From Sminthopsis crassicaudata (lineage: Eukaryota), in contig NC_133620.1 in the NCBI RefSeq assembly GCF_048593235.1, forward strand, positions 476,254,865 to 476,318,864: a DNA stretch of 64,000 nucleotides, given 5' to 3'. Every line of letters begins with the position of its first letter. Position 1 is the stretch's first letter. The position numbers and the translations under genes were made by a program. Below are positions 1 through 64,000 of this stretch, one piece after another. The notes below the pieces were generated by a model. The model saw only the letters and a list, made by a program, of their open reading frames with translations. It was not told the origin of the DNA and did no database searches.

Positions 1-1134
1 ATCTCTCTTGTCCCTAGCCCCACCTCCTGTCAAGTGGCTCCTTCTTGGAGGCTTGGCTGGACGCTTCTGTCTTCCAGGCTGTCCAGACACTTGAAGGTGC
101 AGCTTTCCAACTAACTTTCTTGTTTTACGTAAGATGCACAGCACATGTCTCTTCAAACAAACCTAATACACTTCCTGTTTAACATCATTTCATTTGATTC
201 AATGACTTTTATTTTTTTCAAACTTAATTAAGGACTTAGTACTTAGTTTAATGGTTTTGATTGATTGGTTGGTTGAACAGATGCATCCTTACTTGATTAA
301 GGCTGTTACTTTAAGTGAAATGAAGAGACTGATTGATTTGATCGACCCCCTCCATCTTTACAGGTGCCATGGCCCCTATGTGTTCCCGATAGCCACTGCA
401 AAATGTGTCTATCTTCATGATGTAGATAAATCCCTTTAGAGCCTCCTTTGATGGCTTAAGCTTTCTACAATGACCAACTCTGCCATCAACAATTTTATAG
501 GAAGTATCGCTCGCCATCATTCTTCTGTCATGCTGATTAATGGCTCTTTCACCTTAAAAACACTTTCAACAACCCAAGAAAACTGATGATTAATCATCAC
601 AACATGACCATAAGGTTAGTATCAATTGCTGCCTCTTGTAACCTCGGGAAAATATAAAACCTCTCTCCACACTTAGAGCTTTGCCTATTTTAGTAGCATA
701 AGGATAGATTCTCCAAATAGGTCTGTTTGTATTTCAAATGTTTTTCTTGCTGGTTGGTATAATGAGTATTCACGGCACTGTAGAATTAATGGAAAGAGTT
801 TAGAACAGGGAATCCTAATCATGAGCAAACCACTTTTAATGTCTCTGCACCTTCATTTTTTTATCTATAAATTCAGTACAATAAAATACCGAGGGGATCC
901 TGGGAAGGGCAAATGACATAATATGTCTATAAAGCATAAATGTACAAGGGCTAAATGAGTTTTAGCCCTCTTTGTGTTGCAGTTTCACATGGCAGGATTA
1001 TATAACTAAGATCTTTCTGAGATTATGTGGTGATGGAAAGAAGAATAAAGTTGATAAACGTGAGGGATATTGAAGAGGTAGAATCAACAAGGATGAGTTC
1101 CTCAACAAATAAGTAATCAAAGGATATGGGGAAA

Positions 1135-2012
1135 ATAATTCTCAAAAGAAAAATTGCAAACTATTTACAATCATATAAGAGAATGATCCAAATCACAAAT
1201 AAGCAGAGAAACACAAATCAAAATAACCCTGAGGCTTCACCTTCTGCTGAAGAAACTGGTAATAAGTGAATGAAAGTACAGTTGTGGGGGGCTGCTAGGT
1301 GGCGCAGTGGATCGAGCACCAGCCTTAAAGTCAGGAGGACCCGAGTTCAAATCTAGTCTCAGACACTTAACACTTCCTAGCTGTGTGACCCTGGGCAAGT
1401 CACTTAACCCCAGCCTCAGGGGGGGAAAAAGAAAGAAAGTACAGTTGTGGGAGGGCAGGTGTGTCTGTGCATTGTTGGTGGAACTGGCCATTAATATGGT
1501 TATTTTGGACAATAATTTTAATTATACAAGAAAAGACAATGACCATGTTAGAAACAAAGTAAATTCTTATTGAATGGAGAATGGTAAAGCAAACTGTGGA
1601 ATGCTATATGAAACAATGAATACAGAGAAGCATGGAAAGATTTACATAAATTGATGCAGAGCAAAGGAAGTAGAGCTGAGAAAGTAATATACACAGTGAT
1701 AATGCAACATAAGCAAAATAATCAAAAGTGAATGTTACAAATCACTAAGAATAAGCATGATCATAAAGAAGAGATATAAGACACTCGGACTCCAATGCAG
1801 AGGTGGGAGCCTTGTAACGGACCATTACATATATTTTCAGATGTTTTGATATATTGATCAGTTTTGCCTAGTTTTATTTTATTCCTTAGAAATGATTATT
1901 TGTTACATGGGATGGCTTCCTGGTAAGGGAAGGGCTACTAGAAGAGGGTGTGGTGATGTTAAAAAAAAATGAAAACACAAAAGATATCAATAAAAATTAT
2001 TTTTAAAAAAAC
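1135..2012 (+). mobile_element. Old L1 3' fragment (ORF2 end and 3'UTR), interrupted by a SINE
   Basis: Decayed L1-like text (CAAATCAAAATAACCCTGAG...; CAATGAATACAGAGAAGCATGGAAAGATTTACATAAATTGATGC) parallels the 3' end of the younger L1 at 5381-6934. It ends in AATAAA and an A-rich tail near 1990-2012. Boundaries approximate. Confidence 0.65.
1286..1434 (+). mobile_element. WSINE1-like marsupial CORE-SINE with target-site duplication
   Basis: tRNA-derived head (GCTAGGTGGCGCAGTGG...GAGTTCAAATC), CORE (AGCTGTGTGACCCTGGGCAAGTCACTTAACC) and A-rich tail. Flanked by direct repeat GAAAGTACAGTTGTGGG at 1272-1288 and 1435-1451. Confidence 0.9.
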
Positions 2013-3278
2013 CAATGCTGGAGAGTTGGGGTAATAGGCAACAAGGGTTCTGAGCTCAGAGTCAGGAAGACTTGATTCTAGGCCATGACACATACTATGT
2101 ATGTGAGGCTCCACTAAAAATCTGCCTCAACTTGATTTTCTTCATCTTTAAAATGAGAATAAGAATTCTCAGCATTGTTGTGAGGAACAAATGAGGCTGG
2201 TAAAGTGCTTTGCAAATGCTATAGTGCCGCATAAAGGTTAGTGTTTCTCAAGAATGGACAAAGCACGAGGTGGAGTCAGAAGGCCAAGTTCATTAACATA
2301 TCACAATCTCAGCGTTCTCATCTGCAAAATGGGACAAAAACTGTTTGCTTTTTACACCGCACTGGGTGTTTATCAGAAGAACATTTTATAAGCCTTGAAG
2401 AACTCTAGAAATAAAAGCTCATGAGATCACCAACATAGAACAAGAAGCCGCCTCGGAGTTCATCCAGGTCCACACACTTATTTTACAGATAATGAAACTG
2501 GAATCTAGGCGGGTGTTAAAAGGCAGAGTCGGGATTGCAATTCAGATCTCATGAGTCCAAGTTTCACTCCCTTCTTCCTGGACCACTCCACCTCTTATGA
2601 TGACAGCTTGAGCTAATGTGATAATCTATAGAAAAGGGGGGTGTGGATGAGGGCATAAACTGAGCAGACCAAAACTTGTGTCCGGGAAGAGGGGGGCAGA
2701 CTTATGAGCATGAACCTCTGAAAGGAGAAATGCATAAAATCTAAACCCGTAGAGGTGGTGGTGAATGTGGCCATCCTATACAAAGCTGAGAGAATCCATC
2801 TGCTCCCTCTCTACAACCTCCTGAGACCATCCTAGTCCCAAACAAGCAAGAAGAGCAAATGCAAATATTTAAGTTTCAAAGTCAACTCGTTTCAGAGAAA
2901 ATTAATAGGACATTTTTGTCAGAGATTCTGTTTGTGGAATTTCTGAGCATCAGCAATACTTCGAAATGCCCAAAGTCCACTTGGACTCAGCATAGAATCA
3001 GGAAAGCCCCCCATGCTTTGATCATGACTCTGAGAGCAACTTCAGGGGGACCAGCCGGGGAACACCAGGAATAGGGCATATTGTGTAGAGATCAAAAACT
3101 TTGAGAAGTGCCTAATTCTAAACAAACACAAAACCAAGGAGGGTTTCAATATGTCTGAGAGAATGCTCATGCCCAAGCCCAACTCCCCTCCCTCTGGGAA
3201 ATAGTAACAAATGTCCAATACAATAGACAGCAAAAAAGGACAAAGTGAGCCGTCTTTACAAGGAAAAATCACTTTCCC

Positions 3279-3281
<3 letters not shown>

Positions 3282-3312
<31 letters not shown>
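3282..3312. repeat. (CA)n microsatellite
   Basis: Seen directly. Confidence 0.95.
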
Positions 3313-3314
<2 letters not shown>

Positions 3315-3400
3315 ACGAGTTTGCAAAAAATAAAACAAAGAAATTTCCAGAAAGAACAATATACCCCAAAGGGAAAAAAGACCATTAAGGATATTGCATA

Positions 3401-3542
3401 GGGGCAGCTAGATAGTGAAGTAGATAGAGCACTGGGCCTAAAGTTAGGAAGACCTAAATTCAAATCTAGCCTCAGACTTAAACCTTATTAGCTGTGTGAC
3501 CCTGAGCAAGTCACTAAACCCCAATTGGCTCACAAAAAAAAA
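3401..3542 (+). mobile_element. WSINE1-like CORE-SINE (more diverged)
   Basis: GGGGCAGCTAG...AAATTCAAATCTAGCCTCAGAC...AGCTGTGTGACCCTGAGCAAGTCAC...poly-A. Confidence 0.85.
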
Positions 3543-3672
3543 GGCACATAAAAATACATATCAGTTAATGAATGAGCTAAGAGAGAGAGAGGTAGGGAGG
3601 GGAAGGAGGGGGAGGGGAGAGGGAGAGGGAGAGAAGGAGAGGAGATGGAGAGAGGGAGGGAAAGATATATAT

Positions 3673-3676
<4 letters not shown>

Positions 3677-3719
<43 letters not shown>

Positions 3720-3739
3720 CAGAGAGAGAGAGAGAGAGA
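3677..3739. repeat. (GA)n microsatellite
   Basis: Seen directly. Confidence 0.95.
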
Positions 3740-5380
3740 ACGAGAACACAGAAACAGAGGACAATTCTTTAGTGGGCAATGTTAATAAATAGACAGATTC
3801 TCAGAATAGAATTGCCTGGAAAAAGAACCAGTACTGAAACGTGGCAAAAACAAATAATAAAGGAAAATCAATAACAATAGACCTGGAATATTTCTAAGAT
3901 TCCCAAGTAGTGATATTCAGTAGAGCTTAGAAGGATAATCTGAGTATTGCCACTTTCCTTATAAAATATGAAGAAACTTTTTTTTAAAGTTTTAATAATA
4001 TATTTCAGTAAATCATAAATAAGTATGAGGGGATGTTAAGTAATCATCCCACCCAATTTAAAGTAACCAACAAATTATTCTAGCCTTTTGAGATATGAAA
4101 ATGAAAAGCTCAGGTGATACAGTTTCTGGGTAGCTAAGAATCAAGTTAGTAATTAGATTATCTGATAATCAAAAAAAAAAAAAAAATTGATGGTCAGTAG
4201 TCTCTCTAAGTAACCAAAGACCAAATCATGGAGATCACTGAATGTTTAAATACCTTTGGAAAAGGGGGTGCTCCTGATAGGTGAAAATCAACCCTGATTG
4301 ATGAACAATTAATGAGGAGGTAGACTTTCAAATGAGGAGAAGGGCTGAAAGCCTTCAGTTCCTGCTACTGAGAACATGGCTCAATCATGAGACTCATGTT
4401 TCCAGCAAACAGAACAAAGCAATCTATACTCAGACTGCTCTGGTTTGTTTTCTCCTTCTTGAGCCAGGTTACCCTAAAACTTTAATGGAGACACAAAGGC
4501 AAAGACGTAATATTTTGAGATTGGAATTCACCTAAATTAAATAGAAATAATGTTTCTAGTTGGGTGCGGTCCCACCTAAGATTGAGGGGGCACATATTTC
4601 TGAAGGACTGGGGTAATCACATCTATCAATTATATCATTCAGAGACTGACTGACTTATAGGAGCTAGTCCCTGATTGAAGAAATACAAAAAGCCAAATTT
4701 AATAATTGATTATTAATATAACAGAAAATAATAATTTCTCTTACCTTATCCATTTGCCAAGTGAGAAAACCTCTGGTAAATCAGTCTGTTAAGGGCATTG
4801 AACTAAGTACAAACAAATTTGGATAATCAAAGTTCGGAAGGAAAAGAACGCTTCAAATCATTGGATGAATTTAATTATGCTACACAGAAAGTATTCCATG
4901 ATTGGCTAAAGAGAGTCACGTTCAGTGAATTTTGGATCAAAATGCAAGTCAATATTCAAAACCGAGAATTTGAGAGTCTGACCAGATTCAAGGAAAAAGC
5001 CATTCCAGCCAAGGACTTGATGGGGAATTGATGGAGAGGGCAAACAGAAAAGAAGAGCATCTGCTTCCTTTGCTCCTTGACCAAAAGAAGATATTACACC
5101 TTCAAATGTCCTAAATTCTAATAGGTATCCTAGCAATGTCCCTGAAATAGAAGGGAACAAGAACTAAGGACAAGTTAGACAGAAAAAAAGCAGCTGAAGG
5201 ATTCTACGAAGAGACTAACAGAAAGCTACGTTGTGACTAAGGAGAATTCATAAGGATTCCACAAAGGAAAATAAATGATTTCCAATAATCAAGAGCTATT
5301 CTGTAACCCTTTGCCACATAAGTTCTGTAAGTTTGAACCCACTTTCCTCAGGAGATACTTTTAAAAAATATATGCTTTTG

Positions 5381-6934
5381 ACAGTCACCAAAACCATTTG
5401 GTATTGGCTAAGAAATAGACTAGTTGATCAGTGGCATAGGTTAGGTTCACAGGACAAGATAGTGAATAAAAATATCAATCTAATCTTTGACAAACCCAAA
5501 GATCCCAAATTTTGGGATAAGAATTCATTATTTGACAAAAACTGCTGGGAAAACTGGAAATTAGTATGGCAGAAACTAGGCATGGACCCACATTTAACAC
5601 CACATACTAAGATTAAATCAAAATGGGTCCAAGATTTAGGCATAAAGAACGAAATCATAAATAAATTGGAGGAACATGGGATGGTTTACCTCTCAGACTT
5701 GTGGAGGAGGAAGGAGTTTGTGTCCAAGGGAGAACTAGAGACCATTATTGATCACAAAATAGAACATTTTGATTACACCAAATTAAAAAGTTTCTGCACA
5801 AACAAAACTAATGCAAACAAGATTAGAAGGGAAGTAACAAATTGGGAAAAAATTTTTACAGTTAAAGGTTCTGATAAAGTCCTCATCTCCAAAATATACA
5901 GAGAATTGACTTTAATTTATAAGAAATCAAGCCATTCTCCAATTGATAAATGGTCAAAGGATATGAACAGACAATTTTCAGATGATGAAATTAAAACTAT
6001 TTCCACTCATATGAAAGAGTGTTCCAAATCACTATTGATCAGAGAAATGCAAATTAAGACCACTCTGAGGTATCATTACACACCTGTCAGATTGGCTAAG
6101 ATGACAGGAACAAATAACGATGAATGTTGGAGGGGCTGTGGGAAAACTGGGACACTGATGCATTGTTGGTGGAGTTGTGAAAGAATCCAACCATTCTGGA
6201 GAGCAATCTGGAATTATGCCCAAAAAGTTATCAAAATGTGCATACCCTTTGACCCAGCCATACTACTACTGGGCTTATACCCCAAGGAACTACTAGAGAA
6301 GGGAAAGGGTCCTGTATGTGCCAAAATGTTTGTGGCAGCCCTTTTCATAGTGGCTAGAAGCTGGAAGATGAATGGATGTCCATCAATTGGAGAATGGTTG
6401 GGTAAACTATGGTATATGAATGTTATGGAATATTATTGTTCTATAAGAAATGACCAACAGGAGAAATACAGAGAGGCTTGAAGAGACTTACATCAACTGA
6501 TGCTGAGTGAAACGAGCAGAACCAGAAGATCATTATACACTTCAACAATGATACTGTACGAGGATGTATGCTGATGGAAGTGGATTTCTTCAACATAGAG
6601 AAGAGCTAATCCAATTCCAATTGATTAATGATGGACAGAAACAGCTACACCCAGAAAAGGAACACTGGGAAATGAATGTAAACTGTTATTTTTACCTTCT
6701 GAATCCAATTCTTCCTGTGCAACAAGAAATTCGGTTCTACACACATATATTGTATCTAAATTATACTGTAATATATTTAACATATATAAGACTGCTTGCC
6801 ATCTGGGGGAGGGGGTTGGGGGAGGAAGGGAAAAAATCTGAATAGAAGTAAGTGCAAGGGATAATGTTGTAAAAAATTACCCATGCATATGTACTGTCAA
6901 AAAATGTTATAATTACAAAATAAAAAAAAATTAA
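5381..6934 (+). mobile_element. 5'-truncated marsupial L1 (ORF2 C-terminus, 3'UTR, poly-A) with 18-bp TSD
   Basis: Translation TVTKTIWYW...CWRGCGKTGTLMHCWWSC...CPSIGEWLGKLWY is the L1 ORF2 C-terminus including the CCHC motif. Open frame runs to a TGA at 6479-6481. G-rich 3'UTR and A tail follow. TSD AAAAAATATATGCTTTTG at 5363-5380 and 6935-6952. Confidence 0.95.
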
Positions 6935-8601
6935 AAAAAATATATGCTTTTGGCAATATATCACAGACTTTGGAGTAAAGTAAATAACTTTAATTAGAAG
7001 CTAATTGAGTTCATGTGGTTAATTAATATTGTTATAATCAATGGAGGAAGCACACCAATGGAGTTCATGAACTATAATNNNNNNNNNNNNNNNNNNNNNN
7101 NNNNNNNNNNNNNNNNNNNNNNNNNNNNNNNNNNNNNNNNNNNNNNNNNNNNNNNNNNNNNNNNNNNNNNNNNNNNNNNNNNNNNNNNNNNNNNNNNNNN
7201 NNNNNNNNNNNNNNNNNNNNNNNNNNNNNNNNNNNNNNNNNNNATGCTTCTGAGGAAAAGGAAGAAGCTTCAAAGTCCCAATCGTTCCCATGAAACCTTC
7301 AGGATCATTTGGCAATAAAGGATCCTCAGTGTCTCTCCAGGAACCCCCCTTTCCCCTCTCCCTCTCTTTTTCTCTCCCACATACAAACTTTCATAAAGGA
7401 CTGAAACAAAATAAGCAAATCACAAAGCCACGGACACCTCTGATGAAATTATGATTCGGTAAAAACATATGGAACATACAGTTCTATAAATGTCAACGTT
7501 CTTATCGACATTGGCTCAGATATGTGTGGTGAGTCCCGAGACCATGGATTCTGGGAGCTCCCAAATACAATTGTGAAAACATAAAGGAGGGAGGAGGGAC
7601 ATGGAGTGAGGCCCTTAGCAAGCTCGGGATGGGAGCTGAACTTTTATGGAATGAAAAAAGATGCCCCAAGAAGTCTCCCAAGCCCCTGAGAACAGAAGCC
7701 CGGGGAAGCCCGGCACTGCCAGGAGAAGACTGTGGGCTGCTCTTTACAGAAGAGAGAGAGATTGGGGTAATTTGGCTGCCTGGCCAGAGGCTGCAGGCGG
7801 GAAGGGGGAGAGGCCCGTCTTCACGTGCCCCATGGGAGGCCCGTGTTCTGCTGTCAGCCGGTGCCTTTGAGGCAGCCTGGGGTGTGGGGTCCAGAATCCT
7901 GGGCTTCGAGTAAGGCAGAGCAGGTTCCGCTGCCATCCCAGACACTTCCTAGCTGTGGCCCTGGGCCTGGAAGTGATCTCTGTGCTTTTCTAGGTGGGCT
8001 CTGGGGTAACAGAGATTGAGCCCCTGGAGTCCGGCAGGGCCGGTCAGAGTCTTCCCTTCTGGCACAGACTACAAGAACCCATAGCCCTCGGAACCTCCAA
8101 GTGGACTTCAGCAAAAACATCCTCCTCGGCCACCAAGGTACCGCCCGACCCCAAACATTCTGTGGGAAGGGGCTGGTCCACGGGAAAGCCCTGGAGCCCT
8201 GGGGCTTGGGTTCCAGTTCTGCCTCCAACACTAACTTCCAGAGCCTCCCTATACTCTTCAGTAGAATGGGGACAGTAGACCGGGCGGCCTCCGCTCCCTT
8301 CCGGTTCGTAAGCTGAGATCCCGCGAGTAACACGGGCTCTTGTCCTGGGGAGAGGTCAGAGCTGCTGCGTTCTCCCTCTGGGGTCTAAACTCCAAAGGCC
8401 GCTCCATACCGCAGCATTTTCATGAGACAGACTTGGCAACAAATATTTGCTCCGGGGTCAATGTGAGCGGCGCTGTTTGCTGAAAAGTGGCGACAGGGGC
8501 CAGGCCAGCGTCAGAGGGAAGGCCGCACTGTAGGGGACGCTTCATCTCCTGGGAAGCCCCCCGGCTCTGATCGGCCTTCACGGCCCGGACAGACGGCAGT
8601 C

Positions 8602-8653
8602 ATGGAGGCGCTGGCGATAATCGCTCTGGCTGCGAACATCTGGGCTGGCACAG
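8602..8653 (+). CDS. SPP2: SPP2 exon 1 (signal peptide MEALAIIALAANIWAGT)
   Basis: ATG in GTCATGG context. Hydrophobic leader. Phase-1 donor GTGGGC. Confidence 0.85.
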
Positions 8654-11600
8654 GTGGGCTCTCTCCCTAACCCTAACCCTAACCCTCCGCTTACTTCTAG
8701 TCAGCTCAGCTGGTGACTCCTTGTCTTCCCTCCGCCATTCAGGCTTCCCGGTGTACGACTACGACCCAGAAATGATGCGGGAAGCTCTTCGGGCCTCTGT
8801 GGAAAAAGTGAACGCCCAGTCTCAGAGCCCAAACCTGTTCCGGGCGTACGCGAGCTCAATCAAAAGAGTGAGTAGATTCCCAAGTGCATTGGGCTGGGTT
8901 GTTTTGTGCAGGTTTTCCTACATTTCGATTTCTTTTTTGTCAATATTGTCATCTGCAGAGATAATTTAAAAACCAGAACAGTCTCTAATTGTGTGGGGAG
9001 GACAGCCCAACATAGAGAGCCCCAGTGAGACGCTTCCTCTCCCAGCACACACCTTCTCTGCAGTTTAGGGTCTCCGTGAGTGGCCCGGGGCACGTCCAGG
9101 GTCATCCGGCCAGCGTGCATCAGGGACGGGCTTCTGGCAGGTCTTCCTGACCCAGTGGCCAGCTCAGGCTCCCGCACCGCAGACGTCTCTCATTTGATGC
9201 TCAGTCTGGAGAATGACAGCCCCTGGCTGTGGATAGGATTCGAGAAAAGTCATTGTCCAAGTCTCACTTTCTCTGACACTCACCCTCCTCTCCCACCCCT
9301 TACTTCCCCTGATTCCTCTTCCCCCCCCCATGGTCACCCCTCAGTGCTCAGACCCAATCTGGGTGGCCCCAGAGGGCGGCTCTCAGGCCACTGAGACATA
9401 AACTGTCATCCGTTGTTTGGGGAAAAAGGAGTCCAAAACTGCGATTTGAGAAATTAGTTTCCTTGAGATGATGAGGCTCCTGTCATTGGAGCGCTTCATC
9501 AGAAGCTCCACGAAAGATTGTCTGGGATGTCGGGGAACAGAGGGATGGACTGAATGACCCAGAAGGTCAGAGCTGGAAGGAGCCGTCTCGTCCAACGCCT
9601 TCAGTGCAGAGATAAGGAAGCCGGGGACAGAGAAGTCACAGCGAGTCCGTCAGTGGCGCAGCTCGGGCTGGGGCTCGCGGCTCCCCGGCCAGGGCCCCTT
9701 CTGCAGCGTCACCCGCCCGTGCCTGAGGCTCTACGGTGCTACTCGCTCAGGGCAGGAACCAGAGCCTTGGGCACCTCCTCGGACACCACCATCTCTGCCC
9801 TCAGGGCCTTTGCCCTGGCTGTCCCCCTCCCGGTTGTGTTCTTCCTCCGCAGGGCTGCCTCATGTCTCCGGCTCCCTTTGAGAATCAACTGAATCGGCCT
9901 TTTCTAATGCCTCGAGCTGCTAACGCCTTTCCCCAAGAGTCCCTTTTGTCCCAGAGACACAGACGTGTACAGACTATGTATAATGTATATAAGCACATCC
10001 ACGTGTGGGCCTATACCGTGTGGGCAGCTAGTCTGTACACGTCATCTCCGGCATTTCAGTTAAGACCCCTGAGGGCAGAGGATATTGTGATTTTTCTTTG
10101 TATCTTTACTGCTTAACACAGTGAAGAGCACGACAGCATGACCAGCTGCCCCGATGGGGACCCAACTGGAACAGGCCAGCTGGGCGACACACGTCCCCCT
10201 TCCTTCTTTTGTTCCCTACTTCCCTTTCTTCCTTCTTTCCTTCCTTTTTTTATTTCCTTCCCTCCTTCTGTCACTTCTTTCTTCTATCCCTCCCTCCCTC
10301 CTCCCTTCCTTTCTTCCTCCTGCCCTTCCTTCTTTCCTTCCCTACTTCCCATCCTTCCTTTTTTATTTCCTTCTCTCTTTTCTTCTGTCCCTCCCTNNNN
10401 NNNNNNNNNNNNNNNNNNNNNNNNNNNNNNNNNNNNNNNNNNNNNNNNNNNNNNNNNNNNNNNNNNNNNNNNNNNNNNNNNNNNNNNNNNNNNNNNNNNN
10501 NNNNNNNNNNNNNNNNNNNNNNNNNNNNNNNNNNNNNNNNNNNNNNNNNNNNNNNNNNNNNNNNNNTGCCCTCCCCTTCTTTCCCTTCCTTTACCCTATC
10601 TTTTCTTTCCTTTCCCTTCCCTCCCCGCTCTCCCTCTATCCCCACAGTGAGCACCTGGGAGTGCTCTGACCACGGGACGTACATTGTGGTCATGGAGACC
10701 TTGCAAGATCTCCAAGCTTGGGGGTCTGGGATGTTTTTAATGAGGTAAAAGGCCACTCTCTGCCCCATTCACTAGCCGGCCTTCGGCACTACATGGGCAG
10801 GTGCCTCAGTCAGGCTGAGAGACTTGAGCTTCAGGGCCAAGGTCTCAATGCATCGGGGCCGTCTCCAGCTGTCCTGATCTACATCTTGCTACTGGACTCA
10901 GAGGGCTCTGGAGGGGAACGTGAGGCAGGTGACGTCGCACCCCTCCCTCACTTCAATCCAATCCACGGCGAGTCTAGACATCGCCCCATGACATCATTGG
11001 TCTTCCCCCTTAACAGTGCTTGGTGTGCAGTAGGTGCTTAATAAATGCTTATGGCCTGTTTGCTCCCGACCCTTCAGTACAAGCAACAAAGTCAGGGAGC
11101 CTCTTAAGTACCTTAGCTTCAGATCTGAAAGATTGAGGAGATGGAGAAGTAACGAAAGGCAGCCGCTGGGGCACATGGAGCCGGGCTGGCTCCCCCCTGT
11201 GACCCCACTTCTGGGGGCTCCTCCCTGCTCTCCCTGGAAGCTCTGGCAGCTCTCGGCCATCTCTGGCTGGCAGTGGGGGACCCCCACACCAAAGAAATTC
11301 CTTGTCAAACTCGTCCAAAAATAGGGTTTAAAACCAGAAAGTTCAGAGATCTTATGAGAGCCATTGCCCCCCTGCGGCAAGGAGGAGAGGCTCCTTAAAG
11401 CTCTAACTCTAACCCTAAATTCGCCTTCCGACTCTATCACGTCCTTAAAGCGGAGATCAGCCTGGGTGGGGCTGGCCAAGGGGGGCGAATGACTCCGGAA
11501 GCGTCTTCTTCATGGGCGCCTTGGCTAACTGCAGGGACTTTCAGGCTGAGAAGCGGTCAGTGGGCAGCACTTAGGGCCCCTCTGTGTGGCGGGCATCGGG

Positions 11601-14600
11601 GCCACAGAAACCAGGGAGAGCCAGCCTGGCCCCGGGAGCCCCGGAGCAGCGGGTAGGTGGGAACACCCGGGTCCGACGTGTCGCAGGGAGAGGGAATGGG
11701 GGCGTTCGTCAGCCGAGGGCGCCCCCCACTTCCCAGCGGGCGCTGACTCTTCCCTCCCCAAGGTGAACTTCGTGAATGAGAACGAGCTGACCATGGACAT
11801 CGACTTCAGGATCCGCGAGACCGAGTGCGGGAAGGAGGCCGGGGGCCCGCCGAGAGCCTGCAGTTTCCGGAGGGGCCACTCTGCGGTAAGCCAGCTGTGA
11901 CCGAGCCCGTCCTGGGGTTCTGCCGGGCTCCAGGTCTCACCCCCAGGACCGGGAGGTCCCAAAGTTAAGGCAGAGGCAGCTTGCCCAGAGGGGGGGGCTG
12001 GGAGACTAAGGAAGGGAAGGGGCGCACACCGGCACCCTGGGTCCGGGAACAGGAGCCCGGCCTGGCGGGTGGGGCTTCTGACCCTGTCGTGGTCCGGGGT
12101 GACTTACATGTGCCCCCACACCCAGCCCTCAATGGCACCATTACGGGGTGGGGGGCGCCCTTCAGGCAGGTTAAGGAGCTGGCCGCCCCCACTGCAGCCT
12201 TGGTGCCCCACCGACCCCCAAGCTCTGCCCGCGTGGATGGCGCCGTACGTCGGGCTGCCCGTGTCCTTCTGGCCAGCTTCGTGGCCGCAGACTCCATCCC
12301 CAGATTAGCAATTTCAGGGTTGCTGTTTTCTGTCGTTTATGAGGTGCTCCTGTCCTGAATAACCATGTAGCCCCAGCAAAGGGGGGGGACCCTCTGGAAT
12401 AAAACACACGCTGGTGGATTAATATTCACACACCCCAGGCCCCAGGGACAGACAGACAAATGGACAGACGGACGATGGATGATGGATGGAGATAGCAGAC
12501 AAATAGGAGAGGGAGAGATTGCACATATATTAAGCACTTAGTATACAGCAGGCACTAAGCCCAGGGAATGCAAATATAAGCAAATATAAGCCTCCCCCCC
12601 CCCAAGGAGCGTCCGCTCCCCTGGGGAAGGCCAGCACGTGAAAGGAAGCTGAAAGGGGAGGGTTTGGGACCTGGAAGGGGGAGGCCCCGCACAGCCAGGA
12701 CCAGGAGCGGGGAGAGGGTGAGCGTGGCCGGCTCGGGCCCTCCCTTTGCCTCTGGGCCCGGAGCTCGCGTCGTTCGAAGCGTTTCCCTGGCCGGACGTGG
12801 CCGGCAAGCTCCAGGCCCGCCCTTTTCTGTCCACGTCTGACAGCCAACAGCCTCCTGCAGGAGCACGGTGCAGATCTCCAGGGAGCGGGTGCAGAACGTG
12901 TGGGTGCGCTGCCACCGCGCCTTCCCCGGCTCCGATTCCAGTAGCAGCGAAGAGGTGAGTCCAGGCCTGGGGCACGGGGCTCCGGGGGGGCTGGTGTCTC
13001 TCCCGCGAGGAGAAAAGGGTGTGATGGGCCCAGCTGGACAAATGAGCCGACCCAGCAGGCCGTGGGGCTGCTTCCGGGCCACCCTGTCAGTCACCCGCGG
13101 CAGCTTCCTAGAAATTCTCCTCGGCCAAGTCGGCTCTGAGACACCACAGAGAGAGACGGCCCCCTGCCAATCCCGGGACTTCCCAGGGGCAGCCTCCTCC
13201 CGCCCAACCCCGTGTTGCTCAGGCCTTAACCCCTCCTCCCCACAGGCCCCTCAGACAAAAGGGCCTGGCTTCTTTCCCGGCCTTCGCCCTCTGTAACGAG
13301 TGCCCTGGGACTCATGGGCGCAGCCCGCGTACGCCAGCCTGAGTCCGGCAGAGAGCGCGCCTCCCTCATCGGGGCAGTCCTCCCGTGCTCAGGCGCCCCG
13401 GGGCCTCTGCTGCTCTCCTGCCAGGGGGTGCTCGCGGCCCCGTGCCGCTCCCGAGGCGAGGAGGGGACCCCAGTGGCCTCCTGATCCCTGGGACAAAGGG
13501 CTGGCTCTGCCAGGACCCGGGAGGGCCTGAATGGCCTCTGTCCGCCTCTGCCTTTCTCTAGATCTTTGGGAGCCGGCTGGGACCGTACAACTGGAGGAGC
13601 TTCCACCCGAGAGGTCAGCGGGGAGCGGGGGCGTCCTTGGGCGACCTTTCCGGCAGAGCCCCGAGGCTTTGTGCCTTACGTGATCGTGACCCAAAGTCGC
13701 CCGTGCAGAGCGCTGGGTCGGGGGTCCCAAGCCACGCAGGCCAGTCCGGCTATCGTGGTCATCCTCACTCACGGCCCCTGGAGGCTCATGAGGCCCTTTA
13801 CATGCAGTATTTTATCTAACTTGATTCTCAGGGAAAAGGCTTCTCTTATTATCCCCATTTTACAGATGGGGCAACTAAGACTGAGAGGTTAATCCCAATG
13901 TCTCTGGGGGCAGCTAGGTGGCGCCATAATTCACTTAGCACCAGGTGAGTTCAACTCCAGCCTGAGATATTAGCTGCGGGAGCCTGGCCAAGTCACTCAA
14001 CTCTGTGTGCCTCAGTTTTCTCATCTGTAAAATGGGCTGGAAGGAAATGGCCAAGCCCTCCGGCTCCTTTGCCCAGAAAACCCCAAACGGGGTCACCATG
14101 AGTCAAAACTGAGCTGAACGCTGAGCACCCATTACTCCTGATCCTGCCCTCGGGGGTGCTCCAGGGATCAGCTCCCAGCGATGATTCTTTTAAATTGGCG
14201 CCCTTCCTGAAGGCAAGGGCCCTTTCACCTGTGCCTTCGCCGCCTCAGCTCCCAGCCCAGCCCTCCTGAGCAGTAGAAGGATCGGTGCCCGAGGTGTGGG
14301 AGCCGGGGCGGGGCCGGCGCTCTCTGAGAAGTCTGGGCCCGGGCCCTTGTTTTGCAGATATGGACAGCGCTGAGTCCAGCAGTGAGCCGCTCTATCAGAG
14401 GTCGCTGGGTAAGTCTCCGCATGCTCTGCTCTGGGACCCTCCTGGGACCCTCCTCCCGTGGCCGGCACTCTGGTGGGAACGAGAGGGGGACGCCCTGGCG
14501 CCCGCCTGTGACCTGCTGACCGATGGGAGAGGGAGGGGAGCCAGCTTGGCTTTGCAGGTCACTTGTTTAGATCCACTTCGAGGGGCTGCACGGTGGGCAG

Positions 14601-17600
14601 GAGGACCCGAGTTCAAAGCTGGTCTCACACACTTAACGCCTACTAGTGGGGCAGGTCACTTAACCCCTATTGCCTTGCAAATAAACAAGTAAATAAATAC
14701 CCCCCCCCCAGATCTGCCCAAATGAAATACAGCTTGTGTGATATGGTGCAGAGACAGATGACCTTGGGGTCAAAGGCCGGGAGTTCACAGGACTTTGTCC
14801 AAATCCCAGTGCTGCGGGAACTCGGGCAGTCACAACATTTCTGAGCCTCGGTTTCTGTCAAATAGGGTGAGGGGTGACTAGAGGTCCTGTAAAATCCCTG
14901 CTAGCTCCAGGACCCCAAGAAATGACTTCAGTTGCTCCTCTCCCATTCCTGGTTTGTCTCCCTCCTCTTGACCACTTGGTTGTCATTACTCCTATTGGCA
15001 GATTCCTCTGTAAATCTTTGCAAACAAACAGGGAATCCAAATTTAAACGAATAACGATGTTTCATCTAAGTCTCAATCAGTGGGAATAATGAGCCTCATG
15101 AAGTGTAGTTGCATGTATTCAATTTCCCAATTAGAGTTATAGAGAGAGAATATCGTCACGAGTTCCGGCCGGACGTCACGGGCGGGCATCCACGCCCTAG
15201 TGCCCATGCCCCTCCCACGGGTATGTAGATGCCCATTCTCACCCCCCAGACGGAGCTGCCCGCTCTCACCTACCCTCATCACGGTCACCCTCATCACACT
15301 CAAACTCTCAGAGTCTGGGTCCCCACCGATGTGGTTTTATTTACACAAATCGGCCACTTGCAGTGAGGACACTTTTAGAACATAACCATTTACTTAACAA
15401 TAAAGTAAAAGCAATAATAACATTATATATTATTAAATGTTACCTCTGTTATATATTAAATATATTCAAATTTATGTGGTAAAAATAAATGTAAGAGAAT
15501 CCACATCGAAACCCAACCCATATTCTCCACCAATCAGTTCAGTGACTGTAAGAAAAAAGGGTGAGACAGAGAAGCCGGAGAGAAGAAAACCCGCGTGCTT
15601 AGAGTAAGGCACGAATCTAGAACTGTAAGTTTCAGGGCTCTTTCTCTCCTCATAGCGGTTCTTTAGTGAATGTAACTTTTGGACCAAACAAATGCTTCCC
15701 CGCTGAGTATTACTGGATTACTCTTCAACAGCAGCTACAGTTTCATACTTAGGAATCTCTCCTTTGACTTTTTTCTCTCCTGTCTTTCTGGATTCGGATT
15801 CTGGGCCTTAGCTTATGGTTCAGATAAATTCATGCCTTCACCATCAAACTTAACCATGTCGCTCGACAGCTTGTCACCTTCAAGACTACCCCCATTTCAG
15901 GACCGTGACCCAGAGTAACTATTTCTCTTAGAATTCTGGTCAAAACAAGCTGAACTCGGGCACAAACTGTTCCATATGGAAGAGCAGGACAATAAAAAGA
16001 CTACCCTTGCAAAATCTGTTCGATCCACCACCTGATCCTTGGTCTTTCTCCTCTGATGGCCCAGACACCTAGGATTATTTTCACGGCGACAGTAATGATG
16101 ATAGAGTCATAAATTCTACATGAAGGCCATTGAACCCAACCCCTCCCTTTCCACAAATAGAAGCCTACAGCATGATTATCTTGCCAGAGTCAGGATCAGA
16201 AACCGGCCGTTTGACTCCAAATTCAATCATCTTTGTTTCTTGCTCCAAGCCCTTTGACGTTTTACTATTTAGCAGCTCGAGGCACAAGCAACGTTTCAAA
16301 ATTCATCTTTTATAAGAGTGAAAAGCCTGCACATGCTCGCTTAGATAATAAAGAACATTCTTGAAATTTCGGTGACATTTTATCTGTGGAGTCACATCCT
16401 TGTCTGTGGGCTAAATTAAAAATATAACCAAAGCAGGCACGATGATGGTAAAATGGTATTTTCCATTTGGGAATTGCTCAAGTCGTAAATTTAGAATAAA
16501 GTTGCTATCTTCAGGTAAACACGTGTGTCCAAAATGATCCTGATGCTTTACACCAAGAATGAAATGATTAAAATCATCAGAATGATCAGAAATGTGTCCA
16601 TACAAAGAAACTTGTCTCTCTCTGAAAGCTCATGACTTTCCATTTCCAAAGTTTTATGCACGTGTGCATGTTCCACACAATTTGTTCTTTTCTTAGCGGG
16701 TGTGAGAACTAGGGAAGGTACACTTCTGATTCACTTGAACTATAATAGGCTTTGACATTAACAAGGGGTTTCATAAAACAGAAAAGCCTTTAGGAAGAAA
16801 ATGTGCACCAGGCAGACATCTTAAAAATACTTCAGAACCAGGCAGACATCTTAAAAATACTTCAGAACCAGGCAGACATCTTAAAAATACTTCAGAACCT
16901 CATTCTCTGCCTTCAAGATCAGTTATTTTTCACCAAAGATATTTAACTTTCTGGGGCCATATATTTATCTTCCAAAATACAGTTATACAAATGCAATCAT
17001 TTTCACAAGGATTGTAGCCCACATTTTTAAGCAAGGTAATCGAAATTATGGCTAAGAAGCAACATAAATCTAAATTTAAAAAAATCTGATCTGAACAGCA
17101 CTCATGAGTCCCACTCTGTCCCAAGCTGTCCCCCTAGAAGACATGTTTCAGTGACAAAGCGTGTGGCCCTCACTTAAAGCAGAGCCAAATTTTCTCGTGC
17201 TTACAGCCTGGGAGTTGCCAGGACTTAAATGTCTCCATTCTCTGTTAAGGTATCAGGGATGTGTATATAGTTCCTCCTCCAAGCAGAAGACGCCAGAATT
17301 ATCGGAACTGGTTAAATGGCCATAACGAGGTAAGTGCAATATCTTGGGGTTTAGCCTTCGATTGTAGCATGGGAGAAATAGTTCTTGTTCATTTTTGGAT
17401 TAATTCCTTTTTCACATTTAAAAAAAAAAAGTATTAATTTTTGACATTTACTTGGATGAGATTTTGATTTCCATTTTCTCCCTCCCTCACCTCACCTCAC
17501 CCTCCCCAAGATGGCAATCAATCTTTTGTGGGTTACATATGTTTAATCATATTAAGCATATTTCTACATTAGTCACGTTGTGAAAGAATAATCAGAACAA

Positions 17601-19512
17601 AAGAGAAAAACCGTGAGAAAGACAAAAAGCGACAGACTCCATAGTTCTTTCTCTGGGTGTGGATGGCGTTTTCCACCACGTTGATCCAAGTTGAAGGGAT
17701 TGGTTTATTTGTAATACCCCTAGAGGTGGGGGAAGAAGCCACCACTCCAACTACTATTTCTTCTACTGGTCCCTATCCCACCATCACCCCCAGGGATGTA
17801 ACCCCAGTTGAGCAAGACCAGTGAGGTCAGTAAAGGCTGAGGGGCACAGGAAGGAAGACTGGTCCCCCAAAATAGCTTTACTGGTGATGACTCTTTCTCG
17901 CTACCTGAGTGCCCCCTGCAGCCTTTGCCCGTCCAGCACCTTGTCCACAATGCTCTCTGCTCCTCAGGTGTTTGGTGACTTCTGGTTCTCTAGCCATTCT
18001 TTCTCCGTCTCCTGTGCTGCGTCCCCTCACTGCAGATGTCCCTTAACACTCTCCTGGTCCCTCTTCTCTTCTTCCTCTTTTCTAATTCATGATCTCATCC
18101 CTTCCCATGGATTCAGTTTTCATCTCTAGGCTGATGATTCTCAGATCGAGAATCCAGAATTCATCTCTGTCCCGAGCTCCAGACTCATAAATCTCTACGT
18201 GGCCGTCCCATCTAGCTCGTAAACTTGACTCACCCCAAACTGAGCTCATTCTCTTTTCCCTTCTTCCAACATCCTGCAATGACCGGCCCTTGCGCCCTGG
18301 GAGTCACCCGGGAATCACCGTTCTCACCCCATACCTGATCTGTGGCTGAGGGCAGCCAGTTTAACCTCTGTAGCATCTCTCCTGTGCTTCCCCTTCTCTC
18401 TGACCCTGGCAAAGGCTTGCACTCATCTGGTGGGTGACCTCCCTGCCTCAGCTTTCTCCCCACTGCGCTCTGCTCTCCATTCAGCCATCAAAATGACCTA
18501 AATTGCCCATCGAAACTTGTCAGCCCCGCACTCTGCCCATGCTCTGGAAGATCAAATAGACACCTCTGACATGCATAGTCCTTCCCAAGCCGTTCCCTCC
18601 ACCTTCCTGCCCAACCTACCCAACATTCCCTAGCCCGATTGGTGACCCTGTCCCACAACTCTTCACAGCAGCCATCGACCATCGAGTGACCGCCCCTTCC
18701 CTCACCCGTGCTTGGAGGCTCTCTCTCCTCATCTCCTCCTCCTGGCTCCCCTGGCTGCCTTTAAGTAGCAGCTAAAAGCCCATCTCCTCCAGGAAGCCTT
18801 CCCCATTCTCCCTTATCCTGGTCCATTATCATCATTTCCTCCTTCTCCTGACTAGAGCCGTTTGGACTCCTCTGTTTGCTCGTGTGGCCCATTAGCCCGG
18901 GAGCTCTCTGAGGGCAGGGACTGTCCTTTACCTTCCTTTGTAGCCCCAGTGCTTAGCACACCACCTGGCACACACTTGGTGCTTAATAAATGCTCACTGG
19001 GTGACTGGTCACTTTCACATGGACGGGCCAACCCAGCTGATCCCCGCAGTAACTGAACCCTGGCACAAAGAGCCCGGCTCTGAAGCTGAATTTCATCTCT
19101 GTAACTCATGACCTACGTCACCTTGCACAGGGAGTGCTGACCCCTCTGGCCTCAGTTTCATCATCTGTACAATGAGGAGGACGGACAGATGTTCTCCATG
19201 TCCTTCGGCCGGTGCCCGGGATGCACAAAGCGATTCTCTGTCTACAAGTGCACCCACACTGGCACATCCCCGGCCTCACGTGCCCACCAGGTGTAGGGGG
19301 GGGGAGCCACGTGTGCAGGGCCGGGCCAATCCAAACGGCCGTTAGCCACTGCCGCGGGGCAGGTCCCAGGCCATCTGTGATGGTCCCCCAGTGAGCGGAC
19401 ACTTGACCCCGTGTGCCCACAGGATGTCCGTGCGTCAATGAGTGACAGTTACAGAGAGCTCGCCCCGCCCCGCCCCGCCCCGTCTCATGCTCTCTGTCTT
19501 TATCACCAGTGA
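8602..19512 (+). CDS. SPP2: Secreted phosphoprotein 24 (spp24), 8 coding exons, 198 aa
   Basis: Exons 8602-8653, 8743-8867, 11763-11885, 12844-12954, 13562-13613, 14358-14408, 17250-17329, 19510-19512 total 597 nt. All introns are GT-AG with consistent phases. The protein has a signal peptide, the mature start GFPVYDYDP characteristic of spp24, a four-Cys cystatin/cathelin-like domain, an SSSSEE phospho-cluster and a basic C-terminal segment. Confidence 0.93.
8743..8867 (+). CDS. SPP2: SPP2 exon 2 (GFPVYDYDPEMMREALRASV...SSIKR)
   Basis: Acceptor CCATTCAG, donor GTGAGT, 125 nt. Strong resemblance to the mature N-terminus of spp24. Confidence 0.96.
11763..11885 (+). CDS. SPP2: SPP2 exon 3 (VNFVNENEL...IRETECGKEAGGPPRACSF...)
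   Basis: Acceptor CCCCAAG, donor GTAAGC, 123 nt. Carries the first disulfide loop. Confidence 0.95.
12844..12954 (+). CDS. SPP2: SPP2 exon 4 (PTASCRSTVQ...VRC...SDSSSSEE)
   Basis: Acceptor TCTGACAG, donor GTGAGT, 111 nt. Carries the second Cys pair and the serine cluster. Confidence 0.95.
13562..13613 (+). CDS. SPP2: SPP2 exon 5 (IFGSRLGPYNWRSFHPR)
   Basis: Acceptor TTTCTCTAG, donor GTCAGC. Parallels the eutherian IFG..LG...W segment. Confidence 0.8.
13906..14130 (+). mobile_element. MAR1-like CORE-SINE
   Basis: GGGGCAGCTAGGTGGCG head, CORE (CCTCAGTTTTCTCATCTGTAAAATGG) and RTE-type tail (AAGGAAATGGC...AAAACCCCAAACGGGGTCAC...AACTGA). Confidence 0.8.
14358..14408 (+). CDS. SPP2: SPP2 exon 6 (DMDSAESSSEPLYQRSLG)
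   Basis: Acceptor TTTTGCAG, donor GTAAGT, 51 nt. Ends in ..RSLG as in eutherian spp24. Confidence 0.92.
14578..14700 (+). mobile_element. Partial WSINE1-like SINE
   Basis: GGAGGACCCGAGTTCAAAG...ACACTTAAC...CAGGTCACTTAACCCCTATTGCC plus A-rich tail. Confidence 0.7.
15336..17100 (-). pseudogene. Decayed gene-like segment antisense in SPP2 intron 6 (identity uncertain; weak HJURP-like motifs)
   Basis: AT-rich minus-strand sequence with stop- and frameshift-broken protein-like stretches. It ends in an AU-rich 3'UTR-like tract with AATAAA (+ strand TTTATT at 15336-15341). The homology call is by eye only. Confidence 0.3.
16807..16899. repeat. Perfect 30-bp tandem triplication
   Basis: ACCAGGCAGACATCTTAAAAATACTTCAGA x3 (16807-16836, 16837-16866, 16867-16896). 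Confidence 0.97.
17250..17329 (+). CDS. SPP2: SPP2 exon 7 (GIRDVYIVPPPSRRRQNYRNWLNGHNE)
   Basis: Acceptor CTCTGTTAAG, donor GTAAGT, correct phase 1. Aligns by eye to the eutherian C-terminal GIMRRVLPPGNRRYPNHR...E segment. Confidence 0.85.
17420..17700 (-). mobile_element. Old L1 3'UTR fragment
   Basis: Marsupial L1-like 3' text (CCCCAAGATGGCAA...TTCTACATTAGTCACGTTGTGAAAGAATAATCAGAACAAAA). Boundaries approximate. Confidence 0.6.
17990..18995 (+). mobile_element. L2 LINE remnant
   Basis: CATCTCTAGGCTGATGATTCTCAGATC is a decayed RT motif (H-L-[Y]-A-D-D-S-Q-I). Pyrimidine-rich L2-like body ends in the typical GTGCTTAATAAATGCT 3' end near 18980-18995. Confidence 0.75.
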
Positions 19513-19640
19513 GATGCAGCAGAGGCCTGGGCGCCGAGGAGCGCGGAGAGAACACGGCCCTCACCCCGAAGTTTGCTGCCCCGGCCTCGTGGTCTTGTCA
19601 CCTCCCTCCCACAATAAAAGCCTCCGCCTCCCCTGTTCCT
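19510..19640 (+). other. SPP2: SPP2 terminal exon: stop codon plus 3'UTR
   Basis: Pyrimidine tract CTCTCTGTCTTTATCACCAG is followed immediately by TGA (19510-19512). AATAAA at 19613-19618. Confidence 0.8.
19613..19618 (+). terminator. SPP2: SPP2 polyadenylation signal
   Basis: AATAAA about 100 nt after the stop, followed by a U/GU-rich tract (CTGTGTTTT). Confidence 0.75.
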
Positions 19641-20299
19641 CTGCTCTGTGTTTTACAATGGTCTTTTAAGCTGTGCTTAAAACAGATGAAACCTGAACTT
19701 GGCTAGAATCCCTTCTCCCGCTCCTTTGCGCAGCCTGGCCTGAGGACCTGCAGGGAGGGGGGGGAGGGGGGAGTAAAAGGGGCCAGCGGCTCGCTAAAGC
19801 TTCATGTGCACGGCAGCGGATGACCCGTGAGCACTACTAAGCGCCTACTATGTGCTAGCCAGTGTGCAGAGTGCCGGGGACACAGGGCAACTTAAATAAA
19901 TGCGTGGATGCGTGGATGCGTGGGTAGAAAGGTAGGTAGGTAGGTAGATGATGGATAGATAGATAGGAAGAGAGCTGAATGGATGGATGGATGGATGGAG
20001 ACAGAGATGGATGGATGGGTAGGGATAAGCCGGGGTCCATTCCATGCTCTCTGCCCCGCCCCCCCCCCACTAGGCCAACCTGGCCCAAGGACCTGAAGGA
20101 GGGCGAGCAGGCCTCGTGTGTCGCGTGCATGATGGCCCGAATGTCCTCCTTCCCTAGAAGAGCCCCTCTGGGGCGGCCCTGACGGTCACCCGCTGGTCTC
20201 TTTGGAGTCCGTGCCTTTGCGGCTCCCGGGCACACCGGGCACGGCCCACAGGGCACTGCCTCCCTCCTGAGTTACCTTGCGAGGCACCCCCCGCGCCCC

Positions 20300-21300
20300 A
20301 GATCTTTGGGGCCGGTCTGTCCTGACTCCCGAAGGGCCACTGCACTAAGTCACAGCCGCCCCCCCCATTGCCCAAGTGCGCCCCCCTCCACTCTCCCTGT
20401 CCCGGGATTCCCCTGACTTACGGCCACAGAGCCCGGCTCCCCATCCTGCCTCAGACACTCAGCCACGTGGTGACTCCCGGCCTCCAAGTGGCGGGAGTGA
20501 CACCTCCAAGAGCGGCCCGCGGCCCCTCCCGGGCCCCAGAGCTCGACTGTCCCGGGGCAGGGGGGACACGCCGGGCAGGAGCCGGCGCCGGTGAGCTCCG
20601 AGCCCCGACGCTGTCCCTCTAGTCTTCGGGAAAGGGCCTCGCGCTCCCGCGCCGTCCCGGACCCAGGAGGGGCCGAGTCCCGGCCCCGGGCCGCGGGGAG
20701 GCTCGGACCCGCCAGCCCGGACTCCGCTCCGCAGAGACCCACAGCCGGGGCGGCGAGAGCCGTCTCACGTTTCCCTCCCTTCCCCGCCTGGGCCGGGCCT
20801 GGACCGACCCACGCGGGCTCGTGGGTAACAGAAGAGGAAACCCCCTGGGAGGGGAGGGACTCAGGTCCAAGGTCACAGGGGGGCTGCGCGCGCTGCTCCC
20901 CGCGGGATCTCTCCCCGAGGCTCCACCCCTGATTTCTGTGTGACAGGCAGCGCAGCCTGGGCTCTGGAGGCCTTCTCTGTAATCACCTGCTGGCCCCCGG
21001 CGGCCCCCGGCGGCCTGCGCTCCTGCACCTGCGCCCCTGCACCTGCGCTCCTGCACCTGCGCCCCTGCACCTGCCCTCCGCCTCCGCTCTCTAAATTATT
21101 CACGCTTCCCGGGCAGTCACTCACCTTCAGCCCCCGCCCTCGCCAGCTCCCAGAGGGCTCCCGGCCATCCCACAGCTCCGGGGGCTCCAGCCCACCCCGC
21201 CGGCCTCAGCAAAGGTAGGGACGCTTGGAGCTCTCTCCGCCCCCCCCCCCCCATACCCGTTCCCGAGCCTGACCTGTGTCTGTAGGAAGCGCATCGCAGA
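20300..21300 (+). promoter_or_regulatory. CpG-island-like region; candidate promoter and non-coding first exon(s) of the LRR-TM gene
   Basis: CpG-dense. AT-rich TATA-like patch near 21090-21102. Candidate donors at 20591 (GTGAGC) and 21215 (AAAG|GTAGGG). Matching acceptor at 23237-23238. Confidence 0.5.
21014..21075. repeat. 14-bp tandem repeat x4 (CCTGCGCYCCTGCA)
   Basis: Copies at 21014, 21028, 21042 and 21056. Each junction forms CACCTG. Confidence 0.95.
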
Positions 21301-23288
21301 CAGAACGGGACCTGGGCCGTGTAGCCCAGCCCCTCCCCCACCCCGCGGAGGATCTGAACCCAGCCCCTCGGATTCCAAATTCAGCGGCCTCCGGTGGGAA
21401 GAACTCCCCAGAGGAGCCCAAGGCTCCCTGGAGCCAAGTCTGCCTTGACCCGAGGGAGATGGAGCGCTCGCTCCACGAGGGAGGGAGACCTGGACACGGG
21501 AGCCGAGGAGGCCGCCAAGGAAGCACGCAGCAAGCACTTATTAAGCACCTACGGTGTACCAGCCACCACTCTGGGCTCCGAGGGCACAAGGCTTGAGGAA
21601 CTCCCAGTGGAAAGGGGAGACAACAAGGTATCTATCAAGTCTCTAGGTAAAGGGAGAGGACAAAGCAGGTGTGAATGCGAGGCGGCGAGGGCGAGGAGTC
21701 AGGAAAGAATTCCTGCTGGAAGAGGTGGGCGGGGAGGGCGTTCCAGGCAGGAGGTACTGCCCGGGCATCTGCCTGGTGAGGAGAGAGGGGCAGCACGCGG
21801 CCGGCAGCGCGGCGGGGCTCTGCACGGGGCGGGGGGGGGGGGGGGGGAGGGTTCAGCACTGGACAGAGGCACTGAGGGGCCTGACGTGGGGACCTCGGCA
21901 ATCCGGAGAATCGCTGGCGGGGGAGGGGGGGAGTGTGTGAATGGGTGTGTGTGAGTGTGCGATGCTCTGTAGTGAGGAAAGATTGAGCCTGGGAAGTCAA
22001 TCAGATTGTTAATAATGGAGGAGGGCCGAGGTCCTTCCCGGGTACGCGGGTGGCTGTGAGGGAGCTGGAAGAGAACCCCAAATGTGGCAGCTGATTGGCC
22101 CCACCCAGCTCCCAGGCCACGCCTCCCCCTCCAGCCTTCCCCACCAGGAGAAATTGCTGCCCCGGGGCCCTGCTCCCCACAGTGGGGACCCCTCTCCGGA
22201 AACACTCGTTCTGGGTAAACCCCAGCTATGTTTTACCTCCCTCCTGACCCCCCAGACATCTCCTCCTCCTCCTTCTCCTGCTGCTCTGCCCCTCCTAGCT
22301 CATCCCTGTTAGGGATCGTGAAGCCAGATCAGATGTTCCATTGTTCCTGGATAGGGTGTGTCAATCCCCTCCCCCCATTCTATTTTTCTAGTCTCATTTT
22401 TATTCCCTCCCCTCATTTTACCATCTGGCTCCAGCAGCCTCCTCGCTGTTCCCCTGCACAACACCGGGTCCATGCATTGGTCCTGGCTTTGTCCCATGCC
22501 TGGAATATCTTCCCTCCTTCCTGACTTCCTACAAGACTTACTCAGACCCCACCCCCACCTCCCCCAGGGTTCTTTCCAAGTAGCGCTCAGCCTTCCAGAT
22601 TCTGGTGACAATTCTCACTTTCACACTATGGTTTGGCTTTCTAGCTGGAGTTCCAGCTTTTCCGTCTAGCTTTTTCGCTGCATTTTGTAGCTGCAAAGGG
22701 ATAAAGAGATAAACGAGGCTATATCCGTGTTAAAATTCACTTGTGCCAGAAAGGCACGAAGGAAGGAGGAAAAGAAAGGGAAGGGAAGGAGGGGGGGAAG
22801 AAGGAAAGGAGGAAAGAAGGAAGAGAGAAAANNNNNNNNNNNNNNNNNNNNNNNNNNNNNNNNNNNNNNNNNNNNNNNNNNNNNNNNNNNNNNNNNNNNN
22901 NNNNNNNNNNNNNNNNNNNNNNNNNNNNNNNNNNNNNNNNNNNNNNNNNNNNNNNNNNNNNNNNNNNNNNNNNNNNNNNNNNNNNNNNNNNNNNNNNNNN
23001 NNNNNNNNNNNNNNNNNNNNNNNNNNNNNNNNNNNNNNNNNNNNNNNNNNNNNNNNNNNNNNNNNNNNNNNNNNNNNNNNNNNNNNNNNNNNNNNNNNNN
23101 NNNNNNNNNNNNNNNNNNNNNNNNNNNNNNNNNNNNNNNNNNNNNNNNNNNNNNNNNNNNNNNNNNNNNNNNNNNNNNNNNNNNNNNNNNNNNNTGGCAG
23201 AACTAAGCTAAAATTAAGACCCCCTCGCGCTGTTTCAGGTCCAGGGCCTCTCCGGCCTCGTTCCCGGGGCCCCTCGGACGGCCCGAAG

Positions 23289-24347
23289 ATGTCCGGCCTC
23301 TCCCTCTGCTGGGTGCTGGCGCTGCTCTGGCCCCTGGACGCCGGCTCTCCCCCGCCGTGTCCCCGAGCCTGCCTCTGCCAGGAAGCGGCCCGGGCCGTGA
23401 ACTGCTCCGGGGCCAACCTGACCGGGCCGCTCTTCTTCTCCCCGGACACGGAGCGCCTGGACCTGTCCGGGGCGCAGCTGCTGGAAGTCCCGAGCTCCTC
23501 CCTGAGGGGGTTGTGGCGGTTGCAGGTGCTGCTCCTGGGGGACAACCGCATCGGGGGCGTGGGCGAGGGGGCCTTCGGAGGGCTGGAGAGCCTGCGCAGG
23601 CTGGAGCTGCAGCGCAACGGGCTGTCGGAGCTGGGCCGGGGCTTCTCGGCGGGCCTGGGCGCGCTGCGGGAGCTCAGCCTGGCCTCCAACGGGCTGCGGG
23701 CGCTCGGGCCGGGCGCCTTCCGCCACTGCGAGGACCTGCGCGGGCTGGGCCTGCAGAACAACGCCATCGCCGCCATCGCCCCCGGCACGTTCCGGGGCCT
23801 GACGCGCCTGCGGCAGCTGCGGCTGCAGAACAACCGGCTCCGGCGCCTCCAGGACGGCCTCTTCTCCACGCTGCAGCGCCTGGAGCTCCTGGACCTCGAG
23901 GGCAACCGCATCGAGAGCATCGCGCCCGGGGCCTTCGCGGCGCTCCAGAGCCTGACGCTCCTCAACCTGGCGCACAACGCCCTGGGCCGCCTGCGCTTCC
24001 GGACCTTCCTGTCCATCCGGACCCCGGGCACGCACGTGCTGCTGGCCCACAACCCCTGGGCGTGCGACTGTGACCTGCAGAGGGCCTTCGGCAAGCTGCG
24101 CCGCGTCCCCTGGCTCGTCGTGGACAACTACGCCAACGTGACCTGCCGGGAGCCCCCCGTGCTGCGGGGCCTGGCCCTGGGGGACTCGCAGCTCTGCGCC
24201 GCCGAGACCGTCACCGTGCTGGTGGTCACCTTCACCGTCTGCGTCACCGTGGTCGCCGCCATCGTCATGGCCGAGAGGAACAGGAAGCGCAGGACCGGCA
24301 GACACTGGAGCGACGACAGCCCGGCGGCCTGGGAGGCCCCGGAGTGA
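23289..24347 (+). CDS. Uncharacterised LRR type-I transmembrane protein, 352 aa, single coding exon
   Basis: Signal peptide MSGLSLCWVLALLWPLDAG; LRRNT (CPRACLC...VNC); eight ~24-aa typical LRRs (LxxLxLxxNxLxxL); LRRCT (NPWACDC...VTC...QLC); TM helix VTVLVVTFTVCVTVVAAIVMA; basic stop-transfer RNRKRR; ~24-aa tail. A at -3 of the ATG. Acceptor TGTTTCAG at 23231-23238. No stops or frameshifts. Confidence 0.93.
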   Translation: MSGLSLCWVLALLWPLDAGSPPPCPRACLCQEAARAVNCSGANLTGPLFFSPDTERLDLSGAQLLEVPSSSLRGLWRLQVLLLGDNRIGGVGEGAFGGLESLRRLELQRNGLSELGRGFSAGLGALRELSLASNGLRALGPGAFRHCEDLRGLGLQNNAIAAIAPGTFRGLTRLRQLRLQNNRLRRLQDGLFSTLQRLELLDLEGNRIESIAPGAFAALQSLTLLNLAHNALGRLRFRTFLSIRTPGTHVLLAHNPWACDCDLQRAFGKLRRVPWLVVDNYANVTCREPPVLRGLALGDSQLCAAETVTVLVVTFTVCVTVVAAIVMAERNRKRRTGRHWSDDSPAAWEAPE

Positions 24348-24464
24348 ACGGCCCGGCTCCCCGCCCCCCCCCCCCCCCAGCCTCCTGGAGCTTCTGCGGG
24401 AGACTGAGGTCACACGGGGCGTTCCCAGCCCCCCATCTCCCCCCCAGCTTCCAGCAGAGCCTTC

Positions 24465-24600
24465 TATGCTCATTTTACAGAGGGAGAAACTGAGGCAAAC
24501 AGGGACGTGGCTCACTCAGGAGTGAGTTTCTGAGGCCAGATTTGATGTCAGGAAGACTAGTCTTCCTCCCGCTCCAGACCGGGGGCTCCGGGACACTGCA
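24465..24600 (-). mobile_element. MIR/MAR-type CORE-SINE in the LRR gene 3' region
   Basis: CTCATTTTACAGAGGGAGAAACTGAGGC is the reverse CORE, followed by reverse SINE head-like sequence. Confidence 0.7.
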
Positions 24601-24621
24601 CCGGCCGGCATAGCTAATGAT

Positions 24622-24627
24622 AATAAA
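24622..24627 (+). terminator. Candidate poly(A) signal of the LRR-TM gene
   Basis: First AATAAA after the stop, about 275 nt downstream. Confidence 0.5.
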
Positions 24628-25889
24628 TAGTGACCCAGCCCCGGCCAGCAGGAGGCGCCCCTCGGCCTCCGCAGAACCCGGGGACACCACAGGCATCTTC
24701 CCTGGAGAGCCCCAGGAGCTGCGGTCCAGCAGGCACCAAGGGGGGATGCTCCGGGTGCGTCCTGTGTGAATGAGGGCTCCCAGGCTCGCTCGGCCCCGGG
24801 CACACACAAACAAGGAAAGGGCTCGGGCCCCATCCCCTCACCCACCCCCGGAGCGGGACCCGAGTTCAGGGCTCCCACCACTCCCTCCGCAGCACCTCCA
24901 GGGGGGGCCGTGTAATTGCTTCTTGAATGTTCCAGGGATGGGGATCTCAGTCCCGGTAAACAGCCCACTTCTTTGTCCCACCAGTGTGATGATTAAAAGT
25001 CTTCCTTGAATTCAGCCCAAATCTGCCTTCCTGTCATGTTCACCCGCTGAACTCTGTCTGAATCCGGAGCTGCTGCCGGCAGCACAGCCCCTCTCCCCAT
25101 GAAGACCCTTCCCATATTTAGACTTTTCCTCATTGCCTTTCTCTCCCTGGCTCCTTATTGCAGCACACAGTAGGAGCTTCATAAATGCTTGTTGTCTGAT
25201 TTATACGTGTGCGTACACACACACACACACTCACACACACTCACACTCACAGATACACTCCCTATTCCAGGAGCTTCAAAAGATCACGAGAGGAGAGACT
25301 GGAGGAATGGTGTCTTTATGGGGCGAGAGCACAGCATCCATCATCAGCCCCCCCCCCAGCCTTTCACCCCCTTACAAAACCCCAAAAAGCTGAGAACACG
25401 CCTGTGTCCATTTTCCCATCAATCCTTGCAGCTGTGACTCTGCAAAATGGCCCCATTGGAAGCAAGCTGCCAGATGAGGCGGGGTCACCTGGGGTGGGCG
25501 GGGTGCGGAGCAGAGCCTGCCCCGTGGGGGACCACAGGAGAGCATCTCACAGTTGAGACTGAAAGCTAGTTTCTAAGGAGAAATGGCGGCGCCTCCTCCT
25601 GCCAGGTGGGAAACTACTGAAGCGTGAGGAGTTCCGGGGAGTCAGCAACGGGCGGGGTCGTCTGCCCCCAACTCTGCCTTAGTCCCCCCCACTCTGGGTA
25701 GTGATGGATGTTCAGGCTTCGATGGGGAGTGAAATTGTAAGCAAATTGGGGGTTTCTTCCGGTGGTTGTTTTTTGTTGGTTCTGCTTTTTTCAAGAGCTA
25801 GACTCGATATTTCCATAAAAGCAGGAAGCCAGGGGCTAACGGGGTCACTTCATTCTACAGCCCAGGGAAGAGTCTTGCCCAGTCACACA

Positions 25890-25983
25890 GCACAGCATGA
25901 GGAGAGGGGGGCCGCACTCTGACCTCTGTGGGGGGGGGCACAGCGTGAGGAGAGGGGGGCCGCACTCTGACCACTGTGGGGGG
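25890..25983. repeat. 48-bp direct duplication (2 copies)
   Basis: GCACAGC(A/G)TGAGGAGAGGGGGGCCGCACTCTGACC(T/A)CTGTGGGGGG at ~25890 and ~25938. Confidence 0.9.
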
Positions 25984-26109
25984 ATGTTCTACATAATGCA
26001 CTGCCCATCTCCCCACCTTGTCCCAGCTGCTCTCACCACCCAAAAAATGCTGAGTTATCTCCAGCCAAGTAACTCACCCCAAAGGAATGGTTGTCGAATG
26101 AATAAGGGG

Positions 26110-26170
26110 ATGAATGAATGAATGAATGAATGAATGAATGAGTAAATGAATGAAAGAGTGAGTGAATGAA
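26110..26170. repeat. (TGAA)n simple repeat
   Basis: Seen directly. Confidence 0.9.
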
Positions 26171-27014
26171 TATAGGACTGGGGATTCTTACTTCCAGCAC
26201 TGCGGGAGTTTATAAGGCATGTTTCTGTTGGATCTGCTTTGGTTCTATTAGTCACAGTTTGTATTTTTCAGCTGACTACTAATTTCTTATTATGGAAAAA
26301 TCCACTCTGACATGAACATCCAACAAGCATTGATTAAGCACTTCCTGTATGCAAGATCCTGAGCTCTGGGCTGAAGCTACCAAGCTGAACGTGGCTCCAG
26401 AGCTCACGTTCCCCGGGGACAGGGAATCCCAAACATCCCCATTCTTGTTCTGATCTGAGGAATCACGTGCTGAGATTCTCTACTTGCTCTGGTTTCCCTT
26501 TCTGGCTAAAGCAAGCTGAGGACCATGGGGAGGTGGCCCCCCAGAACAACAATCTATATTTTAAAATAAAATAAAGATGGAGGCTTAGAGGGAGCGATGG
26601 CAACCTTGGTGGTCTTCAGGAACACTCCACTGGGTCAGTGCGTCCAGGCCCCCGCGCCCCTGGGAGGCTCGAGCGGCTTGCCTTTTCTTGGTACTCACAA
26701 AAGGAAGGAGATCTTTTCTGCAGGTTCTAGTTGGCAATTGGGCAGGGATCTGATGGCACAGTGGGCAGAGCCTAGGTCCTCTACGGGCAGGGATTACAAA
26801 GAAATGCTTCGAGGAGAATGAAGGAGACTCTTGGTCCTGGCAGAAGCTCTCCTGTTTCTAATCACAAAGCGCATCAAACTTCCTACTAAGTAAGCTACCT
26901 AGGGGGCTGGCCAGCTGGGGTCCTACCAGACCACAAGCTCTGCTTTGCTGCTTTGCTTAAAATGTCAACGGGGTCTTTGCTCGATCTCCGTGACAATGGA
27001 ACTTCTCAGGGGTT

Positions 27015-27155
27015 TCACTCGTGTTCGAAAAACTCATGGCACGCAGAGGTGATCACGGCGACGAAAGCCACGAACTCCTGGAAGTCGCACTCGGCGTCCC
27101 CGTCCGTGTCCAGGGTCTCCATGACTTTATCCACCGTCTCCTGCTCCTTGATCTC
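27015..27155 (-). CDS. S100B: S100B second coding exon
   Basis: Acceptor TTTCCCTCAG (minus strand), 141 nt, ends in TGA. Confidence 0.97.
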   Translation of the reverse strand, partial: EIKEQETVDKVMETLDTDGDAECDFQEFVAFVAVITSACHEFFEHE

Positions 27156-29661
27156 CTGAGGGAAACAAGGTTAGCAAAAGCGGAGATCAGCCCCGGTCAT
27201 ACTTCCCTCACAGAGGGGGCTGCTCGAGTCAGGGATCCCCAGATCCAAGCCCGGCTCTGCTGCCTTCCACTCCGTCTCTGGATCTGTTTCCTCCTCTGGG
27301 AAATGAGAGCAGATGCCCTCAGATGTCCCTTCCAGCTTCAGGTGAATGACCCTAGAGCTTCTCGGTTTTCTCCTCAGTACAATGAGTGGGTTGGAACAAC
27401 CGGCCTCTGAAGTCCTTTTAGCTCCAGCCCTGACCTGGCAGCCAGGGCACACCCGCCACGGGGCCAGACGTCGGGTCTTTACCACTTGTCATCAAGCAGG
27501 ACTCCGGTCAGTGACCCCATAAACTCCCCATCTAACATGGGGAGTTCGCCTTCCTCTGGGGTTTTTAAAGCTCTTTTGGGAGTCTCCGGGCCCCCTCCAG
27601 GTTTTCCTTCTCCCTCATCCCCTCCTCACTCACCTTCTCCTATGGTCGCACACTCCCAAACGAGGCTCTGTGACTGAGTGGACAGAGGGCTAGCCTCAAA
27701 CCTCACTCCAAGCCCTGCCTCTGAGCCCAGGTGGAGCCCACCTGCCCCAGAGAGCGCAGCCCAACCCCTGGGGGCTCCCTGCCAGCCGGAGTCACGGGCC
27801 CAGACTAGGTTCCCGAGAGCCTGCACTGATGGATGCCCCCCCAGCCGACACGAACCCAGCCCCCCGCTCCCAGGAGGCCCTGGGAGAGCACCCCAGCCTG
27901 GCACTGGCCGGCCCCTCCTCCTGGCCAAACACTTCCATCCCCAGCTGCCAGATGGAAGGACTCTCTCCCCATCTGATCTCCCAAGTGCATCGTGTCTCTT
28001 CATTTATGATCGGCAGCTGGTGGCAGAGGGCACTGAAGGCTGGGTCAAGTCCTGCCTTTGACATCAACTTAGCTGTGTCACCTTGGGCAAGCCATCTGCC
28101 CTCTCTCATTTCCCCATCTGTAAAATGGGGTAACAGCACCCGTTTCACGGGGACACTAAAAATCAAATGGGATTGTGTTAGTGAAGCCCTTGAGAATCTA
28201 AAAGTCCTAGAGATATTATTCTGTCTGTACCTCTCTGTTATTATTCTGTCTGTCTACACCTCTTCATCCCACTAGACTATAGGGAGCTCCTTCATCCTCC
28301 TGGACCAGTGAGAGATGGAGCTAGTGTGGGCCCGGTGGAGCAGATGATCCGGAACAGGCCGGAGCCCCCAACCTCCTGAACCCGGGGCCAGCTCCCCGTC
28401 ACTCTATTGTTTTCCAAATAAATGGGAAGAGTCCTCCCCTTCTCCTGAGACTGTCCCCTGCACTTCCATTCTGGTCCAGAAAACCCGAGTCTGCTGCGGG
28501 GAGGAAGGGGGGGACACAGCCATCGCAGACTAGACAGCTGACCTCAGTGGGCACCGAATGCCCGACCATTTGAGGCCTGGGTGTGCAAATAAGAAAGAGA
28601 AAAGCAGCCCCCGTGCTCAGCGAGCTTGTGCTGCTGGGAGGAAGGACGCCTAAAGTCTTTCTACCTGCCTGAGTATACTGGGAAGAAGCTGGAACTTCAG
28701 GGCCCTGATGACTCCCAGGAGTACTTGCTGTAGTTTCCCTCTGCAGCCCACCTAGTGGAGGAGGAAGCCCCCCCCCCAGCTTCGTGGGGTGCTCCAGCAG
28801 GCTTCCCCACTGCGTCAACTTCTCTGGTGAACGTGTGCAAAGCTCCTCGCCTCCGTAGCTTAGTCCGTTCTCCGTTCCCCGGAGGCAAGCCCTGGCACTG
28901 CCCAGGAGACCCCTAAGGTTCCAGCTGAATACAGGCCCATCTGCTCCAGCCCCAGGAAGAGCCCCTCCCCTCAGTCACGGGTCTCTCTGAAGAGCCAGGC
29001 ATGGGGGGGGGGAGCACTTGTCTCCTCCTGAGCTGGTGAGGGTGGCTGAGGACGGCTGATACTATGCCAGGGGTGCGGTGGGCATAACCAGGTGCGTCCC
29101 GGGCAGCAGAACACGGGCCTGAAAGGCTCACAGGGCCCGTGACAAAGGGCACGGAGCCCCATCCCTCCCCCGGTCCCTCCAAGTTCTGAGGCTCTCACAG
29201 TTCGGTTTGGGTTTCTTTCTGGATTTCCTTTGGAGAGCTGGGCTTAGCAGCACAAGCTAGCTTTGGGAGAGCACGTCACCTCCAGAGCCTCAGCTTCCTC
29301 ATCAGGAAAATGGGCTCAAGAATAGAACTGGGGATAGAGTGCTTCAAAACCCTCAGAGATTTCTATTCATGTCAGGCACTCCATTCCTGAACAGCTACAG
29401 GAGCGCCAGTTCCCACCATCACCAGCCCCATCTTCCCCCGCAAGTGCAGAAGGCCACGGAGCCGCGTGCAGCCCATCCCGGTGGTTCTGGGAGGGTCCGA
29501 AGGGCCCGGGAGGTAACACTCACCCCTAAGAAGTGGGAGAGTTCATTGTTGATGAGCTCTTTCAGCTCTGACTTCTTCAGCTTGTGTTTGTCCCCCTCCT
29601 TCCCAGAGTACTGGTGGAAGGTCTCGATGATGGCCATCATGGCTTTCTCCAGCTCCGACAT
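27015..29661 (-). CDS. S100B: Protein S100-B, 92 aa, two coding exons
   Basis: Exons 29661-29524 and 27155-27015 give [46 protein letters not shown]|[46 protein letters not shown]. The intron is GT-AG. The sequence has a pseudo-EF hand, a canonical EF hand and the diagnostic CHEFFEHE end. Confidence 0.98.
29524..29661 (-). CDS. S100B: S100B first coding exon
   Basis: Acceptor CTTGTGTCCAG 18 nt before GCCATG, donor GTGAGT, 138 coding nt. Confidence 0.97.
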
Positions 29662-30394
29662 GGCGAAGATCAGATGCTCCTGGACACAAGGGGAGGAGAA
29701 AATGGCCCGCCCGGTCACAGACGTCCTTCCTCAGCTGCTCCTCTCCCGGTCCTAATCCCTGGGTGGGACAATGACCGCAATGACTGTGACCACCCCTGGG
29801 GGCAACGTGGCCGGTGGCGACCTCCTCGGACCCTTACAGAGAAGCCAGGTCCACCTGGGGGGGGGGGGGTTTGCTCATAAACCCGTGGGAGATTCCAGCG
29901 TTCGGGCCACCTCTAGAACTCAGAACTTCCTCTGGCCCCAAACCTTCCCAACATGCCCCAGGGGGGTACAGAGAGAAGGAACGGCCCCACCCGGGACTTC
30001 TCACTTCACCAGGATCCGGCCAATGAACAAAGCTCCACGGAAAAGGGGAAAAGAAAGAAAAGAAAAAGGGAGAATGTCCCAGGCCCAAAAGGAGGGGAGT
30101 CCAAGTCCCGCCTGTGGGTTCCAGAGAGGCGCTGTTTTTCCTGGTTCAAATTGTCTTCCTCTGAGGAGGGAGGGGGCAGGGAGAGCCGGTCAGAGCGGAA
30201 GGTTTTGCAAGGGGGAACGCCGGGCACTGTCTTGGCATGGATTTGGAAAAATAAAATGCTACTGAAAACCCACCACAGGGACCCGTGCTCAGCGAAGCCC
30301 CAAGGAAGTGAGCCGCCCACAGGGGGAGGCTTCCCCGTGGGCCTCCACTGCAGTCAGCCTCAGCCCCTCATTAGCAGAGGGGACCAGCCAGAGC

Positions 30395-30570
30395 CTCATC
30401 CCCGCCCAGCCCAGAGCCCAGTCCTGCCCTGCCCAGCCTGGCCCCGCTCTGCCAGAGCCCCGTCCTGCCCAGAGCCCAGTCCTGCCCTGCCCTCCCCTGT
30501 CCTGCCCTGCCCAGCCTGGCCCCGCTCTGCCAGAGCCCCGTCCTGCCCAGCCTGGCACAGCCCAGTCCCG
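30395..30570. repeat. C-rich degenerate repeat in S100B intron 1
   Basis: 52-nt block GTCCTGCCCTGCCCAGCCTGGCCCCGCTCTGCCAGAGCCCCGTCCTGCCCAG at 30421 and 30499, embedded in CCTGC/CCCAG pentamers. Confidence 0.85.
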
Positions 30571-31441
30571 TTGCCCCGCCCACTTTTTGTGCCAGCACAC
30601 ATCCCTCTTCAGGCCCAACTGAACCGACCCCCGGGACCCCCCTCCAGACCATTTTCCGAGTCTCGCTGGACCCCAAGGGCAAGCCTAGACTAGGGGCTGC
30701 CACCCAACCCCGCCCCCTTTTCTCTAGCAAACACCCCCGCCGGCTGAAAGGGGCCCCGCCCCGGGCGTGGGGGCAGAAAGGACCCCCGTGATTTCGATCT
30801 TTCTTCCTGAAGCTGCGTCGGGCCCTTCCCCCCTCTCCGCCTCCTCCGGGACCTCCAGCCACGGGAGGAAAAGGGAGGCCGGTGGGAGCCTCCCCTGTGG
30901 CCCAGAGGCCGGACTTCCCCGGGGTGACAGGGGGGGGCGCCCCGCCCGCTCTGCAGCCCTGAGCTGCGGCGCCCGCACTGCGGAGGCTCCTGGGAGGATC
31001 CCGGGGCGAGGCGCGAGCCCGGCCGGCCGGGGTCGGGCTGGGGCAGAGGCGGCCGCCGGGACCCGAGAAAAGGGAGCGCGGAGCCGGCCTGGATCACGGC
31101 CAAGTCCGCCCGAGGGCTGACCGGGGCCGGGTTTCCTCCTCCTCCATCAGACGGGGAGAGCCTGGATCGGGCCCCCGAGCCCCGTCCCGCACCAAAGCAC
31201 CTTTCGGGGCGTCCCTGGCTTCCGGCTCGGCCCGGAGCCCTGAAACCCGGCGCTCCATTCCCCTCGGCGCCCGAGCGAGCGACAAAGGGCTCCTGCGGCA
31301 GGGCCCCAAAGCCGGCCAAGCGCCCGGGCCGGCTCCGCCGCGGGTGGGGGAGAGGGAGCGGCCGGAGCCGCCTCCCAACCCCGCGGCAAGAAAAGGAGTC
31401 CCGGCCCGGACAGCTCCGCGTCCCGCGCCTCCCGCACTCAC

Positions 31442-31610
31442 CTCCGCGCGCCGCCGACTCTCGCGGCCGCCCGCCGCTCCCGGCTTCTTATTCCCGGCCT
31501 CGGGGTGGAGGGGGCTCGGACACCGAGGAGCGCGCCCGAGCCAGCCAATCACGGCCCGAACGGGAGGCCGCCCCCGGCTCCCGGCCGCACACAAGAGAGC
31601 ATTGACAGAG
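31442..31610 (-). promoter_or_regulatory. S100B: S100B core promoter and short non-coding exon 1 in a CpG island
   Basis: Minus strand reads GGGAATAAGA (31495-31486, TATA-like AATAA), then a short exon ending at donor GAG|GTGAGT (last exon base 31442). CCAAT at 31543-31547. CpG-dense from about 30690 to 31790. Confidence 0.7.
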
Positions 31611-32255
31611 GTGGGGGAGGGGGCCGCTGGGCGGCCGCGGGACTCCAGACGAGCCACCGCCCGGGGAGAAAGACAGAGGCGCTGGGATCCGCCGCGGGGC
31701 GGGCGCTGGGGGGCGCGGTGTACTCCCCCGGACTACTGAGAGGCAGGACCCTGGCGAAGAAGGGCCCAAGAGAGGGAGAGAGGGGGAAGGAGGNNNNNNN
31801 NNNNNNNNNNNNNNNNNNNNNNNNNNNNNNNNNNNNNNNNNNNNNNNNNNNNNNNNNNNNNNNNNNNNNNNNNNNNNNNNNNNNNNNNNNNNNNNNNNNN
31901 NNNNNNNNNNNNNNNNNNNNNNNNNNNNNNNNNNNNNNNNNNNNNNNNNNNNNNNNNNNNNNNNNNNNNNNNNNNNNNNNNNNNNNNNNNNNNNNNNNNN
32001 NNNNNNNNNNNNNNNNNNNNNNNNNNNNNNNNNNNNNNNNNNNNNNNNNNNNNNNNNNNNNNNNNNNNNNNNNNNNNNNNNNNNNNNNNNNNNNNNNNNN
32101 NNNNNNNNNNNNNNNNNNNNNNNNNNNNNNNNNNNNNNNNNNNNNNNNNNNNNNNNNNNNNNNNNNNNNNNNNNNNNNNNNNNNNNNNNNNNNNNNNNNN
32201 NNNNNNNNNNNNNNNNNNNNNNNNNNNNNNNNNNNNNNNNNNNNNNNNNNAGGCT

Positions 32256-32690
32256 TGTGATGAGACAAGGAGCGGGTGAAGTAAAAGAATTTACTAAATT
32301 ATAAGTAAAATTAGAAGTTTAAGTTTATTAGAAATCATCAAGAGATCTCAAATGGCTCAGAATTCTTGGATGGAATTAGAGTTCTGTCCCTTCTGCTCAT
32401 CAGCCCATTCTTCCCACCCTCGGATATAGGATTTGAGACTGTACGGAGCTGTAGGGTTTGAATAGGCTTCAGTAAGGCTATAGAAAGTTTGATTAGTGGT
32501 AGTTTAAATTGTATAGAGCTTAAGTGGAGGTACTTAAGGTGAATTCAGTTCTATTGATAGTTAAGTAGGAGTACTTAACTACTTAGCTTTAGTTCAGCTC
32601 TATAGAAAGCTTGGGTGGTGTCTGCTGAACTCTATAGAAAGGTAAATTAGTGATACTTAACAGAGGTGGGGTTGGGTTGGCTTCTAGGTC
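32256..32690 (-). mobile_element. Candidate solo LTR
   Basis: AT-rich block between N-gaps. Minus strand has AATAAA about 65 nt before a ...TCATCACA end. No TSD can be verified because the flank runs into a gap. Confidence 0.35.
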
Positions 32691-35600
32691 ACGATAATGT
32701 GGGAAATGACTCTTTTTGGGGTTTCCAGCCTCAGTTTCCCTTNNNNNNNNNNNNNNNNNNNNNNNNNNNNNNNNNNNNNNNNNNNNNNNNNNNNNNNNNN
32801 NNNNNNNNNNNNNNNNNNNNNNNNNNNNNNNNNNNNNNNNNNNNNNNNNNNNNNNNNNNNNNNNNNNNNNNNNNNNNNNNNNNNNNNNNNNNNNNNNNNN
32901 NNNNNNNNNNNNNNNNNNNNNNNNNNNNNNNNNNNNNNNNNNNNNNNNNNNNNNNNNNNNNNNNNNNNNNNNNNNNNNNNNNNNNNNNNNNNNNNGAAGG
33001 GAGNNNNNNNNNNNNNNNNNNNNNNNNNNNNNNNNNNNNNNNNNNNNNNNNNNNNNNNNNNNNNNNNNNNNNNNNNNNNNNNNNNNNNNNNNNNNNNNNN
33101 NNNNNNNNNNNNNNNNNNNNNNNNNNNNNNNNNNNNNNNNNNNNNNNNNNNNNNNNNNNNNNNNNNNNNNNNNNAATCTTGACACAATCTCAGAGTTTCA
33201 GGGTTTCCTGTGACAAAGGCTCCGAGAGTTACTTGCTCCTCACTCCCCACTTGAGCCCCAAAGGACTCTTGGGGCACCAGAGCTCACCCGGCCCTGTTCT
33301 AGCTCTGAGCCCAGACCTGACTCGGTGGGGAAGCCGTTTGAGCCCAGGGCAATGTTTAATAAAGGAACAAGTAAATGATTTATGAGCTGTGGGGAATAAA
33401 AGACTGGGTATGTTCAGGTAACAGCTTCTAACCACACAGCAAAGCCATTGGAAAGCACCGTGGGAGGCCACGGAAGAGCTGCCACCTGGTCTCCGCCACT
33501 GTGACCCCACTGATCTCAGGCCCATCAGTCACTCTCTCTGGGCCTCGATTCCTTCATCGGGAAGATGGGCATGGGCCAGATGGTTTCTGAGGTCCCTTTC
33601 AGTCCTAAGCAGATCCTGGGAAGTCGGGTCAGCTGTTTTCTCCCCGGCCAGCTTGCTGAGTCGGAGGGTCACTTTAACATCCCCAACAAAGGAGAGTGGA
33701 TCGGCTCCTGGGAAGGACCAGGCCTGGGAAAGGAGGGAAGGAAATCTAGTTGACGCGCTGCCTGAAAGCACCCCCCACTGGGTCAGCTTGGGGGGGACCC
33801 AGTCATGAAGGCAGCTCCACTGACGCTGCCCTAACTCTTATCTTTGGCAGAGCTGGCAGGGGCCAGGGGCTGGCATTCAGCCAGGCCGGAGTCCGCCCCT
33901 TTCATTTCCAATCTGACCAAACTAGGGATGCCAGCTTGGCCCTGCTCGCCTCCGGGCCCTGCTCATGACTCCAGAGCCCCAGATAGAAATGTGGGCGCCC
34001 CCACCTCCAATCCAGTCACGGGAACAGAGCTCCGGAGCAGCCTCTGGCCCATCCTAAGTGTGGGGCCCTGGCCAGTCACCCCCTGGCCAGCCCCAGCTTT
34101 CTCATCTATAAACGGGGATCCCGGCAGCGCCTCCCCCTCATGCTTGTCCTTAGGACTGTGATCATATTTCTAAGCTTTTTGCACATCTCCAAATGCTCTC
34201 TAAGTGTTGTTAATTTTAGAAGTAATTGAGGCAGTTTCCCTAGAATTAGAAGAGAGACATCAGGACTCTGTGGATCTTGGGGAAGAGATCTTGGACCCTA
34301 GCTCCAGGTCTGTGAGCTTCCTTCAGGGGAGAAGGGGAGATGGGGAGTAGAATCGAGGCTGGGCGTGGCCCAAGAGATGCTCCTAAGGGGTACAGCTCCT
34401 TTGGGGAGAAGGAGAAGGTAAGCAATCTATAGTTTCCCATTTAATTATTCCAGAATTTTATACATTTAAGGAGTTTGATTGTTACAATGCACAACCAATG
34501 TAAGAATTTTCAAAATCATTCTCTTAAATGCTTTTTTGCACCTTCTAAATGCCAACCCCCCAGACAAGAGCCTGACATCCCACCCCTAGTTTTGGCTAGT
34601 TTTGGATTCTCAGGCTTGATCTGAGTCTCTCCTCCGAGGCACCAAGAGCTCATGATAAGCCCCATCCTGTGCCCACCAGACCTTCTGGGGGAGGTAGGGC
34701 AAAGGTAAGACATGACCTGCTCCAGATCCTGCAAGTTCCAAGCGCCTTCCCCATCCAGGCCATCGGAGACTCTGCACACCAGTAGCTCAAACACTGAGAA
34801 AGATCTGCACCAAAATTCGCCATCATTTCCCCTGGCAAAGAGCGTAAGGCCCTGCGAGACGCCCCCAAGCCCCTTTCTACATGAAACTTTCCTGATGCTT
34901 TTGGCTGCCCCACGAAGCTCGCGTCTGTCAGCGTGGATCTCTGTTCCGTGCTCTTACTCTTTCATCTGCATGCAGGCATGCGGTGTCCATTAGGACCTCA
35001 CGCCCAGAGCTTCTGCATCCCGTGAGTAAGAACTATTTAGTGCCTTTGCATCCACAGCCCCGCTCCAGGCACTGGGTAAATGCTTGCCCGTTGTGTCACC
35101 CGCCTTTCACTAAGGCGCCCACGAAGATGGCTGCCCACTAAAGCTGGCACTCAGGCAGGCCTCCAAGTGAGCTGGTCAGACCCCAGGTCCCGGCCCCGGT
35201 GGGGCTGATTCCATTGTCCCCCAAAGAGTGGGAACAAGAAGTATCCTGGGTCCTGACTTTATTCTCCGGGTACCTGCTGGGGGGCTGTCTTTCATCTGGG
35301 CCTACCTCCTCATCCCAGACCACAGGGCATCCCACCAAGAGCATCTCGCCCTCTGTGTCTCTCCATGGCAACCAAGCTTTGCAGTGGCAAAGTGCCTTTG
35401 CTCCCCGACAGCCCCGACAGTCATTTAAAAGAATGGCGCTCAGACATCCAATCGGAAACCCCAAATGGCTGGAAATGCCCGTCATGGGCCAGGACACACA
35501 TGGGGCGGTCAGCCAGGCCGTGGGCTAATCTGCTCAAAACCAAGGCCGCAGCCTGCGCCCACCCTGGGGGTTCTAGAAGCCAGTCACAAGATCAAATATA

Positions 35601-36805
35601 CTGTAATAATGCAGAAGAAGCTGGGAGGGTGGCAGGGGGGCAGAATCACCATCATAGTCTTAATAAGAGCAAGTCTTTCTGGGGAGCTTTAAGGTTTCTG
35701 AACCGTTGTAGAGAGACTCTCATTTAATTCCCACAACATCCTTGTGAGGTAGGTGCTGTCACTGGCCTACAACGGGGAAACTGAGGCTGAATTGAATGGC
35801 TCACTATATATACTACATATAACTAGCAAGTGTCTGGGACAGCATGGAAGTGGGGGCTTTCCACCTCCCATAGTCCACTGCTCGGTCCACTACGGCACCG
35901 CAGCGGGACTGAACACGGGGCCCGAGTCCTACCCTGACTGGCCCTCCCTGGCTATGTGATGGCGAGTGAACCATTTAACGTTGCTCATCCCCAGGATCCC
36001 AGCTGTAACTGGGGGAGAGCAGGAGCACCCATCCCCTAGGTTGGTGTGGGGATCAAATGAGATCTTTGCAAAACTTAAAATGCTGTAGAACGGCTGCTAC
36101 TATCGTGCAGGCCATAGTCGAGATCACTGAGAAAAAGATTTGAGTTTCAAATCATCTCAATTTGTTCAGCAATGTCTGCCACGTTCCCAACAGAGCGGGA
36201 TCACTTGCCTTCCTCAGCTTTGGCTTTGGACTCCAGATACCAGGGGAGAGAGATTTGTATACGCTATAAAACAATAAATCAAATAGAACCAATGGATTAA
36301 AACAGCAAAAGTACAAACCAGCTTGTCCAATTTCTGGTTGGAGGAAAGACGGGGGCTTTCGGAGTTGGGAGGGAGAAAGGGAATGGATGTGATTCCTCAG
36401 ATCCAGAAAAAAGAACAACAAAGGGACATAGGAACAATAAGTGACTGACTGGGACGGGACCAGCTTTCAGAGAAGATGCACGGGCTGCTTGAGATGTGCA
36501 ACTTCGAGAAACTGCCTTGTTTCAATCTCTGACCTATACCCCAGGTCTTTGGTTAGGGGCCTCTGAGCAGCAGGGAGGGCCGCTCCAGCTTCCTAGCCAT
36601 GCAGGGATCCTTCAAACAATGCAACTAGATGCTCTCCCGATCTCCGCAAATGAATAGAGTTTTCTCACAAGAAGAAATTGCACTAGACCACAGCTGAACA
36701 GAAAGGGGGCTTCGCTCCAGAACTGAGTCACAAGATGGAGTCAGTGGCGTTGACTCACTTCCCACAATTCTCCCCTTGCTGCTCCAATCCCCTCAATTCA
36801 GAATG

Positions 36806-37423
36806 TTCCACGGTCTCTCGGGAATATAAGGTTACATTCAGTTTCGGCCCCTACACATTCAGTCCAGTTCAAGTGGAAAAACCCAGAGCAAAGGGATGTG
36901 AATAGTAAAAATGCTGGGAAAGCAAATTGCAAAAGAGACTGCGTACTGTCGGCCAGTGGCCGGCCGGAGACCAACAAACCACAGAGACTGAGCCAGCAAG
37001 GAAAGGTGGGTCCCGCCTGATGGTCTTTTCTTCTGAGAGAGGGGGAAGAGGGAGGGACAGAGAAGGGAGGAGAGGAGGGGAGGGGAGGGGAGGGAAGGGA
37101 AGGGAAGGGGAAGGAAGGGACTGAGAGACAGGAGACAAAGAGACACACAGAGAGAAATACTAAGAGAAACAGAGATGAGAGAGAAAGATATAGAGAGAGA
37201 AATACTAAGAGAAATAGAGATTGAAATGGGCTGAGATCAAGATCAAGGCAGAAGGAAACATTTTGGAATGGAGAAATCTTGTCATCTTCTGAGTTCAAGT
37301 AGTGTACATTGGGGTCCAAACCTAAGCTTTAAAAACACTTCTCTTCTAATTAAAGCTATTCTTTCTTGAGAATCACCAGTTAAGAGAGAGTAAAGGATTT
37401 CTCAGTCACTTTTTATTTGCAAC
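36806..37423 (+). mobile_element. Candidate LTR-like element
   Basis: TGTT...AACA termini, internal (GA)-rich tract, ATTAAA about 70 nt before the end. No clear TSD. Confidence 0.3.
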
Positions 37424-38738
37424 ACGGTAAGAAGTGGCTCCACCCCTAATTTCCCCCCATTTTTGATACACTTTATTACAGGACTGTCCTGTCCCCATGC
37501 AGACAGATTTCTCAGCGGCTTTAGGGCATGTGTATAACAATGTCCATGTTACTTTTCCTTTATTATGGTCACAAAGTCCCCCAGATGTGCAGCCCTTCAG
37601 CCATAGCTCATCTTCTGGGGCAGTGCAGTGTGGGAAAGCCTCCCAGACTCTGGTTAGGAGTTCCAAAGGTTCAAATCTTCGCTCTGCCCTCTGAAACCTT
37701 AAGGAATCACTTCAACCTCTGGGCCTCCATCTTCTCATTTGTAAATTGGGGGAGGGGTGGCCCTGACAGCTTCTAGTACCCTCCCAGCTCTCTCTCTAGG
37801 AGAAGATGAAGTCCCAGGAGACCAAGGGGCAGAGGGTGAGGAGCCCTGGGTCCAGAGTCAGGTGCGAATTCTGACTCTGCTACTTAAAGGCCTGGAGCAG
37901 GCCCTTTCCAACTCAAAATCTATGCTTTCCCCTTTCAAATCACAGTCTGTCTTTAAGCGAGATGGCCTATAACTGTGTATTTCTTCCTTGTTTCAATAAA
38001 ACTTTAGGATGACTTCAGGCCCTGCTTCAATGTAATGGTTTCTTCAATAAACCTTTGGTAAGTGCCCGAGCGAGGCTCTGCAGACGCAAGGGCTCAAATC
38101 AAACCATCTGCCCTCGTGGAGCTGACATCCTGCTAATAGGGAGCACTGGCGCGGGCGCTAACAGGTGTACACAAAACTACCCAAATTAATTCTGAGAGGG
38201 AATGCTAGGGAGGACCGCACCTTATTTTCGTAGTAGTAAATTGTTTAGTTCATATGAGGCAAGTCTTCGGAGCTCATTATTTGCATGTTTCACACGATGG
38301 GGTGCTAATTCCTAATGGCTCATTTCTTTTTTAATTCTCTATCAGGGTTCTAAGGCAATAAGAGGTCAGGTTCTAATATCTCCTAATAAATTAATAGAAA
38401 TACGTGATTTTTATCATTAATTGATCAGTTAGCTCTTAGCCCCACCTCCAATTTTTTCACTAAATCAGAGAAATCTGTTCTTAGAAGCTTTAAACCACCC
38501 TTCTTTCGATGTAAAACTCCCTAGTCTCCCGAATAAGCATTAATGCTATTGGCTCTGCAGTTCATTAATGTGAAAACCAAAACAAAGATATATGAAACAT
38601 TTCAACAGCAAATCACATTAACGAAGGTCAGTCTCACTTCTAACAGTTACTGTGACTTCTCCTCATTAGTCTGGAAATCAGAGCGGAGGCTCCCATTGTG
38701 CCGCCCACTAGCTGTAAGGACTGATAAAGTTACATACC

Positions 38739-38850
38739 TTTATTTATTGGTTTTGGGCAATTGGGATTAAGTGACTTGCCCAGGGTCACACGGCCATTAA
38801 GGGTGAAATGTCTGAAGCCGGATCTGAACGAAGGTCCTCCTGACTCTAGG
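38739..38850 (-). mobile_element. WSINE1-like SINE fragment
   Basis: GGCAATTGGGATTAAGTGACTTGCCCAGGGTCACAC...GTCTGAAGCCGGATCTGAAC...TCCTCCTGACT is the reverse complement of the SINE body. Confidence 0.8.
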
Positions 38851-39602
38851 TTTCCCAGGCAGGTGACAATAATATAACAATGTAACAATGAGACCAGCAC
38901 AGCGGCTCTGGAGACCCTGGGTAGTCAGTCTAATCCCTCTCCTCCCACCCTTTCCTTGGGAGTCTCCCAAACACTGAGCCAGCCCTGGCCATGTGTGCGT
39001 CAGTCTCATCATCCCTGCAGACATCCCTGGAGAGCATCCTGCCGAGGTAAATGATCTTGTCCCCAGCATTCAGAGCTCCTCCTTTTGCATAACGGGTAGT
39101 TCCACATCTGGAATTGCGATGCTGACTCGTGGAGGACCTGGGTTTTCTTGGTATTCATTGTTGGCCAAAATTAGCACCAGCCTGTCAAGGTAAAGGGAAT
39201 GGACCATTCTGTGCAGTCACAGGGGGTCTCTCTCTTGGTCATTGTGGCAAAATTCTTGCCTTAATAAGCTGACCCTACACGGAGGGAATAGTCCTCTACT
39301 TGAAAGCCAGGGGCTTCCAAAGGGGCCGAGGAACAGTCAAGGTGGCGTTTACTGCCCTACAACTCCAGGAAAAGTTCCAGCAGCAGAGCAGGGAGCTCAC
39401 CACCTTTGTGAATCTGACCAAGGTCAGTCTGGGGGCTCATAGATAATTATGTCCAAATTCAGTGGCCCAGAGTAGAGAATGTCTATTTGCCCTAGTTGTG
39501 GATGATGGGCAACATCCTCGAGCCTTCCCGGCCACCAGTGGAGTGAAAGGAGGCTGGGTGCTGGCTCGCTCCCGTGCTTTTTAGCAGGAGGTTTTTAGCA
39601 CG

Positions 39603-39745
39603 ATGGAATTCTTCACCACGAAAAGGTTGGAAGCCAAAACCAAAGTAAAGGGAGCATCAGCGCGGGATATTTTGTTTGCAGATGATTGTCCATTGTACAT
39701 TCAATGCAGCCTCCGAAGCAGAGATGCCACAAAGAATGGACTTCT
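39603..39745 (+). mobile_element. RTE-clade LINE reverse-transcriptase fragment
   Basis: Frameshifted translation TKRLEAKTKV...DILFADDC / FNAASEAEM.Q.MD matches the RTE RT motif (RLxAKTKV...LFADDCALxAxSExxMQ). Confidence 0.8.
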
Positions 39746-42479
39746 CATCCTCCAGAAACCATCCTGCTGTTCAGCTTTCTCAAAATGGCAAGGCCTCCCA
39801 GGAATTACCTTCTAGGTATCTTAAGGGGATGATAACGAAGCTTAGGAAAGAAATTCCCCTGGTCCCTTTTCTCTGCCTTCACATGCTCTCTCTCCAGAAA
39901 TAACAATCCATCTAAAATCATAGTTAATCTTAGGAAAGAAGTTCTCTGAATCCCTTATCTCTGTTTCTCACACAGTCCAGTCACTCTCCCCCTTCCTTCT
40001 GTCTTTCTTTCCTCTTCTCTGTCTCTCTTTCCCCCTCCCTCCCTCCTTCCTTTTCCTTTCCCTTTCTCCCTCCTTCCCTCTCCCTCTCCTTCTTCCTCTT
40101 TGTCCCCTTCTCTATGTATATAGGCATGTGTGTTGATTTGCCTCCTTCTTAAGGCTCTCTTCCCTCTTAAAGACTGTGGTAGTGGCCATAGTCTCTGTGG
40201 GAGAGTTGGGGTTACACACATATTCAAGAGTCTAGCCCAGAAAAGAAACCCACTGAATCTGGGAGCTGGAAATGCCCTGAGAGGCCATCGAGTCTAAGGG
40301 TCCCCGATTAGAGAGGGGATTCGGCCCTACAACGTCTCTGATACAGATTGTCCTGCTTTGTCTCGCCTCTTCTGAAGGAGACCCCCCTCACCTTCCATTG
40401 CATTCTGCACCAGGCTCCTCCAACTGTTAGGAAGGGTTTTGTGCAAATTGTATCCTAACAAACACATCCAAGACGTCCCTCCTTTGTTCCATGTTGTTCC
40501 TAGCCACAGTTGGGATGAGGTCTGGGGTCCCTTCCATGAGTTTTACGTGTGATTCTCGCCCAAACACCAAAGCTTGTCTCGGGACTACGTCCCTATCATT
40601 GGCCACAGGGGAGCCAGGCCATCAGAACTTACTAAACTTGACCCAGAAGGAAGGAGGCCCTGGGTCCTCATCCCTCCCTGGGGCACAGGGAGGCTGAGAC
40701 TTCCCAGGACTCGGTGTCAGAAAAGCAACACAGAGTACACAGTGCTCGCTCAGGAGTCCATGTTGCCCCTTCTTTCATGGGATTGGATGAATAGCCAACG
40801 TCGCAGAGAACTAGAGATGGAATACTGCGCGTGGGTGAAAAGAAGTAGTTTGTTCAACGGGGTGGGGGTGGGGGGCTGCGCTCTCTGTGTACAGATATAA
40901 AGGATGAGAAAAAACGCCATGGCGGAAGGGAGGGGAGTGAAGCTAGGAGTAGCTGCCAGCTCCCTTAGCCCTGTCTCTGGGCGATCCAGCCACGGCTAGG
41001 GGCATCTTTAGGAATGGCGTCCTTTCTTTTCAAAGAATCTTGGAACTGGCCCAACTTGCTCCTCATGTTAGTGATTCCATCTCTGGCAGTCCAAGAATGC
41101 TGTTTTTCCTTCTTTCTCCTTTCTCAGCACAGGAGATCTGCTTAGGATTCAGATATTCAGTCTAAACAAAGAGAGAATGGAGTCATTGTCCAAGTGTTTC
41201 TCAGTGCCCGGTGCGAGGTCCTGGGCAGAAGGGTTCAATACCGGGAGGCCCAGATATCGGGCAGTCGGGGCAGGGTGGGGGGGGCAATGGCTGCATTTCA
41301 CGGGTCTCATCTTCCACATTTTGCATAACGCCGAATTCCATGAATCTATTTGGCTTCCAAAGCCTCGTCCTGGGCCCCAGGTTGTCTCCTGGCTGTGTGG
41401 CTTCCAGAGCCCTTGTGGCATTTGGACTCGGTCCTCCCTGCCCTCCCTCAGAGCGAGCGCAGCCGGCACACTGTAGCAAAGCAAAAGCTTGGGGCAGCCC
41501 CCCCACCGCCAGGCGACCCAGAAGAAAATAACAACCCCAAGAGCGGTGTTTGCTTTGGTCCCCTGGCAGCCCTGGTAGGCGAGGACAAAACAACAGGGGT
41601 TTCACTTCTCCTCACTTTCTTTCAGTTGTGAAAAGGGAACTGGCAGTTGGTAGAGAGAGAGCACGCTCCGAACAAAGCTGGTTTTCACGGCATTCGGACT
41701 GTGAGCCACTGGTGCCGAGCAAACCCGGGTCGCTGAAGTGAGGCAGGAAGTGGTCCTGAGCCAGTCATGGAGAATGACAGCCTTGGCCCTGCTGCCCCCA
41801 GAGCTGCAGCATAAACTGTTTCCATTACTCTGGATTGTGTGCCCCTTGGCACAACTCATACCCAACCCTATTTCCCACTTAACCGACCACCTTTTCTTAT
41901 TTACACAGATGGGGGCGTTATGCAAGCTTTTTCTTCTTTCTTTTTGAAGCTCCTTATCCCCCTCCACATACCCCCCCCCCAGTCTCCTGTGATGCTCCCT
42001 CCTCCCTCACAGGACTGGGCTGAGCCTGGGCTCTTGAAGCCAACAGAGCACATGTGCTAGCTGGTCCTACTAAGCTCCAAATAAGGTTTGGAGTGCAGAC
42101 CTAGGATTTAATAGTATTTAATTGATTGATTAATTAATTAGATGAATAGTATTAACTTGATTAATGGGATTACTCAAGCGCCAGACATGTAAGTTTGAGT
42201 CTCACCACCAGACAGGATGAGTAGAGGAGGATTTTTCAGTCATAGTTAGCTCCCCCAAGTCAGCTACAAGAAAACAGAGAGCTGCAAGCTCCCATAAGAA
42301 ATGGGAGACCCATGCCGGCAACGATGGAGCTTTGAAATGCTGAAGCCTCCGTTTGAAAGGAGCCAAGAGATTGTAATTTGTACCCAGTACTGACCCCCCT
42401 GAAATACTGAATGAGATCAACGCAATCATTTAGGACATAGATGGGCAAACAATCTTATGCAAAATGTCACAAACATTTT

Positions 42480-42770
42480 CAGGGAGAAACTAAGCAAAAT
42501 TCAAAATAGCTAAAATAGTAAGAAGGGGTCCTAAGGATAAAAGATACTTCTTTCCACTTATTCACAGAGGTGAGGGGCCTCAGGTGGGAAATACTGCATA
42601 CCTGTTTAAATGCATTGTTCAGTTCTGCTGATTTATTTACTTCTTTTTAACTTTTTTGTCATAAGGGAGAGTGCACAAGAGATGGCAGAGCTGAGTAAAG
42701 AGATACAATGGGAAATGCAAGTGATGCGAAAACGAGACATCCATAAAAATTTATTTTAAAAAATTAGGCA
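42480..42770 (+). mobile_element. Old L1 3'UTR remnant
   Basis: Parallels the 1780-2012 L1 tail (CAGAGGTG...GTGATG..AAAA..ACATCCATAAAAATTTATTTTAAAAAA). Confidence 0.55.
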
Positions 42771-45272
42771 AAAAGAAAAAATTTTCCATATTGTTTAAAT
42801 GTCTTTTGTAGAATTGACCCCCCCCCAAAAAAAAACCCACAATGACCTGTGGAAAAATTAGTGCAGAGGTACAAATAGCAAACAGGATTTTGGAGCCGCA
42901 TACGTGCGAATTTGGCTTTTCTATCAATATCTTTGTGATTTTAAAATAACAGGGAAGTGGGTTTTTAAAAAGCCTTTTTATTCTGAAATCCAGAGTAATT
43001 CAACATAATGGAACTACGATAAAGGGAAGGAGGCATTGTGGGTAATTCTTAGAATAACCGAACTGAAGTTTCTACAGGTAGGACCTAATGATTGTCAATG
43101 ACAGAGTCTCTGAGCTTCACCCAGAAAAAGTCGGAGGAAAGTTTGCAACAAAGAAAGAAGCATGAAGGGGTTTGTGGGCGCCACCCCGTGGTGTAACCGT
43201 TTTGCTCGGGGACCCAGAGCCCAGAGCGAAAACCTGTGTAGGAACGGGAGAGACTTGGCCATCACCTCGGAACGGCTCTCAGATCAAGACTTCGGAAGCG
43301 AGAGCCCGCTGCGGCTGGTGTCCCTGAAAGAAACAAGGCGGCCGGGCGCAGCCCGCAGCCCGCCTCGGGTCCAGGGGTCTGAGCCAGAGCCCGCCGGAAG
43401 CCGCGGGGCCCACAGCGTCCACTTTATCGCTGCCCCTTCACGAGGGTTTTTTTGGTTTTGTGGTTGAATAAGTGAGGGGAGGAAAACCATTTGCGGAAGG
43501 GAAACTGATTTTCTGGAGAAAGAAGGAAGAAAAAAAAAGTTTCTCAATTAAATGCTCGAGAGACTCGCACTATTCGAAGCGAGTTGGCAAAGTGGCTGCT
43601 CCTCACAGGAAAGAAGCTGGCCTTATTCGGATCAGAAAGGAAATCAGGATAGTGCGGAGAGCCGGGAACCTCCCTCACCTGGTGCGACCCTTTCAGATTA
43701 AAGGCTAAAACTGGCCAACGCCCACATCAAATCAGTCCTTGGGGCTCCGAGAAGGCTGTAGAAGAACTGCTGGGTTCGCACATTCTAGAACAGTGGAGAC
43801 CACCGTGAATTTGACTCCCTAAAGCAAAAGGAGGAGTCGCTGGGCCCTGCAGGGCTCTGACGTGCGGCACAGGCGGCTCGGGAAGGAGCCGGGACAGGCG
43901 CTAGAGAACAGCTGGCGTTCGCTTGGCTGGAGAAAGGCTGGGGCGCGTCCTGCTGCCCCCCAGAGCTGGCAGGGAGGCTGCTCTCCCCTGCCATCTGCTG
44001 CTAAGGAGCGTCAGGCGGGCAAGGGCGCGGGCGTGGCCGCTCGGCCTTAAGAGAGCCCGGTCTGGGAGCAGCGGCCGTTTCCGGGCCGAGGGAACCGCCC
44101 CTCCCATCCCCCCTCGGCACCCCGGGGAGCAGTCAGGCCCAGCTCTGCGGAGGAGGGCGAGGCGGCCGCCGGGGTGTCTCTCTCTGGGAGCGGCTGCCCC
44201 GCTCTTGGCGGACGCTCTCACGGGTCTTGCGGACCGCCAGGTTTGGTTAAATGCTTTCTGATCCAGGACGTTGGCGGTTCCTGCCTTTGCCCCACAGCCC
44301 GTTCGGGATTATTTTATCTTTTAATAAACTGTTGAACAGCTGACGCCTCCGGGACTGATGCCGGTGGGGGGCAGCTCGAGGCGGAGTCGCGCACCCCGCG
44401 GCCACTGGCTCCGGGGATGCAAATCTGCAGGTTCTTCAAGCTCTGGAAGCACAAATCGGGGTCAGGAGTTCTCGGCCGTCGGTCTCGCGGTCAGTAAGCC
44501 CGCGACACGCCCGCTTGCTTCGAGAAGATTCTCCTGCGGCCCCCCGCTGCGGCGGGGGCTGCGGAGGAGGCCTCCCCTCCTCCAGCTCGCTTCCCGCATG
44601 AGAAAATGGGGGCGCGCGCGGGCTCGGGGTCAGGGGGTCAGTGTCCGGGCCCTCCTGACGCCAGTGCCGCGGGTCCCTTGGGGCGGGAGAGAGGCGGCCC
44701 GCAGCAGCTCCTGGTCAGTGTTTGTGAGGAATTCCCACCCGCTGCCCCGCCCGGAGCGTTCCTCCTGCAGCTCGAAGGAGGCCTGCTTGGGGGCCCGTCC
44801 CAGCGCCGCAGCCTCCTCGCAGTTCTGTAGAGACTCCCAGGAAGCTAGAAACTTCCTCAGCCGCGAGCTCTCCTCCTCCCGAGACTGGCCAAGGGGCGCC
44901 GAGCTTGAAATCGCGGGAAAACACAGGGTCCTGGCGCGGGGGCCGCAGACTCAGATCGCAGCGGCCCCGGGAACAGGAGGGCTGGGGAGTGCCCGGCAGC
45001 CCGCTCCTCGTTTCCACGCGCCGCCGGCCCGTTACACAACGCGCGCGGCCACCTGTGCTTGGGAAGCAGGAATTATCTGTGTCGTTACTGTGAGCGCGCA
45101 GTGCAGAAATCGAACTGACGCTACGGGGTGTGCGTTACGTCACTCCGGGGTCGTCTCCCCTTTTATGGGAGTCACCGCACGGTCACGGCGCGAGGGGCGC
45201 TGAAATGTAGGCTGGGGCAGGGCCTGGTTCCCTCCTAGAAGGGCGAGTGTCGTCCCGTGGAATGAAGCGCCT

Positions 45273-45830
45273 CACACATGCACACGCGCACCCACACACA
45301 AGCGCGCACACGCACACACATGCGCGTACACGCACACACGCACGCACACAGAGCTGGAGCACCTTTACACGTCAGCTGGAGGAGAACGCTCCGTTACAGA
45401 TGGGCCCAGAGGGGGGTCCCCGCTCTGCGGCAGAGTCAGGGCTTGGCGCCTCTACCTGAGGGCCGGGGCTCTTTGTGCCTCAGTTCTTCGCCATCCGCAG
45501 CCTGTGTCCGTGGGTCACCCACCGGGAGCCGAGGTGATGGAGAGCCCGGGGCTGGGCCCTGCTGGGCGTGTGCGCAGTGTGGCCCGTGTCTGCACTCCCG
45601 TGTGCTTTGCTCACTTTCACATGTTTTGTGCTCACGTGTGCACCAGCATGTTCTGTGCGTGTGGTCGCACGCCCGTGGTCATGTTTGCGTGTTTTATACT
45701 CACATATGCACGTGCTCATGCGTGTTTTAATTCACGTGTGCAGTCACGTGTGCTCGTGTTCAAGTTTGCGTGAGCACTACCTTAGGCCACACGCGTGCTT
45801 GCATTCTTGTGCGCATGCGCGCCCGTGGGC
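45273..45830. repeat. Alternating purine-pyrimidine (CA/CG/TG) low-complexity tracts
   Basis: CACACATGCACACGCGCAC...GCACGCACACA at 45273-45350 and a TG/CACGTG-rich tract at ~45590-45830. Confidence 0.8.
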
Positions 45831-46283
45831 CTCCCCCCCCCATCCCAGAGCAGGACCCTGCGCTCTGGAGAAAACTAAGGCAGAACCTGAGGGGGGAAGG
45901 GGTCGCGTCTGTCACAGGCGGCACCTACAGGCCCCGCCCCCTCAAGACAAATGGGGAAATGGCGGCCCCGGAACGGCAAGCGACCCCCCTCCCCCCCGCC
46001 AAGCGCTCCTACACCGGGTTAAAGGCAAAGAGGCGGAGGCAGCCTCGGACTTCCAAGAGACCACCGCACGCATGCACGGGGAGCCCTCAGGGGAGGAGCA
46101 AGGAGCACTACCTCTAGAATCCGGAAGCAATGGAGCGATCTGCGCAAGTGCTTTAAGACTTCCGGGCACGTGGGATCCTTGGAAAACTCGGGCATAAGGA
46201 GGCGTCGTGGGTGGAGTCTTCTCCAGAGGCCCCGCCCCTCGGCCCACGCCTGCGCAGTTGCCCCTCAGGAGAACGGGGCAAGG
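45800..46283 (+). promoter_or_regulatory. PRMT2: Candidate PRMT2 promoter and non-coding exon 1
   Basis: NRF1-type TGCGCATGCGC 45810-45820, YY1-type AAATGGCGGC ~45957, ETS ACTTCCGG 46158-46165, E-box CACGTG 46167-46172, GC box 46230-46238. Donor AAGG|GTGAGT after 46283. Confidence 0.6.
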
Positions 46284-47299
46284 GTGAGTCTCCGCAGTTT
46301 CCTTATTTTGCTGCTGGGTGAAGAACGCTGCGGTAGGAGGGCAGCGGGGCCGCCGCGCCCGTGCCTCAGTTTCCCCGCCCGTGACTGGAGCGCTCCGGGA
46401 GAGGGCGGAAGCAGCTCAGGCCGGAGAGCGGGGCTGCCTCAGTTTCCTCATTTGTCAAGTGCCCAAGGTGGAGGAAATGCGGGGGATGGTGGGGGGTGGG
46501 GGGAGGGGGAGGGGCGCAAACGCGCTGGGCTTCCTGGGGCACTCCCGGCCCCTCTCTGGGCAGCCTCCATTTCCCTATTCAGTGCAGGGTGGGAACCCGG
46601 TATACAGTGGGCGCTGCATAAATGCCCATTGATGGACACTATACGAGAAACATTTTGAAGGGAGGGCGCCAGAGAGCCAGGGCCCGCCCTCCCGCAGCCT
46701 AGAGTCTAACTGGGGAAGGCAGGGGGAGCACCCAAGGGATGCTGTCTCCATGGCAACGATTTCCTCCCTGAGCCCTTCTGGCTCACAGACTGCCCCTCCC
46801 CCCCAGTTTCCCAGTCTGTCCAATGACGAGGTTGGACGGATGAAACTTGACCAGCATCGGGCCCCCCTCCCCCTCCCCCCTTGCCCTGAGCCCTGCAGAC
46901 TTACAGAAGTAGCCCCTAAGCTGTCTACACCTGCCGCTGGCCCTGAGGGCGTCTACACTGGCCTCTCTGCTGCTGGAGTGACAGGCCCGAGGGGCCTAAA
47001 GGGGCAGTTACCCCCCAGTGACCCCCTAGCCCGGCCGGCCCCTCACAGCCTCTCGCCAGCCCCGCCTCCCCTCCCAAAGGAGTGTTAGACCCACAGGGTG
47101 ACCCAGGCCCGGTCCCTGGCAACGAAACTCGCCCAGAGCCTCCCTGCCGAAGACCGGATGTCCGCGGCCGTGCAGGAGAAGTGGACAAAGGCCCGGCGCT
47201 GACCCCTCCCCGGTGTCCCTCCCCACCCCCCAGGCCGGGGCAGTCACTGTGAGGGAGCAAGGGTCGCCCGCTCCCTCCTGGCCCTGGTCAGAGCTGAAA

Positions 47300-47344
47300 G
47301 GCTTCGCTGCTGGAGGTTTCGCTGCTGGAGGCTTCGCTGCTGGA
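47300..47344. repeat. 15-bp tandem repeat x3 (GGYTTCGCTGCTGGA)
   Basis: Seen directly. Confidence 0.92.
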
Positions 47345-47767
47345 GGCCCCCAGACAGACGGGGATTCCCTGGCGGGGGGTCCCGCTCTTTGCCCGTCTGC
47401 TGTCCCCTGGCCCTCTCTACAGGGTGCCCACGAGGAGCCGGCTCTTCCTGCCCCGGCGGACGGGGCCCAGAGGGGCGTGGGGGCTGGGCTCCCCCGGGCG
47501 GGCAGGCGCTGTCTTCTTGGGGACCGCCTCCCCGTCAGCCAGCGCGGGTGCGAAGGAGGGACGGAGCGGGATCAGCCGCCGCTGCCCCGGCTCAGCCTGG
47601 GGGGCCCCGCAGGACTCCGGCCGGCGAGCACAGCTGACGCCCCTTTCCCGGCGCTCCCTGGAGAGCAGCACGTGCAGATGGGGGCTTTTTGGTGGGGGGA
47701 GGGGGCGGGGGCTCCCCCCGGCGTCAGAGCGGACTTCTGACCATCTCCCTCCCCCGGACAGGACACG

Positions 47768-47854
47768 ATGAGGCACGAAGACGACGACCCCAGGGATGAA
47801 GAGCCCCAGCAAGTCCCGGCGCCCCCCCACGGCGCAGCCCCGGGAGAGCCACAG
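47768..47854 (+). CDS. PRMT2: PRMT2 coding exon 1 (MRHEDDDP...GEPQ)
   Basis: Acceptor CCCGGACAG 6 nt before the ATG (A at -3), phase-0 donor GTGATT. Sequence is divergent, so this is the least certain exon. Confidence 0.7.
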
Positions 47855-50800
47855 GTGATTTGGGAGCCGGCCCTAAGGCTTCACCCGCAGCGCTCCTCTC
47901 GGCCCCCCCCTCCCCGTCCCCCCCGCCGAGGACGGCTGTCCCTGGGAAGTGGGCCTGGGGGGGCTCACCCCGATGACCTCCTGGGTCAGGGACAGAACCC
48001 GAGACCCCCCAGCCGGAGCTGTCTGGGGCGTGCCCGCACTTCCAGTTCCCCTTCGGCCCCAGCCCCAAAGGTCATTCTGGGAGGGGGCTTTCCGTTGTTC
48101 CGCTCGGCTCCGTGGATAAGGGACCCGATTGGCCAGTGCAGGGGCGAGGACCACGTGACTCGGGCACGCTGAGTCTGGTGGCGACAACGGCCGGAGAGGA
48201 CAATCAGTGGCAAGGACGTACACTGACATTTGGAGGGCCCCGGCGTGGGCGTCCTGACTGCCCTTCCCCCACTCTCAGGGCTGACCTCGTGCCAGGGGAC
48301 CAAGCGGTCAAAGACCTTGAACAGGGTCTCCGAGGGGAGGGCTCTGAGGTGCCCGTGCCCTGCTCGGCCGAGTCGTGGGGGGGGGACTCTGAAGCTGGAG
48401 CCGGCCTTCGGCACTAAAGCCACCGGAGAGCCAGCGGAGGGGCGGCTCGCGGCCCTTGGGGCTCAGGGCGGAGTGGACCGCACGTCCGGCCCACAGGACC
48501 ATGGCGGGAGAGCCGCCGCCGCCCCAGAAGCTGCCCTTGTCTGCCTCGGCCTTCCTCGAGGCATCCGGAAGCCCGCCGGTGGCGATCCAGAGGAGTGGGT
48601 CCAGCCGATGACCCGGAGCGCCTCGGCCACAGGGAGCGGGAGGGGGGCCACAGCCTGCCCTCTCCTTGGGGGGTCTCCGGGAACGGTGGCATTTGCCCAG
48701 TCTTTGTCCATGGACTGGGCCGGACGTGCCCGTCCTCTGGTCCCGGGAGAGCGACCCTGAGCGGGCACAGTCACTTATTGAGCATTTAGTAAGCACCACC
48801 TGGATGACACCGCTCAGAACGCCCGGGGGAAAATGTTTGCCCAGCCCCCCCACCTGACGGCCCTGGTTCTGTGCAGAGAGCGGGAGAGACCGAAGAAGAG
48901 AATGACGACGCAGAACCCGAGGAGGAGGACGCGGCCCCCGAGGAGTTTGTGGCCATCGCCGACTACACGGCCGCGGACGGGACGCAGGTAACGAGGGGCG
49001 CTTCCCTGGCAGGGCTGGGCGGGTCGGGACCTGTCTGTCTGAGCGGCTGGAAGGGTCCCGAGGGAGTGGGGCTGCCCTCTGCCAGGCTGGGGGGCAGGAG
49101 GGAGGAGGCCTGGGGCAGAAGCGGCCCCAACCACAACGGCCGCCGGGCCGCGCTCTGGAGATCTGGGGCTGCCAGCGGCGGCCGAGGGTCCTGAGACCCC
49201 CCCCCCCCACGGCCCCGCTGAGGTTTCCGGCCCGGCCCGCCGGGGCCCTCTCTGGGCTCACGCGGTCAGAGGCTGGCACTTGTAAGAGAATGACGGAGGG
49301 GCCCGAGGGGTCACAGGAGGGGCCGGTGGGCGGCCCCGTGCGGGGCCCCAAGGGGTGACGCTGGCCCGGGCAGCACGGGGGGAGACGCCGCCCCAGGCCC
49401 CGCCTCTTGTCTTCCAGCTCAGCTTCCGCAGGGGCGAGAAGGTGCTCGTGCTGAGGAGGGTGACGGGCCAGTGGTGGTGGGGCGAGCAGGGGGGTCACTG
49501 CGGCTACATCCCCGCCGGCTACATAGAGGAGGGCGCGGGGCTCGAGGACACCTGGCAGGACGAGGAGTACTTCGGCAGCTACGGAACCCTGGTAGCGGTC
49601 CTGGCGGGGGGAGGGGAGGCTCGGGGCGGGGCTCGGGGGGTCTCCGGAGGCCGGCCCTGACGGCCCCCCGCCCGCCCCCTCCAGAAGCTGCACTTGGAGA
49701 TGCTGTCGGACCAGCCGAGGATGGCCGCGTACCACCAGGTGATCCTGCGGCACCGCGATTTCCTGGAAGACAAAGTGGTTCTGGACGTGGGCTGCGGCAC
49801 GGGCATCCTGAGCCTCTTCTGCGCCCACGAGGCGCGGCCCCGGGCGGTGAGCGCAGCCCCCTCCCCCGCCCCGGCCCACCCTCGCCCGGCTCGCGGGGGC
49901 TGGGCCGCAGGTCGGGGGGCAGCGGGCAGACCCGAGGGGCCCGGGCGGGGGAAGGGCGAGGTAGGAGCGAGGGGGCCTCTCGGTGCCCGCAGGTCTACGC
50001 CGTGGAGGCCAGCGAGATGGCGCAGCACACCGAGCAGCTGGTGGCGAGCAACGGCTTCGCCGACAAGATCACCGTCTTCGGGGAGAAGGTGGAGGAAGTG
50101 GAGCTGCCGGGGAAGGTGGACGTGCTGGTCTCCGAGTGGATGGGCACCTGCCTGCTGGTGAGGGCGGGGCCGGGGAGGGGAGGGGCGCGGGGGCCTCTGG
50201 GAGCAGCCTGGCCGGCCGGCCTCAGAGACCCCTCCGGGAGCCAGGGCGAGGGGGCAGGGGCCGGGCAGAGGTGTCAGGTCCTTCCCCCCGGCCTCGGCCC
50301 CCTCCTCCGTCCGCAGTTTGAGTTCATGATCGAGTCGGTGATTTTCGCGCGGGACAAGTGGCTGTCCCCGGACGGCGTCATCTGGCCGACCACGGCCGCC
50401 ATCCACGTGGCCCCCTGCAGCGCGGAGGAGGACTACGGCCACAAAGTCCTCTTCTGGGACAAGGCCTACGAGTTGGACCTCAGCTCGCTGAGGTGAGTCC
50501 CCGGGGAGCACGGCCGGACGCCGGAGGGGGCGGGGGCGGGCCCCCGGGCGCAGTCACGGGACGGATGCGGCCCCTTCTTCCCCACGACAGATCCTTGGCC
50601 ATCCGCGAGTTTCTCGCCAAGCCCAAGTACAACCACGTCCTGGAGCCCGGGGAGTGTCTCTCGGAGCCGCGCCCCATCTTCCAGCTGGACATGAGGACCG
50701 TGCGGATCTCCGACCTCGAGGTGAGGGGCCCCGGCCCCCCCGCCTCCCCCGCCAGGCGCATGGCGGGCTTGGGGCCCTGGCCCGGACCCAGGGACGCGGC

Positions 50801-52656
50801 AGCACGCGGCCCTTCCGCAGGCTCTCCCCCGGCCAGGTGGGCCCCGAGCTTCCTGTCTCCGGACGCTCCCACGGACAAAGCGGGACCCGGGCTGGAAGCT
50901 CTGTGCTCCGAGGACTTTGGGCGCGTCCGCCGCGGTCCGGGGGCTCCCGGGTAACCGGAGCCCAGAGCACAGGATGGATTCGTGCGGCCTGAGGGCCGGG
51001 CCAGGGGAGGCTGACCCCCAGGGAGGCTGACCCCCAGGGGAGCCTGACCCCCAGGGGAGGCTGACCGCCAGGGGAGCCTGACCCCCAGGGGAGGCTGACC
51101 GCCAGGGGAGGCTGACCGCCAGGGGAGCCTAACCCCCAGGGGAGGCTGACCCCCAGGGGAGGCTGACCGCCAGGGGAGGCTGACCCCCAGGGAGGCTGAC
51201 CCCCAGGGGAGGCTGACCGCCAGGGGAGGCTGACCCCCAGGGAGGCTGACCGCCAGGGGAGGCTGACCCCCAGGGAGGCTGACCCCCAGGGGAGGCTGAC
51301 CGCCAGGGGAGGCTGACCCCCAGGGAGGCTGACCCCCAGAGGAGGCTGACCCCCAGGGGAGGCTGACCCCCAGGGGAGGCTGACCCCCAGGGGAGGCTGA
51401 CCGCCAGAGGCCAGGCAGCTTTGGAGTGGCTCTGCCCGGCCCGGGACCACAACGTTGGGGAAGGGCTCTGGGTCCTCCCCTTGCCCACCAGACTCTGGGC
51501 CTCTCCTGGTCCTCAGCTGGATGGTCCGGGCCCGACTCCCTGCCCAGCCCGGCCGTGGGGGTCTTGTTCCGAGCAGCCCCCCCTCCTTCCCTGGGTGACC
51601 CCCCCGCCCTCCCCCCACAGAGGATGAAGGGCGAGCTGTGCTTCTGCATCCAGAGGTCCGGGACCCTGCACGGCTTCTCCGCCTGGTTCAGCGTCGAGTT
51701 CTGGGGCCCGGGGGGAAGCGGACCACAGCTGGTGCTGAGCACGGGCCCCTGGGACCCGTAAGTGGGCGGGGCCGCGGGCAGGGAGGAGGGAGTGAGAGCC
51801 TGGGGGAGACGGAAGCTAGAACTCTAACATATGGAGCTAATTGGGAGCACCTATTGAGTGCCTACTGTGTACAAGGCCCTTGGCAGGAGGAGGGAGGGTC
51901 ACCAAGAGGCTGGTCTCGGACCCCTCTGAATGCAGGCTCCGGCGCCCCTGCCCCCCTGCCTCGGCCCCCACGGCCGCCACTCCCCCACGAGGGGGACCCC
52001 TCTCTGGGCGCTGAGCCCCGCTCCTTTGCTCCCAGCACCACGCACTGGAAGCAGACCTTGTTCATGCTGGACGAGCCTCTGGCCGTGCACGCCGGGGACG
52101 TGCTCGCCGGCTCCATGCTGCTGCAGAGGAACCCGGTGTGGAGGAGGCACCTGTCCGTCACCCTGAGCTGGACCATCACCTCCCAACAGGACCCCAGCTC
52201 TCCAAAGGTACTGAGGGGGCCCTCGGCAGCGCACCGGCCCCCCCACGGCTCCCGCATCGAGTGCCCGGCCTCTGCTCTGGCGACGAAGAAGCCCAGAGCC
52301 CCCCCAGGAGGTGGGAGCCCCCAAGGCCAAGGGTCGGTCCAGGCTCGGGCGCGTTTGGCTCGTGTGGGGCCGGGCCAGCCCAGGGGGCTTTTCCCCAGAG
52401 ACTCGGGCAGCCGTGATGGGAGGGGGCTCCCCCAGACGCGAGTGGAGCCTGAGACCACTGTCGGCCCCCCGGGTGCCACCTTCCCGCCCAGCCTCCAGGG
52501 GGATGTTCAGAGGGCAGACAAGAGGCCCCGGGGGGATCCAGGAAGAACCGGCTTCCTCTGAGCGCGGCCCGGAGCCAGCTGGGGAGAAGCCGCATTTCAT
52601 GCCTTTTCCCCATTCTGTTGCAGGTTGGAGAGAAAACCTTCCCCATCTGGAGATGA
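47768..52656 (+). CDS. PRMT2: Protein arginine N-methyltransferase 2, 10 coding exons, 448 aa
   Basis: Exons 47768-47854, 48877-48987, 49418-49591, 49685-49846, 49993-50157, 50317-50492, 50591-50720, 51621-51757, 52036-52207, 52624-52656 total 1347 nt, all GT-AG. N-terminal SH3 domain (diagnostic for PRMT2), motif [10 protein letters not shown], post-I VYAVE, double-E loop [15 protein letters not shown] loop, C-terminus [10 protein letters not shown]. Confidence 0.96.
48877..48987 (+). CDS. PRMT2: PRMT2 coding exon 2 (...[10 protein letters not shown]...TQ)
   Basis: Start of the SH3 domain. AG/GT flanks. Confidence 0.92.
49418..49591 (+). CDS. PRMT2: PRMT2 coding exon 3 (LSFRRGEK...WWWG...GYIP...EYFGSYGTL)
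   Basis: SH3 core. AG/GT flanks. Confidence 0.96.
49685..49846 (+). CDS. PRMT2: PRMT2 coding exon 4 (KLHLEML...VLDVGCGTG...)
   Basis: SAM-binding motif I. Confidence 0.97.
49993..50157 (+). CDS. PRMT2: PRMT2 coding exon 5 (VYAVEAS...SEWMGTCLL)
   Basis: Post-I motif and motif II. Confidence 0.97.
50317..50492 (+). CDS. PRMT2: PRMT2 coding exon 6 (FEFMIES...LSSLR)
   Basis: Second Glu of the double-E loop. Phase-2 donor GTGAGT. Confidence 0.97.
50591..50720 (+). CDS. PRMT2: PRMT2 coding exon 7 (SLAIREF...ISDLE)
   Basis: AG/GT flanks, frame consistent. Confidence 0.96.
51001..51407. repeat. GC-rich 16/17-bp minisatellite, ~24 copies, in a PRMT2 intron
   Basis: Unit CCAGGG(G)AG(G/C)CTGACC(C/G). 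I counted 24 CTGACC/CTAACC cores. Confidence 0.97.
51621..51757 (+). CDS. PRMT2: PRMT2 coding exon 8 (RMKGEL...LSTGPWDP)
   Basis: HGFSAWFSV beta-barrel motif. Donor GTAAGT. Confidence 0.96.
52036..52207 (+). CDS. PRMT2: PRMT2 coding exon 9 (TTHWKQTLF...SSPK)
   Basis: THW loop. Confidence 0.96.
52624..52656 (+). CDS. PRMT2: PRMT2 last coding exon ([10 protein letters not shown])
   Basis: Acceptor TCTGTTGCAG. Conserved C-terminus ending in TGA. Confidence 0.95.
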   Translation, partial: VGEKTFPIWR

Positions 52657-53656
52657 TCATCTGCGGGGGCCGGGCCGGCAGGTGGGTGACGATGGGGCGG
52701 CCTCCTCCTCCCCCCTCACGGCCCCAGCAGCAGAATGGAACGGGCAACACCCATTTCACAGGTGAGAAGGCCGAGGCTGCGAAGGTGAAGGGGCTCGCCC
52801 TGGCCCCGCAGACTGCCCGTCATGGCCAAGGACGGGCGCTCCGGCCTTCTGCCCTTGTTCTTCATCGAGCTCCTCTTGGGGACCACGACTCAGGCCCCCC
52901 CCCCCCCCCCGACCCTGACCTGGCTCAGCCTCCCAAAGGGAAGGAAGCCCGGCTTCCAAACATGTCCAGGAAGCGCCTTTTGCCTTACTGAGCATGTGCA
53001 GGCCTAGGGACCGGTGCCCGGGGACCCGGGCCAGTCTTCCCTTGGCTCTCGGCCCACTCCCCCCCCCCCCCCGCCCGGGCAGCAAAGCCCTTCAGAATCC
53101 CCCTTTTCACTGCTTCCAACCCAGTCCGCGGGCGCAGAGGGGCACCGGAGGGGTCCGAAAGCAGCAAGCTCAGAACGGCCAGGGGCTCGGGCCTGAGGGC
53201 GCAGGGAAGGGGAACAGTGACCTCAGGTGGCCACTCTTGGCCTCCCAGCAACCCCGAGGCACCTGCCGGACAGAGGAGGGGGCCAAGGCCTGGTGTGGGG
53301 GCCCTGCCAGGGCCAGGAAGAAGCCCGCGGGGCTGTTCTCCCCGATCCCAGAGAGTGTGAGGGCGGAACCCCAGCTTCCGGCCATCTTTAAACGGCCCTG
53401 GTGCCAGGACGTGCCCCCCCCAGGGAGCCCCCAAACCGTTTTCTGCTGCTGCAGATCTTGCCTGAGCTCTTCCCAGCGCTGAGCGTCGCACTCTCCCCCC
53501 AGTGGCGGCTTCTGCTGCCTCGAGCTGATTCTGCGCCCACCCCCCATCTTCCTGTAAGGGGCTGCTCTCCAGACCCTCCTTGTCACCCTTTGCTCTCCTG
53601 ACCCCTTCCTATTTGTCTCCAGGTGCCCATTTTACCCCGTAGTTTGTAACCTCCTA

Positions 53657-53662
53657 AATAAA
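53657..53662 (+). terminator. PRMT2: Candidate PRMT2 poly(A) signal
   Basis: AATAAA about 1 kb after the stop. I saw no earlier canonical signal. Confidence 0.65.
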
Positions 53663-54079
53663 CCTTCCTTTTGGCAAAGAGAATGGCCATCGTGGGTCTG
53701 TCACATGTTTGTACTTCCAACTCTCCGACCTCTTCAGCAGGACTTGAACCCGGAGCTTCTGACTTCAGATCAGCGATCTACCCTGTCCCTCTCAAACCCC
53801 AGAGGTTGGAGGGCCTGGGGGAGGGGCTCCGGGGGGGGGCAGAGCCCCCGTGCATCCTTCAATGCCGCAGAATCCGGTCAGAGCTGAGGGACTTGGGGAC
53901 CACGTGGCCACGGGCGAGGCCCTTATCCCCTCGGCCTCAGTTTCCCCACTGAAAGGAAGGGGCCGGACTGCGCGGCAACACTACGAACCCTCTTCTTTCC
54001 CAAATGAGGAAACGGGGGAGGCGTCTGTGGACGCGCCGCTGGACTCCAATCCTCACCACGCCTGGCACTGACGTGGACG

Positions 54080-54300
54080 GGCAGCGAGGTGCCGTGGGCA
54101 GTGCCCTGGGCCTGGAGTCAGGGAACTTGAGTCCGCACCAGCTGGTGATCCTGGGCACTGCGCCCTGCTTGTCTCCGTCTCCTCATCGTAAAATGAGCTG
54201 GAGAAGGAGCTCCCCCCACCATGTGCCAAGAGAACCCAAGGGGCCTGGGGTGATGACGGAGACGGCCCCGACGTGGCTGAGACACCCCATGTAGCCCCTC
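54080..54300 (+). mobile_element. Diverged MAR1/MIR-type SINE
   Basis: GGGCAGCGAGGTG...CCCTGGGCCTGGAGTCAGG head, CTCATCGTAAAATGAGCTGGAGAAGGA core and tail. Confidence 0.65.
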
Positions 54301-54309
54301 CTTTTTCAC

Positions 54310-55300
54310 TGGGTCAGTTCTACTTTTAAAGGAGGTGTTTTCTAAGTCCATTTTTTTTTTCATTTTGTCAAATCCATAAGAAGTTTTCATCAATTTTTGT
54401 ACTTCCATTTTGAAGCTGCTGACTCCCCCCCCCCAATAATCCTCCTGCATAGCTCTTCTCCCCCCCCCCTATTTTTCTACTTGATTCTGAAATCCTTTTT
54501 GAGCTTTTCCAAGAGACTCTTGAGCTTGGGACCAGTTCCGATGCGCCTTTGAGGCTCCGCCTGTAGGCATTCTGTCACCGCTCGCCGTGTCGCGGTCTTC
54601 CCTGAAGCCACGGTGACCTTCTGTGGTCAGGGCTTTTTGCTGCTCATTTTTCATTTTATCAGAAAAATTTAACATTAATTAATTGCATTTTTTAACATTT
54701 TACTTTTCAGAGCAAACAAGGCTCTAGCCAGTGCCCCATAATTGTCCTGTTTTTGCTCACTTTTAAAGCCGAGCGCTGCTCCTCGGGCTCTCCGCGCCAG
54801 GGCTGGCCGCGCCGGCAGTTCCGCCGCCGTGCGGGGTTGGCCTGGCCCGATCGAGCCTGCTGGGCCGGGGCTGGAGGCCTCCCAGCGGGCCCGCGGAGCC
54901 GGGACCAAGGAGCCTCCGCTGCCGGTCTGTGCAGCTTAGAGCTTCCTGCTCCCCTTTTACCCAAGTCAGAGGGCCCTCTCCTCGTGGCTCCCAAGCTATT
55001 TCAGGCTGAAAAATGGTTTCGCTCTTGCTTTTTGTAGTTCCGTTGCTCCAGGATCCCTTCAGAGGCTCGACTGGGTCTTTGTGAGAAACTGGGAGAGGTG
55101 ACCCTGTTCTTGGGATCCTCGCGAGACGTCGCCGTTGTGGCGAAGGCTCTTTGCTTAAGTTGTATTGGATATTTCCCAGCAAGGCTGCTGAATCCTACGG
55201 CTCTTCCCCCGAGCTCAATAGCTGAGAGTCTCTTGTACCATTTCTTGAGAAAAAAGGAGTTCAGATTTCTTCCCAGTTTCTCCTCGGAGAGCCATCCCAT
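54310..55300 (-). mobile_element. Old L1 5' fragment (5'UTR and ORF1 N-terminus)
   Basis: Minus-strand frames QQKALTTEG...TGGASK..NWSQAQ...FQNQVEK and EVQKL...ENTSFKSR resemble the marsupial L1 ORF1p N-terminus and coiled coil. A GC-rich UTR-like region precedes them. Boundaries approximate. Confidence 0.65.
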
Positions 55301-56896
55301 CTAACACACAGTGCTTTGTAAGGACCACACAAGAGGAGGCCGGTGGGAAGGTCAGCATCCGACCACCACAAACAACCTGCAGCGGGGCCCCGTGAGCCTC
55401 TGTGAACCTCCCAGCTCTTCAGAGGGACGGGGCAGATGAGCTTCCGGCTTGTGCTGACTTCAGAGCTTTCGGCCCGTAGGCACATCGGGTTTTCTTGACT
55501 CCAGCTGACAGAAGTGCAGAATTCGTCACATCTGTCCTTTCTTACTGCACAATCACACGCCAGGGCGGTCCTGTACTCCCATGTTCCCAATTCTTTGGTG
55601 TCACAAAAAAGTGCCGTTCCGCATCCTGGCGTCTGTGGGGTTTCTCTAAATAACCGTTTTGGTCACGGGGTCAAGAGACGTCGGTCTTGTGTGTGGAGCA
55701 GCCAGGAGGCCGAGTCCCCGGGCCCAAGAGCACCTCTGTGGGGGGTAGGAAGGGCCGTGTGGGAGGCGCAGTGGCGCCTGCTGCGCACGAAGGCCGCGTG
55801 ATCAGTACCGGGCCTTTGGTGGCCGCCGTGGACGGGGGGCGGGGGGAGAGCGCTGGGGCAGGCGGGGGGAGAGGAGGGCCTGCTCCATGTGGCACCCTGC
55901 TGGATCTGGAGGTGGGGAGAGTGCGGGCCTGGACGACTGGGGGTATGGGTGCCCCCACAGTGGGAGGGCTGTGAAAATGATTCCTGGTTCAGACGGTGGA
56001 GTTCAAGGTGTCTGCTGGCTGGGAGGCAGTTGGAAAGTCGAGACTGGAGTCAGCACAGAATCTGAGGCAAGAAAGGAGGGGTGAGGAAGGGAGGAGAGAG
56101 CGGGGGAGGAGATGGCCGGGAGAACGGGGACCAAGAAAGGGCCCCGGCCTCGGTCACTGCAGACGTCCCGGAGGGGGGCGAGAAGCCGGGCTGGAAGGCA
56201 GCGAGAGCGAGGCTCCGGTCTGGAGAGAGGCAGGCCGGTGAGACGGCAGGGGGCGATGCTTCTCCTCTGGCTCCTCTTTCATTCCGCCACGCGTGTTCAC
56301 AGGCGCGTTCCTTCCACTCTATTTAAGGAGACAAAAGCCCTCCAACTTTCCGGCTTGTCTGGGGTCACAGGTGGCCTGGCTCCTTGGTCCCTGGTCACTT
56401 TTCCCCCTCTCCGAGCCTCTCCAGACTCTCTCAGGACAGGTCCATCCCGTAGATCTCGCTCCTCCCTTCTGGCCTCTCCCCTTCATTTCCTTAATTCTCA
56501 GGGGGACGATCAAGGAGCCGGACCCCCCACAGGGAAGTTCTGTTTGCAGAAGACTGAGCGCAGTCGCCACCTTTGCCCATCTCAATCCTGGCGTTAATAG
56601 CCTTGGCAGGCGGACGACCTCACTCCACGCGCGGCGCAGTCCCCAGGAGCGATTTTTCCCGTGTGACGACGGACTCCTTGACCTCCAGAGCTTGGGCTAT
56701 CCCTGGCCCGGCCTCTATGGCTCAGCACCAGGAGCGGGCGGCGGCAGGGGGCACAGGGCGTTACGGGATTTTAGTGCGATTCAAAAGACGAATTTCGAGT
56801 CATTTTAAATGTTTTTAATGTGCTTTTGAAAATCTTACTTTACAAGGCAACTCGTCTTCCTGTCACCAATCTTTCAATACAAAAATCTTACAAGGC

Positions 56897-56902
56897 TTTA
56901 TT
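56897..56902 (-). terminator. DIP2A: Candidate DIP2A poly(A) signal
   Basis: + strand TTTATT reads AATAAA on the minus strand, at the end of a ~1.6-kb 3'UTR with AU-rich blocks. Confidence 0.65.
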
Positions 56903-58461
56903 TGCTATAAAACTACAACATCGAGTTGGGGTCAGGGCGTCCTTTTCCCTCGCCAGCCATCCCCTTCTAAGGAACGTCCGTTAGTCCACCGCTAAGACCG
57001 CTGGGCTTCAAATAATAAGTTATCCAATTCTGTACATAATTACACTAGGTCATTAGAGGTTTAATAAGCATTTGTATCATACACCACAGTCGAACACCGT
57101 GAGGGCAAACAGAACTGCTCTCCGGGGCCGCTCTGGTGGCCAGTAAGGGAAGGACTCTACAATCGGCCCGCCGCGTCAGTGAGGCTCATTTGGTTTGACT
57201 GCTGCAACCTGGAGAACCACCGGCTTTCTTAGGCACTGATCCGGGCAGACTCACTCACCCCGCCGAGAAACCTGGCGCTCTGGGAGCACGCGCGTCAGAC
57301 GCCCCGGCCCCCAAACCTCGCCTTTTAGAACATTAATTTTTAGTAGCGTATAAAAATAATCTATTTGCTGGACTCGTGTCCGTCTTCAAACTCTCAGAGT
57401 GGCTGAAGGATTCCCCCTTCTTGCTCTGATGCCCCTTCGCTGCAGCCGTCTCTCAGGCCGACATTCCAGCTGGCGAGTCGAGGGGGCGCCCGAGGCACGG
57501 GCTCGGAGCAGAGCCACGTCCCACGGCAAAGCGGGTACAGCAGCAGCGAGAGGGTCAGCCCGCCCGTATGTGTGCGTGTGCGTGTGTCTGCGAGACAAGG
57601 TTTCCCAGAGCTTCCACGGGGGGACGCTGGAAACACGAAGGCCGTTTCCAGGCGGGCCCCCAGCCCGAAGCCTCAGATCTCAGGGGTCTGGAAAGGAACA
57701 AGCACCCCCCAAATTCCTGTGTGGACAATAATTTTCCCAACAAACATCGTGTCATGAGGATGAACAACTGTCACGCGAAGTTCCAGACCCGAGCAGAGGG
57801 GGCGGAAGCCCCTCCACGGGGAAGCTGAGTGCGAAGGCTTCTCCTCGGACCGGTCCAATATGGCACTATTAGTAAGGATTAGTAACTTGGATTATGGAGA
57901 ATTCACTTCTGAAGGGTTTCCGTACGGTAACCGAGAAACAAGAGTGGGCGTTCGGGGAAGCGGCTGCTGCAGCGGGGGCCAGGACGCCCGGGTCCCAGCG
58001 CCGACTCTGCCGCTTCCCCTTTCTGGGCCCACTTCCACCCTTTACAAGGAGGAGGTTATGCTGGTTTGCTTCTCTGGTCCCTTCCAGATGTGACGGCGGA
58101 CGACTGGGTCTGCTCCACGGGGCAACAACCCCACGCAGAAGCAGGGATCGCGTCTCCGATGGTGAAAACATGTGCAAAAACACTCAGGATACAGTAGAGA
58201 GCAAAGCCCGGAGGCACGTGCCAGTGCCAGCCCCTCCCTCCCCACTGGCACGACACAGCGGGGCCCACCCCTCCCCCGCCTGCCCAGGGCCCCAAACTGG
58301 TGGCATCTGGATGGCTCCGGGGCCCTCTCCTCAAAGAATTCCCCAGTTTGGTCCCGCCAATCGTCAGGGCAAAGTGGCAGAGAGGACCCCCCGGGGGGCT
58401 TTGGCTCCGAGCAGGGTGTGCGGGACGCCCGGGATCTCAGTGCCGGGCCCCGGCCCCGCCT

Positions 58462-58714
58462 TCACATGTTGTAGGCCACGTAAATGGGGTCCAGCTGGTC
58501 GGCCAGGAATCCATCCCGCAAGTGCATACGCTGCTTTTCCCCCCGAGAATTGATGGGGATGACTCCGGGGTCCACGATGACCACCACGCCCACGATGAGA
58601 AAGTGCTCCTCGAGAACCACGTTGGTCACCAGCGCCACCAAGTCCAAGGCCTCCTGCTCGGGGCCTTCCAGCTCCACCACCACCACCAGCAGGTTGGTCC
58701 ATGTAAACACGGCA
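58462..58714 (-). CDS. DIP2A: DIP2A last coding exon
   Basis: AVFTWTNLLVVVVELEG...DPIYVAYNM*. Confidence 0.97.
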
Positions 58715-61700
58715 CTGGGAGAGGGAACAGAACCAGTCAGCCACGGCCCACGGCGCTCCGGGGGAGCCGAGCAAGGGGGCGGAGGCCCCGACGAAAGGGA
58801 CAGTGAAAGCCCAGGAAGGGCCACCCAGGGGCCCTTTGGTTTCTCCCCCTGCCAGAAGGATCCCCTGAGGCACACCCCGCGGCTGCAGGCCCTGGCTCTG
58901 GGGCCCGCCCTTACCACTCGGCAATGCTCTTGTGGGCCCTGATCACCGAGGTCTCGATGTCGATCGGGTGGTACCGCATGCCCCTCAGCTCCAGGGTCTC
59001 ATCCAGAGAGCCGACCACATACAGGGCGTCGTGCCTCTCTGCGGAAAGGAGACCCCCCCGAGTCACAAACCCCCCTCGCTCCTGGAGCTCAGGACGAAGA
59101 GCGGGTCTCTCCAGCGGCCCAAAGGCCGGCAGGGACTTGGCTCCAATGGCCTCGGCATTTCTGCCTCTGCCCGATGCGGCGGCAAACACACCCAGAGCGA
59201 GGGCCGCCTTCGTTCTCCCTTCCTTAACGTAAAAGGAGCTGCTGTTCTGCTGCGGCTTTGCGTGCCCAGGGCCGGGGACACAGGAGGCGCCTCATAAAGG
59301 CTCAAAGGCTCAAGGGGCATTGATTTTCCCTAAAGGGAGGGGAGCCGGTCTCACTACGGTGTGAAGGGGAGAAGCCTTGATGCATTTTTATCTTCCAGGG
59401 TCTAGAGGAGGCTCCGGTTGGTTGCCCCTTTCTCTCTGGCCCGCCCGGACCCTTGGCTGTGCTCCCCAAGCTCAGGGCTGGCAGTCGGGCTGCCCCCCCC
59501 CCCCTTACCTCCACTGGCATCGGTGAGATCCGTTCTCCGGAGAAAGCCCAGGTAGCCCGTCCTGGCCCAGATGGTCTGGGTGTCTCCAAAGCTGAGCCGG
59601 GCACTGAAGTGGTCAGCATGCAGAGACTCTTCCCCGTAGACCGTGTAATAGCCCGTGGCGTTGTGTGGACTGCTCACCCAGATCTAGGGAAGGGCACGGC
59701 AGACTCAGCAGCCTGCGGGCACTGGCCGTGGCACCCAAGGGACCGAGGCAGCAGGGGAAGGAGACCAAAGGGGATCCGTCCGGCCTCCACAATTTGGGGA
59801 ACTGGGCAGCCCTGGCTTTTGTACCAGGCTGCTAGAGAGCTGGCCCGGGGGATGAAGGGACCCGGTGGGCCCCACTCCCAGCCTCGACCACCTCAGCACC
59901 GACCACGTGGAAGCTCCTTCCGCACACTCAGTGCACAGTGGGTTAGCTTTGGAACAGGCGGCAGCCCCGGGGGTCCCAGAGCTCCCCATAATCCCCTGGA
60001 AGGAGAATCAAGCAGCCCTGATGCACGTTTCACCCCCTAATTGGCTAAAGAACGCCTACTGCAGGTGAGCCCGCACCAAATGGAAATCGGGGCAAATAGA
60101 GGGTGGGAACAAAGAAGCGTTTCTTTCCAGAAACGAAGGCTGTGCTGAACTCTCAGCGCCTCTCACTTCTGGACCCTGAAGTCCCGGGTGCCCGTGACCT
60201 TCCCCAGCCTCATTTGCCGCTTCTCTGCCCCCGTGCCAGGATCCCTGCGGCTCCCCGAGGGGCCTCCCTCACCACCTGTCCTGCCGGGCCCCACATGGCC
60301 CCCTCAACACTGGCTCAGAGTCCTGGGTGTCCCAAGGCTTTCTCTGCTCCCTTTGGTCCAGAAGCAGCTCCTGAGAAGGGAGTGCCCTCTGGAGCTGGCA
60401 CCAGGCCTGGCACAGACCTCAGAAATGTCTCCTGGGTGGAACGAACCAGCATCTGAAGGGAAAGAGCTCTTCCCTCCCTCCCTGGCCTCCCACAAGACTG
60501 TGCCAGGCTGGGCCCTGTCAGCGACTCTCTCCAAGGTACGGACCCAGGCCAGCGGCTTATCTCCCCTTCCCCCACTGGGCTGAGGAACAATGGACCTAGG
60601 CACCTTTGGGGGGCCACAGCTGAGGGACGGCAGCACCCCGGGCTGAGGGCTGTGATCTGGAGCCCCCCAGAGGACATGACCTGCGCCCTAGTCCCCCTCC
60701 TCAGCCCCCAAAGCCAATCTCACCTCACCCAGGTGGGAGTCGCCGAGGGGGCCCTTCGTTTCCGTGTGAGCGATGATGACTTTGACCCCGGGAAGGATCT
60801 GCAAGTAAAAGAGCCCGTCCTTGTTTGCAGAGGAGGCCCCGAGGCCCCGGGCAGCGCCCTGACCCCGGTGACCGGCGGCCGCCCTCCTGAGCAGAGGGGT
60901 CCCCGCAGGCGCCATCGGCGCCCCTCGCCCTCCATGCCCTCTTGGGCTTACTAGGGAGCGGGCTGCTCGAGAGCCAGGCCTGCCGCGTTCTCGCCGCTGC
61001 CCCTGGGACCTAGCACACAGTGGGCACTTCATGAGAGCTCGCTGCTTTGCTTTGAGGTAGTGCAGCCCATGGCTCCCTCCTGAGTTTTGCCACATTAATT
61101 GGCAGTCTGGAGTCCCGAGTTCAAATCCTGCCTTCTCCCTCTCCAGGGAGTGTCCTGGGTGACTGCCCACACGCCTCTTGACTAAAGTTGTTAGACTCTC
61201 CCGAGCCGGGCCCCCTGCCCAGCCCCTCCTGGCCGTCCTTCGGGCCTGCAGGGGACTCTCCCAGCCATCTCGCAAAGCGCCCCCTAAGCCGCGGTGCGGA
61301 CAGCGGATTCTGCGGGAAGCTGCCCGAGTCACCGGACCCGTCTGGAGCCGTCTCCCCCAGTAAGAGCGGAAGCTCCGGGAGTCCGAGCGCCGTGTCCCCC
61401 GCTGCGCCCTCAGCCCAGGGCCGGGGTTCAGAGAGCTGCACAAGGGGCTGCGAGGAGGATCAGCGGGCGGAAGGGTCAAGTGCCAAATTAAGGTGCCATG
61501 GGACCCGCTGGGGTTTAGAGGCCGAGGCAAGGCCGGCTGGCGGCCGAGGGGACCAGAGTGCTGGGGGTGCTGGGGACCGGAAAGAGCAAAGTTTGGGGGC
61601 AAGGTCCATGCATCCAATCACTGCCCAGTGCTCACCCCACAGGGCAAAGCTGACCTGCCTTCAATTCGCCTGTTTACTCCCATGGCACTTAACAGCCCCT

Positions 61701-63660
61701 GGGGGGGGTCTCTGCTCTGGCTGTCGAGGGGAGGGGGGCCCCTTCACAGAGGATGGGGGAGGGAGGCGTTCGCAGAAGAGACGGATGGCTCACAAGGCCC
61801 AAGCCCCCTGAAGCCAGCCCAGGGCCTGCTGGGAAAGATGCTGAGCACGCTCTTACCTTTCCAGACTCCATCAAGGGTAAACTGTGGGGAGAGCCCCGTT
61901 CCACCAGGCGCACCCTAAAGTGAACAAGAGAGGGCGCTGCTCTAACGTTCGGGCCACGTATTCAAGCACCCTCGAAAAACGCGATCCTCAAATAGGCTAC
62001 AATCACAAGGGCGGCCGCGTTCCACGCCAGGAAGGCCGGGGCCGGGGCCTCCTTGGCACAGCCTCCGAGTGGGGGTGGCAGACGCCATCTCCGTGGCCTC
62101 CTCCCTTGGCCCCCACGTGGCCCCCAGGCCAGAGGAAGGAGGGCGGGCCTACCTGTCATGGCGCAGTGCCCGCATGTCGACGTACACCGTGGTGGGGTCA
62201 GGGCCGGCGGTGCCCTGGGGACAAAGGAAAGCGAGGCTTGAATCAAGGCTCCCCAGGATCCATCTTCTTATGTAACCCGAAACCAGGCCCTTCACCCCTC
62301 CAAGGACAGAGAGGACTGAAAGCGTGGAAGGGCCCGCGCCCCTCGGACCCTCGCAGGCCAGCCCACAGCACGGGGCGGCTTCGAGGGCCGCGAAGGTGCC
62401 CCTGACCCGGGTGGCTCTCGAGGGACTGGCGCCCAGAGTGGGGCTCGGGCCCGCCACGTGCCCGAGCATCACCGGGGGAGGCCCCTCAGATTGCCGCAGA
62501 AGGGTCTGTTTTCTCTGGGCACGAGCACGGCCATCTCGCCCTAAGAACGCGCAGGCGGGAGGCCGGACGTGGTCCGATGGAAACCAGCAGCCTCTCCCCC
62601 CAACCCCCCACGAGCATTTCAGAGCCCGGGCGGGCGGTCTGAGACCCAGGGGGCCGACGGGCGGGGCGGGGCGCGGCACATGCACACACGTCACCGTACC
62701 TGCTCAGCCAGCTTTCCCAGCCTGTTGGGCTGACAGAGGGGCCACAAGCAGAAGGAGCAGAGGTCAGCAAAGGGGAGGGACAGAGGAGAAAGCCCAAAGG
62801 AAAAGACAGGAAGGCAACAGGGAACAGGAGACACACAGTCAGAGAGGACCAGGGCGTCTCCCGCTAGATCCGGCTCAAAGCGCCGGGCAGCCCACGGGAA
62901 CGCCCAGGACATCCAGGCCAGACGGGAACACTGGGGGGGCCGGCCCGCTTCCGGCCTCGGACACAGACGTCTCCGGGAAACGGCACAGGGAACACGGACT
63001 CAGACTGGCAGCCGCTGCGCCGGGCCCGCCCCCCCTTCCCAAGGGGCCTCCCCCGGTGGCCACGAGCCACCAGAACGAGTGGCCGGCTTGAAGGCTTCTA
63101 CCCAGAATCCCGTCAAGTCCGCAGAAAGGGGCCTGGGGCCCGGCTTCTGCCCACCCCTTCAGACAAGTCTTGGCGAGCCGCCCAAAGTCCGGCGCTCGTA
63201 GACTAGGGATCATGAAATATTAAAGAGCAGGAGGGAAGGAAGAGGAGAAACTGAGGAAGCGGAACGAGAAAGGCCTTTAAGACCAAGGCAACTGGCAAAC
63301 CTGCTGAAAAAGGGCTAATTCTGATCGTCTCTGATTTCCTGGTCTGAGGAAGACCTCAGGGCAGGGGGGACCCTCGAGTTCGGGAGCCCTCCCAACCCCA
63401 TCCTCCCATGGTCCAAGAAGCCCAGGGTCAGGCCCGTTTCCCGGGACCCCGGGGGCTGCCGAATGGAAGCGTTTCTGGGCCCACCTCACCTGGAGGCAGA
63501 TGGCGACGTTCACTCGGCACCCAAAGGTGGTGCTCACGGCGCGCGCGGACAGGCCCAGGTCCTTGAACAGCTTGGAGAAGGACTGGGTGAGCGCGATCCG
63601 GGGCCGCTCCTCCGCAACCACCATGCAGGTGCGCACGCAGGACAGGTTCACGCTTTTGGC
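58462..63660 (-). CDS. DIP2A: Disco-interacting protein 2 homolog A, 3' part (gene continues beyond the window)
   Basis: Exons (minus strand) 63660-63490, [62729-62700 microexon], 62214-62153, 61914-61857, 60798-60724, 59683-59509, 59038-58915, 58714-58462. Phases are consistent. Translation ...VNLSCVRTCMVVAEERPR...GTAGPDPTTVYVDMRALRHDR VRLVERGSPHSLPLMESGK ILPGVKVIIAHTETKGPLGDSHLGE IWVSSPHNATGYY...DPIYVAYNM* is the DIP2 C-terminal adenylate-forming domain. Residues such as IIAHTET, plus linkage to S100B and PRMT2, favour DIP2A. Confidence 0.95.
58915..59038 (-). CDS. DIP2A: DIP2A exon (RHDALYVVGSLDETLELRGMRYHPIDIETSVIRAHKSIAEC)
   Basis: AG/GT flanks, 124 nt. Confidence 0.97.
59509..59683 (-). 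CDS. DIP2A: DIP2A exon (IWVSSPHNATGYY...TDASG)
   Basis: AG/GT flanks, 175 nt. Confidence 0.97.
60724..60798 (-). CDS. DIP2A: DIP2A exon (ILPGVKVIIAHTETKGPLGDSHLGE)
   Basis: AG/GT flanks, 75 nt. Confidence 0.96.
61857..61914 (-). CDS. DIP2A: DIP2A exon (VRLVERGSPHSLPLMESGK)
   Basis: AG/GT flanks, 58 nt. Confidence 0.96.
62153..62214 (-). CDS. DIP2A: DIP2A exon (GTAGPDPTTVYVDMRALRHDR)
   Basis: AG/GT flanks, 62 nt. Confidence 0.96.
62700..62729 (-). CDS. DIP2A: Candidate DIP2A 30-nt cassette microexon (PNRLGKLAEQ)
   Basis: Phase 0-0 between two phase-0 junctions. Long pyrimidine tract with CTGAC branch point, acceptor TGTCAG, donor CAG|GTACGG. Confidence 0.7.
63490..63660 (-). CDS. DIP2A: DIP2A exon (AKSVNLSCVRTCMVVAEERPR...VNVAICLQ)
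   Basis: AG/GT flanks, 171 nt. Confidence 0.97.
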
Positions 63661-64000
63661 CTGTGGGGGAGGAAGCGGCCGTGATTCGGGCCGCAGGGCT
63701 GCTCTGCACCGGCCGGGCGGCACCCGCGGGCTTCCTCGAGGGCGGGGACGAGGTGACCCTGAAGCTTAACCCCAGGCCCTAAGTGTGCCCTTCGACCCGA
63801 AGGGGAAAGGACCCCCGTGTGCAAAGGGGTCTGTAGCAGCTCTTTCTGCGGCGGCAGAGAACTGGGGGACGGCCGGACGAGTTCCAGAGTGGGAATGGAA
63901 GAGAACATCCTTGTGTGAAGACTTCAGGAGGGCCGGGGAGTTCTGCACGAACGGTGCCGAGAGAAACGGGCGGCCCAGGAGATCCGGCTGCACGGCCGCA

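What the first reader, a model, noticed from the sequence alone, without database searches (positions are those of the whole stretch)
23289..24347. Intact, unnamed LRR transmembrane receptor-like gene at the 2q37/21q breakpoint
Seen: a complete 352-aa ORF with signal peptide, four-Cys LRRNT, eight LRRs, four-Cys LRRCT, three N-glycosylation sequons (NCS, NLT, NVT), an unusually Thr/Val-rich TM helix, an RNRKRR juxtamembrane cluster and a short acidic Trp-containing tail. Acceptor, Kozak context and poly(A) signal are all present. Established: I know of no such gene between S100B and its neighbours or beside SPP2 in human or mouse. It is not LRRC3 (far fewer LRRs) and has more repeats than the six-LRR BK-channel gamma subunits (LRRC26/38/52/55), although it shares their LRR-TM-polybasic layout. 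Inference: an ancestral vertebrate cell-surface protein lost when eutherians broke this synteny. Testable roles include ion-channel auxiliary subunit, adhesion molecule or TGF-beta/BMP-family binder (as in vasorin or GARP), notable next to the BMP-binding SPP2. This is the best candidate for undescribed biology in the window.
Basis: partly seen in the sequence, partly recalled or inferred. Interest (0 to 1): 0.85.

Follow-up and report, generated by a model that had tools for sequence, protein, structure and literature searches.

The report
Ancient orphan LRR membrane protein gene
This marsupial gene between SPP2 and S100B is a real, intact member of an unnamed leucine-rich-repeat membrane-protein family conserved from sharks to marsupials; its membrane-spanning helix is almost unchanged across jawed vertebrates, which suggests a still-unknown partner in the membrane, and no placental mammal in the searches carries this copy.

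Summary
Window 23289-24347 (+) is an intact, single-exon 352-aa ORF. It encodes a signal peptide, a 4-Cys LRRNT, eight LRRs plus a half repeat, a 4-Cys LRRCT, one TM helix, an RNRKRR cluster and a short acidic tail.

It belongs to a ~354-aa family found from sharks to marsupials. Databases give the family at least fifteen conflicting automatic names, and I found no paper on it.

The family has two ancient clades:
- Clade A includes this gene. It lies beside S100B and, among mammals, appeared only in marsupials.
- Clade B lies beside TMEM101. Its mammalian members in the searches are colugo, Old World monkeys and horse. An earlier scan note (s1-179189) reports a fossil LRR gene at that site in this same genome.

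The ectodomain is Nogo-receptor-like (Z 32, about 32% identity). The most conserved part is the TM helix and juxtamembrane cluster, and its few variable positions fall on one helical face.

The window copy is GC-driven and fast-evolving (GC3 0.98). It still keeps 71 of 76 highly conserved columns, and small RNA-type runs hold its sequence.

Best reading: a partner-bound single-pass subunit or co-receptor, built like a BK gamma subunit but not a member of that family. The partner is unknown. Loss in eutherians is supported at proteome level only.

The parts
23289..24347 (+). Complete single-exon CDS (352 aa plus stop) of the clade-A LRR-TM gene
   Evidence: 80.9% nucleotide identity to the Dromiciops CDS
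23289..23348 (+). Predicted signal peptide (residues 1-20)
   Evidence: Hydrophobic N-terminus and helix 4-12 in the model. This is the least conserved region. No dedicated predictor was available.
23349..23447 (+). LRRNT cap with four cysteines (C24, C28, C30, C39)
23448..24023 (+). Eight 24-residue leucine-rich repeats (residues 54-245)
   Evidence: Strand spacing in the AlphaFold model; repeat register
24024..24197 (+). Ninth half repeat plus LRRCT cap (C259, C261, C286, C303). The last cysteine sits three residues before the membrane helix, so there is no stalk.
24201..24275 (+). Thr/Val-rich transmembrane helix flanked by two conserved glutamates (A305-E329); the most conserved part of the protein
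   Evidence: Mean column entropy 0.63 bits against 1.68 for the LRRs. Variable positions lie on one helical face (moment 0.51, 0.6% of shuffles reach it).
24276..24293 (+). Polybasic juxtamembrane cluster RNRKRR (residues 330-335)
24294..24344 (+). Short acidic cytoplasmic tail with W340. The clade-A signature is diverged in this species.
23233..23239 (+). Candidate 3' splice acceptor (TTTCAG|G) of a 5'-UTR intron
   Evidence: The same motif occurs at a similar distance upstream of the ATG in Dromiciops, offset by a few columns in the alignment. Not verified with reads.
24622..24627 (+). Candidate poly(A) signal AATAAA
   Evidence: Not conserved in Dromiciops and lies just after a dispersed repeat. 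Unverified.
22832..23194 (.). Assembly gap or masked stretch just upstream of the gene (left unfilled)
27018..29730 (-). Neighbour S100B, tail-to-tail with the LRR gene (coding exons within 29422-29730 and 27018-27170)
   Evidence: Pfam S_100 at 1.6e-21 and an EF-hand hit. Collinear with the Dromiciops locus. Same arrangement in Vombatus.
8571..13293 (+). Neighbour SPP2. The second exon is a Pfam hit; the first, which had no Pfam hit, was recognised only by a motif recalled from memory.
   Evidence: Pfam Spp-24 at 7e-9 for 12841-13293; motif scan

Best explanation
The ORF is a functional protein-coding gene. It is the marsupial orthologue ('clade A', S100B-linked) of an unnamed family of type I membrane glycoproteins found across jawed vertebrates.

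Shown here:
- The mature protein is a Nogo-receptor-sized LRR solenoid (LRRNT, eight and a half LRRs, LRRCT).
- The solenoid joins a single TM helix with no stalk, followed by a polybasic cluster and a tail of about 20 residues with no recognisable signalling domain.

Inferred:
- The protein works as an obligate partner-bound subunit, either an auxiliary subunit of a multi-pass membrane protein or a co-receptor.
- The near-invariant Thr/Val-rich helix, its two flanking glutamates and the basic cluster would dock against the partner inside the membrane.
- The rigidly attached LRR domain would sit on the partner's outer face or capture a ligand.
[quoted passage not shown] The family is not a member of that group, and the partner is unknown.

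Confidence by part: about 0.9 for the gene's identity and conservation, about 0.4 for the partner-subunit mechanism.
For: Identity:
- Intact ORF with LRR_8 at 1e-40.
- About 100 relatives of roughly 354 aa, from sharks to marsupials.
- The tree splits clades A and B with 100% support, and the window groups with Dromiciops and Vombatus.
- S100B is the neighbour in all three marsupials.

Constraint:
- dN/dS against Dromiciops is 0.15 (ML) to 0.51 (NG86).
- The window protein keeps 71 of 76 columns that are at least 90% conserved, and its 5 changes are conservative.

Transcription:
- Runs guessed to be RNA, of 62-847 million letters (a fraction of a marsupial genome's size), hold 76-86% of the locus's sampled words.
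- Other RNA-type runs hold the neighbouring stretch but none of the gene.

Mechanism:
- The TM helix is the most conserved region (entropy 0.63 bits against 1.68 for the LRRs).
- E306, T307, T309, L311, T314 and V321 are invariant in 63 sequences.
- TM variability is confined to one helical face.
- The last LRRCT cysteine lies 3 residues before the helix.
- Exposed concave-face LRR positions are no more conserved than the rest (1.97 against 1.94 bits).
- A language-model feature search places LRRC38 and LRRC26 clusters as the nearest named families (0.97).
- An exhaustive search with the LRRCT-TM-tail module found no other family carrying it.
Against: - No partner is identified, and nothing here tests binding.
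- TM conservation could equally reflect homo-oligomerisation or a trafficking or quality-control requirement.
- LRRC26 did not appear among PDB sequence or fold matches, so the gamma-subunit parallel rests on layout only.
S100B read-through antisense transcription is not excluded.
- The window lineage evolves about 3.7 times faster than its marsupial relatives (branch 0.35 against 0.094), with extreme GC3 (0.977) and a GARP fraction of 0.36. Some relaxation of constraint is therefore possible.
Confidence: 0.55

Rival explanations
1. It is an ectodomain-driven cell-surface receptor or adhesion molecule, in the manner of Nogo receptors, LRRTMs, NGLs or FLRTs. The LRR domain binds a ligand in trans. 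The conserved TM helix serves only homo-oligomerisation or raft targeting, and the basic cluster binds FERM/ERM proteins or acidic lipids.
For: - The best structural matches are NgR1 and NgR2 over the whole ectodomain: Z 32, rmsd about 2.2 A, 277-280 of about 285 residues, 32% identity.
- LRRTM2 and NGL-3 follow closely.
- The LRRs are moderately conserved throughout.
Against: - Exposed concave-face positions are no more conserved than other positions.
- Conservation rises toward the membrane and peaks in the TM helix.
- There is no stalk, Ig/FN3 domain or PDZ-binding end such as synaptic organisers carry.
Confidence: 0.25
2. It is a true member of the BK-channel gamma subunit family (LRRC26/38/52/55, the 'Elron' cluster) and shifts BK or Slo3 voltage dependence.
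For: - Same layout: signal peptide, LRRNT, LRRs, LRRCT, one TM, a positive cluster and a short acidic tail (PMC2235866; PMC8892010).
- LRRC38 and LRRC26 clusters are the nearest named clusters in the feature search.
Against: - Eight and a half LRRs instead of six.
- No LRRC26 chain appears among the PDB sequence hits, either full length or with the LRRCT-TM-tail module, or among the top 50 fold matches.
- The TM module is not found outside this family.
- No gamma-subunit sequence was available for a joint tree.
Confidence: 0.1
3. In this species the gene is drifting toward loss. The ORF is still open, but constraint has been relaxed and the sequence remodelled by GC-biased substitution.
For: - Long terminal branch (0.35 against 0.094).
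- NG86 dN/dS of 0.51.
- GC3 of 0.977, and a GARP amino-acid fraction of 0.36 against 0.14 in turtle.
- The tail signature is diverged.
- The Dromiciops orthologue lies 2.9 Mb from a chromosome end.
Against: - No stop or frameshift.
- All eight cap cysteines, the LRR asparagines and the invariant TM residues are kept. Only 5 conservative changes occur in 76 highly conserved columns.
- ML dN/dS is 0.15.
- The sequence is present in small RNA-type runs.
Confidence: 0.07
4. It is a TGF-beta/BMP-family binder or latent-complex anchor like GARP (LRRC32), NRROS or vasorin, functionally linked to its neighbour SPP2.
For: Only the general LRR-TM layout and the position next to SPP2. LRRC32 appears among many generic PDB sequence hits.
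Against: - GARP, NRROS and vasorin rank far below Nogo receptors.
- The protein is about half their size and lacks vasorin's extra domains.
- Adjacency is not evidence of shared function.
- In a teleost the neighbour is an MFS transporter, not SPP2 or S100B.
Confidence: 0.03

Closest known systems
Nogo receptor family (RTN4R, RTN4RL2)
   Same: The ectodomain has the same size and fold: LRRNT, eight and a half LRRs and LRRCT. VIA Z is 32 and rmsd about 2.2 A over 277-280 residues, at 31-33% identity. Several family members have been auto-named 'reticulon-4 receptor-like 2'.
   Different: Nogo receptors carry a long stalk and a GPI anchor. This protein has no stalk, a highly conserved TM helix, a polybasic cluster and a cytoplasmic tail. 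An identity near 32% is not orthology.
BK channel gamma subunits / 'Elron' cluster (LRRC26, LRRC52, LRRC55, LRRC38; LRTM1/2)
   Same: Signal peptide, LRRNT, LRRs, LRRCT, a single TM, a positive cluster right after the TM and a short tail with acidic residues. In gamma subunits the TM plus positive cluster determine function (PMC8892010; PMC2235866). They are the nearest named clusters by language-model features.
   Different: Eight and a half repeats rather than six. No detectable specific sequence relation. The TM motif is unique to this family. No channel effect has been tested.
Clade B of the same family (TMEM101-linked; predicted in colugo, Old World monkeys, horse, reptiles, amphibians, fishes)
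   Same: Same length and architecture, and a nearly identical TM and juxtamembrane segment. About 42-47% identical to the window protein.
   Different: - Different locus: beside TMEM101 and NAGS in colugo, and beside TMEM101 in a sea turtle.
- Different tail signature.
- Among mammals it was seen only in eutherians, whereas clade A was seen only in marsupials.
Trophoblast glycoprotein TPBG/5T4 and nyctalopin (NYX)
   Same: TPBG is the best PDB sequence hit for the LRRCT region (E 1.7e-4). Nyctalopins are the best-scoring eutherian proteins outside the family (38-39% identity over 59-69% of the query).
   Different: The similarity is generic to LRR and LRRCT regions. The TM, tail and repeat number differ.

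Membership tests
Unnamed S100B-linked LRR-TM family, clade A | About 354 aa: signal peptide, 4-Cys LRRNT, eight and a half LRRs, 4-Cys LRRCT, one TM, short tail | tested here: met
Unnamed S100B-linked LRR-TM family, clade A | Family-specific TM and juxtamembrane signature (C-x-A-E-T-x-T-V-L ... M-A-E-R-x-R-K-K) | tested here: met
   The window has conservative I313V and K-to-R changes.
Unnamed S100B-linked LRR-TM family, clade A | Falls inside clade A in a maximum-likelihood tree | tested here: met
   A/B split at 100% SH-aLRT; marsupial trio at 100%
Unnamed S100B-linked LRR-TM family, clade A | Conserved position next to S100B | tested here: met
   Met in the window, Dromiciops and Vombatus. 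Could not be seen within the 10-kb flanks in turtle, chimaera or tinamou.
BK gamma subunits / Elron cluster | Six LRRs between LRRNT and LRRCT (PMC2235866, PMC8892010) | tested here: not met
   Eight full repeats plus a half repeat
BK gamma subunits / Elron cluster | Single TM followed at once by a cluster of positive residues, then a short tail with acidic residues | tested here: met
BK gamma subunits / Elron cluster | Closer in sequence to LRRC26/38/52/55 than to other LRR proteins | tested here: inconclusive
   Not among the PDB sequence or fold hits shown. Nearest named clusters in the feature search. No authentic gamma sequences were available for a tree.
BK gamma subunits / Elron cluster | Shifts BK activation to negative voltages on co-expression | not testable with these tools
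   Needs electrophysiology
Nogo receptor family | LRRNT, eight and a half LRRs and LRRCT ligand-binding domain | tested here: met
   Z 32, rmsd 2.2 A, whole domain aligned
Nogo receptor family | GPI anchor after a long stalk; no TM helix or cytoplasmic tail | tested here: not met
   TM helix 302-338 starts 3 residues after the last LRRCT cysteine; 23-residue tail
GARP/NRROS and vasorin (TGF-beta binders) | Much longer LRR horseshoe (GARP, NRROS) or added EGF and FN3 domains (vasorin); this architecture is taken from established knowledge | tested here: not met
   352 aa with eight and a half LRRs and no extra domain. These proteins rank low in fold searches.
LRRC3 family | Small (about 260 aa) with few LRRs; taken from established knowledge | tested here: not met
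   Eight and a half LRRs in 352 aa. The LRRC3 cluster ranks below the LRRC26/38 clusters in the feature search.

The most novel reading that the evidence does not exclude
The family is an undescribed class of single-pass auxiliary subunits. Its near-invariant Thr/Val-rich helix would dock into a conserved ion channel, transporter or receptor of jawed vertebrates. The two ancient copies would have been lost in a complementary way in mammals: clade A kept in marsupials, clade B kept in a few placentals, and both possibly gone from human and mouse. That pattern would explain why the family has never been studied.
Probability: 0.3. Interest if true: 0.7.

Novelty: new member of a known kind. Interest (0 to 1): 0.45.

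Why it matters
Extracellular-LRR, single-pass proteins repeatedly turn out to be channel or receptor subunits; the BK gamma subunits are the case read for this report. This family is as old as jawed vertebrates, and its membrane helix is more conserved than its ligand-binding domain. It nevertheless has no name, no paper that I could find and no Swiss-Prot relative above 32% identity. The likely reason is that the model mammals seem to lack it.

If it does bind a conserved membrane partner, that partner's physiology in fish, amphibians, reptiles and marsupials includes a component missing from mouse and human work.

The gene is also a clean example of complementary paralogue retention between marsupials and placentals, and of extreme GC-biased remodelling of a protein that stays constrained.

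Tried and rejected
- **Reads.** Exon structure, strand and the poly(A) site are therefore unverified.
- **Transcription control.** The stretch 24760-25960 was meant as a non-transcribed control. Many RNA-type runs hold it, probably as a long S100B 3' UTR or read-through, so it works only as a partial control.
- **Literature.** Searches by accession numbers, 'lost in eutherians', gene-extinction surveys, Nogo-receptor phylogeny and S100B/SPP2 synteny found nothing on this family.
- **Curated gene name.** I looked for a curated name, zebrafish for example, through cluster look-ups and AlphaFold DB clusters. Only conflicting automatic names or none came back.
- **Further paralogues.** An exhaustive search with the LRRCT-TM-tail module, looking for a third or fourth ancient paralogue or a longer protein sharing the TM, found only family members. 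It also gave weak LRRCT-level hits to invertebrate and unnamed proteins.
- **Synteny outside mammals.** The 10-kb flanks in turtle, chimaera and tinamou held no neighbouring gene.
- **Readings rejected.** LRRC3 (too few repeats), GARP and vasorin (wrong size and domains), and a chance ORF in GC-rich DNA (refuted by homology).
- **Rest of the window.** A six-frame scan of 30-64 kb for further genes gave nothing interpretable.

Full report
**Observation**

The window holds an ATG at 23289 and a TGA at 24345-24347, with 352 uninterrupted codons between them. The DNA is 73% GC with GC3 of 0.977. Long ORFs are therefore cheap here: the opposite strand carries overlapping ORFs of 426 and 465 aa. The case for a gene rests on homology instead. 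Pfam finds LRR_8 at 1.2e-40 and a weak LRRNT. A search of 5.8 billion proteins returns about 100 relatives of about 354 aa.

- Four LRRNT cysteines and four LRRCT cysteines. The LRRCT cysteines are invariant in 63 aligned relatives.
- Eight 24-residue repeats, plus a ninth half repeat that merges into the LRRCT.
- Three sequons. The ones at N38 and N283 recur in 32/62 and 46/63 relatives.
- A TM helix, RNRKRR at residues 330-335, and a short acidic tail with tryptophans.

The flanking signals are weaker. An acceptor-like TTTCAG|G lies 50 bases before the ATG, and a like motif occurs at a similar distance upstream of the ATG in Dromiciops. The AATAAA at 24622-24627 follows a dispersed repeat and is not conserved. 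An N gap at 22832-23194 hides the 5' region, and I left it unfilled.

**What it is**

The closest proteins are from two other marsupials: Dromiciops at 73% and Vombatus at 70%. Next come turtles, crocodilians, squamates, a tinamou, salamanders and frogs, ray-finned fishes, sharks and a chimaera, at 47-59%. Their database names disagree completely. They include LRRC15-like, chondroadherin-like, slit homolog, IGFALS, RTN4RL2, LRRC3B-like, GP5, decorin-like and asporin. The family therefore has no curated identity.

A maximum-likelihood tree of 87 full-length members splits into two clades with 100% support. Each clade contains cartilaginous fishes, ray-finned fishes, amphibians and sauropsids, so the duplication predates the jawed-vertebrate radiation.

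Clade A holds the window protein. Its neighbour is S100B, tail-to-tail, in the window, Dromiciops and Vombatus.

Clade B lies beside TMEM101 in colugo and in a sea turtle. Its mammalian members in the searches are eutherian only: colugo, Old World monkeys, horse and donkey. An earlier scan note (s1-179189) reports a fossil LRR gene between LSM12 and TMEM101 in this same genome. That is the expected site of clade B, but I could not read that DNA. From general knowledge, HDAC4 (2q37) and HDAC5 (17q21, near LSM12) are paralogues from the early vertebrate genome duplications. That would fit A and B being such a pair. This is an inference, not tested here.

**Eutherian loss**

No eutherian protein falls in clade A, while the same searches did recover eutherian clade-B proteins. 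The best Swiss-Prot structural matches reach only 32% identity. Loss of clade A from placentals is thus supported at the level of annotated proteomes. It was not tested on genomic DNA, and its link to the 2q37/21q rearrangement remains an inference. No monotreme member appeared in any list, which proves nothing.

**State of the window copy**

The window branch is 3.7 times longer than those of the other marsupials, and its amino-acid make-up deviates. GARP residues make up 36% of the protein, against 14% in turtle. The Dromiciops orthologue lies 2.9 Mb from the end of a 497-Mb chromosome, a setting in which GC-biased substitution is expected (inference).

Even so, the protein keeps 71 of the 76 columns that are at least 90% conserved across the family, and its five changes are conservative. 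Against Dromiciops, dN/dS is 0.15 by maximum likelihood and 0.51 by NG86. The NG86 value is inflated because synonymous sites are compressed at GC3 near 1.

Five runs guessed to be RNA, of 62-847 million letters, hold 76-86% of the sampled words of 23200-24700. That depth is a small fraction of a marsupial genome's size, so contaminating DNA could not give such coverage. Other RNA-type runs hold the adjacent 24760-25960 stretch but none of the gene. The locus is therefore transcribed in some samples.

**Structure**

AlphaFold with a 63-sequence alignment gives mean pLDDT 87.6. The ectodomain superposes on Nogo receptors 1 and 2 over its whole length: Z 32, rmsd about 2.2 A, 277-280 residues, 31-33% identity. 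LRRTM2, LRG1, LGR4/5 and NGL-3 follow. Unlike Nogo receptors, there is no stalk. The last LRRCT cysteine (C303) is three residues from the start of a 37-residue helix (302-338).

**Mechanism**

Conservation runs opposite to the usual receptor pattern. Mean column entropy is:

| Region | Entropy (bits) |
|---|---|
| LRRs | 1.68 |
| LRRCT | 1.29 |
| Segment before the TM | 0.55 |
| TM helix | 0.63 |
| Basic cluster | 1.04 |
| Tail | 2.34 |

E306, T307, T309, L311, T314 and V321 are invariant in 63 sequences spanning both clades. The few variable TM positions (308, 312, 315, 318/319, 322, 325) fall on one helical face, with a moment of 0.51 that only 0.6% of shuffles reach. Exposed concave-face LRR positions are no more conserved than the rest.

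A helix that is invariant around about three quarters of its circumference, polar through threonines and bracketed by glutamates points to specific packing against other TM helices. Combined with the rigidly mounted LRR domain and the basic cluster, this is the design of the BK gamma subunits, whose TM segment and adjacent positive cluster set their effect (PMC8892010; PMC2235866). A language-model feature search also puts LRRC38 and LRRC26 clusters nearest among named families.

Membership of that family is not supported:
- This protein has eight and a half repeats, not six.
- No LRRC26 chain appears among PDB sequence or fold matches.
- An exhaustive search of 1.84 billion representatives with the LRRCT-TM-tail module finds the module only in this family.

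I therefore commit to 'a partner-bound single-pass subunit or co-receptor, gamma-subunit-like in design, partner unknown' at about 0.4. The main rival is an ectodomain-driven receptor of the Nogo-receptor or LRRTM kind, at about 0.25.

**Novelty and verdict**

The gene is real and ancient, and I could find no study of it. It is still one more family within a well-known class, the extracellular-LRR-only type I membrane proteins, and predicted orthologues are already in public databases. I rate it a new member of a known kind, of moderate interest. The interest lies in the exceptional TM conservation and in the complementary retention of the two paralogues in marsupials and placentals.

Noticed in passing
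Locus L002 (colugo) 10001-11065; protein clusters: The sister paralogue (clade B) is predicted as an intact protein of about 350-410 aa in colugo, several Old World monkeys, and horse and donkey. It lies beside TMEM101 and NAGS and is auto-named 'LRRC26-like' or 'LRRC15-like'. Its mammalian branch is very long (1.11). Whether other placentals keep it was not examined.
   Followed up: partly
window 24760-25960: This stretch between the LRR gene and S100B is held by many RNA-type runs, including some that hold none of the LRR gene. It may be a long S100B 3' UTR or read-through transcription.
   Followed up: no
window 23289-24347: The codon and amino-acid bias is extreme: GC3 0.977, and Gly+Ala+Arg+Pro at 36% against 14% in the turtle orthologue. 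The bias grades across the three marsupials (0.24, 0.29, 0.36). The conserved core is untouched.
   Followed up: yes
window 24470-24570, also near 1290-1420, 3400-3540, 13950-14100, 38750-38850: A dispersed repeat, which looks like a MIR-type SINE by eye, recurs in the window and in the Dromiciops locus. One copy sits in the 3' flank just before the candidate poly(A) signal.
   Followed up: no
window 5279-6478 (+): A 400-aa stop-free stretch that looks by eye like the C-terminal part of a LINE-1 ORF2. It lies upstream of the SPP2 exons.
   Followed up: no
window 7079-7243, 10397-10566, 22832-23194, 31794-32250, 32743-32995, 33004-33174: Six runs of N. The third lies 95 bases upstream of the start codon studied here.
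   Followed up: no
window 44000-54000: A 10-kb block of 66-72% GC, with long GC-artefact ORFs rich in Gly, Pro, Arg and Ser and a repetitive stretch around 50.6-51.7 kb. No gene was identified.
   Followed up: no
Hit lists: Among birds, only tinamous (Nothoprocta, Tinamus) appear in the family lists. No monotreme appears in either clade. This may reflect real loss or assembly gaps in GC-rich regions.
   Followed up: no
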